In this document: positions 1 through 64,000 of the stretch, piece after piece | How positions within the stretch are numbered: position 1 is the stretch's first letter | Layout: each line of letters opens with the position of its first letter | Source: Nageia nagi | Lineage: Eukaryota; Plantae; Pinophyta | Direction: 5' to 3' | NCBI GenBank assembly: GCA_050084985.1 | Contig: JBITNC010000001.1 | Coordinates: 139,004,001 to 139,068,000, forward strand | DNA: 64,000 nt | Made by a program: the position numbers and the translations under genes | Notes under the pieces: model-generated | Told to the model about the DNA's origin: nothing | The model's input: the letters and a program-made list of their open reading frames with translations, nothing else | Database searches by the model: none

Positions 1-2
1 GG

Positions 3-223
3 GCTCTAATTCATGAATTTGAAATAGGTGATTTGGTTTTAAAAGAAAATCAACAAACTTCACGAATAGAATGACAGCTTAGAGATAAGTTTGCTCTGAA
101 TTGGTTAGGACCATACATCATTAAGAAAAAATTTGGTAGAGAAACTTACATTTAGCAAATTTAGAAGGAAATGAAGAATGTGAACCTATAAACATCATGC
201 ATCTTCGACCTTTCTATACATAA
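3..223 (+). pseudogene. Integrase C-terminus (GPY/F module), one stop and one frameshift
   Basis: Translates as HEFEIGDLVLKENQ..*..DKFALNWLGPYIIKKKFGRETY/LANLEGNEECEPINIMHLRPFYT*, matching Tat/Ogre integrase tails. Confidence 0.9.
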
Positions 224-330
224 AAAAAAATGTGTGTACATTAGTTTTCTTTCATTTTATTTGATTGTTAAAATAATAGATAAATAAAAGTATTAATATT
301 TGTCAAGTGTTAATAATTAAAATAGAAAAA

Positions 331-917
331 ATGAATTTGGCAATGGAATCTGCTGAAGGTAGCATAATGCCACCACAAGTACGATTGCCACCACCGAGAT
401 ATCCAGGTGATTTCGTGTTAACATATTTATGACATACATTTGATCTTAATCTTTTGAATCATTTACAATTGACTATTGATGAGCAATATGAAAGAACATT
501 TAATATGTTTTGTGCTAGGAATAATGATTGGGGAGTCATTTTGTGTGGGATGAAGTAAGCATTATTTTAGATCCACCAATCTTTTTCACCCATATGGAAA
601 GAATATCACAAAGAATAATGGATTTCTGTTTACAATGGCCTTATGGAATACCAAAGATTGTCATAAATTGTCAATTAACTGAGTATTCACTCCTTTTAGC
701 TAGAATGAAATGCATTAAACAATTATTAAAAAGCCTAGAATGGATGGATGAAATCCTACATTATTTACCTCATAAAAGGGTGATTTATGATTTTTCAAAT
801 ACCTTTGTGGCTTGTCCTCCTAGAATGTCACAACAACAATATTATAGGTATATTAACAGATGCTCTCGCATGCAAATGCGACACACAATTTGGGAGCGAA
901 AGTTAGTGAAAAGGTAA
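331..917 (+). pseudogene. Extra 3' ORF A of Ogre/Tat element (~195 aa when repaired), unknown family
   Basis: ATG at 331, TGA at 430-432 (probable CGA>TGA), and a 1-nt frameshift near 530 joins it to track ORF 528..917. Aligns colinearly with ORF B. Confidence 0.7.
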
Positions 918-965
918 GCTTTGCTATTAATGAACTTAAAACGATAAGTCAAATAAAGGTTAGAA

Positions 966-1352
966 ATGAGATCATTGAAAGATTATCAAAAGAAAGTAGA
1001 GTACGGGAATAATGGAAGTTATCTTCCAGGGTTCGAAAATAGGTATGACAAAGATTTGTTTATGAAAGTCATTCGTAACATTCCTACTTCTTTATATTCA
1101 AACATCTTTTCCATGCCTATTGAAATTCAACAAAAACTGGCTTTGACATTTTATAATACACGCGAATCTTACGGTTGGGAGGTCAAAATAAATAGATCTC
1201 AGGTTATTATTTGTATCGACGCATTTGAACTATGGTGTTGTCCTAAATTAGAATATGATCTAATGACATATTTCTATCTCCTATGGCCCACAGAAAAGCC
1301 TAAAATCATAATTGATTGTACTTACAACCGGACTTTAAGATATCGAGAATGA
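966..1352 (+). CDS. Extra 3' ORF B of Ogre/Tat element, 128 aa, intact, paralog of ORF A
   Basis: Intact ATG-TGA ORF. Shares RYxxD, W..V.I..D and FxLxWPxxxPKIxIxC motifs with ORF A. Confidence 0.75.
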   Translation: MRSLKDYQKKVEYGNNGSYLPGFENRYDKDLFMKVIRNIPTSLYSNIFSMPIEIQQKLALTFYNTRESYGWEVKINRSQVIICIDAFELWCCPKLEYDLMTYFYLLWPTEKPKIIIDCTYNRTLRYRE

Positions 1353-1529
1353 ACCATCTTCATCGCCCAAACCGTGACTTTCGAAACATTTATATTATTA
1401 TGTTCTCGAAATTTGTCATAATCAATGATATTAGACTTTAGTTTTTTGTTTAACTCAACATATTGCTCATTTAATCCTTCGATGGTTCAGACTCGATTTG
1501 AACGCATCACAAATAGATTTCCTAGAAAT

Positions 1530-1700
1530 TCATAAAAAAAAAAAAAAATTTAAAAAATTTGAAAAATCATAAAATCCTAAAAAATTTGAAAAAATCATAA
1601 AAATCCTAAATAAAAAATTTCCTAAAAAATTGAAAAAATCATAAAATCCTAAAAAAATTGAAAAATCATAAAATCCTAAAAATTTGAAAATCATAAAACA
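1530..1700 (+). repeat. A-rich ~27-bp minisatellite (aaaaatcataaaatcctaaaaaatttg), ~6 copies
   Basis: Direct inspection. Confidence 0.85.
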
Positions 1701-1757
1701 CCATAATTTATAAATTTTAAAATCTACCTAAGACATCTAGAGGTCACTTGGCAATAG

Positions 1758-1916
1758 GGTGCCCTACCCTTGTATGATGTAAATAATGTTGCATGTCATT
1801 GTAACAATGATTATCCAGTAAATGTGTTATGTATGAGGTGCCCTATCCTTGTATGATGTAAATAAATGTTGCATGTCATCGTAACAGTGATTATCTAGTA
1901 AATGTGTAATGTATGA
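1758..1916 (+). repeat. 79-bp tandem duplication
   Basis: ggtgcccta(c/t)ccttgtatgatgtaaataa...gtatga at 1758 and 1837. Confidence 0.9.
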
Positions 1917-2624
1917 AAAGGTTATCTTAGAATAATCTCCTTGTTATCACTACATTCACTTTATCCTTTCTTTCATAAAGAAATGACATACCCTAGATGA
2001 TAGAAAAACATAAAATTTGTATGTTTGAAGAAAAATCAAAAACTCCAAAACACTTAATACATTAAGGAATTTGAAGAGAATTTGGATGAAATTATTTGAG
2101 AAACATTAAGAGTGAAACATTACATATCTATCTTATTATTCGTTTCCCCCCGAACCCAAGAATCATTTGGTAAAAAAAAAAAAAGGGATATTAAAAAAAA
2201 AATAAATAAATAATTATTCAATGATTCTTGGGTGATTACAATATCCTCTATCAGGGCTATGGATGCTGACTGGCAGTAGAGCAAGGTTGTAGCGGGATCA
2301 AGGTGGTTAAGCAACTTTCTATGGACCTCTGTATGTTTCATATGGATGTATTAGCTCATTAATGTTTCTGAGATAATTCCATGTCAAATGATCTAAGAAG
2401 GGAAATGAATGTCACTACACACACGGAGTTTTAGGTTTTTTGTCAACATATAATAATATTGTCTGATATCATCTTAGGTTGTTAAATCTTGAAATAAAGA
2501 AAGATAAGGTAGATATTATAATAACTTGGTTATTAATTCAAAGGTCACTTAATCTTTTTGTTATAATGAATATCTTTCATATTATATAATTTGTTGGTGT
2601 TTAGGATCATTAGTTTCATTTTGT

Positions 2625-3160
2625 TAGAACCATTTTGCACTATTAGACATCTTACCTTTGAACATTATTAAAATAGCTTTTCTTTGGAAAGGATAAGAAT
2701 GATTCTTTATTGTTCCCCTGACCAAGATAAAGTTAATGTTCATATGCATCCATAAGTCACTAGTGTGTTATGCTAAACCATTTTTCACTATTATCCATTA
2801 CCTTTGAACATTATTAAAATTGCTTTTCTTTGGAAAGGATAAGAATGATTCTTTATTGTTCCCCTGACCAAGATAAAGTTAATGTTCATATACATTCCTA
2901 AAAGTCACCATTGTTTTATGTCAAACCATGTTTTCAAAATACCTATTTCCTTTGAACATTATTAAAATTTTCTTTTCTTTGGTAAGGATAAGAATGATTA
3001 TTTATTGTTCTCCTAACCAAGATAAAGTTAATGTTCATATGTATCCATACATCATTAGTCTCCATTACCTTTGAACATTATTAAAATTTGCTTTTCTTTG
3101 GGAAAGATAAGAATGATTAGTTAATTGTTCTCTTGACTAAGATAAAGTTAATGTTCATAA
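2625..3160 (+). repeat. Four-copy array of ~85-nt stem-loop units with more variable linkers
   Basis: tgaacatta...taatgttca closes hairpins at 2659-2742, 2805-2888, 2953-3037 and 3072-3157. Confidence 0.9.
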
Positions 3161-4326
3161 CATCTAAAGGATTAGTTTACCATGTTAAGTGTTTTATTGT
3201 AAAATTGCCAAGTACAGAAAATGATGCATCTGATTCCGTAAAAATTTAATAAAAATATGTCCTTAAATAATCTTAAAATCTAGAAGATTTAATATTTGAA
3301 AATAAAAATTTAAAATCTAGATATTTTAAAATAATATCTAAAGTCAATATAAAAATTTAAATTCATGTCTTAAATGATGTACTAAAAGATTTATTAAGTT
3401 ATCATTAGCAACTAGGACTATCTAAAAATATCTCGGGAAACCAGATAGCCAAAGCTCCGCAACCCTGTGATAATAATTCTTATCTCTTGACTGATCTGCC
3501 ATGAAAATTGTTTTGTTTTAAAAACCCTTCGCATCATGGATCGTTAAGCGATCATTATGTCGATCTTCAATGATTTAAATCAAATCGATAACGATTGTTG
3601 AGTGGTAACGATTCATAGGTAATCGTTGATGATTTATATTATTTGAAAATGTACAAAATGAAGTATATTTTCTTTAAATATCTTAAAATATATTGTGTAT
3701 AGACAAAACATTAAAAAGCTTCATTCACTAAGGTGAAAGTGAACACATTATAAATCACACTATTTTTCGCCTAGAAGAATGCTCCAATGTCACATGACTG
3801 CCACATACATCGGCACATGGAGGACTAGTATTGAGTAAACTTAATAGGTTAAAATAATTAAAATCATTATTAAAACAAGTCTAAACACAAGAAATTAAGA
3901 TATTCATAGCAAAATATACTATCATAAAGATAGTATTTTTATTATATAAATTCAAGACGATCACTTTACAAATTGTTAACAATAATAAAATATTGTCAAT
4001 GATCCTTGACTAAGTCAAATACGCAAAATAGATCAAACTAAGTTTGAGCTAAAATGGCAAAACAATCACAAGATGTAAGATATCATCTCGAAATCTTATT
4101 GTTAAGACAATGCTATTACAATTCATATATTAAAGAAAACTTATACGGTATAGGTGCGCTTAGACATGTAAAATGATATAGCAAAAATGTCATGCAACTG
4201 TCACATAAGCTTGATACATCATCATACCGAAAATAGTCACTTCCGAAGTCATCAATTTTATCAAACAACAAAGCTTCTCATTATATATTTTTCAAAATTA
4301 TCAACCCTATCTTTGGTTGATAATTC

Positions 4327-4341
4327 AAAAAAGGGGTAAAA
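4327..4341 (+). other. Polypurine tract
   Basis: aaaaaaggggtaaaa immediately 5' of TGTAGAC. Confidence 0.8.
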
Positions 4342-6592
4342 TGTAGACACTCAAAATAAACCCTATCTTTAATTTAATAAATAAATAAATAAAACAAATA
4401 TTTCTTCTAATATATATCACATTAAAATAATTGAGTAATATATGCATTGAGAATAACCTTAACTAAAGTAAATTAAGAACAATCACTGACCTCGTTTCTA
4501 TTTCTGGAATGTCATACTTACCAGTTTCAGCTATTTGATCACTCCCTAATGATGTCATCACTTTCAGAACCTAGTTTCATTCAAAATGTGAACTTCGTTC
4601 TCCCTGTGACATCATCGTCATATTTCCAGAATGTTATACTTACCAGTTATGGCTATTTGATCACTCCCTAATGATGTCATCACTTCTGGAACCCGATTTC
4701 ATTCAAAATGTGAACTTCATTCTCCCTATGACATCATTATCATATTTTTGGAATGTTATACTTACCAGTTCTGGCTATTTGATCACTCCCTAATGATGTC
4801 ATCACTTCCAGAACCTGGTTCATTCAAAACTGTGAACTTCATTCTCCCCATGATGTCATCATCATATTTTCAGAACATTATACTTACCAGTTCTGGCTAT
4901 TTGATCACTCCCTAATGATGTCATCACTTTTGGAACCTAGTTCATTCACAACTATGAACTTCATTCTCCCCATGACATCATCATCATAATTCCAGAACAT
5001 TATACTTACTGGTTCCAGCTATTAGATCACTCCCTGATGATGTCATCACTTTCGGGACCCGGTTCATTCAAAACTGTGAACTTCATTCTCCCTATGACAT
5101 CATCATCATAATTTGGAATGTTATACTTACTGGTTCCAGCTATTTGATCATTCTCTGATTACGTCATCACTTTCGAGACCCAGTTCATTTAAAGCTATGA
5201 ACTTCGTTCTCCTCATGACATCATCGTCATATTTCTAGAATGTTATACTTATTGGTTCCAGCTATTTGATCACTCACTGATGATGTCATCACTTCGAAAC
5301 CCAGTTTCATTCAAAATTGTGAACTTTGTTCTCCCCATGATGTCATCATCATATGTTTGGAATGTCATTCTTATTGGTCCCAGCTATTTGATCACTTCTT
5401 GATGATGTCATCATCTTCGAAACCCAGACCTTTCTACAACTTAGCTTTAACATTTACTTTCAGAATACTTTACTTACCGGCTCTGGCTATTTGATCACTA
5501 CTTGCTGATGTTATCATCTCCAGAACCTGAGCCTTTCCACAACTAAGCTTTATCTTTCTTCTGTGATGCCATCATTTCATTCCAGAATGCTTTATCTACT
5601 GACTCCAGCTTGTTTTGTGTGCTCTAGAAAAATTCCTGAGGATCTTAAAATGAACTCACGATTGCAAGTAAAATTCACTAGGGCTTCAATAAGGGATTTA
5701 AAATTATATTATTGGATCAATCTTTTCGAACATATTTTAAAACAAGTGGTCTTATGATCCTTGTCATTAAAAAATGACCATTAAATGACTATTCTAATGT
5801 TAATATATAATCGCTAAAAAATTGGTGATGATCCATGAACAGTTAAAACAACAAACAAATCTAAGCTTGGAATAGTCTAATACATACAATTTGTAATCAT
5901 GGATACAGATGGAAGATAGCAACACTTCAAAATTTAGGTTGAGAGGTTACCTGGATTCTTGGATGCCAAAACAAATGAATAACAAACTTTGAAACTTATA
6001 AATTGAAGCTTTGTACGTAAACAGGGGGACCCCAATTCTACTGTAGCGAAGCTATGCTAAAATTATATCAGGAGGTTATTAGCAAAAGGTTGTAAGCTTG
6101 ATCCATAGTAAATCTTCTCTTAAGTATATTTTTGTATAATGTTATTCATTGGTTGATTTATATGTGAGAGCAGGTATGCTTTTGATGTGTTGTTCATCTT
6201 CTATGTGCAGGGTCAATATAGGAGAAGAACGACGGAAGTAAGCGCGGAAGAGAACAACAAAGGAATAGATAAAAACACTTCAAAACTCTGTGAAGATTAC
6301 TCCAGTACATATAGAGCTAATTGTCAGTGATTCAAAGATTGGTTAACGGTGATTCACCATATAGATAATGAAGACTGATCATTGTCCATCCACCTGCATT
6401 GATTATTATCAATTTGCAATGATCGCTGTCAAATGTTGATTACAACAGATCAATAAAAACTTGCTTATTTGTATTCAAATACTTTAGATATCATTACTAT
6501 TATCGATGTGTATTGTCGAATATGTTCATGATTAATTATGTTGAATGATTTATCTTTCTAAATTGCATTTTAGGTTCATAATTTGATATACA
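4342..6592 (+). repeat. 3' LTR (~2.25 kb) of the Ogre/Tat element; right end approximate
   Basis: Starts TGTA after the PPT, has TATA-like cttataaatt near 5995 and a probable end ...gatataCA at 6592. The partner LTR is outside the window. Confidence 0.65.
4503..5612 (+). repeat. 122-bp tandem array (~9 copies) inside the LTR
   Basis: The tacttac anchor recurs at 4515, 4637, 4759, 4881, 5003, 5124, 5246, 5368, 5471 and 5593. There are two TGATGTCA/TGACATCA motifs per unit. Confidence 0.95.
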
Positions 6593-6612
6593 CAATAAGT
6601 AGTAAGGTTGTT

Positions 6613-7171
6613 CATTTCCAATCCAACTCACTTGGATCATTTGCCCATTTTGGTAAATTTGCATAGGGTCTATAAAATACATCTCCTACAAAACTAAAAT
6701 TATATATCAAAATCCTTTCTTGATAAGGTAATCAAAACCAAAATTATATATCAAAATCCTTTCTTAGCAAGTTAACCAAAATGAAAAACTAAAAGCTTTT
6801 ATTTTAAATAACTTATAATGCATCAAACCATCCATAACCTTATGGTACACCTCCATACCAAACTTTCTCTTCACCCTCTCTAGTCTCTAGGCATAAATGA
6901 ATGTCTTCCTTATCTACAAGTATTAAGGAATTCATTTCCAATCCAACTCACCTGGGTCATTTGGCCATTTTGGTAAATCTGCATAGGGTCTATAAAATAC
7001 ATATCCTACAAAACCAAAATTATATATCAGAATCCTTTCTTGGTAAGTTAATCAAAAGCAAAATTATATATCAAAATCCTTTCTTATAAAGTTAACCAAA
7101 ACCAAAACTAAAAGATTTTATTGTAAATTTCTTATAATGCATCAAACCATCCATAACTTTATGGGACACCT
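6613..7171 (+). repeat. ~320-bp-period tandem duplication with an internal ~42-bp sub-repeat
   Basis: catttccaatccaactcac...catcaaaccatccataac at 6613 and 6933. Confidence 0.9.
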
Positions 7172-7199
7172 CTAAAATCTTATGATCCCATGTGATCTT

Positions 7200-7950
7200 T
7201 CTTTACCTAACCAACCAATACCACATGGGATGATTAGGAGATATGCTATGAATAGGAAGCTCTCTTGTTTGAACCACTAATATATATTTGTAGTCCTAAC
7301 ATTAAAGCATGAATGAGTGTGCCATCCTCTTCCCACTCTTCTAAACTATAACAAAATTATGTAAATTATGATGGATTTATGCTATGATGTATGGAATCCA
7401 AGCGTACCATATACTTTGAGTCATTTGGTAACTACATGTACCAATCTATGTTGGAATACCTCATGGTTCTTATCTAGCTACACAATAATATCAATTCAAT
7501 TGGACATAATCAACCAAATCCTTATGAACCGCTTCATCTTTCCCTTGAAGATATAATGAAGGTAGGTACTCTTCTTTCCCTCAAGATACTCCTTGATCCT
7601 AATCAACCACTTCATAGTTCCTTTACACTATGCATTAGTCATAACCTCCTCAAAGTAAATGGGATACCCTTTGATGGGAACCCATAGAATCCTATGTAAA
7701 TCCTCAAGAATGATGGTGATCTCATTAGTAGGAAAGTGAAATATGTTAATCCTCTTAGACCACCTCTCCATTAGGGTTGTGCATGATTAATTATCAGCCT
7801 GTACATACATATCATCTAATACATACCCCATAACCACATGTTGTAATATACCAAGCTCATCATCTATCAACTTATCATGCTACACCATGTACTTCTTCCA
7901 ACTTTAACACATGGGCTCAAGTTCCATCAAGAATTGATGATACTATAAGC
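7200..7950 (-). pseudogene. Plant mobile domain (PMD, aminotransferase-like; MAIN/MAIL-related) ORF, decayed
   Basis: Minus strand reads TTLMERWSKRINIFHFPTNEITIILEDLHRILWVPIKGYP (PMD ERW..T.TFH.P.GE.TITLEDV..ILG.P..G motif) and WYAWIPYIIA*IHHNL (YAWG...LA.LY..L). Confidence 0.85.
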
Positions 7951-9296
7951 ATAAAAGATAAATTTATGTGTTCTTCATTTTAGAAATTCATCTAATCATA
8001 ATGAAAAATAAATTATTTTATTATTGTAAGCACACATAAATAGTAACCATATCTGGAACCACATTTTCATCATCTAAAAACCCTTCTACCATGCTAGTGT
8101 CGATACTCATGCCAATGCTCACATTGGGCCTTCTATTATGAGTTTTTTTTGTAATTCAAGGGAAAAATACTTCTACCCTTACTATCACCTAAAAACATAC
8201 TTTCACATCTAAAACTAACCTCCAAGCTAAAAATTGTGGAGGACCTAAGTTTAAAATCCTAGGCCTAGGGTATTCAACCAATTTTACCTATTTTTCCCAA
8301 ATTTAGCAAAAAAATGATAAAGTAATAATTCTAGAAACCTACCACATAAGTGGAAATCTGGTTATGATAGAACAAGTAAACTCAATGGTTTTCTTGATTG
8401 GTAATCTTCATCGTATAAGCAAAACTAGGTCATAATTCTTACTAAAAATACCAAAATTAATCATAATTAATCCTATTCATATGCCAAAGCACTTACCTAA
8501 CAATGCAAACTATGTAAAGCACTCAAGTATTCTTTTCTAGGATCACAACACTTTTCTTGGACTATAGCTAAAATGTGAAATAGTGAATATGAAAATAAAC
8601 CCAATTTGGCATATTTAAAATCTAAATTATGACACATTTAATGAGATAAATGATAGCCACCTTCTACCATAAAACTTATCAAACCATAATTTATCCTCTT
8701 ATATTACCAAGCAAAGTTATTAGCCCAAAATTTGGATGCCAAATTCATTATGGATCTTAGTTTCCATACTAATGTTAGCATCCGCACTATAATTTTTTTA
8801 ACATCTACATCTTTACATTAGAAACCATACACCTAGAAGGTCAACGTGGTTTATAAATTAATAGACTAATATACATATTAGAGAATGAGATTTTTGTAGG
8901 AATGAATAGACATCCAATCAAATAATAATGCTTTCCTCACATATTTATTCTTGGATTCAACTCATTTATCATAGAATTCAACACACTATTAGCCTTTTTT
9001 AGGTATGAAAATATCATTTTTAGATTCATATATCATATTATATAATACAGTTACATTAACACCAACATATAGTCCTTTTCATCTAGCACCAGTGTTGAAG
9101 ATAGCATGAACATTGGGATACAAAGGCATAAATTAGGCTAAATTTACACATACCAACATAGTGAGTAAGATACAGGAAGTATTTATATCCTTGTATACAC
9201 TTGGCATTTAATCATATGCATGATTGGGAAATAAACCAATCATCGAGGAGTCACATTTATTTATTTGATCTTAACTAACCACCACATTTAAATCAC

Positions 9297-9720
9297 ATAT
9301 AATAATGGGGTATGTACCCCATGATGATGATAACATATCATGTCTACATATAATAATGGGGTATGTACCCATGATGATGATAACATATCATGTCTACATA
9401 TAATAATGGGGCATGTACCTCATGATGATGATAACATATCATATCTACATCTAGGAATGGGGCATGTACCACATGACAATGAATGGCATATCAAATTTCA
9501 ATCACCTTTGCTAGTTGGGTTTTAACTAACCTCTATCTTTGAGTCACATTTGTTGGTTGGGTCTTAACTAACCCTCACCATGCTAGTTCTTTCTGATTCA
9601 TATATTGCATCTAGGAATGGGGTATGTACCTCATGATGATGTTAACATATCTAGTTTCGATTGCATGTGTTCCATCTAGGAATGGGGATTGTAACCCATG
9701 ATGATGTGGATAAATCTTTA
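9297..9720. repeat. ~50-bp repeat built on the palindrome ATGGGGTA(C/T)GTACCCCAT, 6 copies
   Basis: Copies at about 9305, 9356, 9406, 9457, 9617 and 9682. Confidence 0.9.
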
Positions 9721-9974
9721 TCATAATTTTGTATATATGCATCCAAGAATAAAATATTGAGTTAATTTTATCCTTACTCCATTTTTCCTATATCATTTAC
9801 AAAGAAATATAATGATGTTTTCTTTTATTATAATTCCTATATCATTTAAGAGTTAATAATCACATATGTGATTAGAAGTGTTTGCCTCTCATTTCAAGGT
9901 TTTATTATTTACTCTTGGTTGATTATAATTCATGCAAGCCATTACATATCACAACTAAGGTAAAGAGGGGGCAA

Positions 9975-10867
9975 TATACATCATCAATCCTTGATAATTC
10001 AGATAGTTCTATAGCTAAACCAAGGATGTATTAAATTTTTCTTCTCTTTACCTTTACTTCCCATGTAAGCATAATTTCATTTCAAGATTCAAGTTTATTA
10101 TACTTACAAAATAATGGCATATGTTGATACTTAAAAGTGGTCCCCTTAATATGGTCCCACATAGGCACAACTTTACATACATGTTTAATCATATATTATT
10201 ATATTTCAATCATATTTTACCTTATTATCACATATTTCTTAGGTTCTATTCTTATTTTTATGTTAGGAATACTATGATAGCTTTTACATTCATCCAAGGG
10301 ATAAAATGGTGATACCATGCTTATTATAAATGTAAATATCTCTAACCTATGGAAAGCAAGTGAAGATTACATCTTGATAATTGCTACCCTACATTTGGGT
10401 ATTTCTAAGTGCCACCTATTGAGATTGGAATCTTGTTATCACTTGAGAAAATATATGTCATACATCTTCATGATCATATGATTTATTTGAATTTTCAATA
10501 TATTTGATGTTATCTATGCTTGTTGGTAAAGCTCATTCTACCAAAACATTAATGCTTGTGCTAAAGTGCACACTTAAGCTGAGTTTATGGAGACTAATGC
10601 TCATAGTGGAATTACTTCTATAGTTGGCCATGGGGTTTAGACAACAAGGTCACCTTGCTTTGATAAGTTCTTCTTACATATCCTCAGTTATAGCATAAGT
10701 AAGGACACACATGTATTTATCCTACACTTTATTATTTTCTCATTAGTGTGTGCATTAATTTTACATCTTATCATCAATGTAATTTGTAATTCTATTATGA
10801 CACTAATATATTGCTATTTCCCATTATTCATCTATGTCTATTTGATTTATTTAGATTATGTACTACA
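9975..10867 (+). repeat. Probable 3' LTR of the older Ogre-like element (ends approximate)
   Basis: Follows the PPT at 9962-9974, starts tataca (decayed tgtaca), has ttataaa near 10324 and ends ...atgtactaca. Confidence 0.5.
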
Positions 10868-12650
10868 TACTTAAATATTTATGTGTATTTAGTTCATTAG
10901 TCCAAAACCTTAGGTGTACCAAAACACATATCAATATATGCAACATATATCTTATCAACCAATTCTCAAACTTTATGTAGTCTCCAATATGGCTATTATG
11001 AATCATGCATTCAATATGAGAGTTTTTAAAATAGATGATATTTTGCATGCATATCTCTCATGAAAAATATTATTGCATCATGCACATTATTGAATAATTT
11101 TATCAATATTATTTAATATTATATATTTTGCATACATTTCTATCATAAATATACATAACTATCATTGCAACCCATGAAACTATGTCTACAACATATATCT
11201 TGTCAAACAATTCCCAAACCTTCTATATTCTCTCATATTTTCAATACATGTCTATCATAGTATTCACATTGATAGAAGATGAAGCACATATGTGAGTAAT
11301 TATAATATTTTTTTAGGGCCTTTCAAATTTACAAACTTTATTATTTTATACATTGTATTATGTCTACATAGTTTTTGTATAATGTTAATGGATTTTCAAA
11401 ACCCTAAATTATTTTACTATTTTACCTTTGTAATAAAATAAATTATATATATCATTTTTTTTAATCACCTCTAATTTGTTGCATGTTTTATAATGTTAGG
11501 AATGGTGAACTCATCTTGTTAGAATACTACTATTTGTTATTGTATAAAAAATTATTGCAAGATATGTTAACCAATATTATTGCATATTATAAGGGATTCA
11601 ATGAATGATAATGCTATCAATATTGATAAATTATTGTAAGGGATAACAACCATTGTATGTGTTCTACTTGCATGCAAATTTAAGGGTTGAGGGTTGTAAA
11701 TACTTTAATACCATGACTAATTGTACTAAAATGGTCTATACTTTCTTTAATAGATCCATTTTTCATACAGGTCTACTAAGGCACTCACAACAAGAAGAGT
11801 GCCTACTCGAATATGTTGAAGCATATGGTTCTTAGTTTAACTAATTTCTAATGGATCATGATAGGTTTAATAGAGCTATGAAGATAATTTGACTGAACAC
11901 AAATGTAGTGAGTTATGTTCTCACTATATTTGTGCTCAATCCAATTATCTTCATTGGTTGTAGAGCTATATAAAACCTATATTATTTTGAGTTGGATTTA
12001 CAAGATTCTTTTTGGAAGATATGGGATATATGCAAGGTTAATCTAAAGGATTATAAGGTAAAAATGGTTTATTTTTTATATCATTTATATTATTATCTTT
12101 TTATCAAAGTTCACATTGATATCTTGTGCTTTTGGTGTTGTAGATGATAAAGCTACATATTCATATCAACATAAGATGATCAATAATAGTAATTTTTATA
12201 TAATTCATTTTTTGTTTGCATGGACATGTTCACACAATTTTAAAATTGTATTTTGGGTGTTATAAAAGGTCACACTTCACTATTATATCAACATAATATG
12301 TCAGTTGAAGGGGAATCATCATCTTTGTTACCTTCAATTGGTTGTTGAGATGGTAAGTTTTGATAAATAATATTACTATTTTTATAATTTTCTTCATGTT
12401 TTTTTTTTTATATCAATGTTAACATATTTTATATCTTGTATTTTGGGTGTTACAGATGATCAAGATACATGTTCATGTCAATATAAGATGTCATTTTAAG
12501 GGGAATCATCATTCTTGATACCTTCATAGATAGGTAACTATCATGTTAAGAAAAATCAAAATACTAAATCCCAATATCAAATGCATATATTTCACATAGA
12601 TGTAACTATTCTACTAACCTCTCATGTATCTTCCTTCTCATATGTACTAT

Positions 12651-12860
12651 ACATGCAAGCATGATTTTGTATTGGATGAAGAGATTAAAATCATTTGTAT
12701 TTTTTTGCAAAGTTTTGAAGTAAGAATTCATCAATATTCTACCACCATTTTTGAATAGGAAATATGAGCATGAATTTATATTGGATAAAGATATCGGAAT
12801 CACTTGCAAATTTTGCAAATTTTTGAAGCAAGAAATCAACAATATTCTACAATCATCTAT
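12651..12860 (+). pseudogene. Two tandem CLASSY/DRD1-like CxH..LDEEIG..CxxC motifs, decayed
   Basis: Reads TCKHDFVLDEEIKIICIF/CKVLK*EFINILPPFLNRK then YEHEFILDKDIGITCKFCKFLKQEINNIL. This resembles the Cys/His motif preceding the SNF2 ATPase domain of CLSY/DRD1 remodelers. Confidence 0.65.
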
Positions 12861-12992
12861 AAATTATAAATTGAACAAGATTACTAGAGGGCATTTAAAA
12901 AATCCTAAATTTTCATGCATTGGCATTATATAAATAATTAAAAATGCAAAAATATGTTTTTAATTGTTAAGATCCAATTTGGTGCATCCTTT

Positions 12993-13459
12993 TGTTAGAA
13001 TTCATAATGTAATATTGTATTATATTTCTCTTTAAATGTAAATTCACTTAATGCTTAAAGTATCTTTGTATACCTCAAAGCATTAAGGGAAAAAAAATAG
13101 AAAGAGGAATAAGTTTAGAAATAGGATTAAAATCGAAATATCCTTAACCTTACCCTTGGATTAAAGGGAGGTTAAAAGGTGGGTTTCTCCTTATAAATTG
13201 AGATGTACCCCTCCCCTAATTGTATTGAAATTGTTGTAAAGCTAGGATTAGGGTTTAAAGAGAGAGGAGATATTTTGTAAGAGAGTCATTCAGAATAAGA
13301 TCTTAGTTAGTGGACATACTCCCAAGGAGAGAGGAACTACTTATATCTTGTGTTATTTATGAGATTACCTTATGTTATTGAGTTTTTGTATTGATTTTGT
13401 ATGAACCTCCATTAGATCTTAGTAGTTTAGAGTTTATTCAGAAAGGATTAAATTCATCA
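12993..13459 (+). mobile_element. Solo LTR, 467 bp, with 5-bp TSD CCTTT
   Basis: TGttagaatt...aattcatCA with CCTTT at 12988-12992 and 13460-13464. TATA near 13191 and a gtggacatac...gaactac motif typical of plant LTRs. The flanks rejoin into a foldback-arm motif. Confidence 0.88.
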
Positions 13460-15688
13460 CCTTTGATATTATACTTGAAGGTGAATTGATCTTGTTAGAC
13501 TACTACTATTATCTATTGCATTTGGTCCTTCTTAATATTTCCATATTTTGCATGTTTATGAATGTTATTATTATAATTGTATGTGAGAAAAAATCCTATT
13601 TGATTACATATCAATGAACATACACACCCCATTTCAAATCCATAAAATTGCACATATAGAAAACTTAGGTAGAAAAATATTCATAGTATACATGTATATC
13701 TTTAGATCTCTATATGCTATTATAGTCAATGCAACTATGTTTGCAACAAATATATTGTAAAATAAGATTATGCATAAAAATAACTCTATAATGTGCCCAT
13801 AATTATTGCATAAGAAAAATTTTAAGGAATGAAAACCTTTACAATTTTATGAATTATGTAAAAAATAATGTTTACTTATTCATAATGCTAATACATAATT
13901 AGCTTCATAAATATGAAAAGTTATTATTCACAAAGAGAATTAATATAATAGCTTTATGAATATGTATCTTCAAATAAAAAATAATAATGTTTACATAATT
14001 TTACCCCTAATATATTAATTAACATCATGAATATGCAAATTATGCAATCATATTGGTTATCTTCCCTTATAGTTTGCAGCAATATTGGCTACCATCCCTT
14101 ACACAATACAACTATATTGGATGGAATCCCTTACACTATGTAAAAATATTGGTTGGAATCCTTTAAAATATGCAATAATATTAGTTGGAATCCCTTACAA
14201 CAATTTATCAATATTGACAATATTTACATTTTTTAAATCCCTTACAATAATTTATCAATATTCATAGTATTTTCATTCTTGGCATGCCTTACAATAATTT
14301 ATCAATATTGATGGTATTATCATTCTTGGAATCCCTTATAATAATTTATAAATATAGATAATATTTTCATTCATTAAATACCTTACAACAATGTTTTGTA
14401 CAATAACCAATAGTAGGAGTATAACAAAGACCAATTCACCTTATTTTATGTTACGAAATATGCATCAAATTGGAGGTGATCAAGAAGAAATTACATATTT
14501 CCTTTATTTTATTAAAATAGTGAAAAAGTAAAATAATAGCATGAGTGAAGTTATAAATATTTATATTATTTTCATTCTTGGCATCCTTACAATATGTAAC
14601 AATATTGGTTGGCATCTCTTACAAGAATTTTATGTGTCATACCCAACAATACTAGTCCAACAATAGTAGTAGTTTAAGAAGGCCAATTCAGCTTGATAAA
14701 AGTTATGAAACAACCACTAAATTAAAAAAATATCAAAAACATAGTCTCATGGAAAAATTAAATCATCCTTTTATTTTATTAAAAAAATGAAATAGTACAA
14801 CAATTTAGGGTTTTTAAAGCCCTCCTAAGTAACATAATACAAAATCCATGCAAGCAAAATACAATGTATAAAATTAATACAATTTGGAGTTTTGAAATAC
14901 CCTTACAAAATATTATAATTAATCTTGGGCTTCATATTTTATCCCCAAATAGCATTCTAAAAAAAAAATATTAAATTATAACCAAATACATGGAATCATT
15001 CTACATAGTTTCATGATAGACATACTTGAAAATTTTCATTTTTTGAAAATAAATTATTATTTGGAAGTATGCATTAAATGTAATAAACAACAATAGTAGT
15101 ATAATAAGATCAATTAATATTTCCAAACAATATCAAAGTGTGTACCAAATTGGATTTATTCAATAAAAAGTGGACACATGGATCCTTTATTTATTTCTAT
15201 GATAAAATACTATAGAATTTGGAGTTTTGAAAGGCCCTCCATTAACCTTATATAATACTACTCCTAAAGCTAATATATTAGAATATGAAATTACACATTT
15301 ATCCAACAAATATTCTATAGTTAAATGCAACCTAATATATTTTAAATATGTTATGAATTATAATTCTTTTAATCATGATAAAACAAGAAAATATTGATTG
15401 GATTGTATTACAAAACAAGGTTGATTTATTTTTATTTTTCTTCACAAATTTTCCAAAATTGCAAATGATTCTAATCTCTTTATCTAATAAAATTCATGCT
15501 CCCATATGTATTACATGTCATGCATTTTGATTTTAGGTTCAAAAATTTCCTTGCAATCATTACAACTCATTTGAGAAGGCATAAAAATGATAAGTTAGTA
15601 TTATAATAACCTATCTCCAAAATATATTAAAAATACACAAAAAATTATGATCTAATACTTTGATTAATAAGAATAAAATATTTCTAAT

Positions 15689-15760
15689 ATGAATGACCTC
15701 ATAGATATGTATGATAAATGTGGAATAATAAATTCATCTCATGAATTATTTGATAAGATG
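15689..15760 (+). pseudogene. PLS-class PPR motif fragment
   Basis: MNDLIDMYDKCGIINSSHELFDKM. Confidence 0.8.
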
Positions 15761-16269
15761 AAAATGAAATTTGGGATGAATTCCAAGATAAAATGGGTTG
15801 CCTAAATTTTGAGATCAAAAAGTCCATTTTCATATCAATTATAGATGTCGATGAGATATACACTAAAGTCTAAAATTCCATTATAAAATATTGAGAAGTA
15901 AATAATGTGAGGTAACTATGAACTATGCAAATAAAAAGAAATAAGATTCACAAAAATAACTCATTTGATTAGTACTACACATAACATACATTATGGAAAT
16001 CATTTATTCAAGTTAATGTTGTTTGATGTATAAGATATTTTTGCATTAGAAGATAGCTTCAAAATATGAATATTGATAGATTTCAAAAGTACCTTTACAA
16101 ATGAGTATTTTTTGTCAATAAAATACAATACAACCATAAACCAAGAAAGAATAAAATACAAAAATATAATAACAAAATTAGCCAATATAAGCAATGAAAT
16201 CTCATAATCAAATAAGTGTACAATGTAAATGCCTAAATTTTAGGATGAGATAGAGTTTATTAGGCTTCA

Positions 16270-16630
16270 TTTCTCCTAGGATATGTACAAAATCATATGT
16301 CAAAGAGTGATTGAAAATGGGTTTAATCAAAAGTTGTTGTTATGAGTGACATAGTCAAAATGTATGTAAAATTGCAAAGAATACAAAAGACCCATAAATT
16401 TCTTTACTCCATAAATTTAGAAGAAGGTAGGGACATCCATCAAAGAGTGGTTAAAAGTAGGTTTTCATCGGATGTTTTTGTTTTGATTTCCTTGGTCGAC
16501 ATACATGAGAAATATGAAATAATATAGAAGGCCAAAAATATTTCACATGATGCATGATGAGGATGCAGTTTCATGGGTTTTCATCAAATGTTGTTGTTGT
16601 AAATGCCATGGTAGATATGTATGCAAAACA
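16270..16630 (+). pseudogene. PLS-class PPR fragments (scrambled L/S motifs)
   Basis: LEEGRDIHQRVVKSRFSSDVFVLISLVDIHEKYEII*KA and GFSSNVVVVNAMVDMYAK. Confidence 0.85.
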
Positions 16631-17196
16631 AATATCTAGAAGAAGGTGTGGACATAGCCCTATCATACATATTTACCTTGGTATATATGTGTGTAACATA
16701 TTAAAAAAACTATTTGAGAAAGATGGATGCATGGTGTAAATTAAATTTCATCAACTATAAATTATGCAAATACAATAGCAAAAGGGCTTTTTACTGCTTA
16801 CTTTCATAACTTGGGTAGATTCATTATAGGAAACATTATTTCATGTTTCTCTAGGTCCCTTGATGGTTGCAGTTTTAGGTTCAATTGAGTGAAATGAGAT
16901 AATGATCTAGGATTTTGTATTTTTATGCAAATTCAAATGATTTTGCCCTATTGCATTAGTTAAACACCATGCAAGTTGGTGATCTTGGAAATTGTTGTAC
17001 ACTTTTTTTTTTAATTTTAGTATGTAGATTTATGAAACTATTATGGGAATTTACTTTCATAAATATGAGGTTTTAATTTTGAAGGTTACATACTCATGAA
17101 GATAATGTTATAATATTTGTGAAACTAATAGAATAGTTTAGTTTCACAAATATGCAAGTGTCTTTTTTTCAATTCTAGGTTTACATATTCGTGATA

Positions 17197-18736
17197 GTAA
17201 TTATTGATTAAGATTATGTAATAACTTCACTCACTATAATCTCAGCAATAGTATACTATAAATAGACTATCCTTGATAATTTGATCTTTAGAAGTAGGTT
17301 CCTTAAACATTGGGCATAATCTATAAAGAACAAGTAACTAGAAAGGAATAAAAGGGTAAAAATATGAGAAATAAAATAAAGAGATAGAGTAACAAGAAAT
17401 AAAGCAAAGGGGTGGATCACTAGTTTAGTACAGGTTTCCATAGTGTGTAAAACCTTAGCAAGAACCTAGTGTAGTAGCCATGGAGCAAGCCTTAACTCTC
17501 TTAATTATTTCTTAGCATACATTTTACCATGTAATATACATAGTTATTCCAACACATTGCTATTATTATTTAGGAAACATTCATCAATTGTCACAACATA
17601 ACTAGATTAAAAATAATTGTAATAAGTATTGGGAAAGAAAGGTCAATATAGTATCATATTATTGAGGAAATAAAAGGTCTTTGAAAATAAATACAAGGGG
17701 AAATACTATGGATTCCAACCTTTTTGTCTTATTACTACCTCTAGTTATACAAAAAGCAAAGTAACTATATTATAACTAAAAAATATGAATGGTTACATAA
17801 AAATGCCTCAATAGACTTGATCTTCTTTTCTAAAGTCTTCGTGATTGGCAATTACATCTTTTAAAATTTTCTAACCACCCGTGTCTTTCCCAAAATCCTC
17901 TGTAATGGTTTGTAGCTCTAGCAATATTCTTTGTAACTATTCCTACTTCTATGTAAGTAAAAAGCTATTTCAAAAGTATTTGGGTGCTACTCATATAGTT
18001 TTGAAATATTATGAGCTTTTTTAGGCCTTTACTTTTATATTTGCTTCTCTTCTAGAGCTTTGTAATCATTCTAGAGATGTCAATTTGTACACCAAGTCTT
18101 TTCTTCTTATTCCTTCTCTTGGGGCTCTATGTTGAATCAAAATAGAATTATGAATGGTCCTTGATGATGTCACTTATCTTGGGCCTTATGATAAGAATAA
18201 AAATGGGACCTTTACACTCCATAGTATTTCCTTTAGGGTCATATTCTACTTGGTTCATTTCTTTTCTATTCCATCTTCTCTAGGGGTTGCACATCCTCTT
18301 GATGTCATCATCTCTCTCTAGGTCTCATTATAATACAAAAATGGAACTTTCATGCTTTGAGTGATCATTCCAAGAAATGTCTTATACTTAGCCATTTTTA
18401 CTCTACTTCTTCCCAATATTGCTCGGTTGAGTGAACTTTGGAATTTCAAATTATTTGGATGATGTCATATCTCCTTGAGCTTGGATGAAAACCAAAATAA
18501 GACCTCTACACTTTGCAAACTCCTCTAATGACATCATCATCTCTCAAGTCTAGTGATAAGACAAAACTGAAACTCCACTACTCTTTATGACATCATCTCT
18601 CCCCAAATCCATTTATATTTAGCTTATTTTCATTTGAAAGACTTTGAAATCTCCATAACTACAAAAGAATGCTTCAAATACATTAAATACACTTTTAAGG
18701 TCTTTCCAAAGATGTAGAATTATATATAAGTATACA
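17197..18736 (-). repeat. 3' LTR of TatII element
   Basis: Direct repeat of 34446-35991 (tattgattaagatt...tataagtataca), roughly 10-15% diverged by eye. Confidence 0.92.
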
Positions 18737-18829
18737 TTATGGTGAATTCTAAGGGAAAATTTTATCTTATCAAAAGAAATTATGGGCTTAGATAGGTAGA
18801 ATACTTGAAAACATCTCTTAACCATTGAT

Positions 18830-21800
18830 TAACTACTGCACTTTGTGCTAATTCTCTTGGACATTAGAAATATCCTTCAATTAAAATTCAACCAAAGCCA
18901 TTAAATTAGCAATATCATAGGAAATTTGCTTATGAGTTTGGAGGAATTGCTGTAGATTAACTTTTATCTTTTCATAGTACTCAAAAAATTATAGTATACT
19001 TTTCTCATTGAATAAAGCTATTAAGCTATCAACATCTGAACTATCCATCATAGCCTCTTGTATTTTGCTTAAAAATTCTACATTTGGTATGGGTGCTTTA
19101 TCCATCTTCCATAAAATTGTTATCCTGAAAGATACTATGTATTGTAATTCTCCTTTCAAAGAATCAATCTTGCTTTACCATTTGTATAGGCTTTTTTCTA
19201 TACTATCATATACTCCTTTCCCTTGCATAGGGTGATTAATCCATGTTAATATCTCCTTCTACTCCCTAGATTCAAAGCCTTTAATTATTCATCTACTCAT
19301 TTTTTCAATTTCCTTCTTAGCATCCTCTATTAGCAGTTCATAGCTAGCTTTCTTCTTAAGCACCTTTGCAGTGAGCTTATTTAACCATCCATAGAAAACC
19401 TCCACATTATTTTGAAATTGTATCACAATTTTCAAGTCTAGAGTGATTGAATTCTAGAATTCTTCTTTTATCTTTAGTAAAAATACCTTGTTTACTTTAT
19501 TTGTATGTGCAAGCTATTGTAGCTATGTCAAATTAGCATTTAAACTACCAATGTTGCATCCTTTAATGCAATTTCAATATCTTTATTTGCTAGATCTTAG
19601 TCCTTTTCTATAATAGTAGCTTCCTTATTACCTAGCTCTACCTCTTTTTTGGCAAGCGCAACATCCTTCTTCGTTAATGTATCAATTGTAGGAGCACTGG
19701 CTAAACCTTTCTTCAACCCAACAATTTCATTATCTATAGCATTTAACATGGAATTTTGAAGCTCTAGCTGCTTATTGAGTGACTCATTAGACTTGAACAC
19801 CTTATTATCCTTAGCTTCTAGCTTAGTTTCTTAAAAAATATTCAAGTTAACAACAGTGTACAATAACTCAATCTTATCCTACCTAGGCATGTTGGCCAAG
19901 TCTACCTTGATGCTCGTATTCATGGTTGTGAGGTCCCTGAGACCTTCTTGAGATTCATGAGCAAACACCATCTCTAATACCTTATAATTAGAGTCCAAAA
20001 AACTCTAGTCTTATTGGATTGCTTACTATAGGAATCTTCTTTACTTTCTTATCCATCCAAGCCTCTTGATTGGCCTTCACTTGCTAGTACTATTGCATTA
20101 TCCCATTGCTGGACACCTACTACCCAAAAATAGTGATAAATAATGAATTAGGACTCAAATCTTGCATTGGTGCTGACATGATTTGCTTGCCCAATGTTGA
20201 ACGGTTAACTTTGGTGGGGCCAGGGTTGACATTGATGATTGGGTTTACTAGTATAAGTGGATTTGCAAACATTGAATGAAATTGAGTGATAAGGGTGATG
20301 AATTATGTAGTTAAGATGGAGAGTGGAGGTGGAAGTGCTTAAGGTATGATTGGTGTAGGTGTGGTTGATGCTAATGTAAATAGAGTGACTAGCGGTATGA
20401 AAATAGGCAAAGGAGTTAGCATTGGTATTACTAGTGCAATTGATGAAGGAGATGTATCTAGGATTAATTGAGAAATTGAAGTAGAAGAAGAAGTAGAGTG
20501 GTAAAAGTGTGTACCTAAGTGTGGAGTGGTATATTTTATATGCTTCTATGGTTGTATGATTTAAAGACTAGCATGAGTCTTTATTTTTGAAGAATATACC
20601 TTTTCAACATTCTATGGAGAATTCTCTAAAACATTCTCTTTCAATGCTTGGGCTTTATCTTCCTTTTTGCTACTTTCTTCTCCATCCAAAGAGCCTTCAT
20701 TTGATGAATCAACATCATAAAGATATACTAGATTCCACATCTTTACAAATATGTCATCCATGTTTGACTCCAATGGTGGAAACTAATTCTTGAATTCAAT
20801 CCGATATTGACTAAAAGTTGTTATCTTCTCCATAGACCACTTATTGCTCTTAAGCTACTTTATGATGTTCTTTGAAGTGCCATACTTATTAGGATCATTA
20901 CTCACTTTTATTTCATAAAAAAATTAGCCATGGTGGAATCAAATCCTTGGTGACCATGGCCATGGGCATTAGGATTCATTTTATCCCCTATTCCTCCATT
21001 GCTCAATTTTAGGTCTTCACTCAACCATGAAGCTTGGTAGGTTTGATTGTAATTTATTTGATAGTTTTACTCTCCAAAAAATACTAGTATTTGGTCTTGC
21101 CCTGAGGCAATCTCAAATAAAAGCTAGAATCTTCTAACAGTCTACTTAGTGTTGTGCTAATCAAAGCCATGGTTGAGACTAAGAAATGTTCTACAAATGA
21201 GTAATAACATCTTCAAGACTTAATTTCTTCATTCCAATTATCCATAAACCTAACATCTCTATTACTATCAACTTTCCTCAATTGTAACCTAATGAAGGAG
21301 TTAGGGTTTTGATGGATGAAAAGCCAAATGATGTATGATACACAAGCAAAATGGGAACCATCACCTATTGTGGTTAATTGCTCTATGATACCATCTAAAA
21401 TTACTACCAACAAATCAAATATGGTAGGATTAGAAGGATGAGAGATTTTGTTAGCAATGCTTGATTAAGTAAGTGATGCAAATCTATCAATTTCATCTCC
21501 CATCACTATGCTAATCATAGATATCAGCAACTAAAGGTGTTAATAAAAAAGAGATATGGGGACATCTATTTGTGGGAATTCCATGAAATCTATAGTAGAG
21601 CATTTCTTTATCTTGTTTACAACCTTCAAGATAATTATGGGGGAAGGTCTCATATCTAGATCCAATAAAATAGGGGTTGTTTGAGATGTAGATGGGTTGA
21701 CAGCAACTATGATGGCTTGGGGAGTTAAATTTAAAACCATTTTGCCATACAAGTCTCTAACTACGCTATCTAATGGGTCAAAGTCTCTCTTTATCAATTC

Positions 21801-22013
21801 AATGAGCTCTAGTGTAGGAAGACATCTATGGGGGATGAAGTACATCAAGTCAGAGCCTATGGGTGAATGTGCAATATGATTAAAACTTAAAATTAGGCAT
21901 TTACCTTTAGTTGTGCCCTTTAGATTCTTATCTTTTACAATGATCTTGGTATCCCATAATAGCTCCATGGAGTCAATGAACTTATTCAAATTCTTACCTT
22001 GAGCATGAGACAT
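18830..22013 (-). pseudogene. Large sense extra ORF downstream of integrase (globular N-terminus, Pro/Ser/Thr-rich middle, coiled-coil C-terminus), disrupted
   Basis: Track ORFs 21540..22013, 21213..21413 and 19597..19800 lie on the pol strand. There is a low-complexity segment at 20150-20520. Confidence 0.7.
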
Positions 22014-25000
22014 TTACATTGTTTTGAAACACTAAAACTACCCTCAAATATTGATTCTCTTACAATTATAATGCTTTCAAACATCTCACTTCTTAGAAAA
22101 ATTGGATACTAGGTGCTTTAAACTTAGAAACTTTGTCTACTCGAGAAACCTTTATGCTTTATTGAAACCAATCTCTCAAGGATATAGAGTTTATCTCAAA
22201 TGCCTTCAAGTTCTTACATAAGTAATGAATTTATACTTTCATTAAAGATGAATCATGTATACTCCCTTATTTTGTATTCTTTGCATAATGTAATAGTTGA
22301 TCTCACTTCATTTGATGCTGACATGACTTCACTAGAAATCAAGACCTTGGAATAATAAACAAAATAAATTCTTAAACCAAACACACTCCAAAATATTTAC
22401 AAGGTAATACTTTTCCATTTCAACTTAATTCCTCACCCATGTAGGTTGGTAATGCTTTAAACATTGGCCATTTACTGTATTTGGTAATTCATGCCTATCA
22501 AGTTGACCAATATGAAGGCATTCTCTGTAATACATTTTGCTATTATATAATGCCTAGACCATAATGATTTAAAATTCTTATGTTTGTCTACCATTTCCCT
22601 ATCCTCATCCCATTTTAGAACCAACTATCCCTCTTTAAAGCTTTTTAATGATGCTTTCTAGCTATCAAACCATTTGTTTATAATTATGCTCCTTGCTTGC
22701 AAATCCATATAAGCTTTTTCTCAAGATTTTTTAAGATGTAATGCTTCATTAATCTAGACTTGTAATGATTTAAACTCACCACTATATTCCTTAGCAATCC
22801 TTAGAGCCAAGAACTCTATGCGATTAGGAAATTGAGCCCTTTTTTATATACAAGCACATAAGGACTAGTTTTGATTGAAGATTTAATAGTAATCCTATCT
22901 ACCCATAAGGCCCAATTTAGCTTTATGTGCCATGAATGGGGATTATCCTCCATTATTCTTATCAAGATCCTCATAAGGTTTTTGTTAGTACATTCATCTA
23001 ATCATATTCATGGCCGTGAGGTCCCTAGGACCTTCTTGAGATTCATGAGCAAACACCATCTCTAAGACCTTATAATTAGAGTCCAAAAAACTCTAGTCTT
23101 ATTGGATTGCTTGCTATAGGAATCTTCTTTAATTTCTTATCCATCCAAGCCTCTTGATTGGCCTTCACTTGTTAGTACTATTGCATTATCCCATTTATGG
23201 ACACCTGCTACCCAAAAATAATGATAAATAATGAATTAGGACTCAAATCTTGCATTGGTGCTGACATGATTTGCTTGCCCAATGTTGAACGGTTAACTTT
23301 GGTGGGGCCAGGGTTGACATTGATGATTGGGTTTACTAGTATAAGTGGATTTGCAAACATTGAATGAAATTGAGTGATAAGGGTGATGAATTATGTAGTT
23401 AAGATGGAGAGTGGAGGTGGAAGTGCTTAAGGTATGATTGGTGTAGGTGTGGTTGATGCTAATGTAAATAGAGTGACTAGCGGTATGAAAATAGGCAAAG
23501 GAGTTAGCATTGGTATTACTAGTGCAATTGATGAAGGAGATGTAGCTAGGATTAATTGATAAATTGAAGTAGAAGAAGAAGTAGAGTGGTAAAAGTGTGT
23601 ACCTAAGTGTGGAGTGGTATATTTGATATGCTTCTATGGTTGTATGATTTAAAGACTAGCATGAGTCTTTATTTTTGGAGAATTCTCTAAAACATTCTCT
23701 TTCAATGCTTGGGATTGATCTTCCTTTTCGCTACTTTCTTCTCCATCCAAAGAGCCTTCATTTGATGAATCAACATCATCAAGATATACTAGATTCCACA
23801 TCTTTACAAATATATCATCCATGTTTGACTCCAATGGTACAAACTAATTCTTGAATTCAATCCGATATTGACTAAAATTTTTTATCTTCTCCATAGACCA
23901 CTTATTGTTTTTAAGCTACTTTATGATGTTCTTTGAAATTCCATACTTCTTAGGGTCATTATTCACTTTTATTTCATAAAAAAATTAGCCATGGTGGGAT
24001 CAAATCCTTGGTGACCATGGCCATGGGCATTAGGGATTCATTTTCTCCCCTATTCCTCCATTGCTCAATTTTAGGTCTTTGCTCAACCTTGAAGCTTGGC
24101 AGGTTTGGTTGTAATTTATTTGATAGTTTTACTCTCCAGAAAATACTAGTCTTTGGTCTTTCCCTGAGGTAATCTCAAATAAAAGCTAGAATCTTCTAAT
24201 AGTCTAGTTAGTGGTATGCTAATCAAAGCCATGGTTGAGACTAAGAAATGTTCTACAAATGAGTAATAACATCTTCAAGACTTAATTTCTTCATTCCAAT
24301 TATCCACAAACCTAACATCTCTATTACTATCAACTTTCCTCAATTGTAACCTAATGAAGGAGTTAGGGTTTTGATGGATGAAAAGCCAAATGATGTACGA
24401 TACACAAGCAAAATGGGAACCATCACCGATTATTGTTAATTGCTCTATGATAACATCTAAAATTACTACCAACCAATCAAATATGGAAGGATTAGAAGGA
24501 TGAGAGATTTTGTTAGCAATGGTTGATTAAGTAGGTGATGCAAATCTATCAATTTCTTCACCCATCACTATGCTAATCATAGATATAAGCAACTAAAGGT
24601 GTTAATAAAAAAGAGATATGGGGACATCTATTTGTGAGAATTCCATGAAATCTATAGTAGAGCATTTCTTTATCTACTTTAAAACCTTCAAGCTCATTAT
24701 GGGGGAAGGTCTCATATCAAGATCCAATAAAATAGGGGTTATTTGATATGTAGATGATTTGAAAGCAACTATGATGGCTTGGGGAGTTAAATTTAAAACC
24801 ATTTTGCCATACAAGTCTCTAACTACCCTATCTAATGGGTCAAAGTCTCTCTTTATCAATTAAATGAGCTCTAGTGTAGGAAGACATCTATGGGGGATGA
24901 AGTACATCAAGTCAGAGCCCATGGGTGAATGTGCAATATGATTAAAACTTAAAATTAGGCATTTACCTTTAGAAGTGCCCTTTAGATTCTTATTTTTTGC

Positions 25001-28000
25001 AATGATCTTGGTATCCCATAACAGCTCCATGGAGTCAATGAACTTCTTCAAATTCTTACCTTGAGCATGAGACATTTACATTGTTTTGAAACACTAAAAC
25101 TACACCCAAATATTGATTCTCTTACTATGATAATGCTTTCAAACATCTCACTTCTTAGAAAAATTGGACACTCGATGCTTTTAACTTAGAAACTTTGTCT
25201 ACTCGAGAAAACTTTATGCTCAATTGAAACCAATCTCTCAAGGATATAGTGTTTATCTCAAATGCCTTCAAATTCTTACATAAGTAATGAATTTATACTT
25301 TCATTAAAGATGAATCATGTATACTCCCTTATTTTGTAATCTTTGCATAATGTAATAGTTGATCTCATTTCATTTGATGCTAACATGACATCACTAGAAA
25401 TCAATACCTTGGAATAATAAACAAAATAAATGCATAAACCAAACACACCTCAAAATATTTACAAGGTAATACTTTTCCATTTCAACTTAATTCCTCACCC
25501 ATGTAGGTTGGTAATGCTTTAAATGTTGGTCATTTACCGTATTTGGTAATTCATGCCTATCAAGCTTGACCAATATGAAGGCATTCTCTGCAATACATTT
25601 TGCTATTATATAATCCCTAGACCATAATGATTTAAACTTCTTATGTTTTCCTACCTTTTCCCTATCCTCATCCCATTTTAGAACCAACTCTCCCTCTTTA
25701 AATCTTTTTGATGATGCTTTCTAGCTATCAAACCATTTGTTTATAATTATGCTCCTTGCGTGCAAATCCATATAAGCTTTTTCTCAAGATTCTTTAAGAT
25801 GTAATACTTCATTAATCTAGACTTGTAATGATTCAAACTCACCACTATATTCCTTAGCAATCCTTAGAGCCAAGAACTCTATGTGATTAGGAAATTGAGC
25901 CCTTTTTCATATACAAGCACATAAGGACTAGTTTGGATTGAAGATTTAATAGTAATCCTATCTACCCATAAGGCCCAATTTAGCTTTATGTGCCATGAAT
26001 GGAGATTATCCTCCATTATTCTTATCAAGATCCTCATAAGGTTTTTGTTAGTACATTCAGCTAATCATATTCATGGTCGTGAGGTCCCTGGGACCTTCTT
26101 GAGATTCATGAGCAAACACCATCTCTAATACCTTATAATTAGAGTCCAAAAAACTCTAGTCTTATTGGATTGCTTGCTATAGGAATCTTCTTTACTTTCT
26201 TATCCATCCAAGCCTCTTGATTGGCCTTCAATGCTAATACTATTGCATTATCCCATTGATGGACACCTGCTACCCAAAAATAGTGATAAACAATGAATTA
26301 GGACTCAAATCTTGCATTGGTGTTGACATGATTTGCTTACCCAATGTTGAAGGGTTAACTTTGGTGGGGCCAAGGTTGACATTAATGATTGGGTTTACTA
26401 GTAAAAGTGGATTTGCAAACATTGAGGGAAATTAAGTGATAGGGGTGATTAATTATGTAGTTAAGATGGATAGTGGAGGTGGAAGTGGTTAAGGTATGAT
26501 TGGTGTAGGTGTCGTTGATGCTAATGTAAATAGAGTGACTAGTAGTATGAAAATAGGCAAAGGAGTTAGCATTGGTATTACTAGTGCAACTGATGAAGGA
26601 GATGTAGCTAGGATTAATTGATAAATTGAAGTAGAAGAAGAAGTAGAGTGGTAAAAGTGTGTACCTAAGTGTGGAGTGGTATATTTTATATGCTTATATG
26701 GTTGTATGATTTAATGACTAGCATGAGGCTTTATTTTTGAAGAATATACCTTTTCAACATTCTATGGAGAATTCTCTTAAACATTCTCTTTCAATGCTTG
26801 GGATTGATCTTCCTTTTTGGGTACTTTCTTCTCCATACAAAGAGCCTTCATTTGATGAATCAACATCATCAAGATATACTAGATTCCACATATTTACAAA
26901 TATATCATCCATGTTTGACTCCAATGGTGCAAACTAATTCTTGAATTCAATCCAATATTGACTAAGAGTTGTTATCTTCTCCATAGACCACTTATTACTC
27001 TTAAGCTACTTTATGATGTTCTTTGAAATGCCATACTTCTTAGGGTCATTATTCACTTTTATTTCATAAAAAAATTAGCCATGGTGGGATCAAATCCTTG
27101 GTGACCATGGCCATGGGCATTAGGGATTCATTTTCTCCCCTATTCCTCCATTGCTCAATTTTAGGTCTTTGCTCAACCTTGAAGCTTGGCAGGTTTGGTT
27201 GTAATTTATTTGATAGTTTTACTCTCCAGAAAATACTAGTCTTTGGTCTTTCCCTGAGGTAATCTCAAATAAAAGCTAGAATCTTCTAATAGTCTAGTTA
27301 GTGGTATGCTAATCAAAGCCATGGTTGAGACTAAGAAATGTTCTACAAATGAGTAATAACATCTTCAAGACTTAATTTCTTCATTCCAATTATCCACAAA
27401 CCTAACATCTCTATTACTATCAACTTTCCTCAATTGTAACCTAATGAAGGAGTTAGGGTTTTGATGGATGAAAAGCCAAATGATGTACGATACACAAGCA
27501 AAATGGGAACCATCACCGATTATTGTTAATTGCTCTATGATAACATCTAAAATTACTACCAACCAATCAAATATGGAAGGATTAGAAGGATGAGAGATTT
27601 TGTTAGCAATGGTTGATTAAGTAGGTGATGCAAATCTATCAATTTCTTCACCCATCACTATGCTAATCATAGATATAAGCAACTAAAGGTGTTAATAAAA
27701 AAGAGATATGGGGACATCTATTTGTGAGAATTCCATGAAATCTATAGTAGAGCATTTCTTTATCTACTTTAAAACCTTCAAGCTCATTATGGGGGAAGGT
27801 CTCATATCAAGATCCAATAAAATAGGGGTTATTTGATATGTAGATGATTTGAAAGCAACTATGATGGCTTGGGGAGTTAAATTTAAAACCATTTTGCCAT
27901 ACAAGTCTCTAACTACCCTATCTAATGGGTCAAAGTCTCTCTTTATCAATTAAATGAGCTCTAGTGTAGGAAGACATCTATGGGGGATGAAGTACATCAA

Positions 28001-29156
28001 GTCAGAGCCCATGGGTGAATGTGCAATATGATTAAAACTTAAAATTAGGCATTTACCTTTAGAAGTGCCCTTTAGATTCTTATTTTTTGCAATGATCTTG
28101 GTATCCCATAACAGCTCCATGGAGTCAATGAACTTCTTCAAATTCTTACCTTGAGCATGAGACATTTACATTGTTTTGAAACACTAAAACTACACCCAAA
28201 TATTGATTCTCTTACTATGATAATGCTTTCAAACATCTCACTTCTTAGAAAAATTGGACACTCGATGCTTTTAACTTAGAAACTTTGTCTACTCGAGAAA
28301 ACTTTATGCTCAATTGAAACCAATCTCTCAAGGATATAGTGTTTATCTCAAATGCCTTCAAATTCTTACATAAGTAATGAATTTATACTTTCATTAAAGA
28401 TGAATCATGTATACTCCCTTATTTTGTAATCTTTGCATAATGTAATAGTTGATCTCATTTCATTTGATGCTAACATGACATCACTAGAAATCAATACCTT
28501 GGAATAATAAACAAAATAAATGCATAAACCAAACACACCTCAAAATATTTACAAGGTAATACTTTTCCATTTCAACTTAATTCCTCACCCATGTAGGTTG
28601 GTAATGCTTTAAATGTTGGTCATTTACCGTATTTGGTAATTCATGCCTATCAAGCTTGACCAATATGAAGGCATTCTCTGCAATACATTTTGCTATTATA
28701 TAATCCCTAGACCATAATGATTTAAACTTCTTATGTTTTCCTACCTTTTCCCTATCCTCATCCCATTTTAGAACCAACTCTCCCTCTTTAAATCTTTTTG
28801 ATGATGCTTTCTAGCTATCAAACCATTTGTTTATAATTATGCTCCTTGCGTGCAAATCCATATAAGCTTTTTCTCAAGATTCTTTAAGATGTAATACTTC
28901 ATTAATCTAGACTTGTAATGATTCAAACTCACCACTATATTCCTTAGCAATCCTTAGAGCCAAGAACTCTATGCGATTAGGAAATTGAGCCCTTTTTCAT
29001 ATACAAGCACATAAGGACTAGTTTGGATTGAAGATTTAATAGTAATCCTATCTACCCATAAGGCCCAATTTAGCTTTATGTGCCATGAATGGAGATTATC
29101 CTCCATTATTCTTATCAAGATCCTCATAAGGTTTTTGTTAGTACATTCAACTAATC
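19917..29156 (-). repeat. Three tandem ~3.06-3.09 kb units (integrase C-terminal half plus first two-thirds of the extra ORF)
   Basis: Units start tattcatgg at 19917, 23005 and 26068. Identical ORFs occur 3090 bp apart (24860..25075 vs 27950..28165). Confidence 0.95.
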
Positions 29157-29700
29157 CATTACCTTAAGGATAATAATTTGAAGAAATTTTCTAGTAAATA
29201 ACATGCTTTAATACAAACACAGATACTTTAGCCCCAAAGAAAGTTAGACCATTATCAGATATAATTGTTTGAAGGATTCCATACCTAGTTATTAGTCTTT
29301 CAATGAACTTGATATTGATTTTCTAATCTACTTTATTAACAACTTCAACCTCCAACCACCTAGTAAAATAATTAGTTATTGTGAGATTAAATTTATGTTT
29401 GATTGAAAAATTATGATTAATCACCCCAATGAAATCCAACCCCTATTGTTGGAACATGGTAGGCTAGTAATAACCTACCTGTATAATTTTTCCTACTATA
29501 GTATAGCTAGAATACTATCCTCTAAAAACCCTAGAATGGAACTCCTTGATTAACTAGGTAGGTTTAAATGAAGGTACACACCTTAATAAGACCCTATCAT
29601 GGTTTCTTCTATAGAGAACCTGATTTATCTCTATATGATTTTTAGAATGAATCTTAAATCTCCTTCTTTATGAAGCATTGAGATGTGAAGGCAATTTTTT
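28577..29700 (-). pseudogene. Integrase (TatII), decayed
   Basis: VLYRRNHDRVLLRCV, IKEFHS..., FQQ*GLDFIGVINH..TITNYFTRWLE, and C-terminal LVLKWD..KHKKFKSLW..VNDQHLKHY. Confidence 0.92.
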
Positions 29701-29859
29701 GGTTTAGAAGTGCTTACCCAACTAAGACATCTAATCTCCTACCTCATCATTAGGACTTGCATTGGATCCTCCTATTCCATGAAATACATCATTCTTTCCC
29801 CTTAATCCATTTTGCTTGCTAGCTGTTTGCAAAGAGCTCTTCCCTTTATAAGCTTGGTA

Positions 29860-31250
29860 GGGAAAATCTCTACATCATATTTAAGGATTTTAGAGATCCA
29901 CCTGTGTCTTCCCTCACCCATCTCACCTTGCATAATATAAGACCTATCACCTAGGTGAATGGTTAGGACAAATATTTTACTTTGAGCTACATAATGTTAT
30001 AGCTTGTTGATGGCCTTCAAGATTGCTAACACTTGTTTTTTAATGAAAGTGTACTTCTCTTCATAGTTTTTAATAGTTTGACTAAAGAAATCAATTTGGT
30101 ATTCATCATTATTATCATCTTTTTGTGTTAACACAACAACAACACTTACCTTTGAATCATATGCATATAATATGAATTCTTTATTAAAATTTAGACTTCT
30201 TAATACTATAGCTTTGGTTATTGCTGATTTGATTTGTTTGAAATCTTGCTTCCCTTGTTCATTCCATATAAAGGATGCATCTTTTTTTAACATTGCAGTA
30301 ATAGGTTTAATGATACCTAACAAATCATGAATAAATCTTCTTACAAAATTGTTTCATCCTAAAAAGACTCCAACTATTTTCTATTATAAGGTAGAGATAG
30401 ACTATTAATAGCCTCAACTCTATCTAAATCAACGAACCATCCTTCTTTAGAAATAACATGACCTAAGAGTTTGCTATCATTTACTACAAAGATAGAATTT
30501 TTTGGATTAATGGAAATTTCAAATTTCTTACATATAATAAAAGCCTATTCTATATGTTGAATGTGGCCCTCTTTTTTATGTAAGAATATGGGAATGTCAT
30601 CTAGATAAACCAATAAGCTTTTATTTATCAAACCCTCAAAAGCATGATTCATTACTTTTTGGAAAGTGGCTCTAGTATTAGATAGCCCAAAAGGCATCCT
30701 TTGAGAGGCAAAAGTTCCCCATTTTATGGTGAAGGCAGTCTTGAATTGATCTTCATTTTTAACCCATATTTGATTATATCTAGAGAAACCATCTATCAAA
30801 GATAAGCATTTTACTCTAGCTACAATGTTTAATATTTATTCCATTATGGGAAATGGATAATGATCTTTCAAAGAAACCCTATTCAAACCTCTAAAATCTA
30901 CACATAGCTAGATCTCTCCATTCTTCTTCATGATAGGCACCAAGTTAGCTACCCATGTAGAATGTTTTATAGGATAAATTATACCAACTTTGTACAACTT
31001 TAATACTTCCTATTTCATGGCAAGCTCTATGTTCGGATTGACAAGCCTTTGTTTTAGTCTTATAGGTTTGATATATTTGATTAGTTCAATAGTATGTTGG
31101 ATTATAGATTTATCAAACACCTTTAAATACTCATAAGGCCAAGCAATTATATTAACATAAACTTTGCACAACTGTATGATTTTTTCATTTTATTGAATAG
31201 TGGTGCATGTACCAACTTTAATAAATTTTCTAAGAAATATTTCATATTCT
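29860..31250 (-). pseudogene. Reverse transcriptase and retroviral-type RNase H, decayed
   Basis: IDGFSRYNQI..DQFKTAFTIKWGTFASQRMPFGLSN..LLVYLDD and FILYAYDS..VLTQKDD..FFSQ..YTFIKKQ. Confidence 0.95.
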
Positions 31251-31539
31251 CTAAAATTATCATGATTTATGTTAATACCTCTTCTTTTAACCTGATCCTT
31301 TCTATCAAATAATCCTTCAAATGGAATCAAATCCTTTGGAATGGTGTTATTATTCAATTGAATCACATCCTATTCCTTGAAATAATTTGGATCTTCCTCT
31401 CCAACAGCATGGCACATAGAATGATGCAACAAGAACTAATTGATTTGAGCTTCATCTTAGAAAACTTGTTAAAAGGAATCATTATCTAGAAAAGAGGGTC
31501 TAAAAATGAGTTGAACTCCCTTTCTCTAGAACTAATACG

Positions 31540-31925
31540 ATCAAAACTAGCTCCCATTTGAGCTAAAGCATTAGCTTCTAAATTGAACCTTCTAGGGACT
31601 AATTGTATATGTAGGGCTTCAAATTTTTCAAACAAATCTCATACCCTATTTTTGTAAAATTTCAAATAATGATGCTTTACAAAACATTTTCCTATAACTT
31701 GATTCACCACTAATTCTGAGTCCCCTTTGATTATTAAGCATATGATCTTCCTTTTTATTGCTTATTCTAAACTAAGTCAAGGGGCTTCATATTTGGTTAC
31801 ATTATTGGTGTACAACCATTTAATTCTATATGAAAACTTATAGAACTTTTTAGTAGGATCAATCAATACTATTCTAGTGCTTGATCCATTTTTGGATCTA
31901 GCTAGATCAAAGAATATTTCCTAAA
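31540..31925 (-). pseudogene. Archaeal-type RNase H (aRH) located between protease and RT
   Basis: IFFDLARSKNGS..VLIDP..TNNVTKYEA..IKGDSELVVNQV..VPRRFNLEANALA. Confidence 0.92.
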
Positions 31926-32149
31926 TCTTGCCCTATTTGAAATCTTTAATAGTAAGTTTGGGTATGAAAAAATATGATTCTATCAAATAGTAATTCCCAA
32001 ATGCCACATCATGGATTGTGTTGATCATATTCATAGAATAGGGGTCCTTAGTTTATAATTCTTGTAATAACTGATCTATCTCCTCTACTTGACTCAACAC
32101 TGCATTAACTTCCTCTTTTTATTCAACATGCACATCAATAATCTTTTCA

Positions 32150-32661
32150 TTATCTAGTCTAACCCTTTTGCCCCCACAAGGAATTAGATAATGAGTATAG
32201 TCCATTGCTTGATAACCTCCTATCTTGGTTGTGAACTCCTAGGATAGACATAACCCAAACAAAGGGGGTAGTTCAACCACTACAATTTTTTATGTAATAA
32301 CCATAGAAGGAAACTTATTACATTTCATAACTATATCTTTAATAACACCAATAGTTTTGATCAGTGTTGAATCTAATTGTAATACTTCTATAGATGTCCT
32401 TGTAAGGGGTAATCCCATGACATCACATATTGCTTTAGGCATGATAGTAGTGGCTGCTCCAAAGTCAAGTACACAATTATGTAACACATACCCTTCAATT
32501 TCTAAAATCATATAGAAAGTTGGGGGCTTAGTTTTTTCCATTCTTGAATACGATGTTTTAAACAAATTTAGCACCCTATTCACTCCTTCATTTAATGCAA
32601 TTAAGGCTATTCTCAATAGGTCAATTTGCCCAAGAATCTTTAATGCATCAAATAAAGACAC
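32150..32661 (-). pseudogene. Aspartic protease, decayed
   Basis: KPPTFYMILEIEGYVLHNCVLDFGAATTIMPKAIC (DSG mutated to DFG). Confidence 0.88.
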
Positions 32662-32999
32662 CTTAATGGGAGTTCTTTTTAATTCCTTAATAATATTGAA
32701 ATTAGGAATAAGTTGAGGCTTACCATCTTAATCTACAAATTTTTTTTGGAATTGTTGAGTATCATCTCTCCTTTGGTGTTTGGTGATTGAAGGGAATCAT
32801 AATTTTCATATGATCTCATCACTAGCCTCATTAATTTTAGGCATCTATTTATCTTTTAAAATTGACAATTTATGAGGTAAAATTTCTTTCATAGGTACTT
32901 TGTCTTTAGAACTAGTAGTAACATCATCTTTCTTGATAGTCATCGGATATTGGTTCTTTTAGGGTACAAACATTATATTCTAGTAATTTGATACATATG

Positions 33000-34131
33000 G
33001 CCTCTTTGTAGACCTTGTCTCCACAGCAAAGAAACTAACATCAAATGGAGCAAAATTCATCATGTTGACATTTCGACTTATATCATCAATCATTCCTAAA
33101 GGAGGAATTCTCCCATTCCTTGATAAATATTCTTGATACTAATAGATGAGGCAAGACATTTGCTCATGAGCATCATTACGAGCTAAGCATAAGCTCGCCA
33201 CTTTTCCCAAAGAAGAAACTTGATCCATATTTTTTGCTAAAACATGCCAATTTTGAAACTTTTCAACAATTGGATACAAGAATCTCCTAGCATTATTCTA
33301 TCTACTCAAAAGAGTAATTTGGTTAGCCATGTTTCTGGATAAGAATTTCAATTCTTAGATCTCATTTAATATCGATAATACCTAATTTACTCTAGACTGA
33401 GGTGGATTAGGTAAAGCCAAAGGTGCTCTTGGGATAGAAAAGGCTAGAGGAAAATGTTACACAAGAGCAGGAATACTAGCAAGAGGTAGGGCCATATAGA
33501 TTCCTTGAGGGCCTAATACTTAATTTTGAGGTAATATTGGAAAGTATGGCATAAACATTCATCTTGGTAGTTTTCCTACATAGATGAGACAAGCTTTAGT
33601 AAACATTGATTGCTTATAAACTTCTAAAAATGAAAGATCCAAAGGGAAGGCTCTTAGATAATACATCAAAGCTTGAGATTGCTAAGGCATAACTAACATT
33701 AAAACTCTCTTCCAAGACTTTTAGAACTTAATTTTGAGGTTCAAAATATTCTCCTATTCATATCTTTTGATAGAAATAAATTGGGTTAACAAGGAGAAAG
33801 GATGTCCTACTTCATTAAACTCCAAAATGAAGGGTTCTACCAACTAGGCCCATGAAGTAACATATCCATTATCAAGGCCTCAGTACCAATCAAGGACATT
33901 GCCCTTAAATGACTATGCTAGTAGTCTCACCATAACATCTTCATGTTGAATATTATGAATCTTAGCAGAATTGACTACATCCACATAATAATCATAAGCT
34001 ATTTTCTATGTTGTTGGATCAAAATATGGTAAAGTATTAAAAACACTAGTTGGGATATCATGTAAAGTATCTAAGGCTATAGGTAACCCATTATCCCATG
34101 TAGGATAAATATTTGGAGATAGATTAGCCAT
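33000..34131 (-). pseudogene. gag, decayed
   Basis: MANLSPN..LHDIP...LPYFDP followed by HEDVMVRLLA.SFKGNVLDWY-type gag motif, positioned just 3' of the PBS. Confidence 0.8.
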
Positions 34132-34422
34132 CTTAAGAGAAACAACTTTACTAGGAAGATTAAAAGGTACTAGTTTATATGAAGTCACTAAAGTATTAAT
34201 ACTCCCCAAAGATATAGACTTGATCAAGGGCTTTCTTTTGGGAACATCAACCTGTCTAAATTCTAGAACTTCTTTTTCTACCTTAGATTTAGATCTTGTC
34301 CACACAAACTCTAACAACAACATAAAACTATGGGTTCTAAAAATGAAATGATGATTGTAAAGGGTTCATTTGTATACCTACCATCATTTTCACTTTTAGT
34401 AGAGTTGCTAATAAATTTTTAG

Positions 34423-34440
34423 GTCCCACTAGGCATGCCA
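34423..34440 (-). other. Primer-binding site complementary to tRNA-Arg 3' end
   Basis: Plus strand gtcccactaggcatgcca equals CpG-decayed GTCCCACCGGGCGTGCCA, the Tat/Ogre tRNA-Arg PBS. Confidence 0.8.
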
Positions 34441-34445
34441 AAAAA

Positions 34446-35991
34446 TATACTATTGATTAAGATTGTGTAATAACTTCACCTGCTACAATCTCAATAATAA
34501 TATACTATGAAAAGACTATCCATGATAATCTGATCTTTGGAGAAGGTTGATTCCTTATACATTGGGTATAAACTATAAAGAAAAAGTAACCAAAAAGGAA
34601 TAAATGGGTAAAAATATGAGGAATGAAATAAAGATATAGAGTAACAAGGAATAAAGCAAAGGGGTGGATCACTAGTTCAATGCAGGCTTCCATAGTGTGT
34701 GAAACCTTAGCAAAAACCTAGCGTAGCAACCATAGAGCAAGCCTTCACTCTCTTAATTATTTCTTAGTATACATTTTACCATGTAATATACATAATTATT
34801 ACAACACATTGCTATTATTATTAAGAAAACATTCATCAATTCCCACAACATAACCAGATTAAGAATAATTCAAACGAGTGTTGGGAAAGAAAGGTCAATA
34901 TAGTATCATATTATTGAGGAAATAAAAGGTCTTCAAAAATAAATACAAGGGGAAATACTAGGGATTCCAACCTATTTGTATTATTATTTCCTCTACTTAT
35001 ACAAAAAGTAAAGTAACTATAATATAATTGAAAAGATCAAACGATTACATAAAAATGCCTCAATAATCCCAATCTTCTTTTTTGAAGTTTTCTTCATGAT
35101 AGTTATGTCTTTTGAATTTTTTTGACCACCCATGTCTTTTTTAGAATCCTTTGCAATGGTCTATAGCTCTAGTAAGGTTCTTCATAATTTTTCCTACTTT
35201 TTTGGAAGTAAAAAGCTATTTCAAAAGTTTTTGGGTGCTACTCCTATGGTTTTGAAACATTATGAGCTTTTTTGGGCCTTTCCTTTTATATCTATTTCTC
35301 TTCTAGAGCTCTATGATCATTTCAAAGATGTCAATTTATATCCTAGGCCTTTTCATCTTATTCCTTCTCTTGAGGCTCTATGTTGAATCAAATTAGAATT
35401 ACAAATGCTCCTTGATGATGTCACTTATCTTAGGCCTAGTTGTAAGAACAAAAATGGGACCTTTGCACTCCATGGTATTTCCTCTAGGGTCATCTTCTAC
35501 TTGGTTCATTTGTTTTCTATTCCATCTTCTTTGGGGCCCACACATCCTCTTGATATCATCATCTCTCTTTAGGTTTGGTTATAAGATAAAAATGAAACTT
35601 CCATGCTTTGGGTGATGTCACATCAGGAAATGTCTTATACTTAGCCATTTTTACTCTACTTGTTCCCAAGGTTGCTAGGTCGAGTAGACTTTGGAATTTC
35701 AAATTCTTTGAATGATGTTGTCTCACCTCAAGCTTGAAATAAAGAACCAAAATAGGACCTTCACACTCTATAAACTCTTCTAATGACATCATCATCTCCT
35801 AGGTTCAATGATAAGATAAAAATGAAACTTTGCTACTCTGCATGATGTCATCTCTCCCTAGATCCCTTTATACTTAGCTTATTTTCATTTGAAAGACTCT
35901 GAAATCTCTATAACTACAAAAGAATGCTTTAAATACATTATATACAATTTCAAGGCCTTCCCAAAGATGTAGAATTATATATAAGTATACA
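34446..35991 (-). repeat. 5' LTR of TatII element
   Basis: Adjacent to the PBS; direct repeat of 17197-18736. Confidence 0.92.
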
Positions 35992-36014
35992 TTAATACTA
36001 CATATTTAGTCTAG

Positions 36015-36017
<3 letters not shown>

Positions 36018-36057
<40 letters not shown>
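36018..36057. repeat. (AT)n microsatellite, ~20 units
   Basis: Direct inspection. Confidence 0.97.
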
Positions 36058-36059
<2 letters not shown>

Positions 36060-37920
36060 AATTTGTTATTTGTAGTTTTATTATTTGATAAATGATCATA
36101 TTTCTTTTTTCTTTCCCTTACAATATTATATTTATTTCTTATTATCTCATTTTTCATTAGGGTAAATAGAAAGGATTTGAATGGGACTCTTACACATCTA
36201 CAAACAACTTTATCCAAATAACCCGTTAGTAATAATATTTATAATAACTAATAAAAAGGATTCATAAATAAAGCATAAACAATAAACATTCAAAATAATA
36301 AAAAATAATAGTATTAACATTAACTACATTAACATAAAATAGAAGAATGATACAATCCAAATAACCTAGGATAATAATATACCTAATTCCATATTGCATT
36401 TATCTCACTATCTCTCTCCATATAACTTGTTCCAAATATTTTGTAATAATATTCCTCTACTTTAGAGGTGATTAGTTTGAGAAATAATTTTTGTATTTTA
36501 AGTGATGTAGATAATATGTTTATCCATCTTCTTCTTCTTTGTTATATATTAATTCTCTTTGATCTTGGAGTACCTAGAACTCTCTATTATAATCTCAACA
36601 TCTTTTATGTATTAAACCTTGACATGCAAGCTTTCTACTTTTTTATCTCTCAGTTTCCTATTTGATATTTCCTCTTTACCATTGTGTTGATCCCATATAC
36701 CTATTGTATTAGCACTTTTATGTTCTTTACTATTTTCTCCCATTAGGTATTTCAATTTAGGAACCCTATTTGTTGGAATTCACAACACCATAAGGAATGA
36801 TATTCATATTCCACTAGTTGGATCCACTTATCATTATTAATATATAGGGTTATTCTATTTAAACATGGTTTAACAAAATTTATTTTGATTTAAATTGTAC
36901 CTATTTTTATGCATTTTTTATTCTTAATATTATTCTCCATATTTTTATTTAGATACATAACCCACCTAATGCATCACCTACTTTTTCTAAAATTCTTTAA
37001 CCCCAAAACTCTATTGTTATGGTGTATATAAAAAACTAGACTAAGATTACATCAATATCTTTCATGAGAAGATTAAAACATGTGAACCATAGTTTTATGT
37101 AAATCCCTCTTGCTTCCATGAAATGGCATATTGGTTTTCATTATCCTTATCTACCTTGCAAGAAAATAATATTGCATAGAACCTTAGTAGGAAAAATATA
37201 ATTTAAAAATGAACTTTAATGTGAGGAATATATTATTAGTACCACTAGGCTAGAATAATTGGATCAATACTAAATACTTTGTAATTAAAATAACACCAAA
37301 TCCTCATAAATAAATTGAATGTAAGTAATAATTGTTACGAAGGCGAGTTCATTTCTTATGCTATCAATGTGATTGCATTTATTATGCTTATAAATTAAAT
37401 ATATTTCCTATGTTGTTTAATTTATAGTATTATTATTAGTATCATTATGATAACAATAAACTCTAGTATTATGTTGATATTATAAAAAATAGTACTAGAA
37501 AGTGAGCATAATGTTGTGCTTCTAACCTAGTTCCATAAGGTGCTTTATGAAGTTTATAGAATAGTGTCCTACCATTAAGAAAATGATATGGTATCCTTCT
37601 ACTAACTTGATAACAAACCATAGTGTTATTAACATGACTATAGATCAATAAGAAATATTATTATCAAATTGACATTAAGTATTTAAATATCAAATATATA
37701 GTAAGAAAAATTATTACCATATTTATAATAAGTATTTGAATATCATCTTGATGAGAAGAAAAATGATATGGGTTTGATTGCCTTTTTATATAGACCTAAC
37801 ATTATGGTTATAAATACAAGGTCATAACTCCTTTTAAGGGTAATGAAAAGGAGCTACAAAGAGTTACTTATAATGGTTATTCAAGAGATCAATTTGAGAT
37901 TGATTATTCTAATTCACATT

Positions 37921-38280
37921 GGTTGCCATCTTTCTAATAACATTGTGAATTTAGAGGAATGTGGTCAATTTATAATAAGGGATCCTTTAGAGCTCAAACT
38001 ACAAGTTGGAGTTTCACCCCTTCCATTCATATTTGGTTTATGGTAGAGTGTCCTCCCTTGAGAGAAAGTTGTTATAAATTATATCTATGGTTGGTGGGGC
38101 TAGAGAATGAGTTGTTCATTACTCCTAGTCGTAATAGTCATATCCTAGTGGAGGGTACTCTATCACCAACTGAAGATGAATGGAAGGGGTGAATCTTCAA
38201 CTTGTATTTTGAGATTTGAAGTAGCCCTTATTATAAATCAACAACATTCCTCTAAACTCATAATTTTATTATAAAATGAC
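37921..38280. mobile_element. MITE-like element with ~130-bp inverted arms
   Basis: 37925-38057 vs reverse complement of 38148-38280 (~75-80% by eye; core ttcaccccttccattcat exact). cacatt occurs on both flanks as a possible TSD. Confidence 0.75.
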
Positions 38281-40799
38281 CACATTTATATTGGTTGAAA
38301 CCCTTCTAACATTGTAACTCCATTTTGAGTCATTAATAAAGCTAGTGAGCTTAATTAAATATGTTTTTTCCTAATACTAGGATTTCTAATATAAATAATC
38401 TTCATGTCATATTAGTATGAATTTATTTCTAATATAAATTATTCTATTTATTTTTATGTATTTAGTTATATTGGAATAGGTATTACATACTTCATTAAAG
38501 TTATTAAATATGTACATATGGAGTATAGTTATAGTTTGACTATCCATAATGGCTCATCACCTCTTCAATGCCTAAGATCCATATATTCCATAGAAAGATA
38601 TTATCAAATTTAGTTAACATTGTTAAAATCATAAGCTTTACTTCATTGATGGAGTCAATATATCATTTATTTTTTCATATTCAGGGTTGGTGTCTTAAGG
38701 CTACATGCGGCTAATACTCTATTTTAAATACTATAGATCTAATGAAAATAGTAACTCTATACTAGAAATAAATAGAACTTCTTTTGAGAAATCATACATA
38801 CATAAATGGTTTTAAACAAATACTATAGTACAAAATGTAAAATATTGAATTAAAACAATAAATATTAGAGACTACATTTTGTCATAGTGGACCTTCCTCC
38901 TTCCAATACAACTCACAAACATAACTTTAGAAATGTAGGATGAAAAACGATTGTATTAACTTCTTCAAAATTTGGGAAATACAATCTTTACATAAACTTC
39001 AAAGTCTTTACAAGTTGTAATTTTAGTTAGCAACCTTTATTCTAAAGTAAAAAGGCTAATACATTCTCAAAACTCTAAAAAACTCTTTGATGGTAATTTA
39101 TTACATTCCTATCACTTACAAGTTTATTTGAAATAGAATCCTAATTTAGCCTATGACTTGTTTAGATATGTATAAAAATAAGATTAAGTAAGTATCCAAC
39201 TTGCTAATAAATCTTCATATTTATTCAACCTCAAGTATATCTTGAATTTGTCTTTTTAGTTTCTTTTTTGTCCACTTTTTTAGTTTCATTAGTTATCCTT
39301 TTAGAACATAATCCTAAAATCTATTACAATTTTTTACTAAAAATGTGGAAGATATATATAGAGTGATACCTGGTACACATAACACTTTATGACATCATGA
39401 TATGTTTATAAAGCCTCCTATTATAAATTTTGAAGTTATCCCTTCTTGAACACATTCTAAAGTTGGTCATTCCTTAGTTAATTTTGGAGTTTGAACATTT
39501 TGAAGTTATCCTTGAAGTTTTTCCATCTAGAACTAATTCTCAAGCTATTTTTTACTTAGACCATATTATTGTTAATTAATATAAAATATTAACATTCAAC
39601 ATTCAAATATAATAATAACCATTAACAACATTTAATTAATACAGATAAAAGCAAATATGTATTCACTTCTAAATATAATAGTTATATAAGTTAAAACATA
39701 ATAATAGTGTGTTATAGTGTTCCAAGTAAAAAAATACATTCATAGAATAATCAAAAAAGGATCTCATTTCTTACCCTATCATTTCACCCCAATTTAGAAT
39801 ATTTCTACTCATGGAGAAATCAAAAATTCATTTATTCTTGTACCATCTATTCATCTTCCTCCTCATTCTCAAAGAACTATAATGCATTATTTGGATCATT
39901 GTAAACTTCATTAGCTAATTCAAGTCATAGGGTTGTACTATCTCATGTATAAGTTGGCTCATACCTACATGAAACTTTACATTCTTTATAAATTTATTAG
40001 GTTTATCCTATGGATACCATATTCATCTAGTAGTTCTGAACTCTAACATCCATGCTCTAAAACCTAAATAATCTTGAATATAAAAATCTCCCAATGTTGT
40101 TCTTGGATGTAAAATTACATGAGATCTATAATGTTGGCCACACCAATTTAGAGTATTATTCATAATGTATTTAATCATTTCTTTAGCTCTCTTTCTACTA
40201 TAGTTTAGATTCCTTGAATTAATTGTCTCCATCTCATTATATTCTTATGTCTGCATATTCCATCTTATTATACATGATTGTAAGGCCCTTTCAAAATTTA
40301 TGTCAATACCACCCTGATAGTCTTGTAAACAAATCTTAAGCATAAGTTTATATCTTTATGCATTATTATTTCTAATAATAACTATTTTAAAGTTAGCTTC
40401 TACTATCGCCAAATACATGGGTTGCTATCGAACAAAGAAAGTGTCATGAGATTTTTTTGTATATATTATTCAATATCTTTAGTCCACTTGATATAATTTA
40501 GAAGGACTGATACAAAAGCCTGTAATTGAATGTTACCAATATACAAACAAGAGAAAAACATTGTATTTCAATTCAAAATGAAATTATGCATATAAAATTC
40601 ACACAACAAAACTTTTCCTCTTCCCTTACTTTAGAATAAACAAAAAGAAATAACATAGCATCATTAACTTTATATGGAAGGTTTTTCTTAATTCCCTTAA
40701 CCTGTCATATGAGAAATTATTCTTTTAAGAACATGTTATATAAAACTAAAGATCATTTCAATATTACAACTTCTTCAAATATGGAACAAAAATCTATTA

Positions 40800-41951
40800 T
40801 AGCTTTCTTGATTAAATGCACGTCCTTAACCTATTTTCTATCTACTTTGAGCCCTTCAAAATGTTTCTCATATTTGTTTGCTAGTTGTGTTGTAAGCTTT
40901 GAATTATAAAGCTTTAAATTTTCAATTTCTTTTTTTTGTTATTCAAGTACTTCTGACACTTATTAAATATTTGTATCCTCATCTTCTACAACTAGGTGAG
41001 CTAGTTTCACATTCTAAAATTGAACTTTTAATTCTTTATTTGTTCTTTATTTTTCCTCAAGCTCTACATTTATCAAGGTTAATTTTATGCATTATCTCAC
41101 TAACTTATCATTTTCAATCTCTAATTTACTTTTCTTGGCATGTTTTTTTTCATTTTCCTCTTCCAAAAGATGAAAACTGGGCATGAATTCCCACATTGGT
41201 ATTTTAGGTTCTTTTCGCATTTGTCCAGTTGCATCTATAACCATTTGGATATATCTACTTCTACTTCATTCTATGGTTGTTGGGTGTCAATTTTTTTTCT
41301 TGTACATAAAATTGTTTCATCCCTCCATTATAACTGTTGGTTTCTTTATCCTTCTCTTCTTCTAAGATTACTAATTGTTTAGGGGTTTCAAAGTTTGTAA
41401 AACAACTAGACTCATTCTCTTTTGAAGTTTCCTTTCTATACTATTTTTTTATTTGAGGAGTTGATATTTGGAACACTTCTTTCTCCCTTAATAGTTTTAG
41501 GTGATGGCTCATTACTATTCAATGTTGTCCCTCATAGGTGAGAAATTTAACAATCCATAATGCCACCTTTTACCATTAGTTTGGAAGACTGTTTTTCATT
41601 ATTCCTTATACATGCATGGCTATGACATATTACTTAGCCTTCTATTCTCCTCTTCAATGGAATTTATCAAGTAGAACATCATACTGCTCTATTGTAATTA
41701 AATCTTCATCTTCTATGAGGAGTCTAGATATTATAGCAATAGTTTCAATAGTAATGGGTATTTGTATGACCCTATAACTCTATATAATTTTCTTCAAAGT
41801 TCTCTATAAACTCCAAAACCATATGCTCATTGAACCCTTGGAATTTTTCAAATAATTCCAAAAGATGGAATTTCTTAAAAATATGAACTACCCTTATATA
41901 TTTCCTTAATTCCACTATTTTCTCTAGTTCTTGCTTCTTGTTTACCCCCAT
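40800..41951 (-). pseudogene. Sense extra ORF downstream of Athila integrase, decayed
   Basis: MGVNKKQELEK..LLELFEKFQGFNEHMVLEFIENF../IPITIETIAIISRL, ending in a Glu/Lys-rich coiled-coil-like segment. Confidence 0.6.
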
Positions 41952-42869
41952 GTTTTTTTTCTTTGAATGAAAGTCAACATTTTTTTTTACAAGTGTAAAC
42001 TACTACATTCATTAATTACACATTATAGCCATCCTTTCACTAACTTGCATGATCCAATGTCATATTGGGCACTCACATATGATAGATTAATTCACTATTC
42101 AAATCTTGACACATGTCCTCATCTTATGTACCTTAATCAATGATTGAATGATTTTGACTTGGAACACATGTAGACTACTAAAATTAGATTTAAACATAAA
42201 TTAAATATTAATTTTAAAATAAACCCATACATCCATCATTAAATACACATCTCATAGCTACTAATAAGTTAAATGTGACATAATTTGTTACTAACATGAC
42301 ATATGGTCAATGTTTACTCCCAATGCACCACTTTTTTCCTACCATGGATGATGTGTCCTTTCTTGGCACTTTTGATAGGTCCTTCTGAAGTGTTAAGTAT
42401 TCTAAAGCCTTATTTCTAAAGCTATTTTTAGCCTTTAATGATTCAATAGTTACAATTCTAAAGTTGTAACTAGAGACCATTTTCTTTTAGAATAATCATT
42501 CCAAAAAAGATATATTTATTATAAAGTAATGGTAAAATATTAAAACCAATGATATATACTTGAAATATAGTAGAATATTCAACTACTCATTAGAATATGG
42601 AAGAACTTTTTTCTTTTTGTTTTTGTTTAGAAATAGATAATGAATGTTAGAAATAGCGGTTTTCACCAAGATAAATGCTAGTTTCCTAGTTTTCATCTAT
42701 TTGACTACCATTTTGACTATGCATTCAAAATTTGTACTCATTTTATTTCTATAATTAGTTTTATTCTTTTGTATATTAAGGTTATTTGTCTATGGAAGAT
42801 AAATCTTCCTCAATAAAATATAGTTTTTCTTTTTTTTAGTTGTTTGATGAATTCTTATTAATTTATGGA

Positions 42870-45722
42870 TAGAGTGTAAGGTCATAGTTGATGCCCATTT
42901 ACCAACATCACTTTACGAATGTTTTCAATTGGTTGAATTTAAATTGTACCATTATCAAAGACTCGTAGAATTTGATATGATCCCAACCATCTGGTCTATA
43001 GTTTTCCTAAGAAATTTTGATACCTAGAATCAAATAGTAAGTCTTACTTTCCTAGAATGAATTTCACATGTTTCAATTATTTAACATGCCATATTTTTCT
43101 TTTTTATTGAAGAATTTATATATTTTGTAATGCTTTAGTTGTATGCTCATTGATCTCATTCAACTATAACATCTTATTTTGTTTGGATTCAGTTAGATCT
43201 AACCCAATTTTCATAGTTGTTATAAGAGTTTGAATATCAAATTATATTAGTAAAAGAGGCTTTTTCTCCATACACCAACTCATAAGGTGTAAACTATATT
43301 GTTGATTTCCATGTGATATTATATGTCAAGACAGCTTCAAGGAGTCTAGTGGACCAATAATTCTTATGACATGTTACAATTATTTTAAGAATATTTTCTA
43401 ATTTTCTATTGGTCAACCTAACTTGGCCACTTATCTAAGGTTTATATGGTGAAGCTTTATTATATTTAATTTTATAATGATTGACAAAATTTCTAATCAT
43501 ATTAGACATAAACTATGGTCCTTAATTTGATACTAATAATCTAGGAGCTCTAAACTTTATCATAATATTATTGTAAAGAAAGCCAACTACTCTTTCTTCT
43601 TTAGCTTGTTCAAGAGCACATACCTCTACCTATTTTATGGTATAATATATACAAATAAGAATGTGCTTTTTACATTTATAAGCTAGGTTGATAGGTCTAA
43701 TAAATTCAATTCCCCATTATTCAAAAGGTTCAAGAATAACTTATGGATGTAATGGCATTTGTGTAGTGAATGTGGGTATCCCCCTTATTTGATACTAATG
43801 ATATTGATGTACATATTTATTCACATATTTTTGTAGTAAAGGATAGTAATATCCAAATCCTAAATCTTTATGGATTATTCTCTTTTCTAAATAATGACCT
43901 CCTAATGCCTCATCATGATAGGCTCTTAAAACATCAAAACTTTCATCTTTTCTAATGCATTTTCTAAGAACATAATCAAGTATACATTTAAAGGGCATTC
44001 CATCTATCCATTTAAATTTTGAGATTTATCTAATAAAACTTTTATTTTATTTCAAAAATAAATTAACTAGAATTTTTTCTATTTCCAAGTAATTAGTTGT
44101 ATCTACAAACCATGGTGTGTGTATAGAGATTGCAAATAACCTTTCATTAAGAAAAGAGTTTTGTACTTGTTCTTCATCTCTATTTCTTCTCATTATAGAT
44201 AAGAAGTTAGATATAACATTAGCCTTTCCCAATTTATTAGCAATAGTGACATTAAATTATTACAATTAAAGTAACCATCTTATAATTCTACCACTTACCA
44301 CCAATTTGTTCATAAGGTATCTGATAGTAGCATGGTCTCTATGAATAAAAACATGGTAACTATAACACAAGATCTAAATTTGTTGATGGCATGTATTATT
44401 GTCAATTTTTTTCTATAGTGGTGTAATTCCTTTCATCTTCCACTAACTTCTTACTAATATAATAGATGACATAATGTATTTGATCGCAATCTTCCTGGTC
44501 TAGTGCTACTCTAATAGCATAATTTGATGCATCAGTATGATTATGAAAAGGTAATATCCAATTTGGACCTCTTGACATAGGGATACAAATGAGTTTCTCT
44601 TTTTTCATCTAAAATAACTTTTCATAGTATATTATTCATTCAAATTCATTATCTTTATAAAGTAATGGGAATAATTGAGCTAAAATCTTTCTAAAAGTTG
44701 ATGTGAATCTTCTATAGTATCTAGCATGTTCAAGAAAACTTCTCACATTTTATGGAGTTGGTAATTGTTTGATAGTCTCAACCTTCATTGGATCCATTTT
44801 TATTCCTCCAACATAAATGTGGTGTCCTAAAATAATGTCTTCTTCCATGATTAGGAAATATTTTTAATAACTTAATGATAGATTGTATGTTTCACATCAA
44901 ACTAACACTTTTTCTATATTGTGTAATGCTTCTTGAAAAGTATCACCATGTACTATGATATCATAGATGTACACTTCTACATAATCATTAGTTAGATAAA
45001 AAAAATGGCTAATACAACTCTTTAAAAAGTTGTAGGAACATTACATGATTCAAATGGAAAAACTTGATAAGTAAAAGTTCTAGAAGCATAAGTAAATGTA
45101 GTCTTCTCTTGGTCTTATTTTGCAATTTGAATTTGATTATAACCATTGAAACCATCAAGCAATAAGAAATATTTCTTACCAATAATATTGTCTAAAAATG
45201 AATGGCAAAGGAAAATGATCCCTATGATTAGCCTTATTCAAATATCTCTAATCCACACATATTCTCCATTTTGTATTATTCTTGGAAATAACTACTAAAG
45301 ATGAAACCCACCTACAATATGAGATAGGATGTATGAATCCTAATTTTAATAATTTTTCAATTTCTTATTGTACAATATCTCTTTGATTACATTTACCCAT
45401 TTAGGTGGCTATTTAACAGGCTTGGTATCATCAGTATATATATGATGGGTATGAATATATGGATGAATTTCATTCATGTTAGAATAATCCAATGCAAATG
45501 ATGAAGTGTAAGATTTTAAAATATTAAATGCTTATTATTCTTCTTTGAATGTCAACCAACTATTTATGTTCAAAGTCTTTTTTGGGAGTACTTCAATTGG
45601 TTTTACTCATGGGTAACTTAGGTTTCTTTGCTCTAGAGGATGCATTAAAAAATTGAGAGAACAAGGATGTGGAAATAAAGAATGAAATACCTTTATTCTT
45701 TCTCTAAATGCCTGTTCACTTG
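42870..45722 (-). pseudogene. Athila-type pol (RT, RNase H, integrase), decayed
   Basis: RT LDGFNGYNQI..DQEKTTFT; RH GPNWILPFHNHTDASNYAI..YVIYYISK..ERNYTT; INT LRKCI..HDEALGGHY and LLFDSRYQNFLGKL*TRWLGSY..FDNGT. Confidence 0.9.
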
Positions 45723-47554
45723 TGTAATGCTACCCCACTGTACTAAACCCCTAAATTTTAGACCATTTTTTTATATTATTAACTCCTATGTGAGGGTTAT
45801 TATTCATGAAACATATATCCCACATTGATGATACCTTTTTGTTTCTCATACTATATCTAAATATTATCATCCCTAGTTAAGTACTAGGGCATGTTCACTA
45901 GGCAAGCCCACCTCACTTGCATGTGATTTCTCATGATGATCATTCTCTAGTTTTATTTGAGTAGCATATTCCTTCACATGATTACCCTCTTTCGAATCTC
46001 AAGTGCCATAATATTGACTAGGTTTGATAACTCATTAATTTCCCCAATCTATTCATTTCATGATTGCTATTAGATTGCATATTACTTAAACTTATTTATT
46101 TATTTAACCTTCTATAATTCCTTCAACACATATGTTAAAAGTGTCATGCATACTATTGTCTTGTATAAAGGATTGACTAAGTTTATTTTCCATGTCAATG
46201 TCCCAAGTTCATGTTTAAGCCTTTTTCTTAAACTAAGTCTTTTATTATTCCTTAATTCTTCATCTCAAATTATTTATTTGTTTGTGAATTTACCCTTAGA
46301 TTTGTTGTCTATTGATGGGTGCAAATAAAACTACTTCTTGTCTCTCTGATAGAGGGCTAATGTTAAACAAACACTTAAACCCTAATAATTCTCTTGAGTG
46401 TAAGTTATATACTTTTACATCTTTACTACATGTCATATTAAGGATATATGTCAATATATTTTAACACAATGCATTACTTCTAAGGTTTAGTTAATATTAT
46501 CTAGGATAATCAATATATAACAATAATGAGTATGTTATGATTCTTGTATCATATTTTTGTAAAAAAATATAAACATGCAATTAGTGTAACTTGCCATGGA
46601 CATGTTGGCTACTTACCTTGGTACCCCGTTTTGGTACTTCTTTACATTTAATTCTCTTATATCCTAACTTACATCATGGGTATATCAAAATAATGACTCC
46701 TAAAGTGATTTTTTATTTATTATATACAATAAATCAAATATGTAGTTTACAACCATGGAGTGCTATTGTGTGGAAAGTATTCATCATCATACAATGTATC
46801 TTCATGCCATCTTCTTTTCATGATCATCCCAAGGATCCAAGATAGATTGGTTGTAAGTACTATGCAAAGTTTTTGAGCATTTTAGTATCAGGATAACTCT
46901 TCTTATTACCATAATGCTTCCTATTCTAAATGGACCATGTTTTACACATTATTTAAATCATTTTGATACTAGGGTATCACAAGTAATTAGGTTATACTCT
47001 ATTTTTGATCTCAAGAGGTTTTATGCTTTGTTTAAAGCTACCTCCTTTCCTTGATCATAGAGTAAGATTTAATTTAGCTTGAGATACTCAAAGGAAAATA
47101 CTAACATTAAAAATATATGTATCCTAAATTAAATATACACTATTCCATAAACTCTACATTGATTACAGAAATAACTAATTAATTCTCAAAACAAATTAAA
47201 TACAATACTCAAAGCTAAACTTCATAACTTTCTTAGTACAATCAAAGATCAATATAAAAATTATCCTACTCAAGGCCAAATTAATTTTTATAAACTTTAA
47301 AGGTTCTAATTAACCTTTTATAATTTAGGCTTTCAATCTTATTTATTCCTTTACATACTTTAATACACTATAGGCATAATACCCTATGGGTTATTTAGGT
47401 AATGTAATTTAATAATACTTCTTAAGATTTAATGGGCCATACCACTATTACTAACCTTGTCAAGATATTAGTGAGGGGTTTTATTTTCACCACTAAGTAT
47501 TGTTGGAGGAGCTTAAACTCAATTTTTTTCCTCTTATTTTATATGCTAGGAGAG

Positions 47555-48536
47555 CTTGCAAATTATTTGACAAAATAACTCATCAAAATATCATCTCATA
47601 GGTCTTAATGATTGCATAAAATAAATATGTTAGAGAGTCTTGTTATTTATTTAAAAAAAAAAAATGCCTCAATAAAATGCCATCTTATTGGCCATAATGG
47701 TCTTCCAAAATGGACACATTAGAGGGGCCTATTAATTGCTTAACCAAATGACTCATTATAACATAGTCTCATGGGTGCATCAAATGTAAGATATGCATAG
47801 AATCGATACATTGTAAAGGCCTATGAATTATTTGATAAATTACCTTATAAAAATGGTGTCTAAAGGGTGCAATGATAAATATATATGTACAAAATGGATA
47901 CATTGTAAATTCTATGAATTATTTGATAAATTACCTCATTGAAACATTATCTAAAGGATGCAATGATCGACATATATGCATAGAATTGATACACCAAAAG
48001 AACTAGTAAAATGAATGCAAGATATGCACCTAATGGATACATTATAATTATTTAACAAAATGCCTCATCAAAATGAAGTTTATTATGTGTAATGGACATA
48101 GGAAAATGTGTAGAATAAATACTTTGTAAGGGCTTGCAAATTGTTATAAAAAATAGCTCATTAAAGCATAATTTTATGGGTGCAATGGATGCAAGATATG
48201 CACATAATGGATACATTATAATTTTTTAATAAAAAACCTCATTCAAATACAATTTCTTGGACACAATGGATGCAAGAAAATCAAAAAAATAAATACTTTG
48301 TAAGGGATTATGATTTGTAAGATAACATGCCCCAATAAATCATAATACAATGAATGCATGAAATGCATAAAATGGATACATTGTAAGGTTCTTTGAATTG
48401 TTATACAAAATACCTCATCAAAATGCAGTCTCATAGGTGCAATGAGCACATGATAGGCACATAATGGATGCATTATAATGGTCTTTGAATGGTGTGATAA
48501 AATAATTAATTAAATGTAGTCTTATGTCCCATGATG

Positions 48537-48595
<59 letters not shown>

Positions 48596-48810
48596 AGGAT
48601 ATGTGGAAAACAATATACATCATTAAAATGTTGCTTCATGCATCATAGATAAACTCAAATGGATAGAAATGTAAGGGCATATGAAAATGCTTCTCCAAGG
48701 TGTAGGATATACACAAAATAATTATATTGGAAAAGTCTAAGTATTATTTAACAATAGATTTCATCAAAATATAGCCTCAAGGACCTCAATAATCCTAGGA
48801 TATGAATAAT
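47555..48810 (+). pseudogene. Decayed tandem S-type PPR motifs within the LTR
   Basis: Recurrent ~93-bp units reading RACKLFDK..HQNIIS / AYELFDKLP / GYAHNGY. Confidence 0.85.
48540..48594. repeat. (TA)n microsatellite
   Basis: Direct inspection; unexpanded in the sister LTR near 59637. Confidence 0.95.
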
Positions 48811-51800
48811 AGAGGTATGGAAAAGGGGTCTATTAAATACCTCTTCAAAATAAAACAATATTTGTTTATGGTAAAGCTTAAAGTAGACTTTCTTGGTTCA
48901 TTTCATCCTTTTAAAATCAACAAAATGCAAAGTATGTACCAACACATGACCCAATGACTATTTTATTTCAAGTAGTATGTTAAAAAGAATTAGTTCACAT
49001 GAACTTACAAGATCATAAGTATTAATTAATCTATTTTGTCTAATATTTTCTTTAAATACTTGCATTCATGTATGGACAAGTTGTACAAACATTCACATGC
49101 ATATATGTCAAAAAATTACAAATAATAAACCATTAATAATAAATAACCCCAATAATATTATCAAAACTCTTAAATAAGCATTTCCTCCTTCAAATACACT
49201 CTAAAATTTATCAAATAGAATTCAAAACTTGGATAAGCATTTTAGCATAAAATACCGAAAAGTATGGAGATGATTCCTCTATTATTTTTTGTAAAATACC
49301 AAGGTATCCTTTTAAATACCATAATATACCAAAATAGTTTCCATCCCTATTTTTTTTGTTTTTACCAAACCCCTTGGATTTTATTATTTGTAAAAACTAA
49401 AATGCTTTTGCTAAAAATTGAAATTTAAATATTTGGAAAATTCTTTCTAACTTCAAACATAGTCAAGCAATTTAGGGATGCATATCAAAGTGTTGGCACA
49501 CAAGTTTACCTATGAACACCACTCATCCTACAATATAATGTTATTAGTGAACACACAAGAATTATACTCATCACAGGGATCAAATATGATACAAAATAAT
49601 TATGATATGTATTTATATGATTTAGGAAGATCCCTATGGACTATAAATGAATCAATAGCAATCATTATCTCACTCTTACTAATCTATTCATGTCACTAAC
49701 TCATTTCAATTTCTTTGAATCTCCAACCTAATTCTCACATTAAGTCCACCCATAACCTATGTCATAACAATCTCAAAGCCAACATAAATTTGACACAAAT
49801 ATTGCATGTTATTCATCTCATGATCTCATTCACATTCAAATCTTTTGAAGGTAGTCAAGACATAATGAAATAGGATGGACCATTACAAAAGTTTTGAAAG
49901 CATTCCAAATTTGTAGGTGCAATGAGGTCATTACATATTCCCCCCTTAGTAACAACATAGTCCTCTATGTTTCTTTCATCAAATTACTTAAAAATCGATA
50001 TCATATAATACTATAGTGAATCAAATTCTTTAATCAGATTCAATATTATCAAGGGACATTAAGATGATCCAACTTGAGCCTATGTCAATGACCAGTTGAC
50101 CCTCAAGTGGGTTAGGTTGATCAACTATCAAAATTGGTCAACCCTTTCTTTTCTAATGTTCACAAACATAATCCTTCTTGGATTAGGTCAAACAAATTAA
50201 TTTGATACCACCATTGCTATCTGCTAACCAATAAGCTACAAGAGCCCATTTGACTATAATATTAGGTTTTATTTTACCTTAGGGCCTATATCATCCAAAA
50301 TGGTACTAATCCAAAACATATGAGTTTATCAACCAAAAAAATGTGAGTAGAGTACATCATCTCTGAAATAACCATCCTTTCTAGTTACTAATACATGGTA
50401 AATAAAAGATTGTAGCCTATATCCTCACTTGATATAGTGTAGATATATCAGTTACTACCCTTTCTCTTGAGGTAAAATGACCAACTTTACCATATCTATT
50501 GGTTAGTATCCCTAATGGTTTGATATCTTGTTCCCATATCTTAGGAACTCAAATGTCTTCAGGAATAACAACTTCCACATCATAGTATTTTATTTAAAAT
50601 TTTCAACATAAAATCATCATTTTTTATCAACTTCATTATCAATAAACATAAAAAATGTATGAATTAGTCATAAAAGTTGTGCCTACTCTATCAATCATAA
50701 TTGATCCTCACCCAATATTTCAAAATGTAAAGGTTATCAATAGATAGTTTTTCATTCTTAGCCATGAAATCATCATATTTTAGAAGTTTATTAATATCCA
50801 TCTCACCCTTGTATATGTGAGGTTTAATCAATATCATAGTTAAGTGCTATATTTTTTCTCTAATAGGCATAAAATTGGATCAATAACTATTTAAAATATT
50901 GATTCATACCCTTTTATCATAGTACATAGATTTGAATCAAAGAATATCATTAGTAATACTTCCATAAAGAGTTCTCTTTTAAAGAAAAATATTTACTAGC
51001 AATAAATGTTAATTGTAACATCACATCTTTATTATTATTTAAATATTTTAACAATGTATTCATCATTAAGGGATTAATCCCTATTTGTGGTTAGCATTAG
51101 AATTTTGATGTTACCCAAACTTCTATCATTAGGATTTATCAGCATATTATAGAATAAGTTTATCCAAAATTGAGCTACAAGTTTTTTGTACTCTCAAGTT
51201 TTCTCTTTCCAAAACCTAATCTCCCTAAAGGAAGTGTTAATACTTATTAATTATTTTTATTGAATAATTTGAACTTGTTCTTGAAGTTTATTTTCTCATA
51301 AAATAGGCCTTTCATTTTCTATTGCTAATTGATTTTGCTCTATGATTAATATGATATTTTCTTGATTCAAAGTATCTATTTGAATCCTAAGAGATTCTCT
51401 TTGTTCTCCTTAAATAATTAATTATTGGCATAAGAAAGCATTTTCTATGTCAACTGATATTTTACTTGTTAAGATTTCTTAGTAACACATTCTTATAAAA
51501 TTTTCACTTGTATGCAGTACTATTAGAATCACTTTATTTATTATTATCTTTCTTGCTAAAATTTTACATCTCAAACTAGAAAGGCAAATAACCATTAACT
51601 TTTATGACTTTTTTTGTTTTCACACATCCTTAATCATATTTGAAATTATGAAAATAAATATTCAAAAGTAGTATTAATCAAAAGTTAATCATTTATTTAG
51701 ATCAATTAATAGTTATGTAAAATAGGGGATTTCTCCCATTTAGCTCTCCATTTAAGGTCCATCTTCCTTATCATCCTTATCATCGAGTCATTTTGATGAA

Positions 51801-52017
51801 TCCAAAGAGACCCTGATACCATGTTGAAGTAACAATTTTTAATACCTTTGATATTGTATCTTCCATTTTTCTATTTTATATAAGGAGGCACTAAGGTGTG
51901 TGAATTCCTACTATTGCATACTTTGTATTTGTTTGATCAAGTTTTGCTCCTATTCTATGAGCTTAATCATCAACCTATATCACTCTAAAGATATGAAATT
52001 CCAAATTCTTTCACATT

Positions 52018-54385
52018 TGTTATGATCCTAATGGACCATAAATAGATTATGGCTTACTCCTACAAAAATACACTTATTCTACACTAAAGAATCACTTGCA
52101 CCGCTTCAATAAGGCATCTCCTTGAGAATCACTTATCACATAAAACTTAATTCATTCTTCTTTTTTTAATAATAGGGAAACCCCCTATAAATAGATTTTA
52201 CAATATAAGTAACCCAATGCATATTACATATGGTATTAAATAGAAATACTATTCCTAATACATATTATGGGGTCATAACATTGCCACCCCCTTAAGGAAG
52301 CTTTATCCTTAAAGCTTATACACACCATACACACTAAAAAAATGTAATACACACCACACACCTAATATACTAAGGTGATTCATAACATTCTTACCCCCTT
52401 CAATAAGCTTTGTCTTCAAAACTTGTCAAAAATGCAAAGTACATATATAATCTATCCATGAATAACAAAGATAAGAGGGAACTAAGGAGTCCAACTTGGC
52501 CATAGTAGCCAATAGTGTGCCAAATTTGAACATGAGCCCATCCATGTATCAAAACTCCACTCCAATTGAGGATGATGTTGATTTTGAGGAGGAAACAAAA
52601 AGAAGGATCTAGAAGAATCCATAAAGAAGCCACCATGATGTTCTTATTGTTGCACTAAATAGTCCTGTAATGGGTGCTTAAAGGAAATATGCAACCCAAG
52701 ATCATCCATAGTAATGCAAGAGAAGTTTCCTTACATTCTACAACCTAGTCTAAGGAAATCAAAAGCATGCAAGACACATCATCGATATGGATACAAGATG
52801 GAGGAAGGGCCTCATACTCCTTAATGGGGTCCACTAGCTCCACACCATCTATACTAAGATAAATGAGAGGAATTTCCTCACACTCTACAATAGGTTCCAC
52901 TAGTGCCACATCATCCGTATTGATATAAGTGAAAGGAAGGTCCTCACACTTTGCAACAAGGTCCACTAGATCCACATAGATGTCATCATGAATCATAATA
53001 GGTTGTGGATATGCAAGTATAGCCTCTACTAACTTGGCCAGTGAATATGCATCTCTCAAAGTTGGTGGATTAAACATGAATACATTATTTTTGACTTCTA
53101 CCCTTAAACCATTAGTGAATAAATGAAGGGATAATTTCTCATCCACAACATAGTCATCACAAAAATCCTCAAAACCATCAATATAATGAATCATAGAATT
53201 AGTATAAAATGGTAGAGCAATAGTATCCATCATCATCTTTTTTTTTTCTCTCTTTTTTATCCTTTTTTTTTAACTAATATAAATATCCTAAATTAGTGTG
53301 TCCAATAGGTCTTGTTCACAACCTAAAAAAAAAAACTTTTTACAAAAAACTAAAAAAAGTTGTAATATCAAGAAACCTTATTAATGCCATAACTTTTTCT
53401 ATAGGTATCTTATTGATGCCAGTGATACACAGTTAGAAATATCTTGATGAGGGCATGCAAAACAACTAGTTATATGACCCCCTTTGGACCAATAATGAAC
53501 TCCCAAAAGCCAAAATACACATCCTTGCAAAAATTAAATATGAAACTCCATAAAATGAAATGATGACATTATAGCTCTAATCCTTCCAATCTTTGATTAA
53601 ACCATCTAACATGCAATTTATCCCTAATACTAGATGATTTTGGTGTGAAAACCCCAAAAACTTGTAAGCCCTTATTTAATCTTGCAAAAACTTACACATT
53701 TTGGATCTCACCCCTTATTATCTAGACAACCAAATTTGTAGATGTTAGGGTTTCTTTCTACCTTGCCCCTCTTGCACCACTTTTCTTCCAAGGCCTTACT
53801 CTTGCACCTTACAAACTAGATCCAACCACACTTACCACTTTCTTCATGGGATCTACCTCCAAACATCCATGCACAACCTTAAATTCTCTTGGGACATCTT
53901 TTGCTAGCAAAATTGTTGCACATGCATTCTCTGATTGGATCTACTTTCACTCATAAGATTCTACTCTAGATCTCCTATAAATCTACCAAAAAGATAAAAT
54001 GGGCTTGCACTGCACAAATCTACCCATTAAACTCAAAATCACTCAAAACTCCAAAACCACTCAACACACAAAATTGCTCACAAAACTACCCATAAGAGCC
54101 AAAATTGAAGCTCTGATACCATATGTTATGATCCTAATGGATTGTAAATAGATTATGGCTTACTCCTACAAAAATACACTAATTCTACACTAAAGAATCA
54201 CTTACACTGCTTCGAGGAGGCACCTCCTTGAGAATCACTTCTCACATAAAACTCATTTCATTCTTCTTTTTTAATAATAGGGAAATGCCCTATAAATAGC
54301 TTTTACAACATAAGTAACCCAATGCATAGTACATATGGGATTAAACATAAATACTATTCTTAATACATATTACGGGGTCATAACA
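52018..54385 (-). mobile_element. Complete 2368-bp non-autonomous LTR element (TR-GAG/TRIM-like), TSD ACATT
   Basis: LTRs 52018-52280 and 54124-54385 (TGTTATGA..TCATAACA, ~9% different by manual count), PBS gctctgatacca at 54110-54121, PPT at 52281-52293, TSD at 52013-52017 and 54386-54390. Confidence 0.96.
52745..53236 (-). CDS. 163-aa ORF: gag C-terminal fragment fused to acidic 22-aa repeats
   Basis: LFTNGLRVEVKNNV.MFNPPTLRDAYSLAKLVE is a chromovirus-like gag motif, followed by three D..LV.PI.ECE.LP..YI..D repeats. Confidence 0.65.
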   Translation of the reverse strand: MMMDTIALPFYTNSMIHYIDGFEDFCDDYVVDEKLSLHLFTNGLRVEVKNNVFMFNPPTLRDAYSLAKLVEAILAYPQPIMIHDDIYVDLVDLVAKCEDLPFTYINTDDVALVEPIVECEEIPLIYLSIDGVELVDPIKEYEALPPSCIHIDDVSCMLLISLD

Positions 54386-56885
54386 ACATTCTTCTCTTTC
54401 TCTTTGAATATTCCCTATTAGTTCTTTTATATTCTTTAATTTTTATCATAAAAACTCATTCTTCATGATAGCTTGCATCTTTTCCATTATTCATTATTAG
54501 TTATTTGACATGATTTTATATAAGTGACATAATACTAATAAGTTTAACTAATTAGGTATGACATGGTACCATATGCATAAACATAAATTGCAATATCATA
54601 CTGGGCCTTTTATAGCCATAGTATTCATTAATAATATCTTTAGTATCTTATTAGATGCTTCTTCAATTGTACAAATACTATCTCGCCATAATTTCCTTCT
54701 AGATATTTTAATGTTAGTGTCTTTTATTCCACTTTTAAGAATACTTTCATACACCTCCTTGCAATTATTATATATCTTTATCTAAATAGGTAATAAGTTT
54801 ATAGGTAGAGTTTCTACTCTACCAACATGTTTTGCTAGTAAAGCATGGTGATTCATAGAAGGAATCTGCTTGTAGTACATCTCACCTCTCTTTTTGATGG
54901 AATACATGAAAATATTATCTATCTTAGGGTACACACTTTCTTGTCACACCATTCATTAGAGGCAATGGATTTTTTTCTTCATTAGGATTTAGCTATTATT
55001 TCTCTATACCCTATAAATAATTTTGATTATTGTGTTATCACTCAACTTGAAATTGATTAGCATTTACACTTCTTTATTCAGTTATTTTCCTATCCTAATT
55101 TAACTTGGAAAGTTATTGTTCATATCCCCTATAATGCACTCTTTCCCTCCTCTATTTTACCAAAAAGAAAAGTTTAGGACCTCTTGGTATCTTGTGGATG
55201 CTTTAGTAGCAATGTCTACCTTGGGAGACTACCTACTCCATAATTTTTGGGAAACATGGAAATTGGATTCTTTCCCATATATTTTCTTCATTTTATCACT
55301 TTCAACCTATATCTCAAAATATGATAGCTTTTATTTTATATCCTCCTACATATAGTACATTCAATCAGGCTTTATAGTCCCTTGATATTGATTTATCCAT
55401 TAATAAATTTTATTATGTGAACTCAAAGTTAATTGACCAAGATGACTATTCATCGAGTTTATCAATGGAATCTAAAATTTTGATCAATAATGATATAATC
55501 AAAATAATCCCTCATTTGGTATGAAATCCTAATCTTTTATAAGCTATCCACTTGGCTTATTAGTAGAACTTTTTATTCACTTTATAAATAAAGTAACAAA
55601 AATATTTATAATCCATAAGATTTCAATTATATTCATAAAATAGAGCTAGTACATAAAAGGTGATCATTACATTATAAAAGGATTTAATTTTATTTTATAC
55701 ATATAGAAATACTTCCCTTCCATTTATTCTTAATTACTAGCTAGATTTTCTACCTCATTGAGCATTTCTTCAGTTTCTTCATTTGATATTGATATCTTGT
55801 TGTTCATTTCATGAAGATATTCAATGATATTTGAAGTGATGGTAGACACATTCCTACCTTAAAAGAGAGGAAAATCCCTTTTTAGACTTGCTTTGTTGAG
55901 TATCTCATTATTTTCTTTAGCTTGAGTGGTTAATTCTTGTGGATTTTTCTTCCCTTTTTTCTTTTTATAGATGTAGGAAATTTTGAAGGGTTATATCATC
56001 TTCCAAATCTACAATGTTGTTAGTGACATTCTCTTTTGACTTCTATTGTTATTTCTTTCATTTTCATGATTTATTTCTTCCTACCATACTATAGTACACA
56101 AAACACACATTTAAGATATATTCTAAATCTCTAATTTATATTGCCATACTCAAAACTAAATGATAATTTTATTAAAATCATCTTTCATTATAGAACATAA
56201 TAAAGCATTTACTTGGTTCTAATCCATTATATATTCTATCCCTTTGATGAAATGTATTTCTTTCACTTATACATTAGCACCCATGGATTTCAATCTTTGT
56301 ATCACCATCCATAAATTCATTTCATGATTGTGCCTAATAGTAGGTGGTTGTGTGATCTAAATTGGATTTTCTTCTATAGGAAGGAAAATTGTATTTTTAA
56401 AATATATAATTTCTTCAAGTACACTTTCTCCATTTGAATCATCATGGAGAGTTCTTATTTCACTTATAATGTATTCCCCAAAGACAACTTCTTCTACAAA
56501 TCTATTTTGTACAACTAGGAGTCTTGAATCTTGATTTATCTTAGCTAGATATTCATTTCTCTTAGAGATCTAGTTTCTATTTTATTATATTAAAGAAAGA
56601 TTTCTCTCTCTGGATCTATTAGATAGTTCCTAGGATATGATCCTTTGCAATTTAGTTGTATCCCTATTATGCCTTCTAGTATCATTTATTGAAGGATACC
56701 ATAATCCATAGAATGAAATTTCATCTTCAATATTAGATAGGATATCAAATTCAGTAGGCAACCAAGTCAAACCAACCCATCTCAATGTTTCTAGAATTTC
56801 CTATGAAACAAGATAGAATAAGTTAAGACTATTTATTATTCACCACTTTACCTTAGTTCATAATCGACATTTACTTTGATACTAA

Positions 56886-59800
56886 TGTAATGTTGCCCCA
56901 CTATACTAAACCCCTAAATTTAAGACCCTTTTTTTATAATTAACTCATATGTGAGGTTTATTATTGATGAAACATATATCCCACATTGATGATACCTTTT
57001 TGTTTCTCATACTATATCTAAATATCACCATCCCTAGTTAAGTACTAGGGCATGATCACCATGCAAGCCTACCTTACTTGCATGTGGTTGCCCATGAAGA
57101 TTGTGCTCTAGTTTTATTAAGTAGCATCTTCCTTCATATTAGTACATCCTTTCAAATATCAAGTGCTATAATCTTGACAAGGTTTGATAACTCATTAATT
57201 TTCCCAATCTATTCATTTCATGATTGCTATTGAATCCCATATTACTTAAACTTATTTATTTATTTAGCCTTCTATAATTCCTTCAATAGATATATTAAAA
57301 ATGTCCTGCATCCTATTATCTTCTACAAAGGATTGACTAAATTTCTTTTTCATGTCAATGTCCTAGGTTCATATTTAAGCCTTGTTCTTAAAATAAGTCT
57401 TTTATTATCCCTTAATTCTTCACTTTGAATTGTTTATTTTTTATTTTTATAAATTTACCCTTAGATTTGTTGTCTATTCATGGGAGAAAACTTAACTGCT
57501 TCCTATCTCTCCAATAGAGAGCTAATGGTAAATAAATACTTAAACCCTAACAATTCTCTTAAGTGTGAGTTATATACTTCAACATATTTTCTACATGTCA
57601 TATTAAGGATATATGTCTATATATTTTAACACAATGCATTATTTCTAAGGTCTAGTGAATATTATCTAGGATAATTGATCTATAACAATAATGAGTATGT
57701 TATGATTCTTGTATCATAGTTTTGTACAAGAATATAAACATGGGATTAATGTAACTTGTCATGGACATGTTGGCTACTTAACTTGGTACCCTTTTTTGGT
57801 ACTTTAGATTTAATTCTCTTATATCCTAACTTACATCTTGAGTATATAAAAATAATGGATCTTAAAGTGATTTATTATTTCTTACATACAATACATCAAT
57901 TGTGTAGTTTACATCAAAGGAGTGATATTGTATGGAATGTATTCATCTTCATCCAATGTATATTCATGCCATATTTATTTCACAATCATCCCAAGGATCC
58001 AAGAGTGAGTGGTTGTAAGTAGTAGGCAATGTTTTAGAGCATTTGAGGATTAGGAAAGATCTTCTTATTACCATAATGTATCCTACCCTAAATGCACCAT
58101 ATCTCACACATTTGTTTAATCATTTTCATGCAAGGGTATGGTCACTAATTAGGTTATACCCTATTTGTGATATTGGGAGGTTTTATGCTTTCTTTAAATC
58201 TATCTTCTTTCCTTTATCATAGAGTAAGATTCATTCCACTTGAGATACTTCAAAGGAAAAAACTAACATTCAAAATATGTGTATCCTCAATTAAATATCT
58301 ATTATTACAAAAACTCTACATTTATTATAAAAATAATTGATTAATTCTAAAAGTAAAATAAATACAATACTCAAAGCTAAACTTCATAACTTTGTGAGTG
58401 CAAGAAAGATAAATATACAAATTATCTCACTCAAGGCCAAATTAAACTTTATAAACATTAAAGGTTCTAATTAACCTTTTATAATTTAGGCTTTCAATTT
58501 TAATTATTCCTTTACATAATTTTATACACCATAGACATAATTACTTATGAATTGTTTAGATAATCTACATTAATAATACTTCCCAAGATTTAGTGGGCCA
58601 TATCACTATTACTAACTTGGTCAAGATATTAGGGAGGGTTTCCTTTTCACCACCAAGTATTGTTGGATAAGTCTAAACTCAATTTCATTTACACCTATTT
58701 TAGATGCTAGAAGAGCTTGCAAACTATTTGACAAAATACCTCATCAAAATATCATCTCACATACCGTAATGGCAACCCAAATTGGACATGTTATTGGGGC
58801 CTATGAATTGTTTGACCAAATGACTCATTGTAATGTAGTCTTGTGGGCACATTGAATGCATGATATGAGTAAAATAGATACATTGTAAATGCCTATGAAT
58901 TGTTTGACAAATTGCCTCATTGAAATGCTATCTAAAGGGTGTAATGATCCACATGTGTGCATAGAATGGATACATTTTAAAGTCATATGAATTTTTTGAT
59001 AAATTGCCTCATCTATTATTATCTAAAGTGAACAATGATCAACATATATGCACATAATTGATATGCTAGAAGAACCAATGAATGGTTTGGGAAAATGACT
59101 CATCAAAATGTGGTCTTATGGGTGCAATGAATGTAATATATACACATAATGGATACATTATAACTATTTAACAAAATACCTCATCAAAAAGTAATTTCTT
59201 AGGTGCAATGGACACAAGAAAATATATAGAACAAATACTTTGTAAGGGCCTACGAATTGTTAGAAAAAATATCTCATTGATGTGTAGTTTCATGGGTGCA
59301 ATGGATGCAAGATATGAACATAATGGATATGTTATAATTGTTTAATGAAATTCCTCATTGAAATGCAATTTCTTGGGCACAATGGATACAAGATTTGTAA
59401 GGGCTTATGATTTCTTAGAAATAATACCCCAACAACTCATAATATAATGAACATATGAAATGCATAAAATTGATACATTGTAAGGGTTTTTGAATTATTA
59501 GAGAAAATGCCTCATCAAAATGTAATCTCATTTGTGAAATGACCATAGGATAGGCATAAAATGGATGCATGTAATGGTCTATAAATATTGTTATGAAATA
59601 ATTCTTTGAATATAGTCTTATGGATCATGATCATCATATATGTACATATGTAAAAGAATATGTAGGAAACAAAATACCTTATTGAACTACTGCTTCATGG
59701 ACCATAAATAAGCTCAAATGGATAGAAATATAAGGGTTTGTGAAAATGTTTATTCAAGGCAAATGATATGCATAAAATAATTACTTTATAAAAGCCAAAG

Positions 59801-61190
59801 TATTGTTTGGAAATATAATTCATCAAAATGTAGCCTCAAGGACCTGAATAATCCTAGGATATACATAATAGGGGTACAAAATATGGGTCTATTAAACACC
59901 TTTTCAAAATAAAATAATATTTTACCATGATAAAGCTCAAATGAGACTTTCTTGGTTCATGTCATCCTTTGAAAATAAACAAAATGCAAATTAGGTACCA
60001 ACACATGATACAATGATCATTTTATTTCAAGTACTATGTTAAAAATAATTGGTTCACATGAACTCACAAGACCATGAAATTTCTTTAATCTAATTTATCT
60101 TATATTTTCTTTAAATACTTGCATTCATGTATGGACAAGGTGTAAAAACATTCACATGCATAGGTATCAAATAATTACAAATAATAAAATATTAATAACA
60201 AATAACCCCATTAATATTATCACAAGCTCTTAAACAAGCATTTCCTCCTTCAAATATACTCAAAAATTTATCAAATAAAATTCAAAACTTAGCTAAGCAT
60301 TTTATCACTAGTATCTAAAATGCTAAACAAAAGAACTTGGACTTGAGAAGAAGAATATTCTTTCCATGCATCCCATAATAATCATTCACCTAGGTATTTA
60401 TAATCAAACTTTTTTATAGTCCTTCAAAAATTGTAACTATTTATGCACTCCACATATTTTTGTTCATGAACAGTAGGGGTTTCATTATGATATGGAAGGA
60501 TTTTTATAATTTTGTTTGCATGTCTTATATCCTACAAAATAATTTACACACCTCACATTAGGCATCAAAGTGTATGGAAAAGTTTCATCAATAATTTTCA
60601 TACCTAACATAAAAGACCAAAATAGCCTTTCAACTACCACAAAATACCAAAATAGTTTCCATCCCAATTTTTTTTTTTTTTTCACCCAACCCCTAGGATA
60701 TTAGTGTTTGTAATAACTAAAATTATTTTGGTAAATTTCAAATTTAAATATTTGGAATATTCTTTCCAACTTCAAACATAGTCAAGCAATTCAGGCATGT
60801 AATCAAATGTTTGGTAGATAAGATTACCAATGGAGAATGCTCATCCTACAAGGTAATTTAATTAGTGCATAATAATGCTTTATCCTCATAACAAGGATTA
60901 AATATCATGCATAATAATTATGATACACAAATATATGATTTACAAAGGTCTCTATGGACTGCTAGTGAATCAATGCTAATGATTTTCTCACTCTTACAAA
61001 TCTACTCTCCTAACCAACTCATCTTGGTTCCCTAGAATCTCCCATTTGATTCTCATATTAAGTCAACCTATAACCTATGTCATAATATTCCTAAAGCCAA
61101 CATCAATTTAACATAAATATTGCATATTAATCATCTCATGGTCTCATTCACATTTAAGTTTTTCAAAGGTACTTGATTCATAATGAAATT
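56886..61190 (-). repeat. 5' LTR of Tekay-like element (last ~65 bp missing; ~290-bp extra segment near 60305-60590)
   Basis: Colinear with 45723-49870; preceded by the decayed PBS actttgatacta. Confidence 0.9.
58712..59870 (+). pseudogene. Decayed tandem S-type PPR motifs within the LTR (sister copy)
   Basis: RACKLFDKIPHQNIISHTVMATQIGHVIGAYELFDQMTHCNVVLW..NAYELFDKLPH. Confidence 0.85.
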
Positions 61191-61284
61191 TTAAATATCA
61201 CAAAAATTCATTGAGGTGTTTTCAAATGTCATAAAATTTCATCCAAGTGTTTTTGGATATATGTAGCTTAACTGGTCCACATTT

Positions 61285-64000
61285 CATGACCATAATTTTA
61301 AATGCCACAAAATTTTAGCTAGGTGTTTTTAGATATAAGTAGCTTAACTAGTTCAAATTTCACACTTTAAATCCTTATTGGTATCTCTAAGCATCATCAT
61401 CAATTTGGCCTCCAATGCAGATTTGCACTTGGTAAACTATCAAAATTTTGACAAATTCATAAGCATAGAATGTTAATTTATCATTTTGTCAGAATGATAA
61501 CTTTTAATTATTAAATCAACATGCCTTAAAATTTTAACCACATGTTCACCATAATACAAGCTAACAATGATTCAAATTTCAAGCTATGAATCCACCAAAA
61601 ATGCTATTGGTGAAGCCATAAATAGAGCTTGCCATGAATATTTTGCTTTTTTTTTTATATTTATCTCCTAATTTTGAAAAGCCATAACTTACAAACCATA
61701 ACCCCATTTTATTTTTTATTTGAAGCTTTGGAATCATGGTGGAGATATATTTAATATGTAGGAGACTAATAAACAAAATTATAAACATGAAAAATCACTT
61801 TCTTTAAGATTCCAAAATCCATTTCAGATCAATCATCCCATTTTAGGGGATTTTAGTCCCATAAAAGCCTTAGGATCAAAATAATGAGGAAAATAATCCT
61901 CACACAAATACAAATTTACCCCTTCTTGGAATTACCTTCTTGAATTTGCTCCTCATTTTGAATTTGCTTGGAATTTTTAGGTACATCACTTTGTATTCTC
62001 AACAAATCAAGAGCATGAGAATATTTGCTTCTAACATAGCTTCCTTAGGTATAACAATTATCGAGAACATGGGCCCTTATTCCAATTGGAATTCATGTCT
62101 AGATAATTTTATTATGAAAAAATTTCATCAAATGCTAATGAAATTTGTTAAATTACAAAATGAAAATTTACCTCAACCTTACATGCTTTCAAACTATGAA
62201 TCCAATCCATCAAATCAAGTTTTCATGACTCCAAACTAGACACAACAATGAACTTTACTATCAAAGAAATCATTCTTTTTTTTAACAAGCTCCATCATAT
62301 CCTAATAAAATAACTTCTTTGATACCAACTTGATCTGTAAAACCTACATCAAGATTTAATTTTGATCTCACACTTTATTCATTTTAGTGCTTGTAAATAT
62401 AAAATCACACCAAATCAAAAACACACAAAATGATGTACACATATAGTTACCCTAGTTCAATTGATATGGTCTACATCTAGCAAATAGTAATCAATTATTG
62501 TAGGGTCCATTTTACAATATAACTTATATGATCCTTCTTGCTTCACTCTTTTGTTTATCAAAGCCAAATCACACAATCACTATAGGCTCTCCACTAAATC
62601 CCTTTCTTGAACACAAATCTCTTTTTAAAAAAATTCCTTAAGAATAGTTCCACATCTCTTTTCTTGGGATGACATCTTTAGAACTACTCTTTGTCTTTTT
62701 TCTTTCCATCATGGTGATTATATCATCCACTTCTTTATCCATGGTAATAATCTTATCCATGTTCTTTTTCTTCTACTATGCAAGCTTAAAATGCACCTCC
62801 AATATTACTCTCATGGTTTTATTATTTTCCATGGAGTTTACAATAAAATGGAGTCTCGTACATTCCTTTCAAACCTACACTAACTCCCTCTTGGGAGGAA
62901 ATCCATAGTAAAAGACTTAACTTTTTTCATATTCCATGTTCTCTTTTATAACATTAAGGGATTGCAAATTTGATGTTTATGGTTACATGGTGATAAGATC
63001 ATATTTGTTATTTTTCCTCCTTTACAATATGATCTCTTATCCTCATAACAATTATTTCCCTCATTTGTATTCTTGTAGCATTGTTTTGGCTTCATATGTT
63101 TATATTCTACTACCATTTTGGCATGACCACAATTGCATGACCATAATGTTAAATGTCATAAAATTTCATCCAATTGTTTTTTGATATATTTAGCTTTACT
63201 AGTCCAAACATCATGCTTTAAATCCTTATTTGTATTTCCAAGCATTTTCATCAAGTTGGCCTCAAATGCAAATTTTCACATGGCAAATACCAAAATTTTG
63301 ACTAAGTCATGAACATAGAATGATAATTTACCATTTTATGAGTGTCATATATTTTAATTATTTGATCAAAATGGCTTAAACATTTAACCACATGTTCACC
63401 ATAATATGAGGTAACAATGATTCAAATTTCAAGGTATGAATCCACCCAAGATGCTTTTGGTGAATCCATAAATAGAGCCTTCCATGCATATTTTACATTT
63501 TTTATATTTAACCCCTAATTTCCAAAAGCCATAACTTAAAAACTATAGCTCTATTTTATTTTCCATTTGAAGCATTGGAATCATGGTGGAGAGATCTTTA
63601 ATATGGAATAGAATAACAAAAAAGCTTAAAAACTTAAAAAGTAACCTTTTTTTAAGACTTTAAAATACATTTCAGATCACTCATCCCATTTTAGGGGCTT
63701 TTGGTCCCACAAAATCCTTATGATCAAAATAATGAGGAAAATAATCCTCGCACAAATACAAATTTACCATTTCTTGGAATCATGTTCTCAAATTTGCTCC
63801 TTATTCTAAATTTTCTTGGCATTTTTAGGTACATCACTTCATATTCTTAGTGAATCAAGAGCATAAGAATATTCTCTTCCAACATAACTTTTTCAATTAT
63901 CACAACTGCAAAGAAGATGGCCCTTCTTCCCAACTCAAATTCATGTATAGATAATTTTATGATGAAAAAATTTCATCAAATGCTAATGAAAATTATTTAA
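61285..64000. repeat. ~865-bp direct repeat (61285-62151 and 63137-64000), probably the leader region of a minus-strand LTR element
   Basis: Colinear throughout (gccataactt, tttcagatc, aatgaggaaaataatcctc). PBS-like ctttgatacca near 62317 and an LTR-like motif near 62446-62480 lie between the copies. Confidence 0.8.

What the first reader, a model, noticed from the sequence alone, without database searches (positions are those of the whole stretch)
331..1352. Pair of paralogous accessory genes of unknown family downstream of an Ogre/Tat integrase
Seen: after repairing one TGA (430) and one 1-nt frameshift (~530), ORF A aligns with intact ORF B almost without gaps over ~90 aa. The aligned blocks are RYPGDFVLTYL[R]..N.....I.EQ..R..DW vs RYDKDLFMKVIR..N.....I.IQ..R..GW, W........V.I..D in both, and FCLQWPYGIPKIVINC vs FYLLWPTEKPKIIIDC. 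The TGA falls on a conserved Arg (CGA decay). DNA similarity is not apparent, so the duplication is old and the conservation is at protein level. Established: Tat/Ogre elements carry extra ORFs, but I do not recognise this domain as env-like, PMD or any named family. Inference: a retrotransposon-encoded accessory protein family under selection, possibly anti-silencing or RNA-binding and possibly acting with the hairpin cluster that follows.
Basis: partly seen in the sequence, partly recalled or inferred. Interest (0 to 1): 0.85.

Follow-up and report, generated by a model that had tools for sequence, protein, structure and literature searches.

The report
Two-repeat accessory gene of plant retrotransposon
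A decayed plant jumping gene carries, just after its integrase, a broken extra gene built from two old copies of an unnamed protein domain that related elements kept under selection, and whose product likely acted as a binding protein helping the element cope with its host.

Summary
The paralogy is real, but the anatomy needs correcting. A and B are two tandem copies of a roughly 165-residue domain (not 90), 15-25% identical. A profile of repeat 1 alone finds 6 of 6 repeat-2 sequences. In the window's family they are most likely one sense extra ORF of about 400 codons (331-1535). B is not intact, the first frame break lies near 550, and the stop at 430 is not on a conserved Arg. Three divergent relatives carry both repeats and a fourth the start of repeat 1, at the same place behind a Tat integrase. 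Selection is purifying (dN/dS 0.24, 95% 0.17-0.35), yet the ORF diverges far faster than the integrase, and one close relative lacks it entirely. All three full relatives share a stop between the repeats, so a split or read-through form is open. There is no Pfam, PDB or significant fold match, no membrane segment, and it is not the extra RNase H. Function is inferred only: a soluble accessory binding protein acting in trans. Sense extra ORFs are known in Tat elements; this domain appears undescribed.

The parts
3..223 (+). Decayed 3' end of pol: integrase C-terminal (SH3-like, GPY/F-type) region of a Tat-clade Ty3/Gypsy element; stop at 221-223
   Evidence: Weak Pfam SH3_Tf2-1 match, E 0.04; 71-78% aa identity to integrase ends of L001, L005, L006, L008, L012, L018; broken by a stop and a frame break; end position
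224..330 (+). AT-rich spacer between pol and the extra ORF
   Evidence: Similar length and loose alignment in L005, L006, L013, L018; no conserved splice or promoter motif identified
331..1535 (+). Decayed sense extra ORF (eORF-3'F), about 400 codons, two tandem repeats. Breaks in this copy: stops at 430, 915 and 1350; frame breaks near 550, 924, 1005, 1385 and 1425
   Evidence: Frame map from 8 natural proteins; indels and variants in contigs of other copies. The break near 1385 is read by eye. Natural relatives align from 307-313, so the family start may lie a few codons upstream
385..880 (+).
881..1030 (+). Basic linker between the repeats, read in frame 2 from about 926 to 1005 in this copy
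   Evidence: P0004 matches frame 3 to 941 and frame 2 over 926-985 at 75%; the corresponding stretch in L006 v L018 (which includes the end of repeat 1) has dN/dS 0.17 over 60 codons
1031..1532 (+).
   Evidence: P0001 and P0002 match to 1526; landmarks
1509..1709 (+). A-rich short tandem repeats just after the ORF
   Evidence: similar repeats follow the ORF in L006
2650..3160 (+). 146-bp tandem array (about 3.5 copies) in the long 3' untranslated region; source of two of the three mild hairpin signals
4327..4341 (+). Polypurine tract
   Evidence: Sequence; the same tract and TG start occur in L008
4342..6674 (+). Putative 3' LTR with an internal 122-bp tandem array; right end uncertain
   Evidence: Starts TG directly after the tract; an imperfect inverted terminus ends at 6674 and recurs in a local duplication near 6990; array

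Best explanation
This is a decayed copy of a sense extra gene that a Tat-clade plant LTR retrotransposon carries between its integrase and 3' LTR, made of two tandem copies of an unnamed domain kept under purifying selection, whose product was likely a soluble, non-enzymatic binding protein acting in trans on host silencing components or the element's own nucleic acid. Shown: position, two-repeat architecture, duplication older than the split of the element families, purifying selection, much faster change than the integrase, absence from a close relative, no membrane segment. Well supported but not shown by a single intact protein: one continuous ORF in the window's family (about 0.8). Predicted: each repeat starts with three short helices followed by an alpha-beta-beta-alpha-alpha-beta core. 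Inferred: expression from a subgenomic RNA, action in trans, and the target. I put counter-silencing or host-factor binding first (about 0.35), ahead of RNA chaperoning or export (about 0.25). The host is inferred to be a cypress- or yew-type conifer.
For: Both repeats sit behind the integrase in 3 of 23 integrase-motif loci by a profile built without them, and L013 holds the start of repeat 1. Repeat-1 and repeat-2 sequences form separate clades, UFBoot 100. dN/dS for L006 v L018 is 0.23 over 302 codons, LRT 49, with off-frame controls of 1.5 and 2.0; it is 0.24 (bootstrap 0.17-0.35) over 404 codons aligned as DNA. Window family v L005/L006/L018: integrase end 71-74% identical, repeats 18-35%. 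Invariant Y, D, Q, W, W, P occur across both repeats. One ORF: P0004 bridges repeat 1 and linker; offsetting one-base indels at 924 and 1005 occur in contigs of other copies; L005 holds both repeats in one frame, and L006 and L018 run in frame from the end of repeat 1 into repeat 2. Dispensable: L008/L012 lack about 1.55 kb covering the whole ORF while matching L006 on both sides. No hydrophobic segment above 1.54 in 17 of 17 rows. Model pLDDT is 74-89 over residues 31-100. Precedent: accessory TE proteins evolve faster and are predicted to contact more host proteins (PMC13547354, section read).
Against: No natural full-length two-repeat protein was found (0 of 3794 longer candidates; the tool calls this weak evidence). 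L005, L006 and L018 all have a stop at the same codon just after repeat 1; the chance of this under independent decay is about 0.1. The indels at 924 and 1005 were each listed in only 2 of 4 runs, mostly as a minority of depth, and X14 did not show loss of the stop at 915. One of four comparisons of the window's repeat 1 was not significant (v L018, p 0.13), and three distant pairs are saturated. No function is tested: no fold match (best Z 4.5), no catalytic or binding motif, and the C-terminal 70 residues of the model are unreliable. L008 and L012 are 98.9% identical and count as one loss, in a copy whose integrase end is also frameshifted, so loss does not prove action in trans.
Confidence: 0.55

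Rival explanations
1. The two repeats are separate proteins, or a short and a read-through long product: a real stop ends repeat 1 in the sister lineage and the window's family is a later fusion (or the reverse).
For: 3 of 3 sister-lineage loci that cover the site have a stop at the same codon, followed 15 codons later by a Met in 2 of 3. In-frame ORFs parted by one stop are common in the pol region of Ogre and Retand (PMC6317226 supplement 5).
Against: The stops differ (TAA, TGA, TAA), the copies are decayed, and chance coincidence is about 0.1. The 14 codons after the stop still look coding (3 synonymous, 3 non-synonymous differences). The window, P0003 and P0004 read through this site.
Confidence: 0.25
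2. Each repeat is a KH-II-like RNA-binding module, and the tandem pair binds the element's own RNA for export, packaging or translation control.
For: The predicted element order in the core matches type II KH (topology recalled); weak rows include ribosomal S3 and an archaeal helicase domain. The linker is basic, and tandem arrangement is typical of RNA-binding modules (recalled).
Against: No conserved GxxG loop. These matches have Z 2.8-3.2 and rank below designed mini-proteins and T3SS ring motifs, so they show only a common arrangement. Repeat 1 is neutral to acidic.
Confidence: 0.25
3. The domain is a captured F-box/LRR N-terminal module that recruits SKP1 and degrades a host defence protein, as polerovirus P0 does (recalled).
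For: By eye, the three N-terminal helices and an LP-x-x-I-Q motif recall F-box proteins (recalled, from no call). Gene-fragment capture by TEs is reported to be frequent in conifers (PMC13477047 passages).
Against: 0 of 17 rows hit any F-box or LRR family at E up to 10; the profile finds no F-box chain among PDB sequences; none is listed among the fold rows.
Confidence: 0.08
4. It is a passenger: a captured or ancient sequence copied with the element without function.
For: Every copy seen at DNA level is broken; absent from L007, L008/L012 and L014.
Against: dN/dS 0.24 in the sense frame against 1.5-2.0 off-frame; invariant residues across repeats only 15-25% identical.
Confidence: 0.05

Closest known systems
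Sense extra ORFs between pol and 3' LTR (eORF-3'F, aORF-3S) of Tat-clade elements (PMC6317226; PMC7264820)
   Same: Position, orientation, length above 250 codons, no database domain. REXdb lists eORF-3'F in 26% of 27 TatII, 6% of 766 Ogre and 22% of 2155 Retand elements; only 21.4% of eORF proteins had CDD hits, and Ty3/gypsy eORFs fell into 314 groups.
   Different: No internally duplicated domain of this kind is described in what I read. Relatives have aRH directly before the integrase, unlike TatII. Whether one of the 314 groups holds it could not be checked (REXdb files 1 and 3 were too large to read).
Retrovirus-like Tat elements, structure 1 (RT-RH-aRH-INT); cluster Tat J of conifers II (PMC10508981; PMC13468544)
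   Same: L012 shows RH then aRH; ORF-bearing L005 and L006 show aRH then integrase. AT-rich DNA; relatives in air-metagenome contigs.
   Different: The parts of these papers I read describe pol architecture only, with no 3' extra ORF. The same order also occurs in angiosperm Ogre/Retand, Gnetophyta and ferns, so cluster and host are inferred.
env-like ORFs of Athila, SIRE and Bagy-2
   Same: Sense ORF downstream of pol.
   Different: No transmembrane segment; no ATHILA ORF-1 hit; Tat rather than Athila pol.
PMD (PF10536) and TRP28 (PF04195) extra ORFs of Ogre, TatIII and Retand; VANC anti-silencing proteins of VANDAL
   Same: TE-borne accessory proteins beside tandem repeats; a possible functional analogy only.
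   Different: Those LTR-element ORFs are mostly antisense and carry named domains; no Pfam hit here.

Membership tests
Tat clade of Ty3/Gypsy | Additional (archaeal-type) RNase H in the element | tested here: met
   RVT_3 hits at E about 1e-10 in ORF-bearing relatives L005 and L006 and in L012; the window's own pol lies outside the window
Tat clade of Ty3/Gypsy | RT phylogeny | not testable with these tools
   RT is outside the window, no host genome is held, and no reference RT set was at hand
TatII (REXdb) | aRH between protease and RT | tested here: not met
   In relatives aRH lies after RH and before the integrase; tested on relatives, not on the window
TatIII (REXdb) | aRH after the integrase; antisense PMD extra ORF | tested here: not met
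   The post-integrase domain does not align to the relatives' aRH (hhalign probability 0.12%); no PMD hit
Ogre (REXdb) | aRH between RH and integrase | tested here: met
   Relatives L005, L006, L012; shared with Retand and Tat J, so not diagnostic
Ogre (REXdb) | tRNA-Arg primer binding site, Gag-protease fusion | not testable with these tools
   The 5' half of the element is outside the window
Ogre (REXdb) | Plant mobile domain in the extra ORF (57% of elements) | tested here: not met
   0 of 17 rows and 0 of 3 long read-throughs hit PF10536
eORF-3'F / aORF-3S | Sense ORF of 250 codons or more between pol and 3' LTR, present across copies | tested here: met
   About 400 codons in the window's family, single-frame stretches of 279-333 codons with stops in three relatives; no fully open copy seen
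env-like ORF | Transmembrane segment | tested here: not met
   Highest 19-residue hydropathy 0.55-1.54 in 17 of 17 rows
env-like ORF | Spliced subgenomic mRNA | not testable with these tools
   Only contigs, none on record as RNA
RNase H (extra aRH copy) | Profile similarity and DEDD core | tested here: not met
   only one invariant acidic residue
F-box / F-box-LRR | F-box profile match | tested here: not met
   HMMER filters drop weak matches, so remote homology is not excluded
F-box / F-box-LRR | F-box fold | tested here: inconclusive
   Not among listed rows; the model is only partly confident
Type II KH domain | alpha-beta-beta-alpha-alpha-beta fold | tested here: inconclusive
   Same element order but Z at most 3.2 to S3-type chains
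Type II KH domain | GxxG loop between the two central helices | tested here: not met
   No GxxG at that site in any of 17 rows; two unrelated GxxG occur elsewhere

The most novel reading that the evidence does not exclude
A conifer Tat retrotransposon lineage evolved its own counter-silencing protein from a domain with no known relative. It was duplicated into a two-module protein before the families split, races ahead of the integrase in a conflict with the host, and is made as a short or long form by stop-codon read-through in the sister lineage. It would be an LTR-retrotransposon counterpart of VANC and a candidate driver of conifer giga-genome expansion.
Probability: 0.15. Interest if true: 0.85.

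Novelty: new variant of a known kind. Interest (0 to 1): 0.5.

Why it matters
The function of extra ORFs in plant LTR retrotransposons is an open question (PMC7264820, PMC4408406). This one has a defined, alignable domain with invariant residues, measured purifying selection, natural elements with and without it, and a partly confident fold, so it can be tested. If it counters silencing, it would help explain how high-copy elements keep multiplying in very large, heavily methylated gymnosperm genomes. If it is only another unnamed accessory ORF, it is still a new domain family for TE annotation.

Tried and rejected
No host genome is held. Pfam gave nothing above cut-off for the extra ORF; PHROGs and NCBIfam gave only scattered single-member hits at E 0.04 or worse; PDB sequence searches gave best E 0.38 and 0.6. 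The ESM Atlas gave no usable hit for window B or P0007, which shows neither novelty nor absence. Near-length searches found only 2 and 5 close fragments and the longer-protein search none. Peptide-pattern scans of metagenome and viral contigs confirmed 0 of 82 and 0 of 9 stretches. The second model gave no Foldseek match at E 0.001 in PDB or BFVD (best 0.06 and 0.034) and no Z of 5 or more; the aviadenovirus ORF14, BON and ring-building-motif rows were judged a common arrangement. No RNA holder is listed; X8 is only a guess at RNA and is not used as evidence of expression. The aRH, env-like, PMD and F-box readings were tested and not supported. Module swapping between integrase and ORF: the integrase end rejects none of 3 topologies and the repeats favour one that it accepts, so no incongruence is claimed. 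The integrase control for dN/dS was uninformative among close pairs (0.32-0.78 on about 70 codons) and near 0.02 among distant ones. A 710-nt pol comparison of L006 and L018 was dropped because L018's upstream end is not pol. The bacterial promoter scan does not apply. Earlier scan findings: none returned.

Full report
Setting. The window begins in the broken 3' end of a Ty3/Gypsy integrase (3-223). A polypurine tract at 4327-4341 and a TG start at 4342 mark the 3' LTR; the same junction is present in locus L008. The finding lies in the long pol-to-LTR region, 108 bases after the pol stop. Contigs of 4 runs laid on 1-2400 cover all 30 bins with thousands of distinct pieces, most at 90-99% identity, so this is a multi-copy family (depth is no copy number). 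No host genome is held.

Is the A/B likeness real? On the window alone it is marginal: one 16-residue block, score 50, 21 of 5000 shuffles as high. Natural fragments from close copies (P0001-P0007) change that: profile against profile gives probability 95.9%, E 5.3e-9 over 128 columns. A profile from repeat-1 rows alone scores 6 of 6 repeat-2 sequences at 24.8-51.2 bits, against 12.7 for the best of 3000 shuffles; the reverse finds 10 of 11. The shared unit is about 165 residues, 15-25% identical between repeats, with invariant Y, D, Q, W, W and P.

Corrections to the anatomy. Eight natural proteins mapped on the window put the first frame break at 549-552, show P0004 running from repeat 1 into a linker read in frame 2, and show P0001 and P0002 continuing to 1526, beyond the stop at 1350. 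Contigs of other copies lack the stop at 915 in 3 of 4 runs and carry one-base indels at 924 and 1005 that offset each other, each listed in 2 of 4 runs. The window copy thus has at least three premature stops and five frame breaks in what is most likely one ORF from about 331 to 1535. The column of the stop at 430 is variable in relatives.

Relatives. A scan of metagenome contigs for the integrase motif gave 23 loci. A profile made without them hit 3 of 23 (L005, L006, L018), and L013 holds the start of repeat 1 up to its contig end. All start 230-265 bases after the motif. In an integrase-end tree (20 of the 23 loci plus the window; L012, L019 and L023 left out as near-duplicates or broken), the window, L001, L005, L006, L008, L013 and L018 form one group, support 81. 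L001 is too short to assess. L008 and its near-twin L012 lack about 1.55 kb spanning the whole ORF, with the junction in A-rich tracts. The neighbours L007 and L014 show no trace over 5.0 and 3.6 kb. Repeat-1 and repeat-2 sequences group by repeat, support 100 (13 of 17 rows used), so the duplication is older than these families. L005 holds both repeats in one frame (333 codons, 12 stops), and L006 and L018 run in frame from the end of repeat 1 through repeat 2.

Against a simple one-gene picture: L005, L006 and L018 all have a stop at the same codon just after repeat 1. The stops differ and chance coincidence under decay is about 0.1, while the window, P0003 and P0004 read through the site. 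A real stop or read-through in the sister lineage stays open. No natural full-length protein was found among 3794 longer candidates.

Selection. A codon model gives dN/dS 0.23 for L006 v L018 over 302 codons (LRT 49), with 1.5 and 2.0 in the two other sense frames; one antisense frame, the mirror of the coding frame, gives 0.42. Aligned as DNA, without regard to protein, the value is 0.24 (bootstrap 0.17-0.35, 404 codons). Distant pairs give lower values but are biased by protein alignment or saturated, and one was not significant. The ORF changes much faster than the integrase end: 18-35% against 71-74% identity between the window's family and L005, L006, L018. No module swap could be shown.

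Lineage. ORF-bearing L005 and L006 have the additional RNase H directly before the integrase, and L012 shows RH then aRH. That excludes TatII and TatIII as defined in PMC6317226 (passages) and matches retrovirus-like structure 1, reported as absent from Pinaceae (PMC10508981, parts 1-2 of 3) and present in cluster Tat J of conifers II (PMC13468544, passages and section 2.3). With 30% GC and air-metagenome holders, a cypress- or yew-type host is my inference; the same order occurs in angiosperm Ogre and Retand.

What the domain is. No Pfam, PHROGs, NCBIfam or PDB sequence match. Not aRH. No membrane segment. With 17 rows AlphaFold2 gives pLDDT 60 overall and 74-89 over residues 31-100: short helices, then alpha-beta-beta-alpha-alpha-beta; residues 107-176 are unreliable. 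Fold searches give nothing significant (best Z 4.5, rmsd 3.2, 62 residues, to a designed protein). The element order recalls type II KH and BON domains (recalled), but the GxxG loop is absent. The F-box likeness I saw by eye found no support.

How it most likely works. Shown: a selected, fast-evolving, soluble, two-repeat accessory coding region that can be lost. Inferred: it is made from a subgenomic RNA, as for other downstream ORFs (PMC7264820, parts 1-2 of 3), and acts in trans as a binding protein. Fast change under purifying selection and lack of a catalytic motif fit contact with host factors, as reported for Arabidopsis TE accessory proteins (PMC13547354, passages and one section). I rank counter-silencing or host-factor binding (about 0.35) above RNA handling (about 0.25); neither was tested. 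The downstream region holds tandem arrays, as in Retand (PMC11963269, part 1 of 5), but no notable hairpin cluster.

Novelty. Sense extra ORFs of Tat elements are known and mostly unnamed (PMC6317226 supplements 4 and 5 read whole; PMC4408406 passages). Eight paper searches (listings only, except the papers named here) showed no description of this two-repeat domain. REXdb files 1 and 3 were too large to read and Steinbauerova 2011 was seen only as a reference, so either may already hold it unnamed. PMC11728184 and PMC13477047 were seen as passages. Verdict: a real, selected, apparently undescribed accessory domain in a known kind of position; a new variant of a known kind, interest 0.5.

Noticed in passing
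L008 (contig-reverse strand, about 190-700 nt after the integrase motif) and L012: Derivative lacking the whole extra ORF, joined through A-rich tracts, in an element 86% identical to L006/L018 at the integrase end; a natural control for the ORF's role.
   Followed up: yes
L005, L006, L018, 14 codons after the MIYDF motif of repeat 1: Stop at the same codon in all three loci; recurrent decay or a real, possibly leaky, stop.
   Followed up: partly
L006 to 3117 and L018 to 2173: The sister-lineage ORF runs about 40-60 codons beyond the end of repeat 2, a tail with no counterpart found in the window's family.
   Followed up: partly
window 4381-5610: About ten copies of a 122-bp unit inside the putative 3' LTR.
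   Followed up: no
window 17294-18739 and 34546-35994: Direct repeats 17.25 kb apart, 83-90% identical, likely the LTR pair of another element; an RT-type RNase H stretch lies between them at 30000-30353, minus strand.
   Followed up: partly
window 19900-29000: Triplicated unit of about 3.07 kb, mostly 94-98% identical, with a 157-codon stop-free stretch at 21543-22013 (minus) that has no Pfam hit.
   Followed up: partly
window 45952-49783 and 57112-61101: Duplication about 11.1 kb apart holding a roughly 92-nt repeat whose translations look like decayed PPR repeats (recalled motif; no Pfam hit at E 0.01).
   Followed up: partly
window 11294-11650 and 14156-14924: Long imperfect inverted repeats with a 47-bp tandem unit, possibly a foldback or Mutator-type element end.
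   Followed up: no
L002, L009, L010/L019, L015, L016, L017, L020, L021: A separate integrase group whose 3' regions share tandem repeats of about 190 bp and show no match to the two-repeat domain.
   Followed up: no
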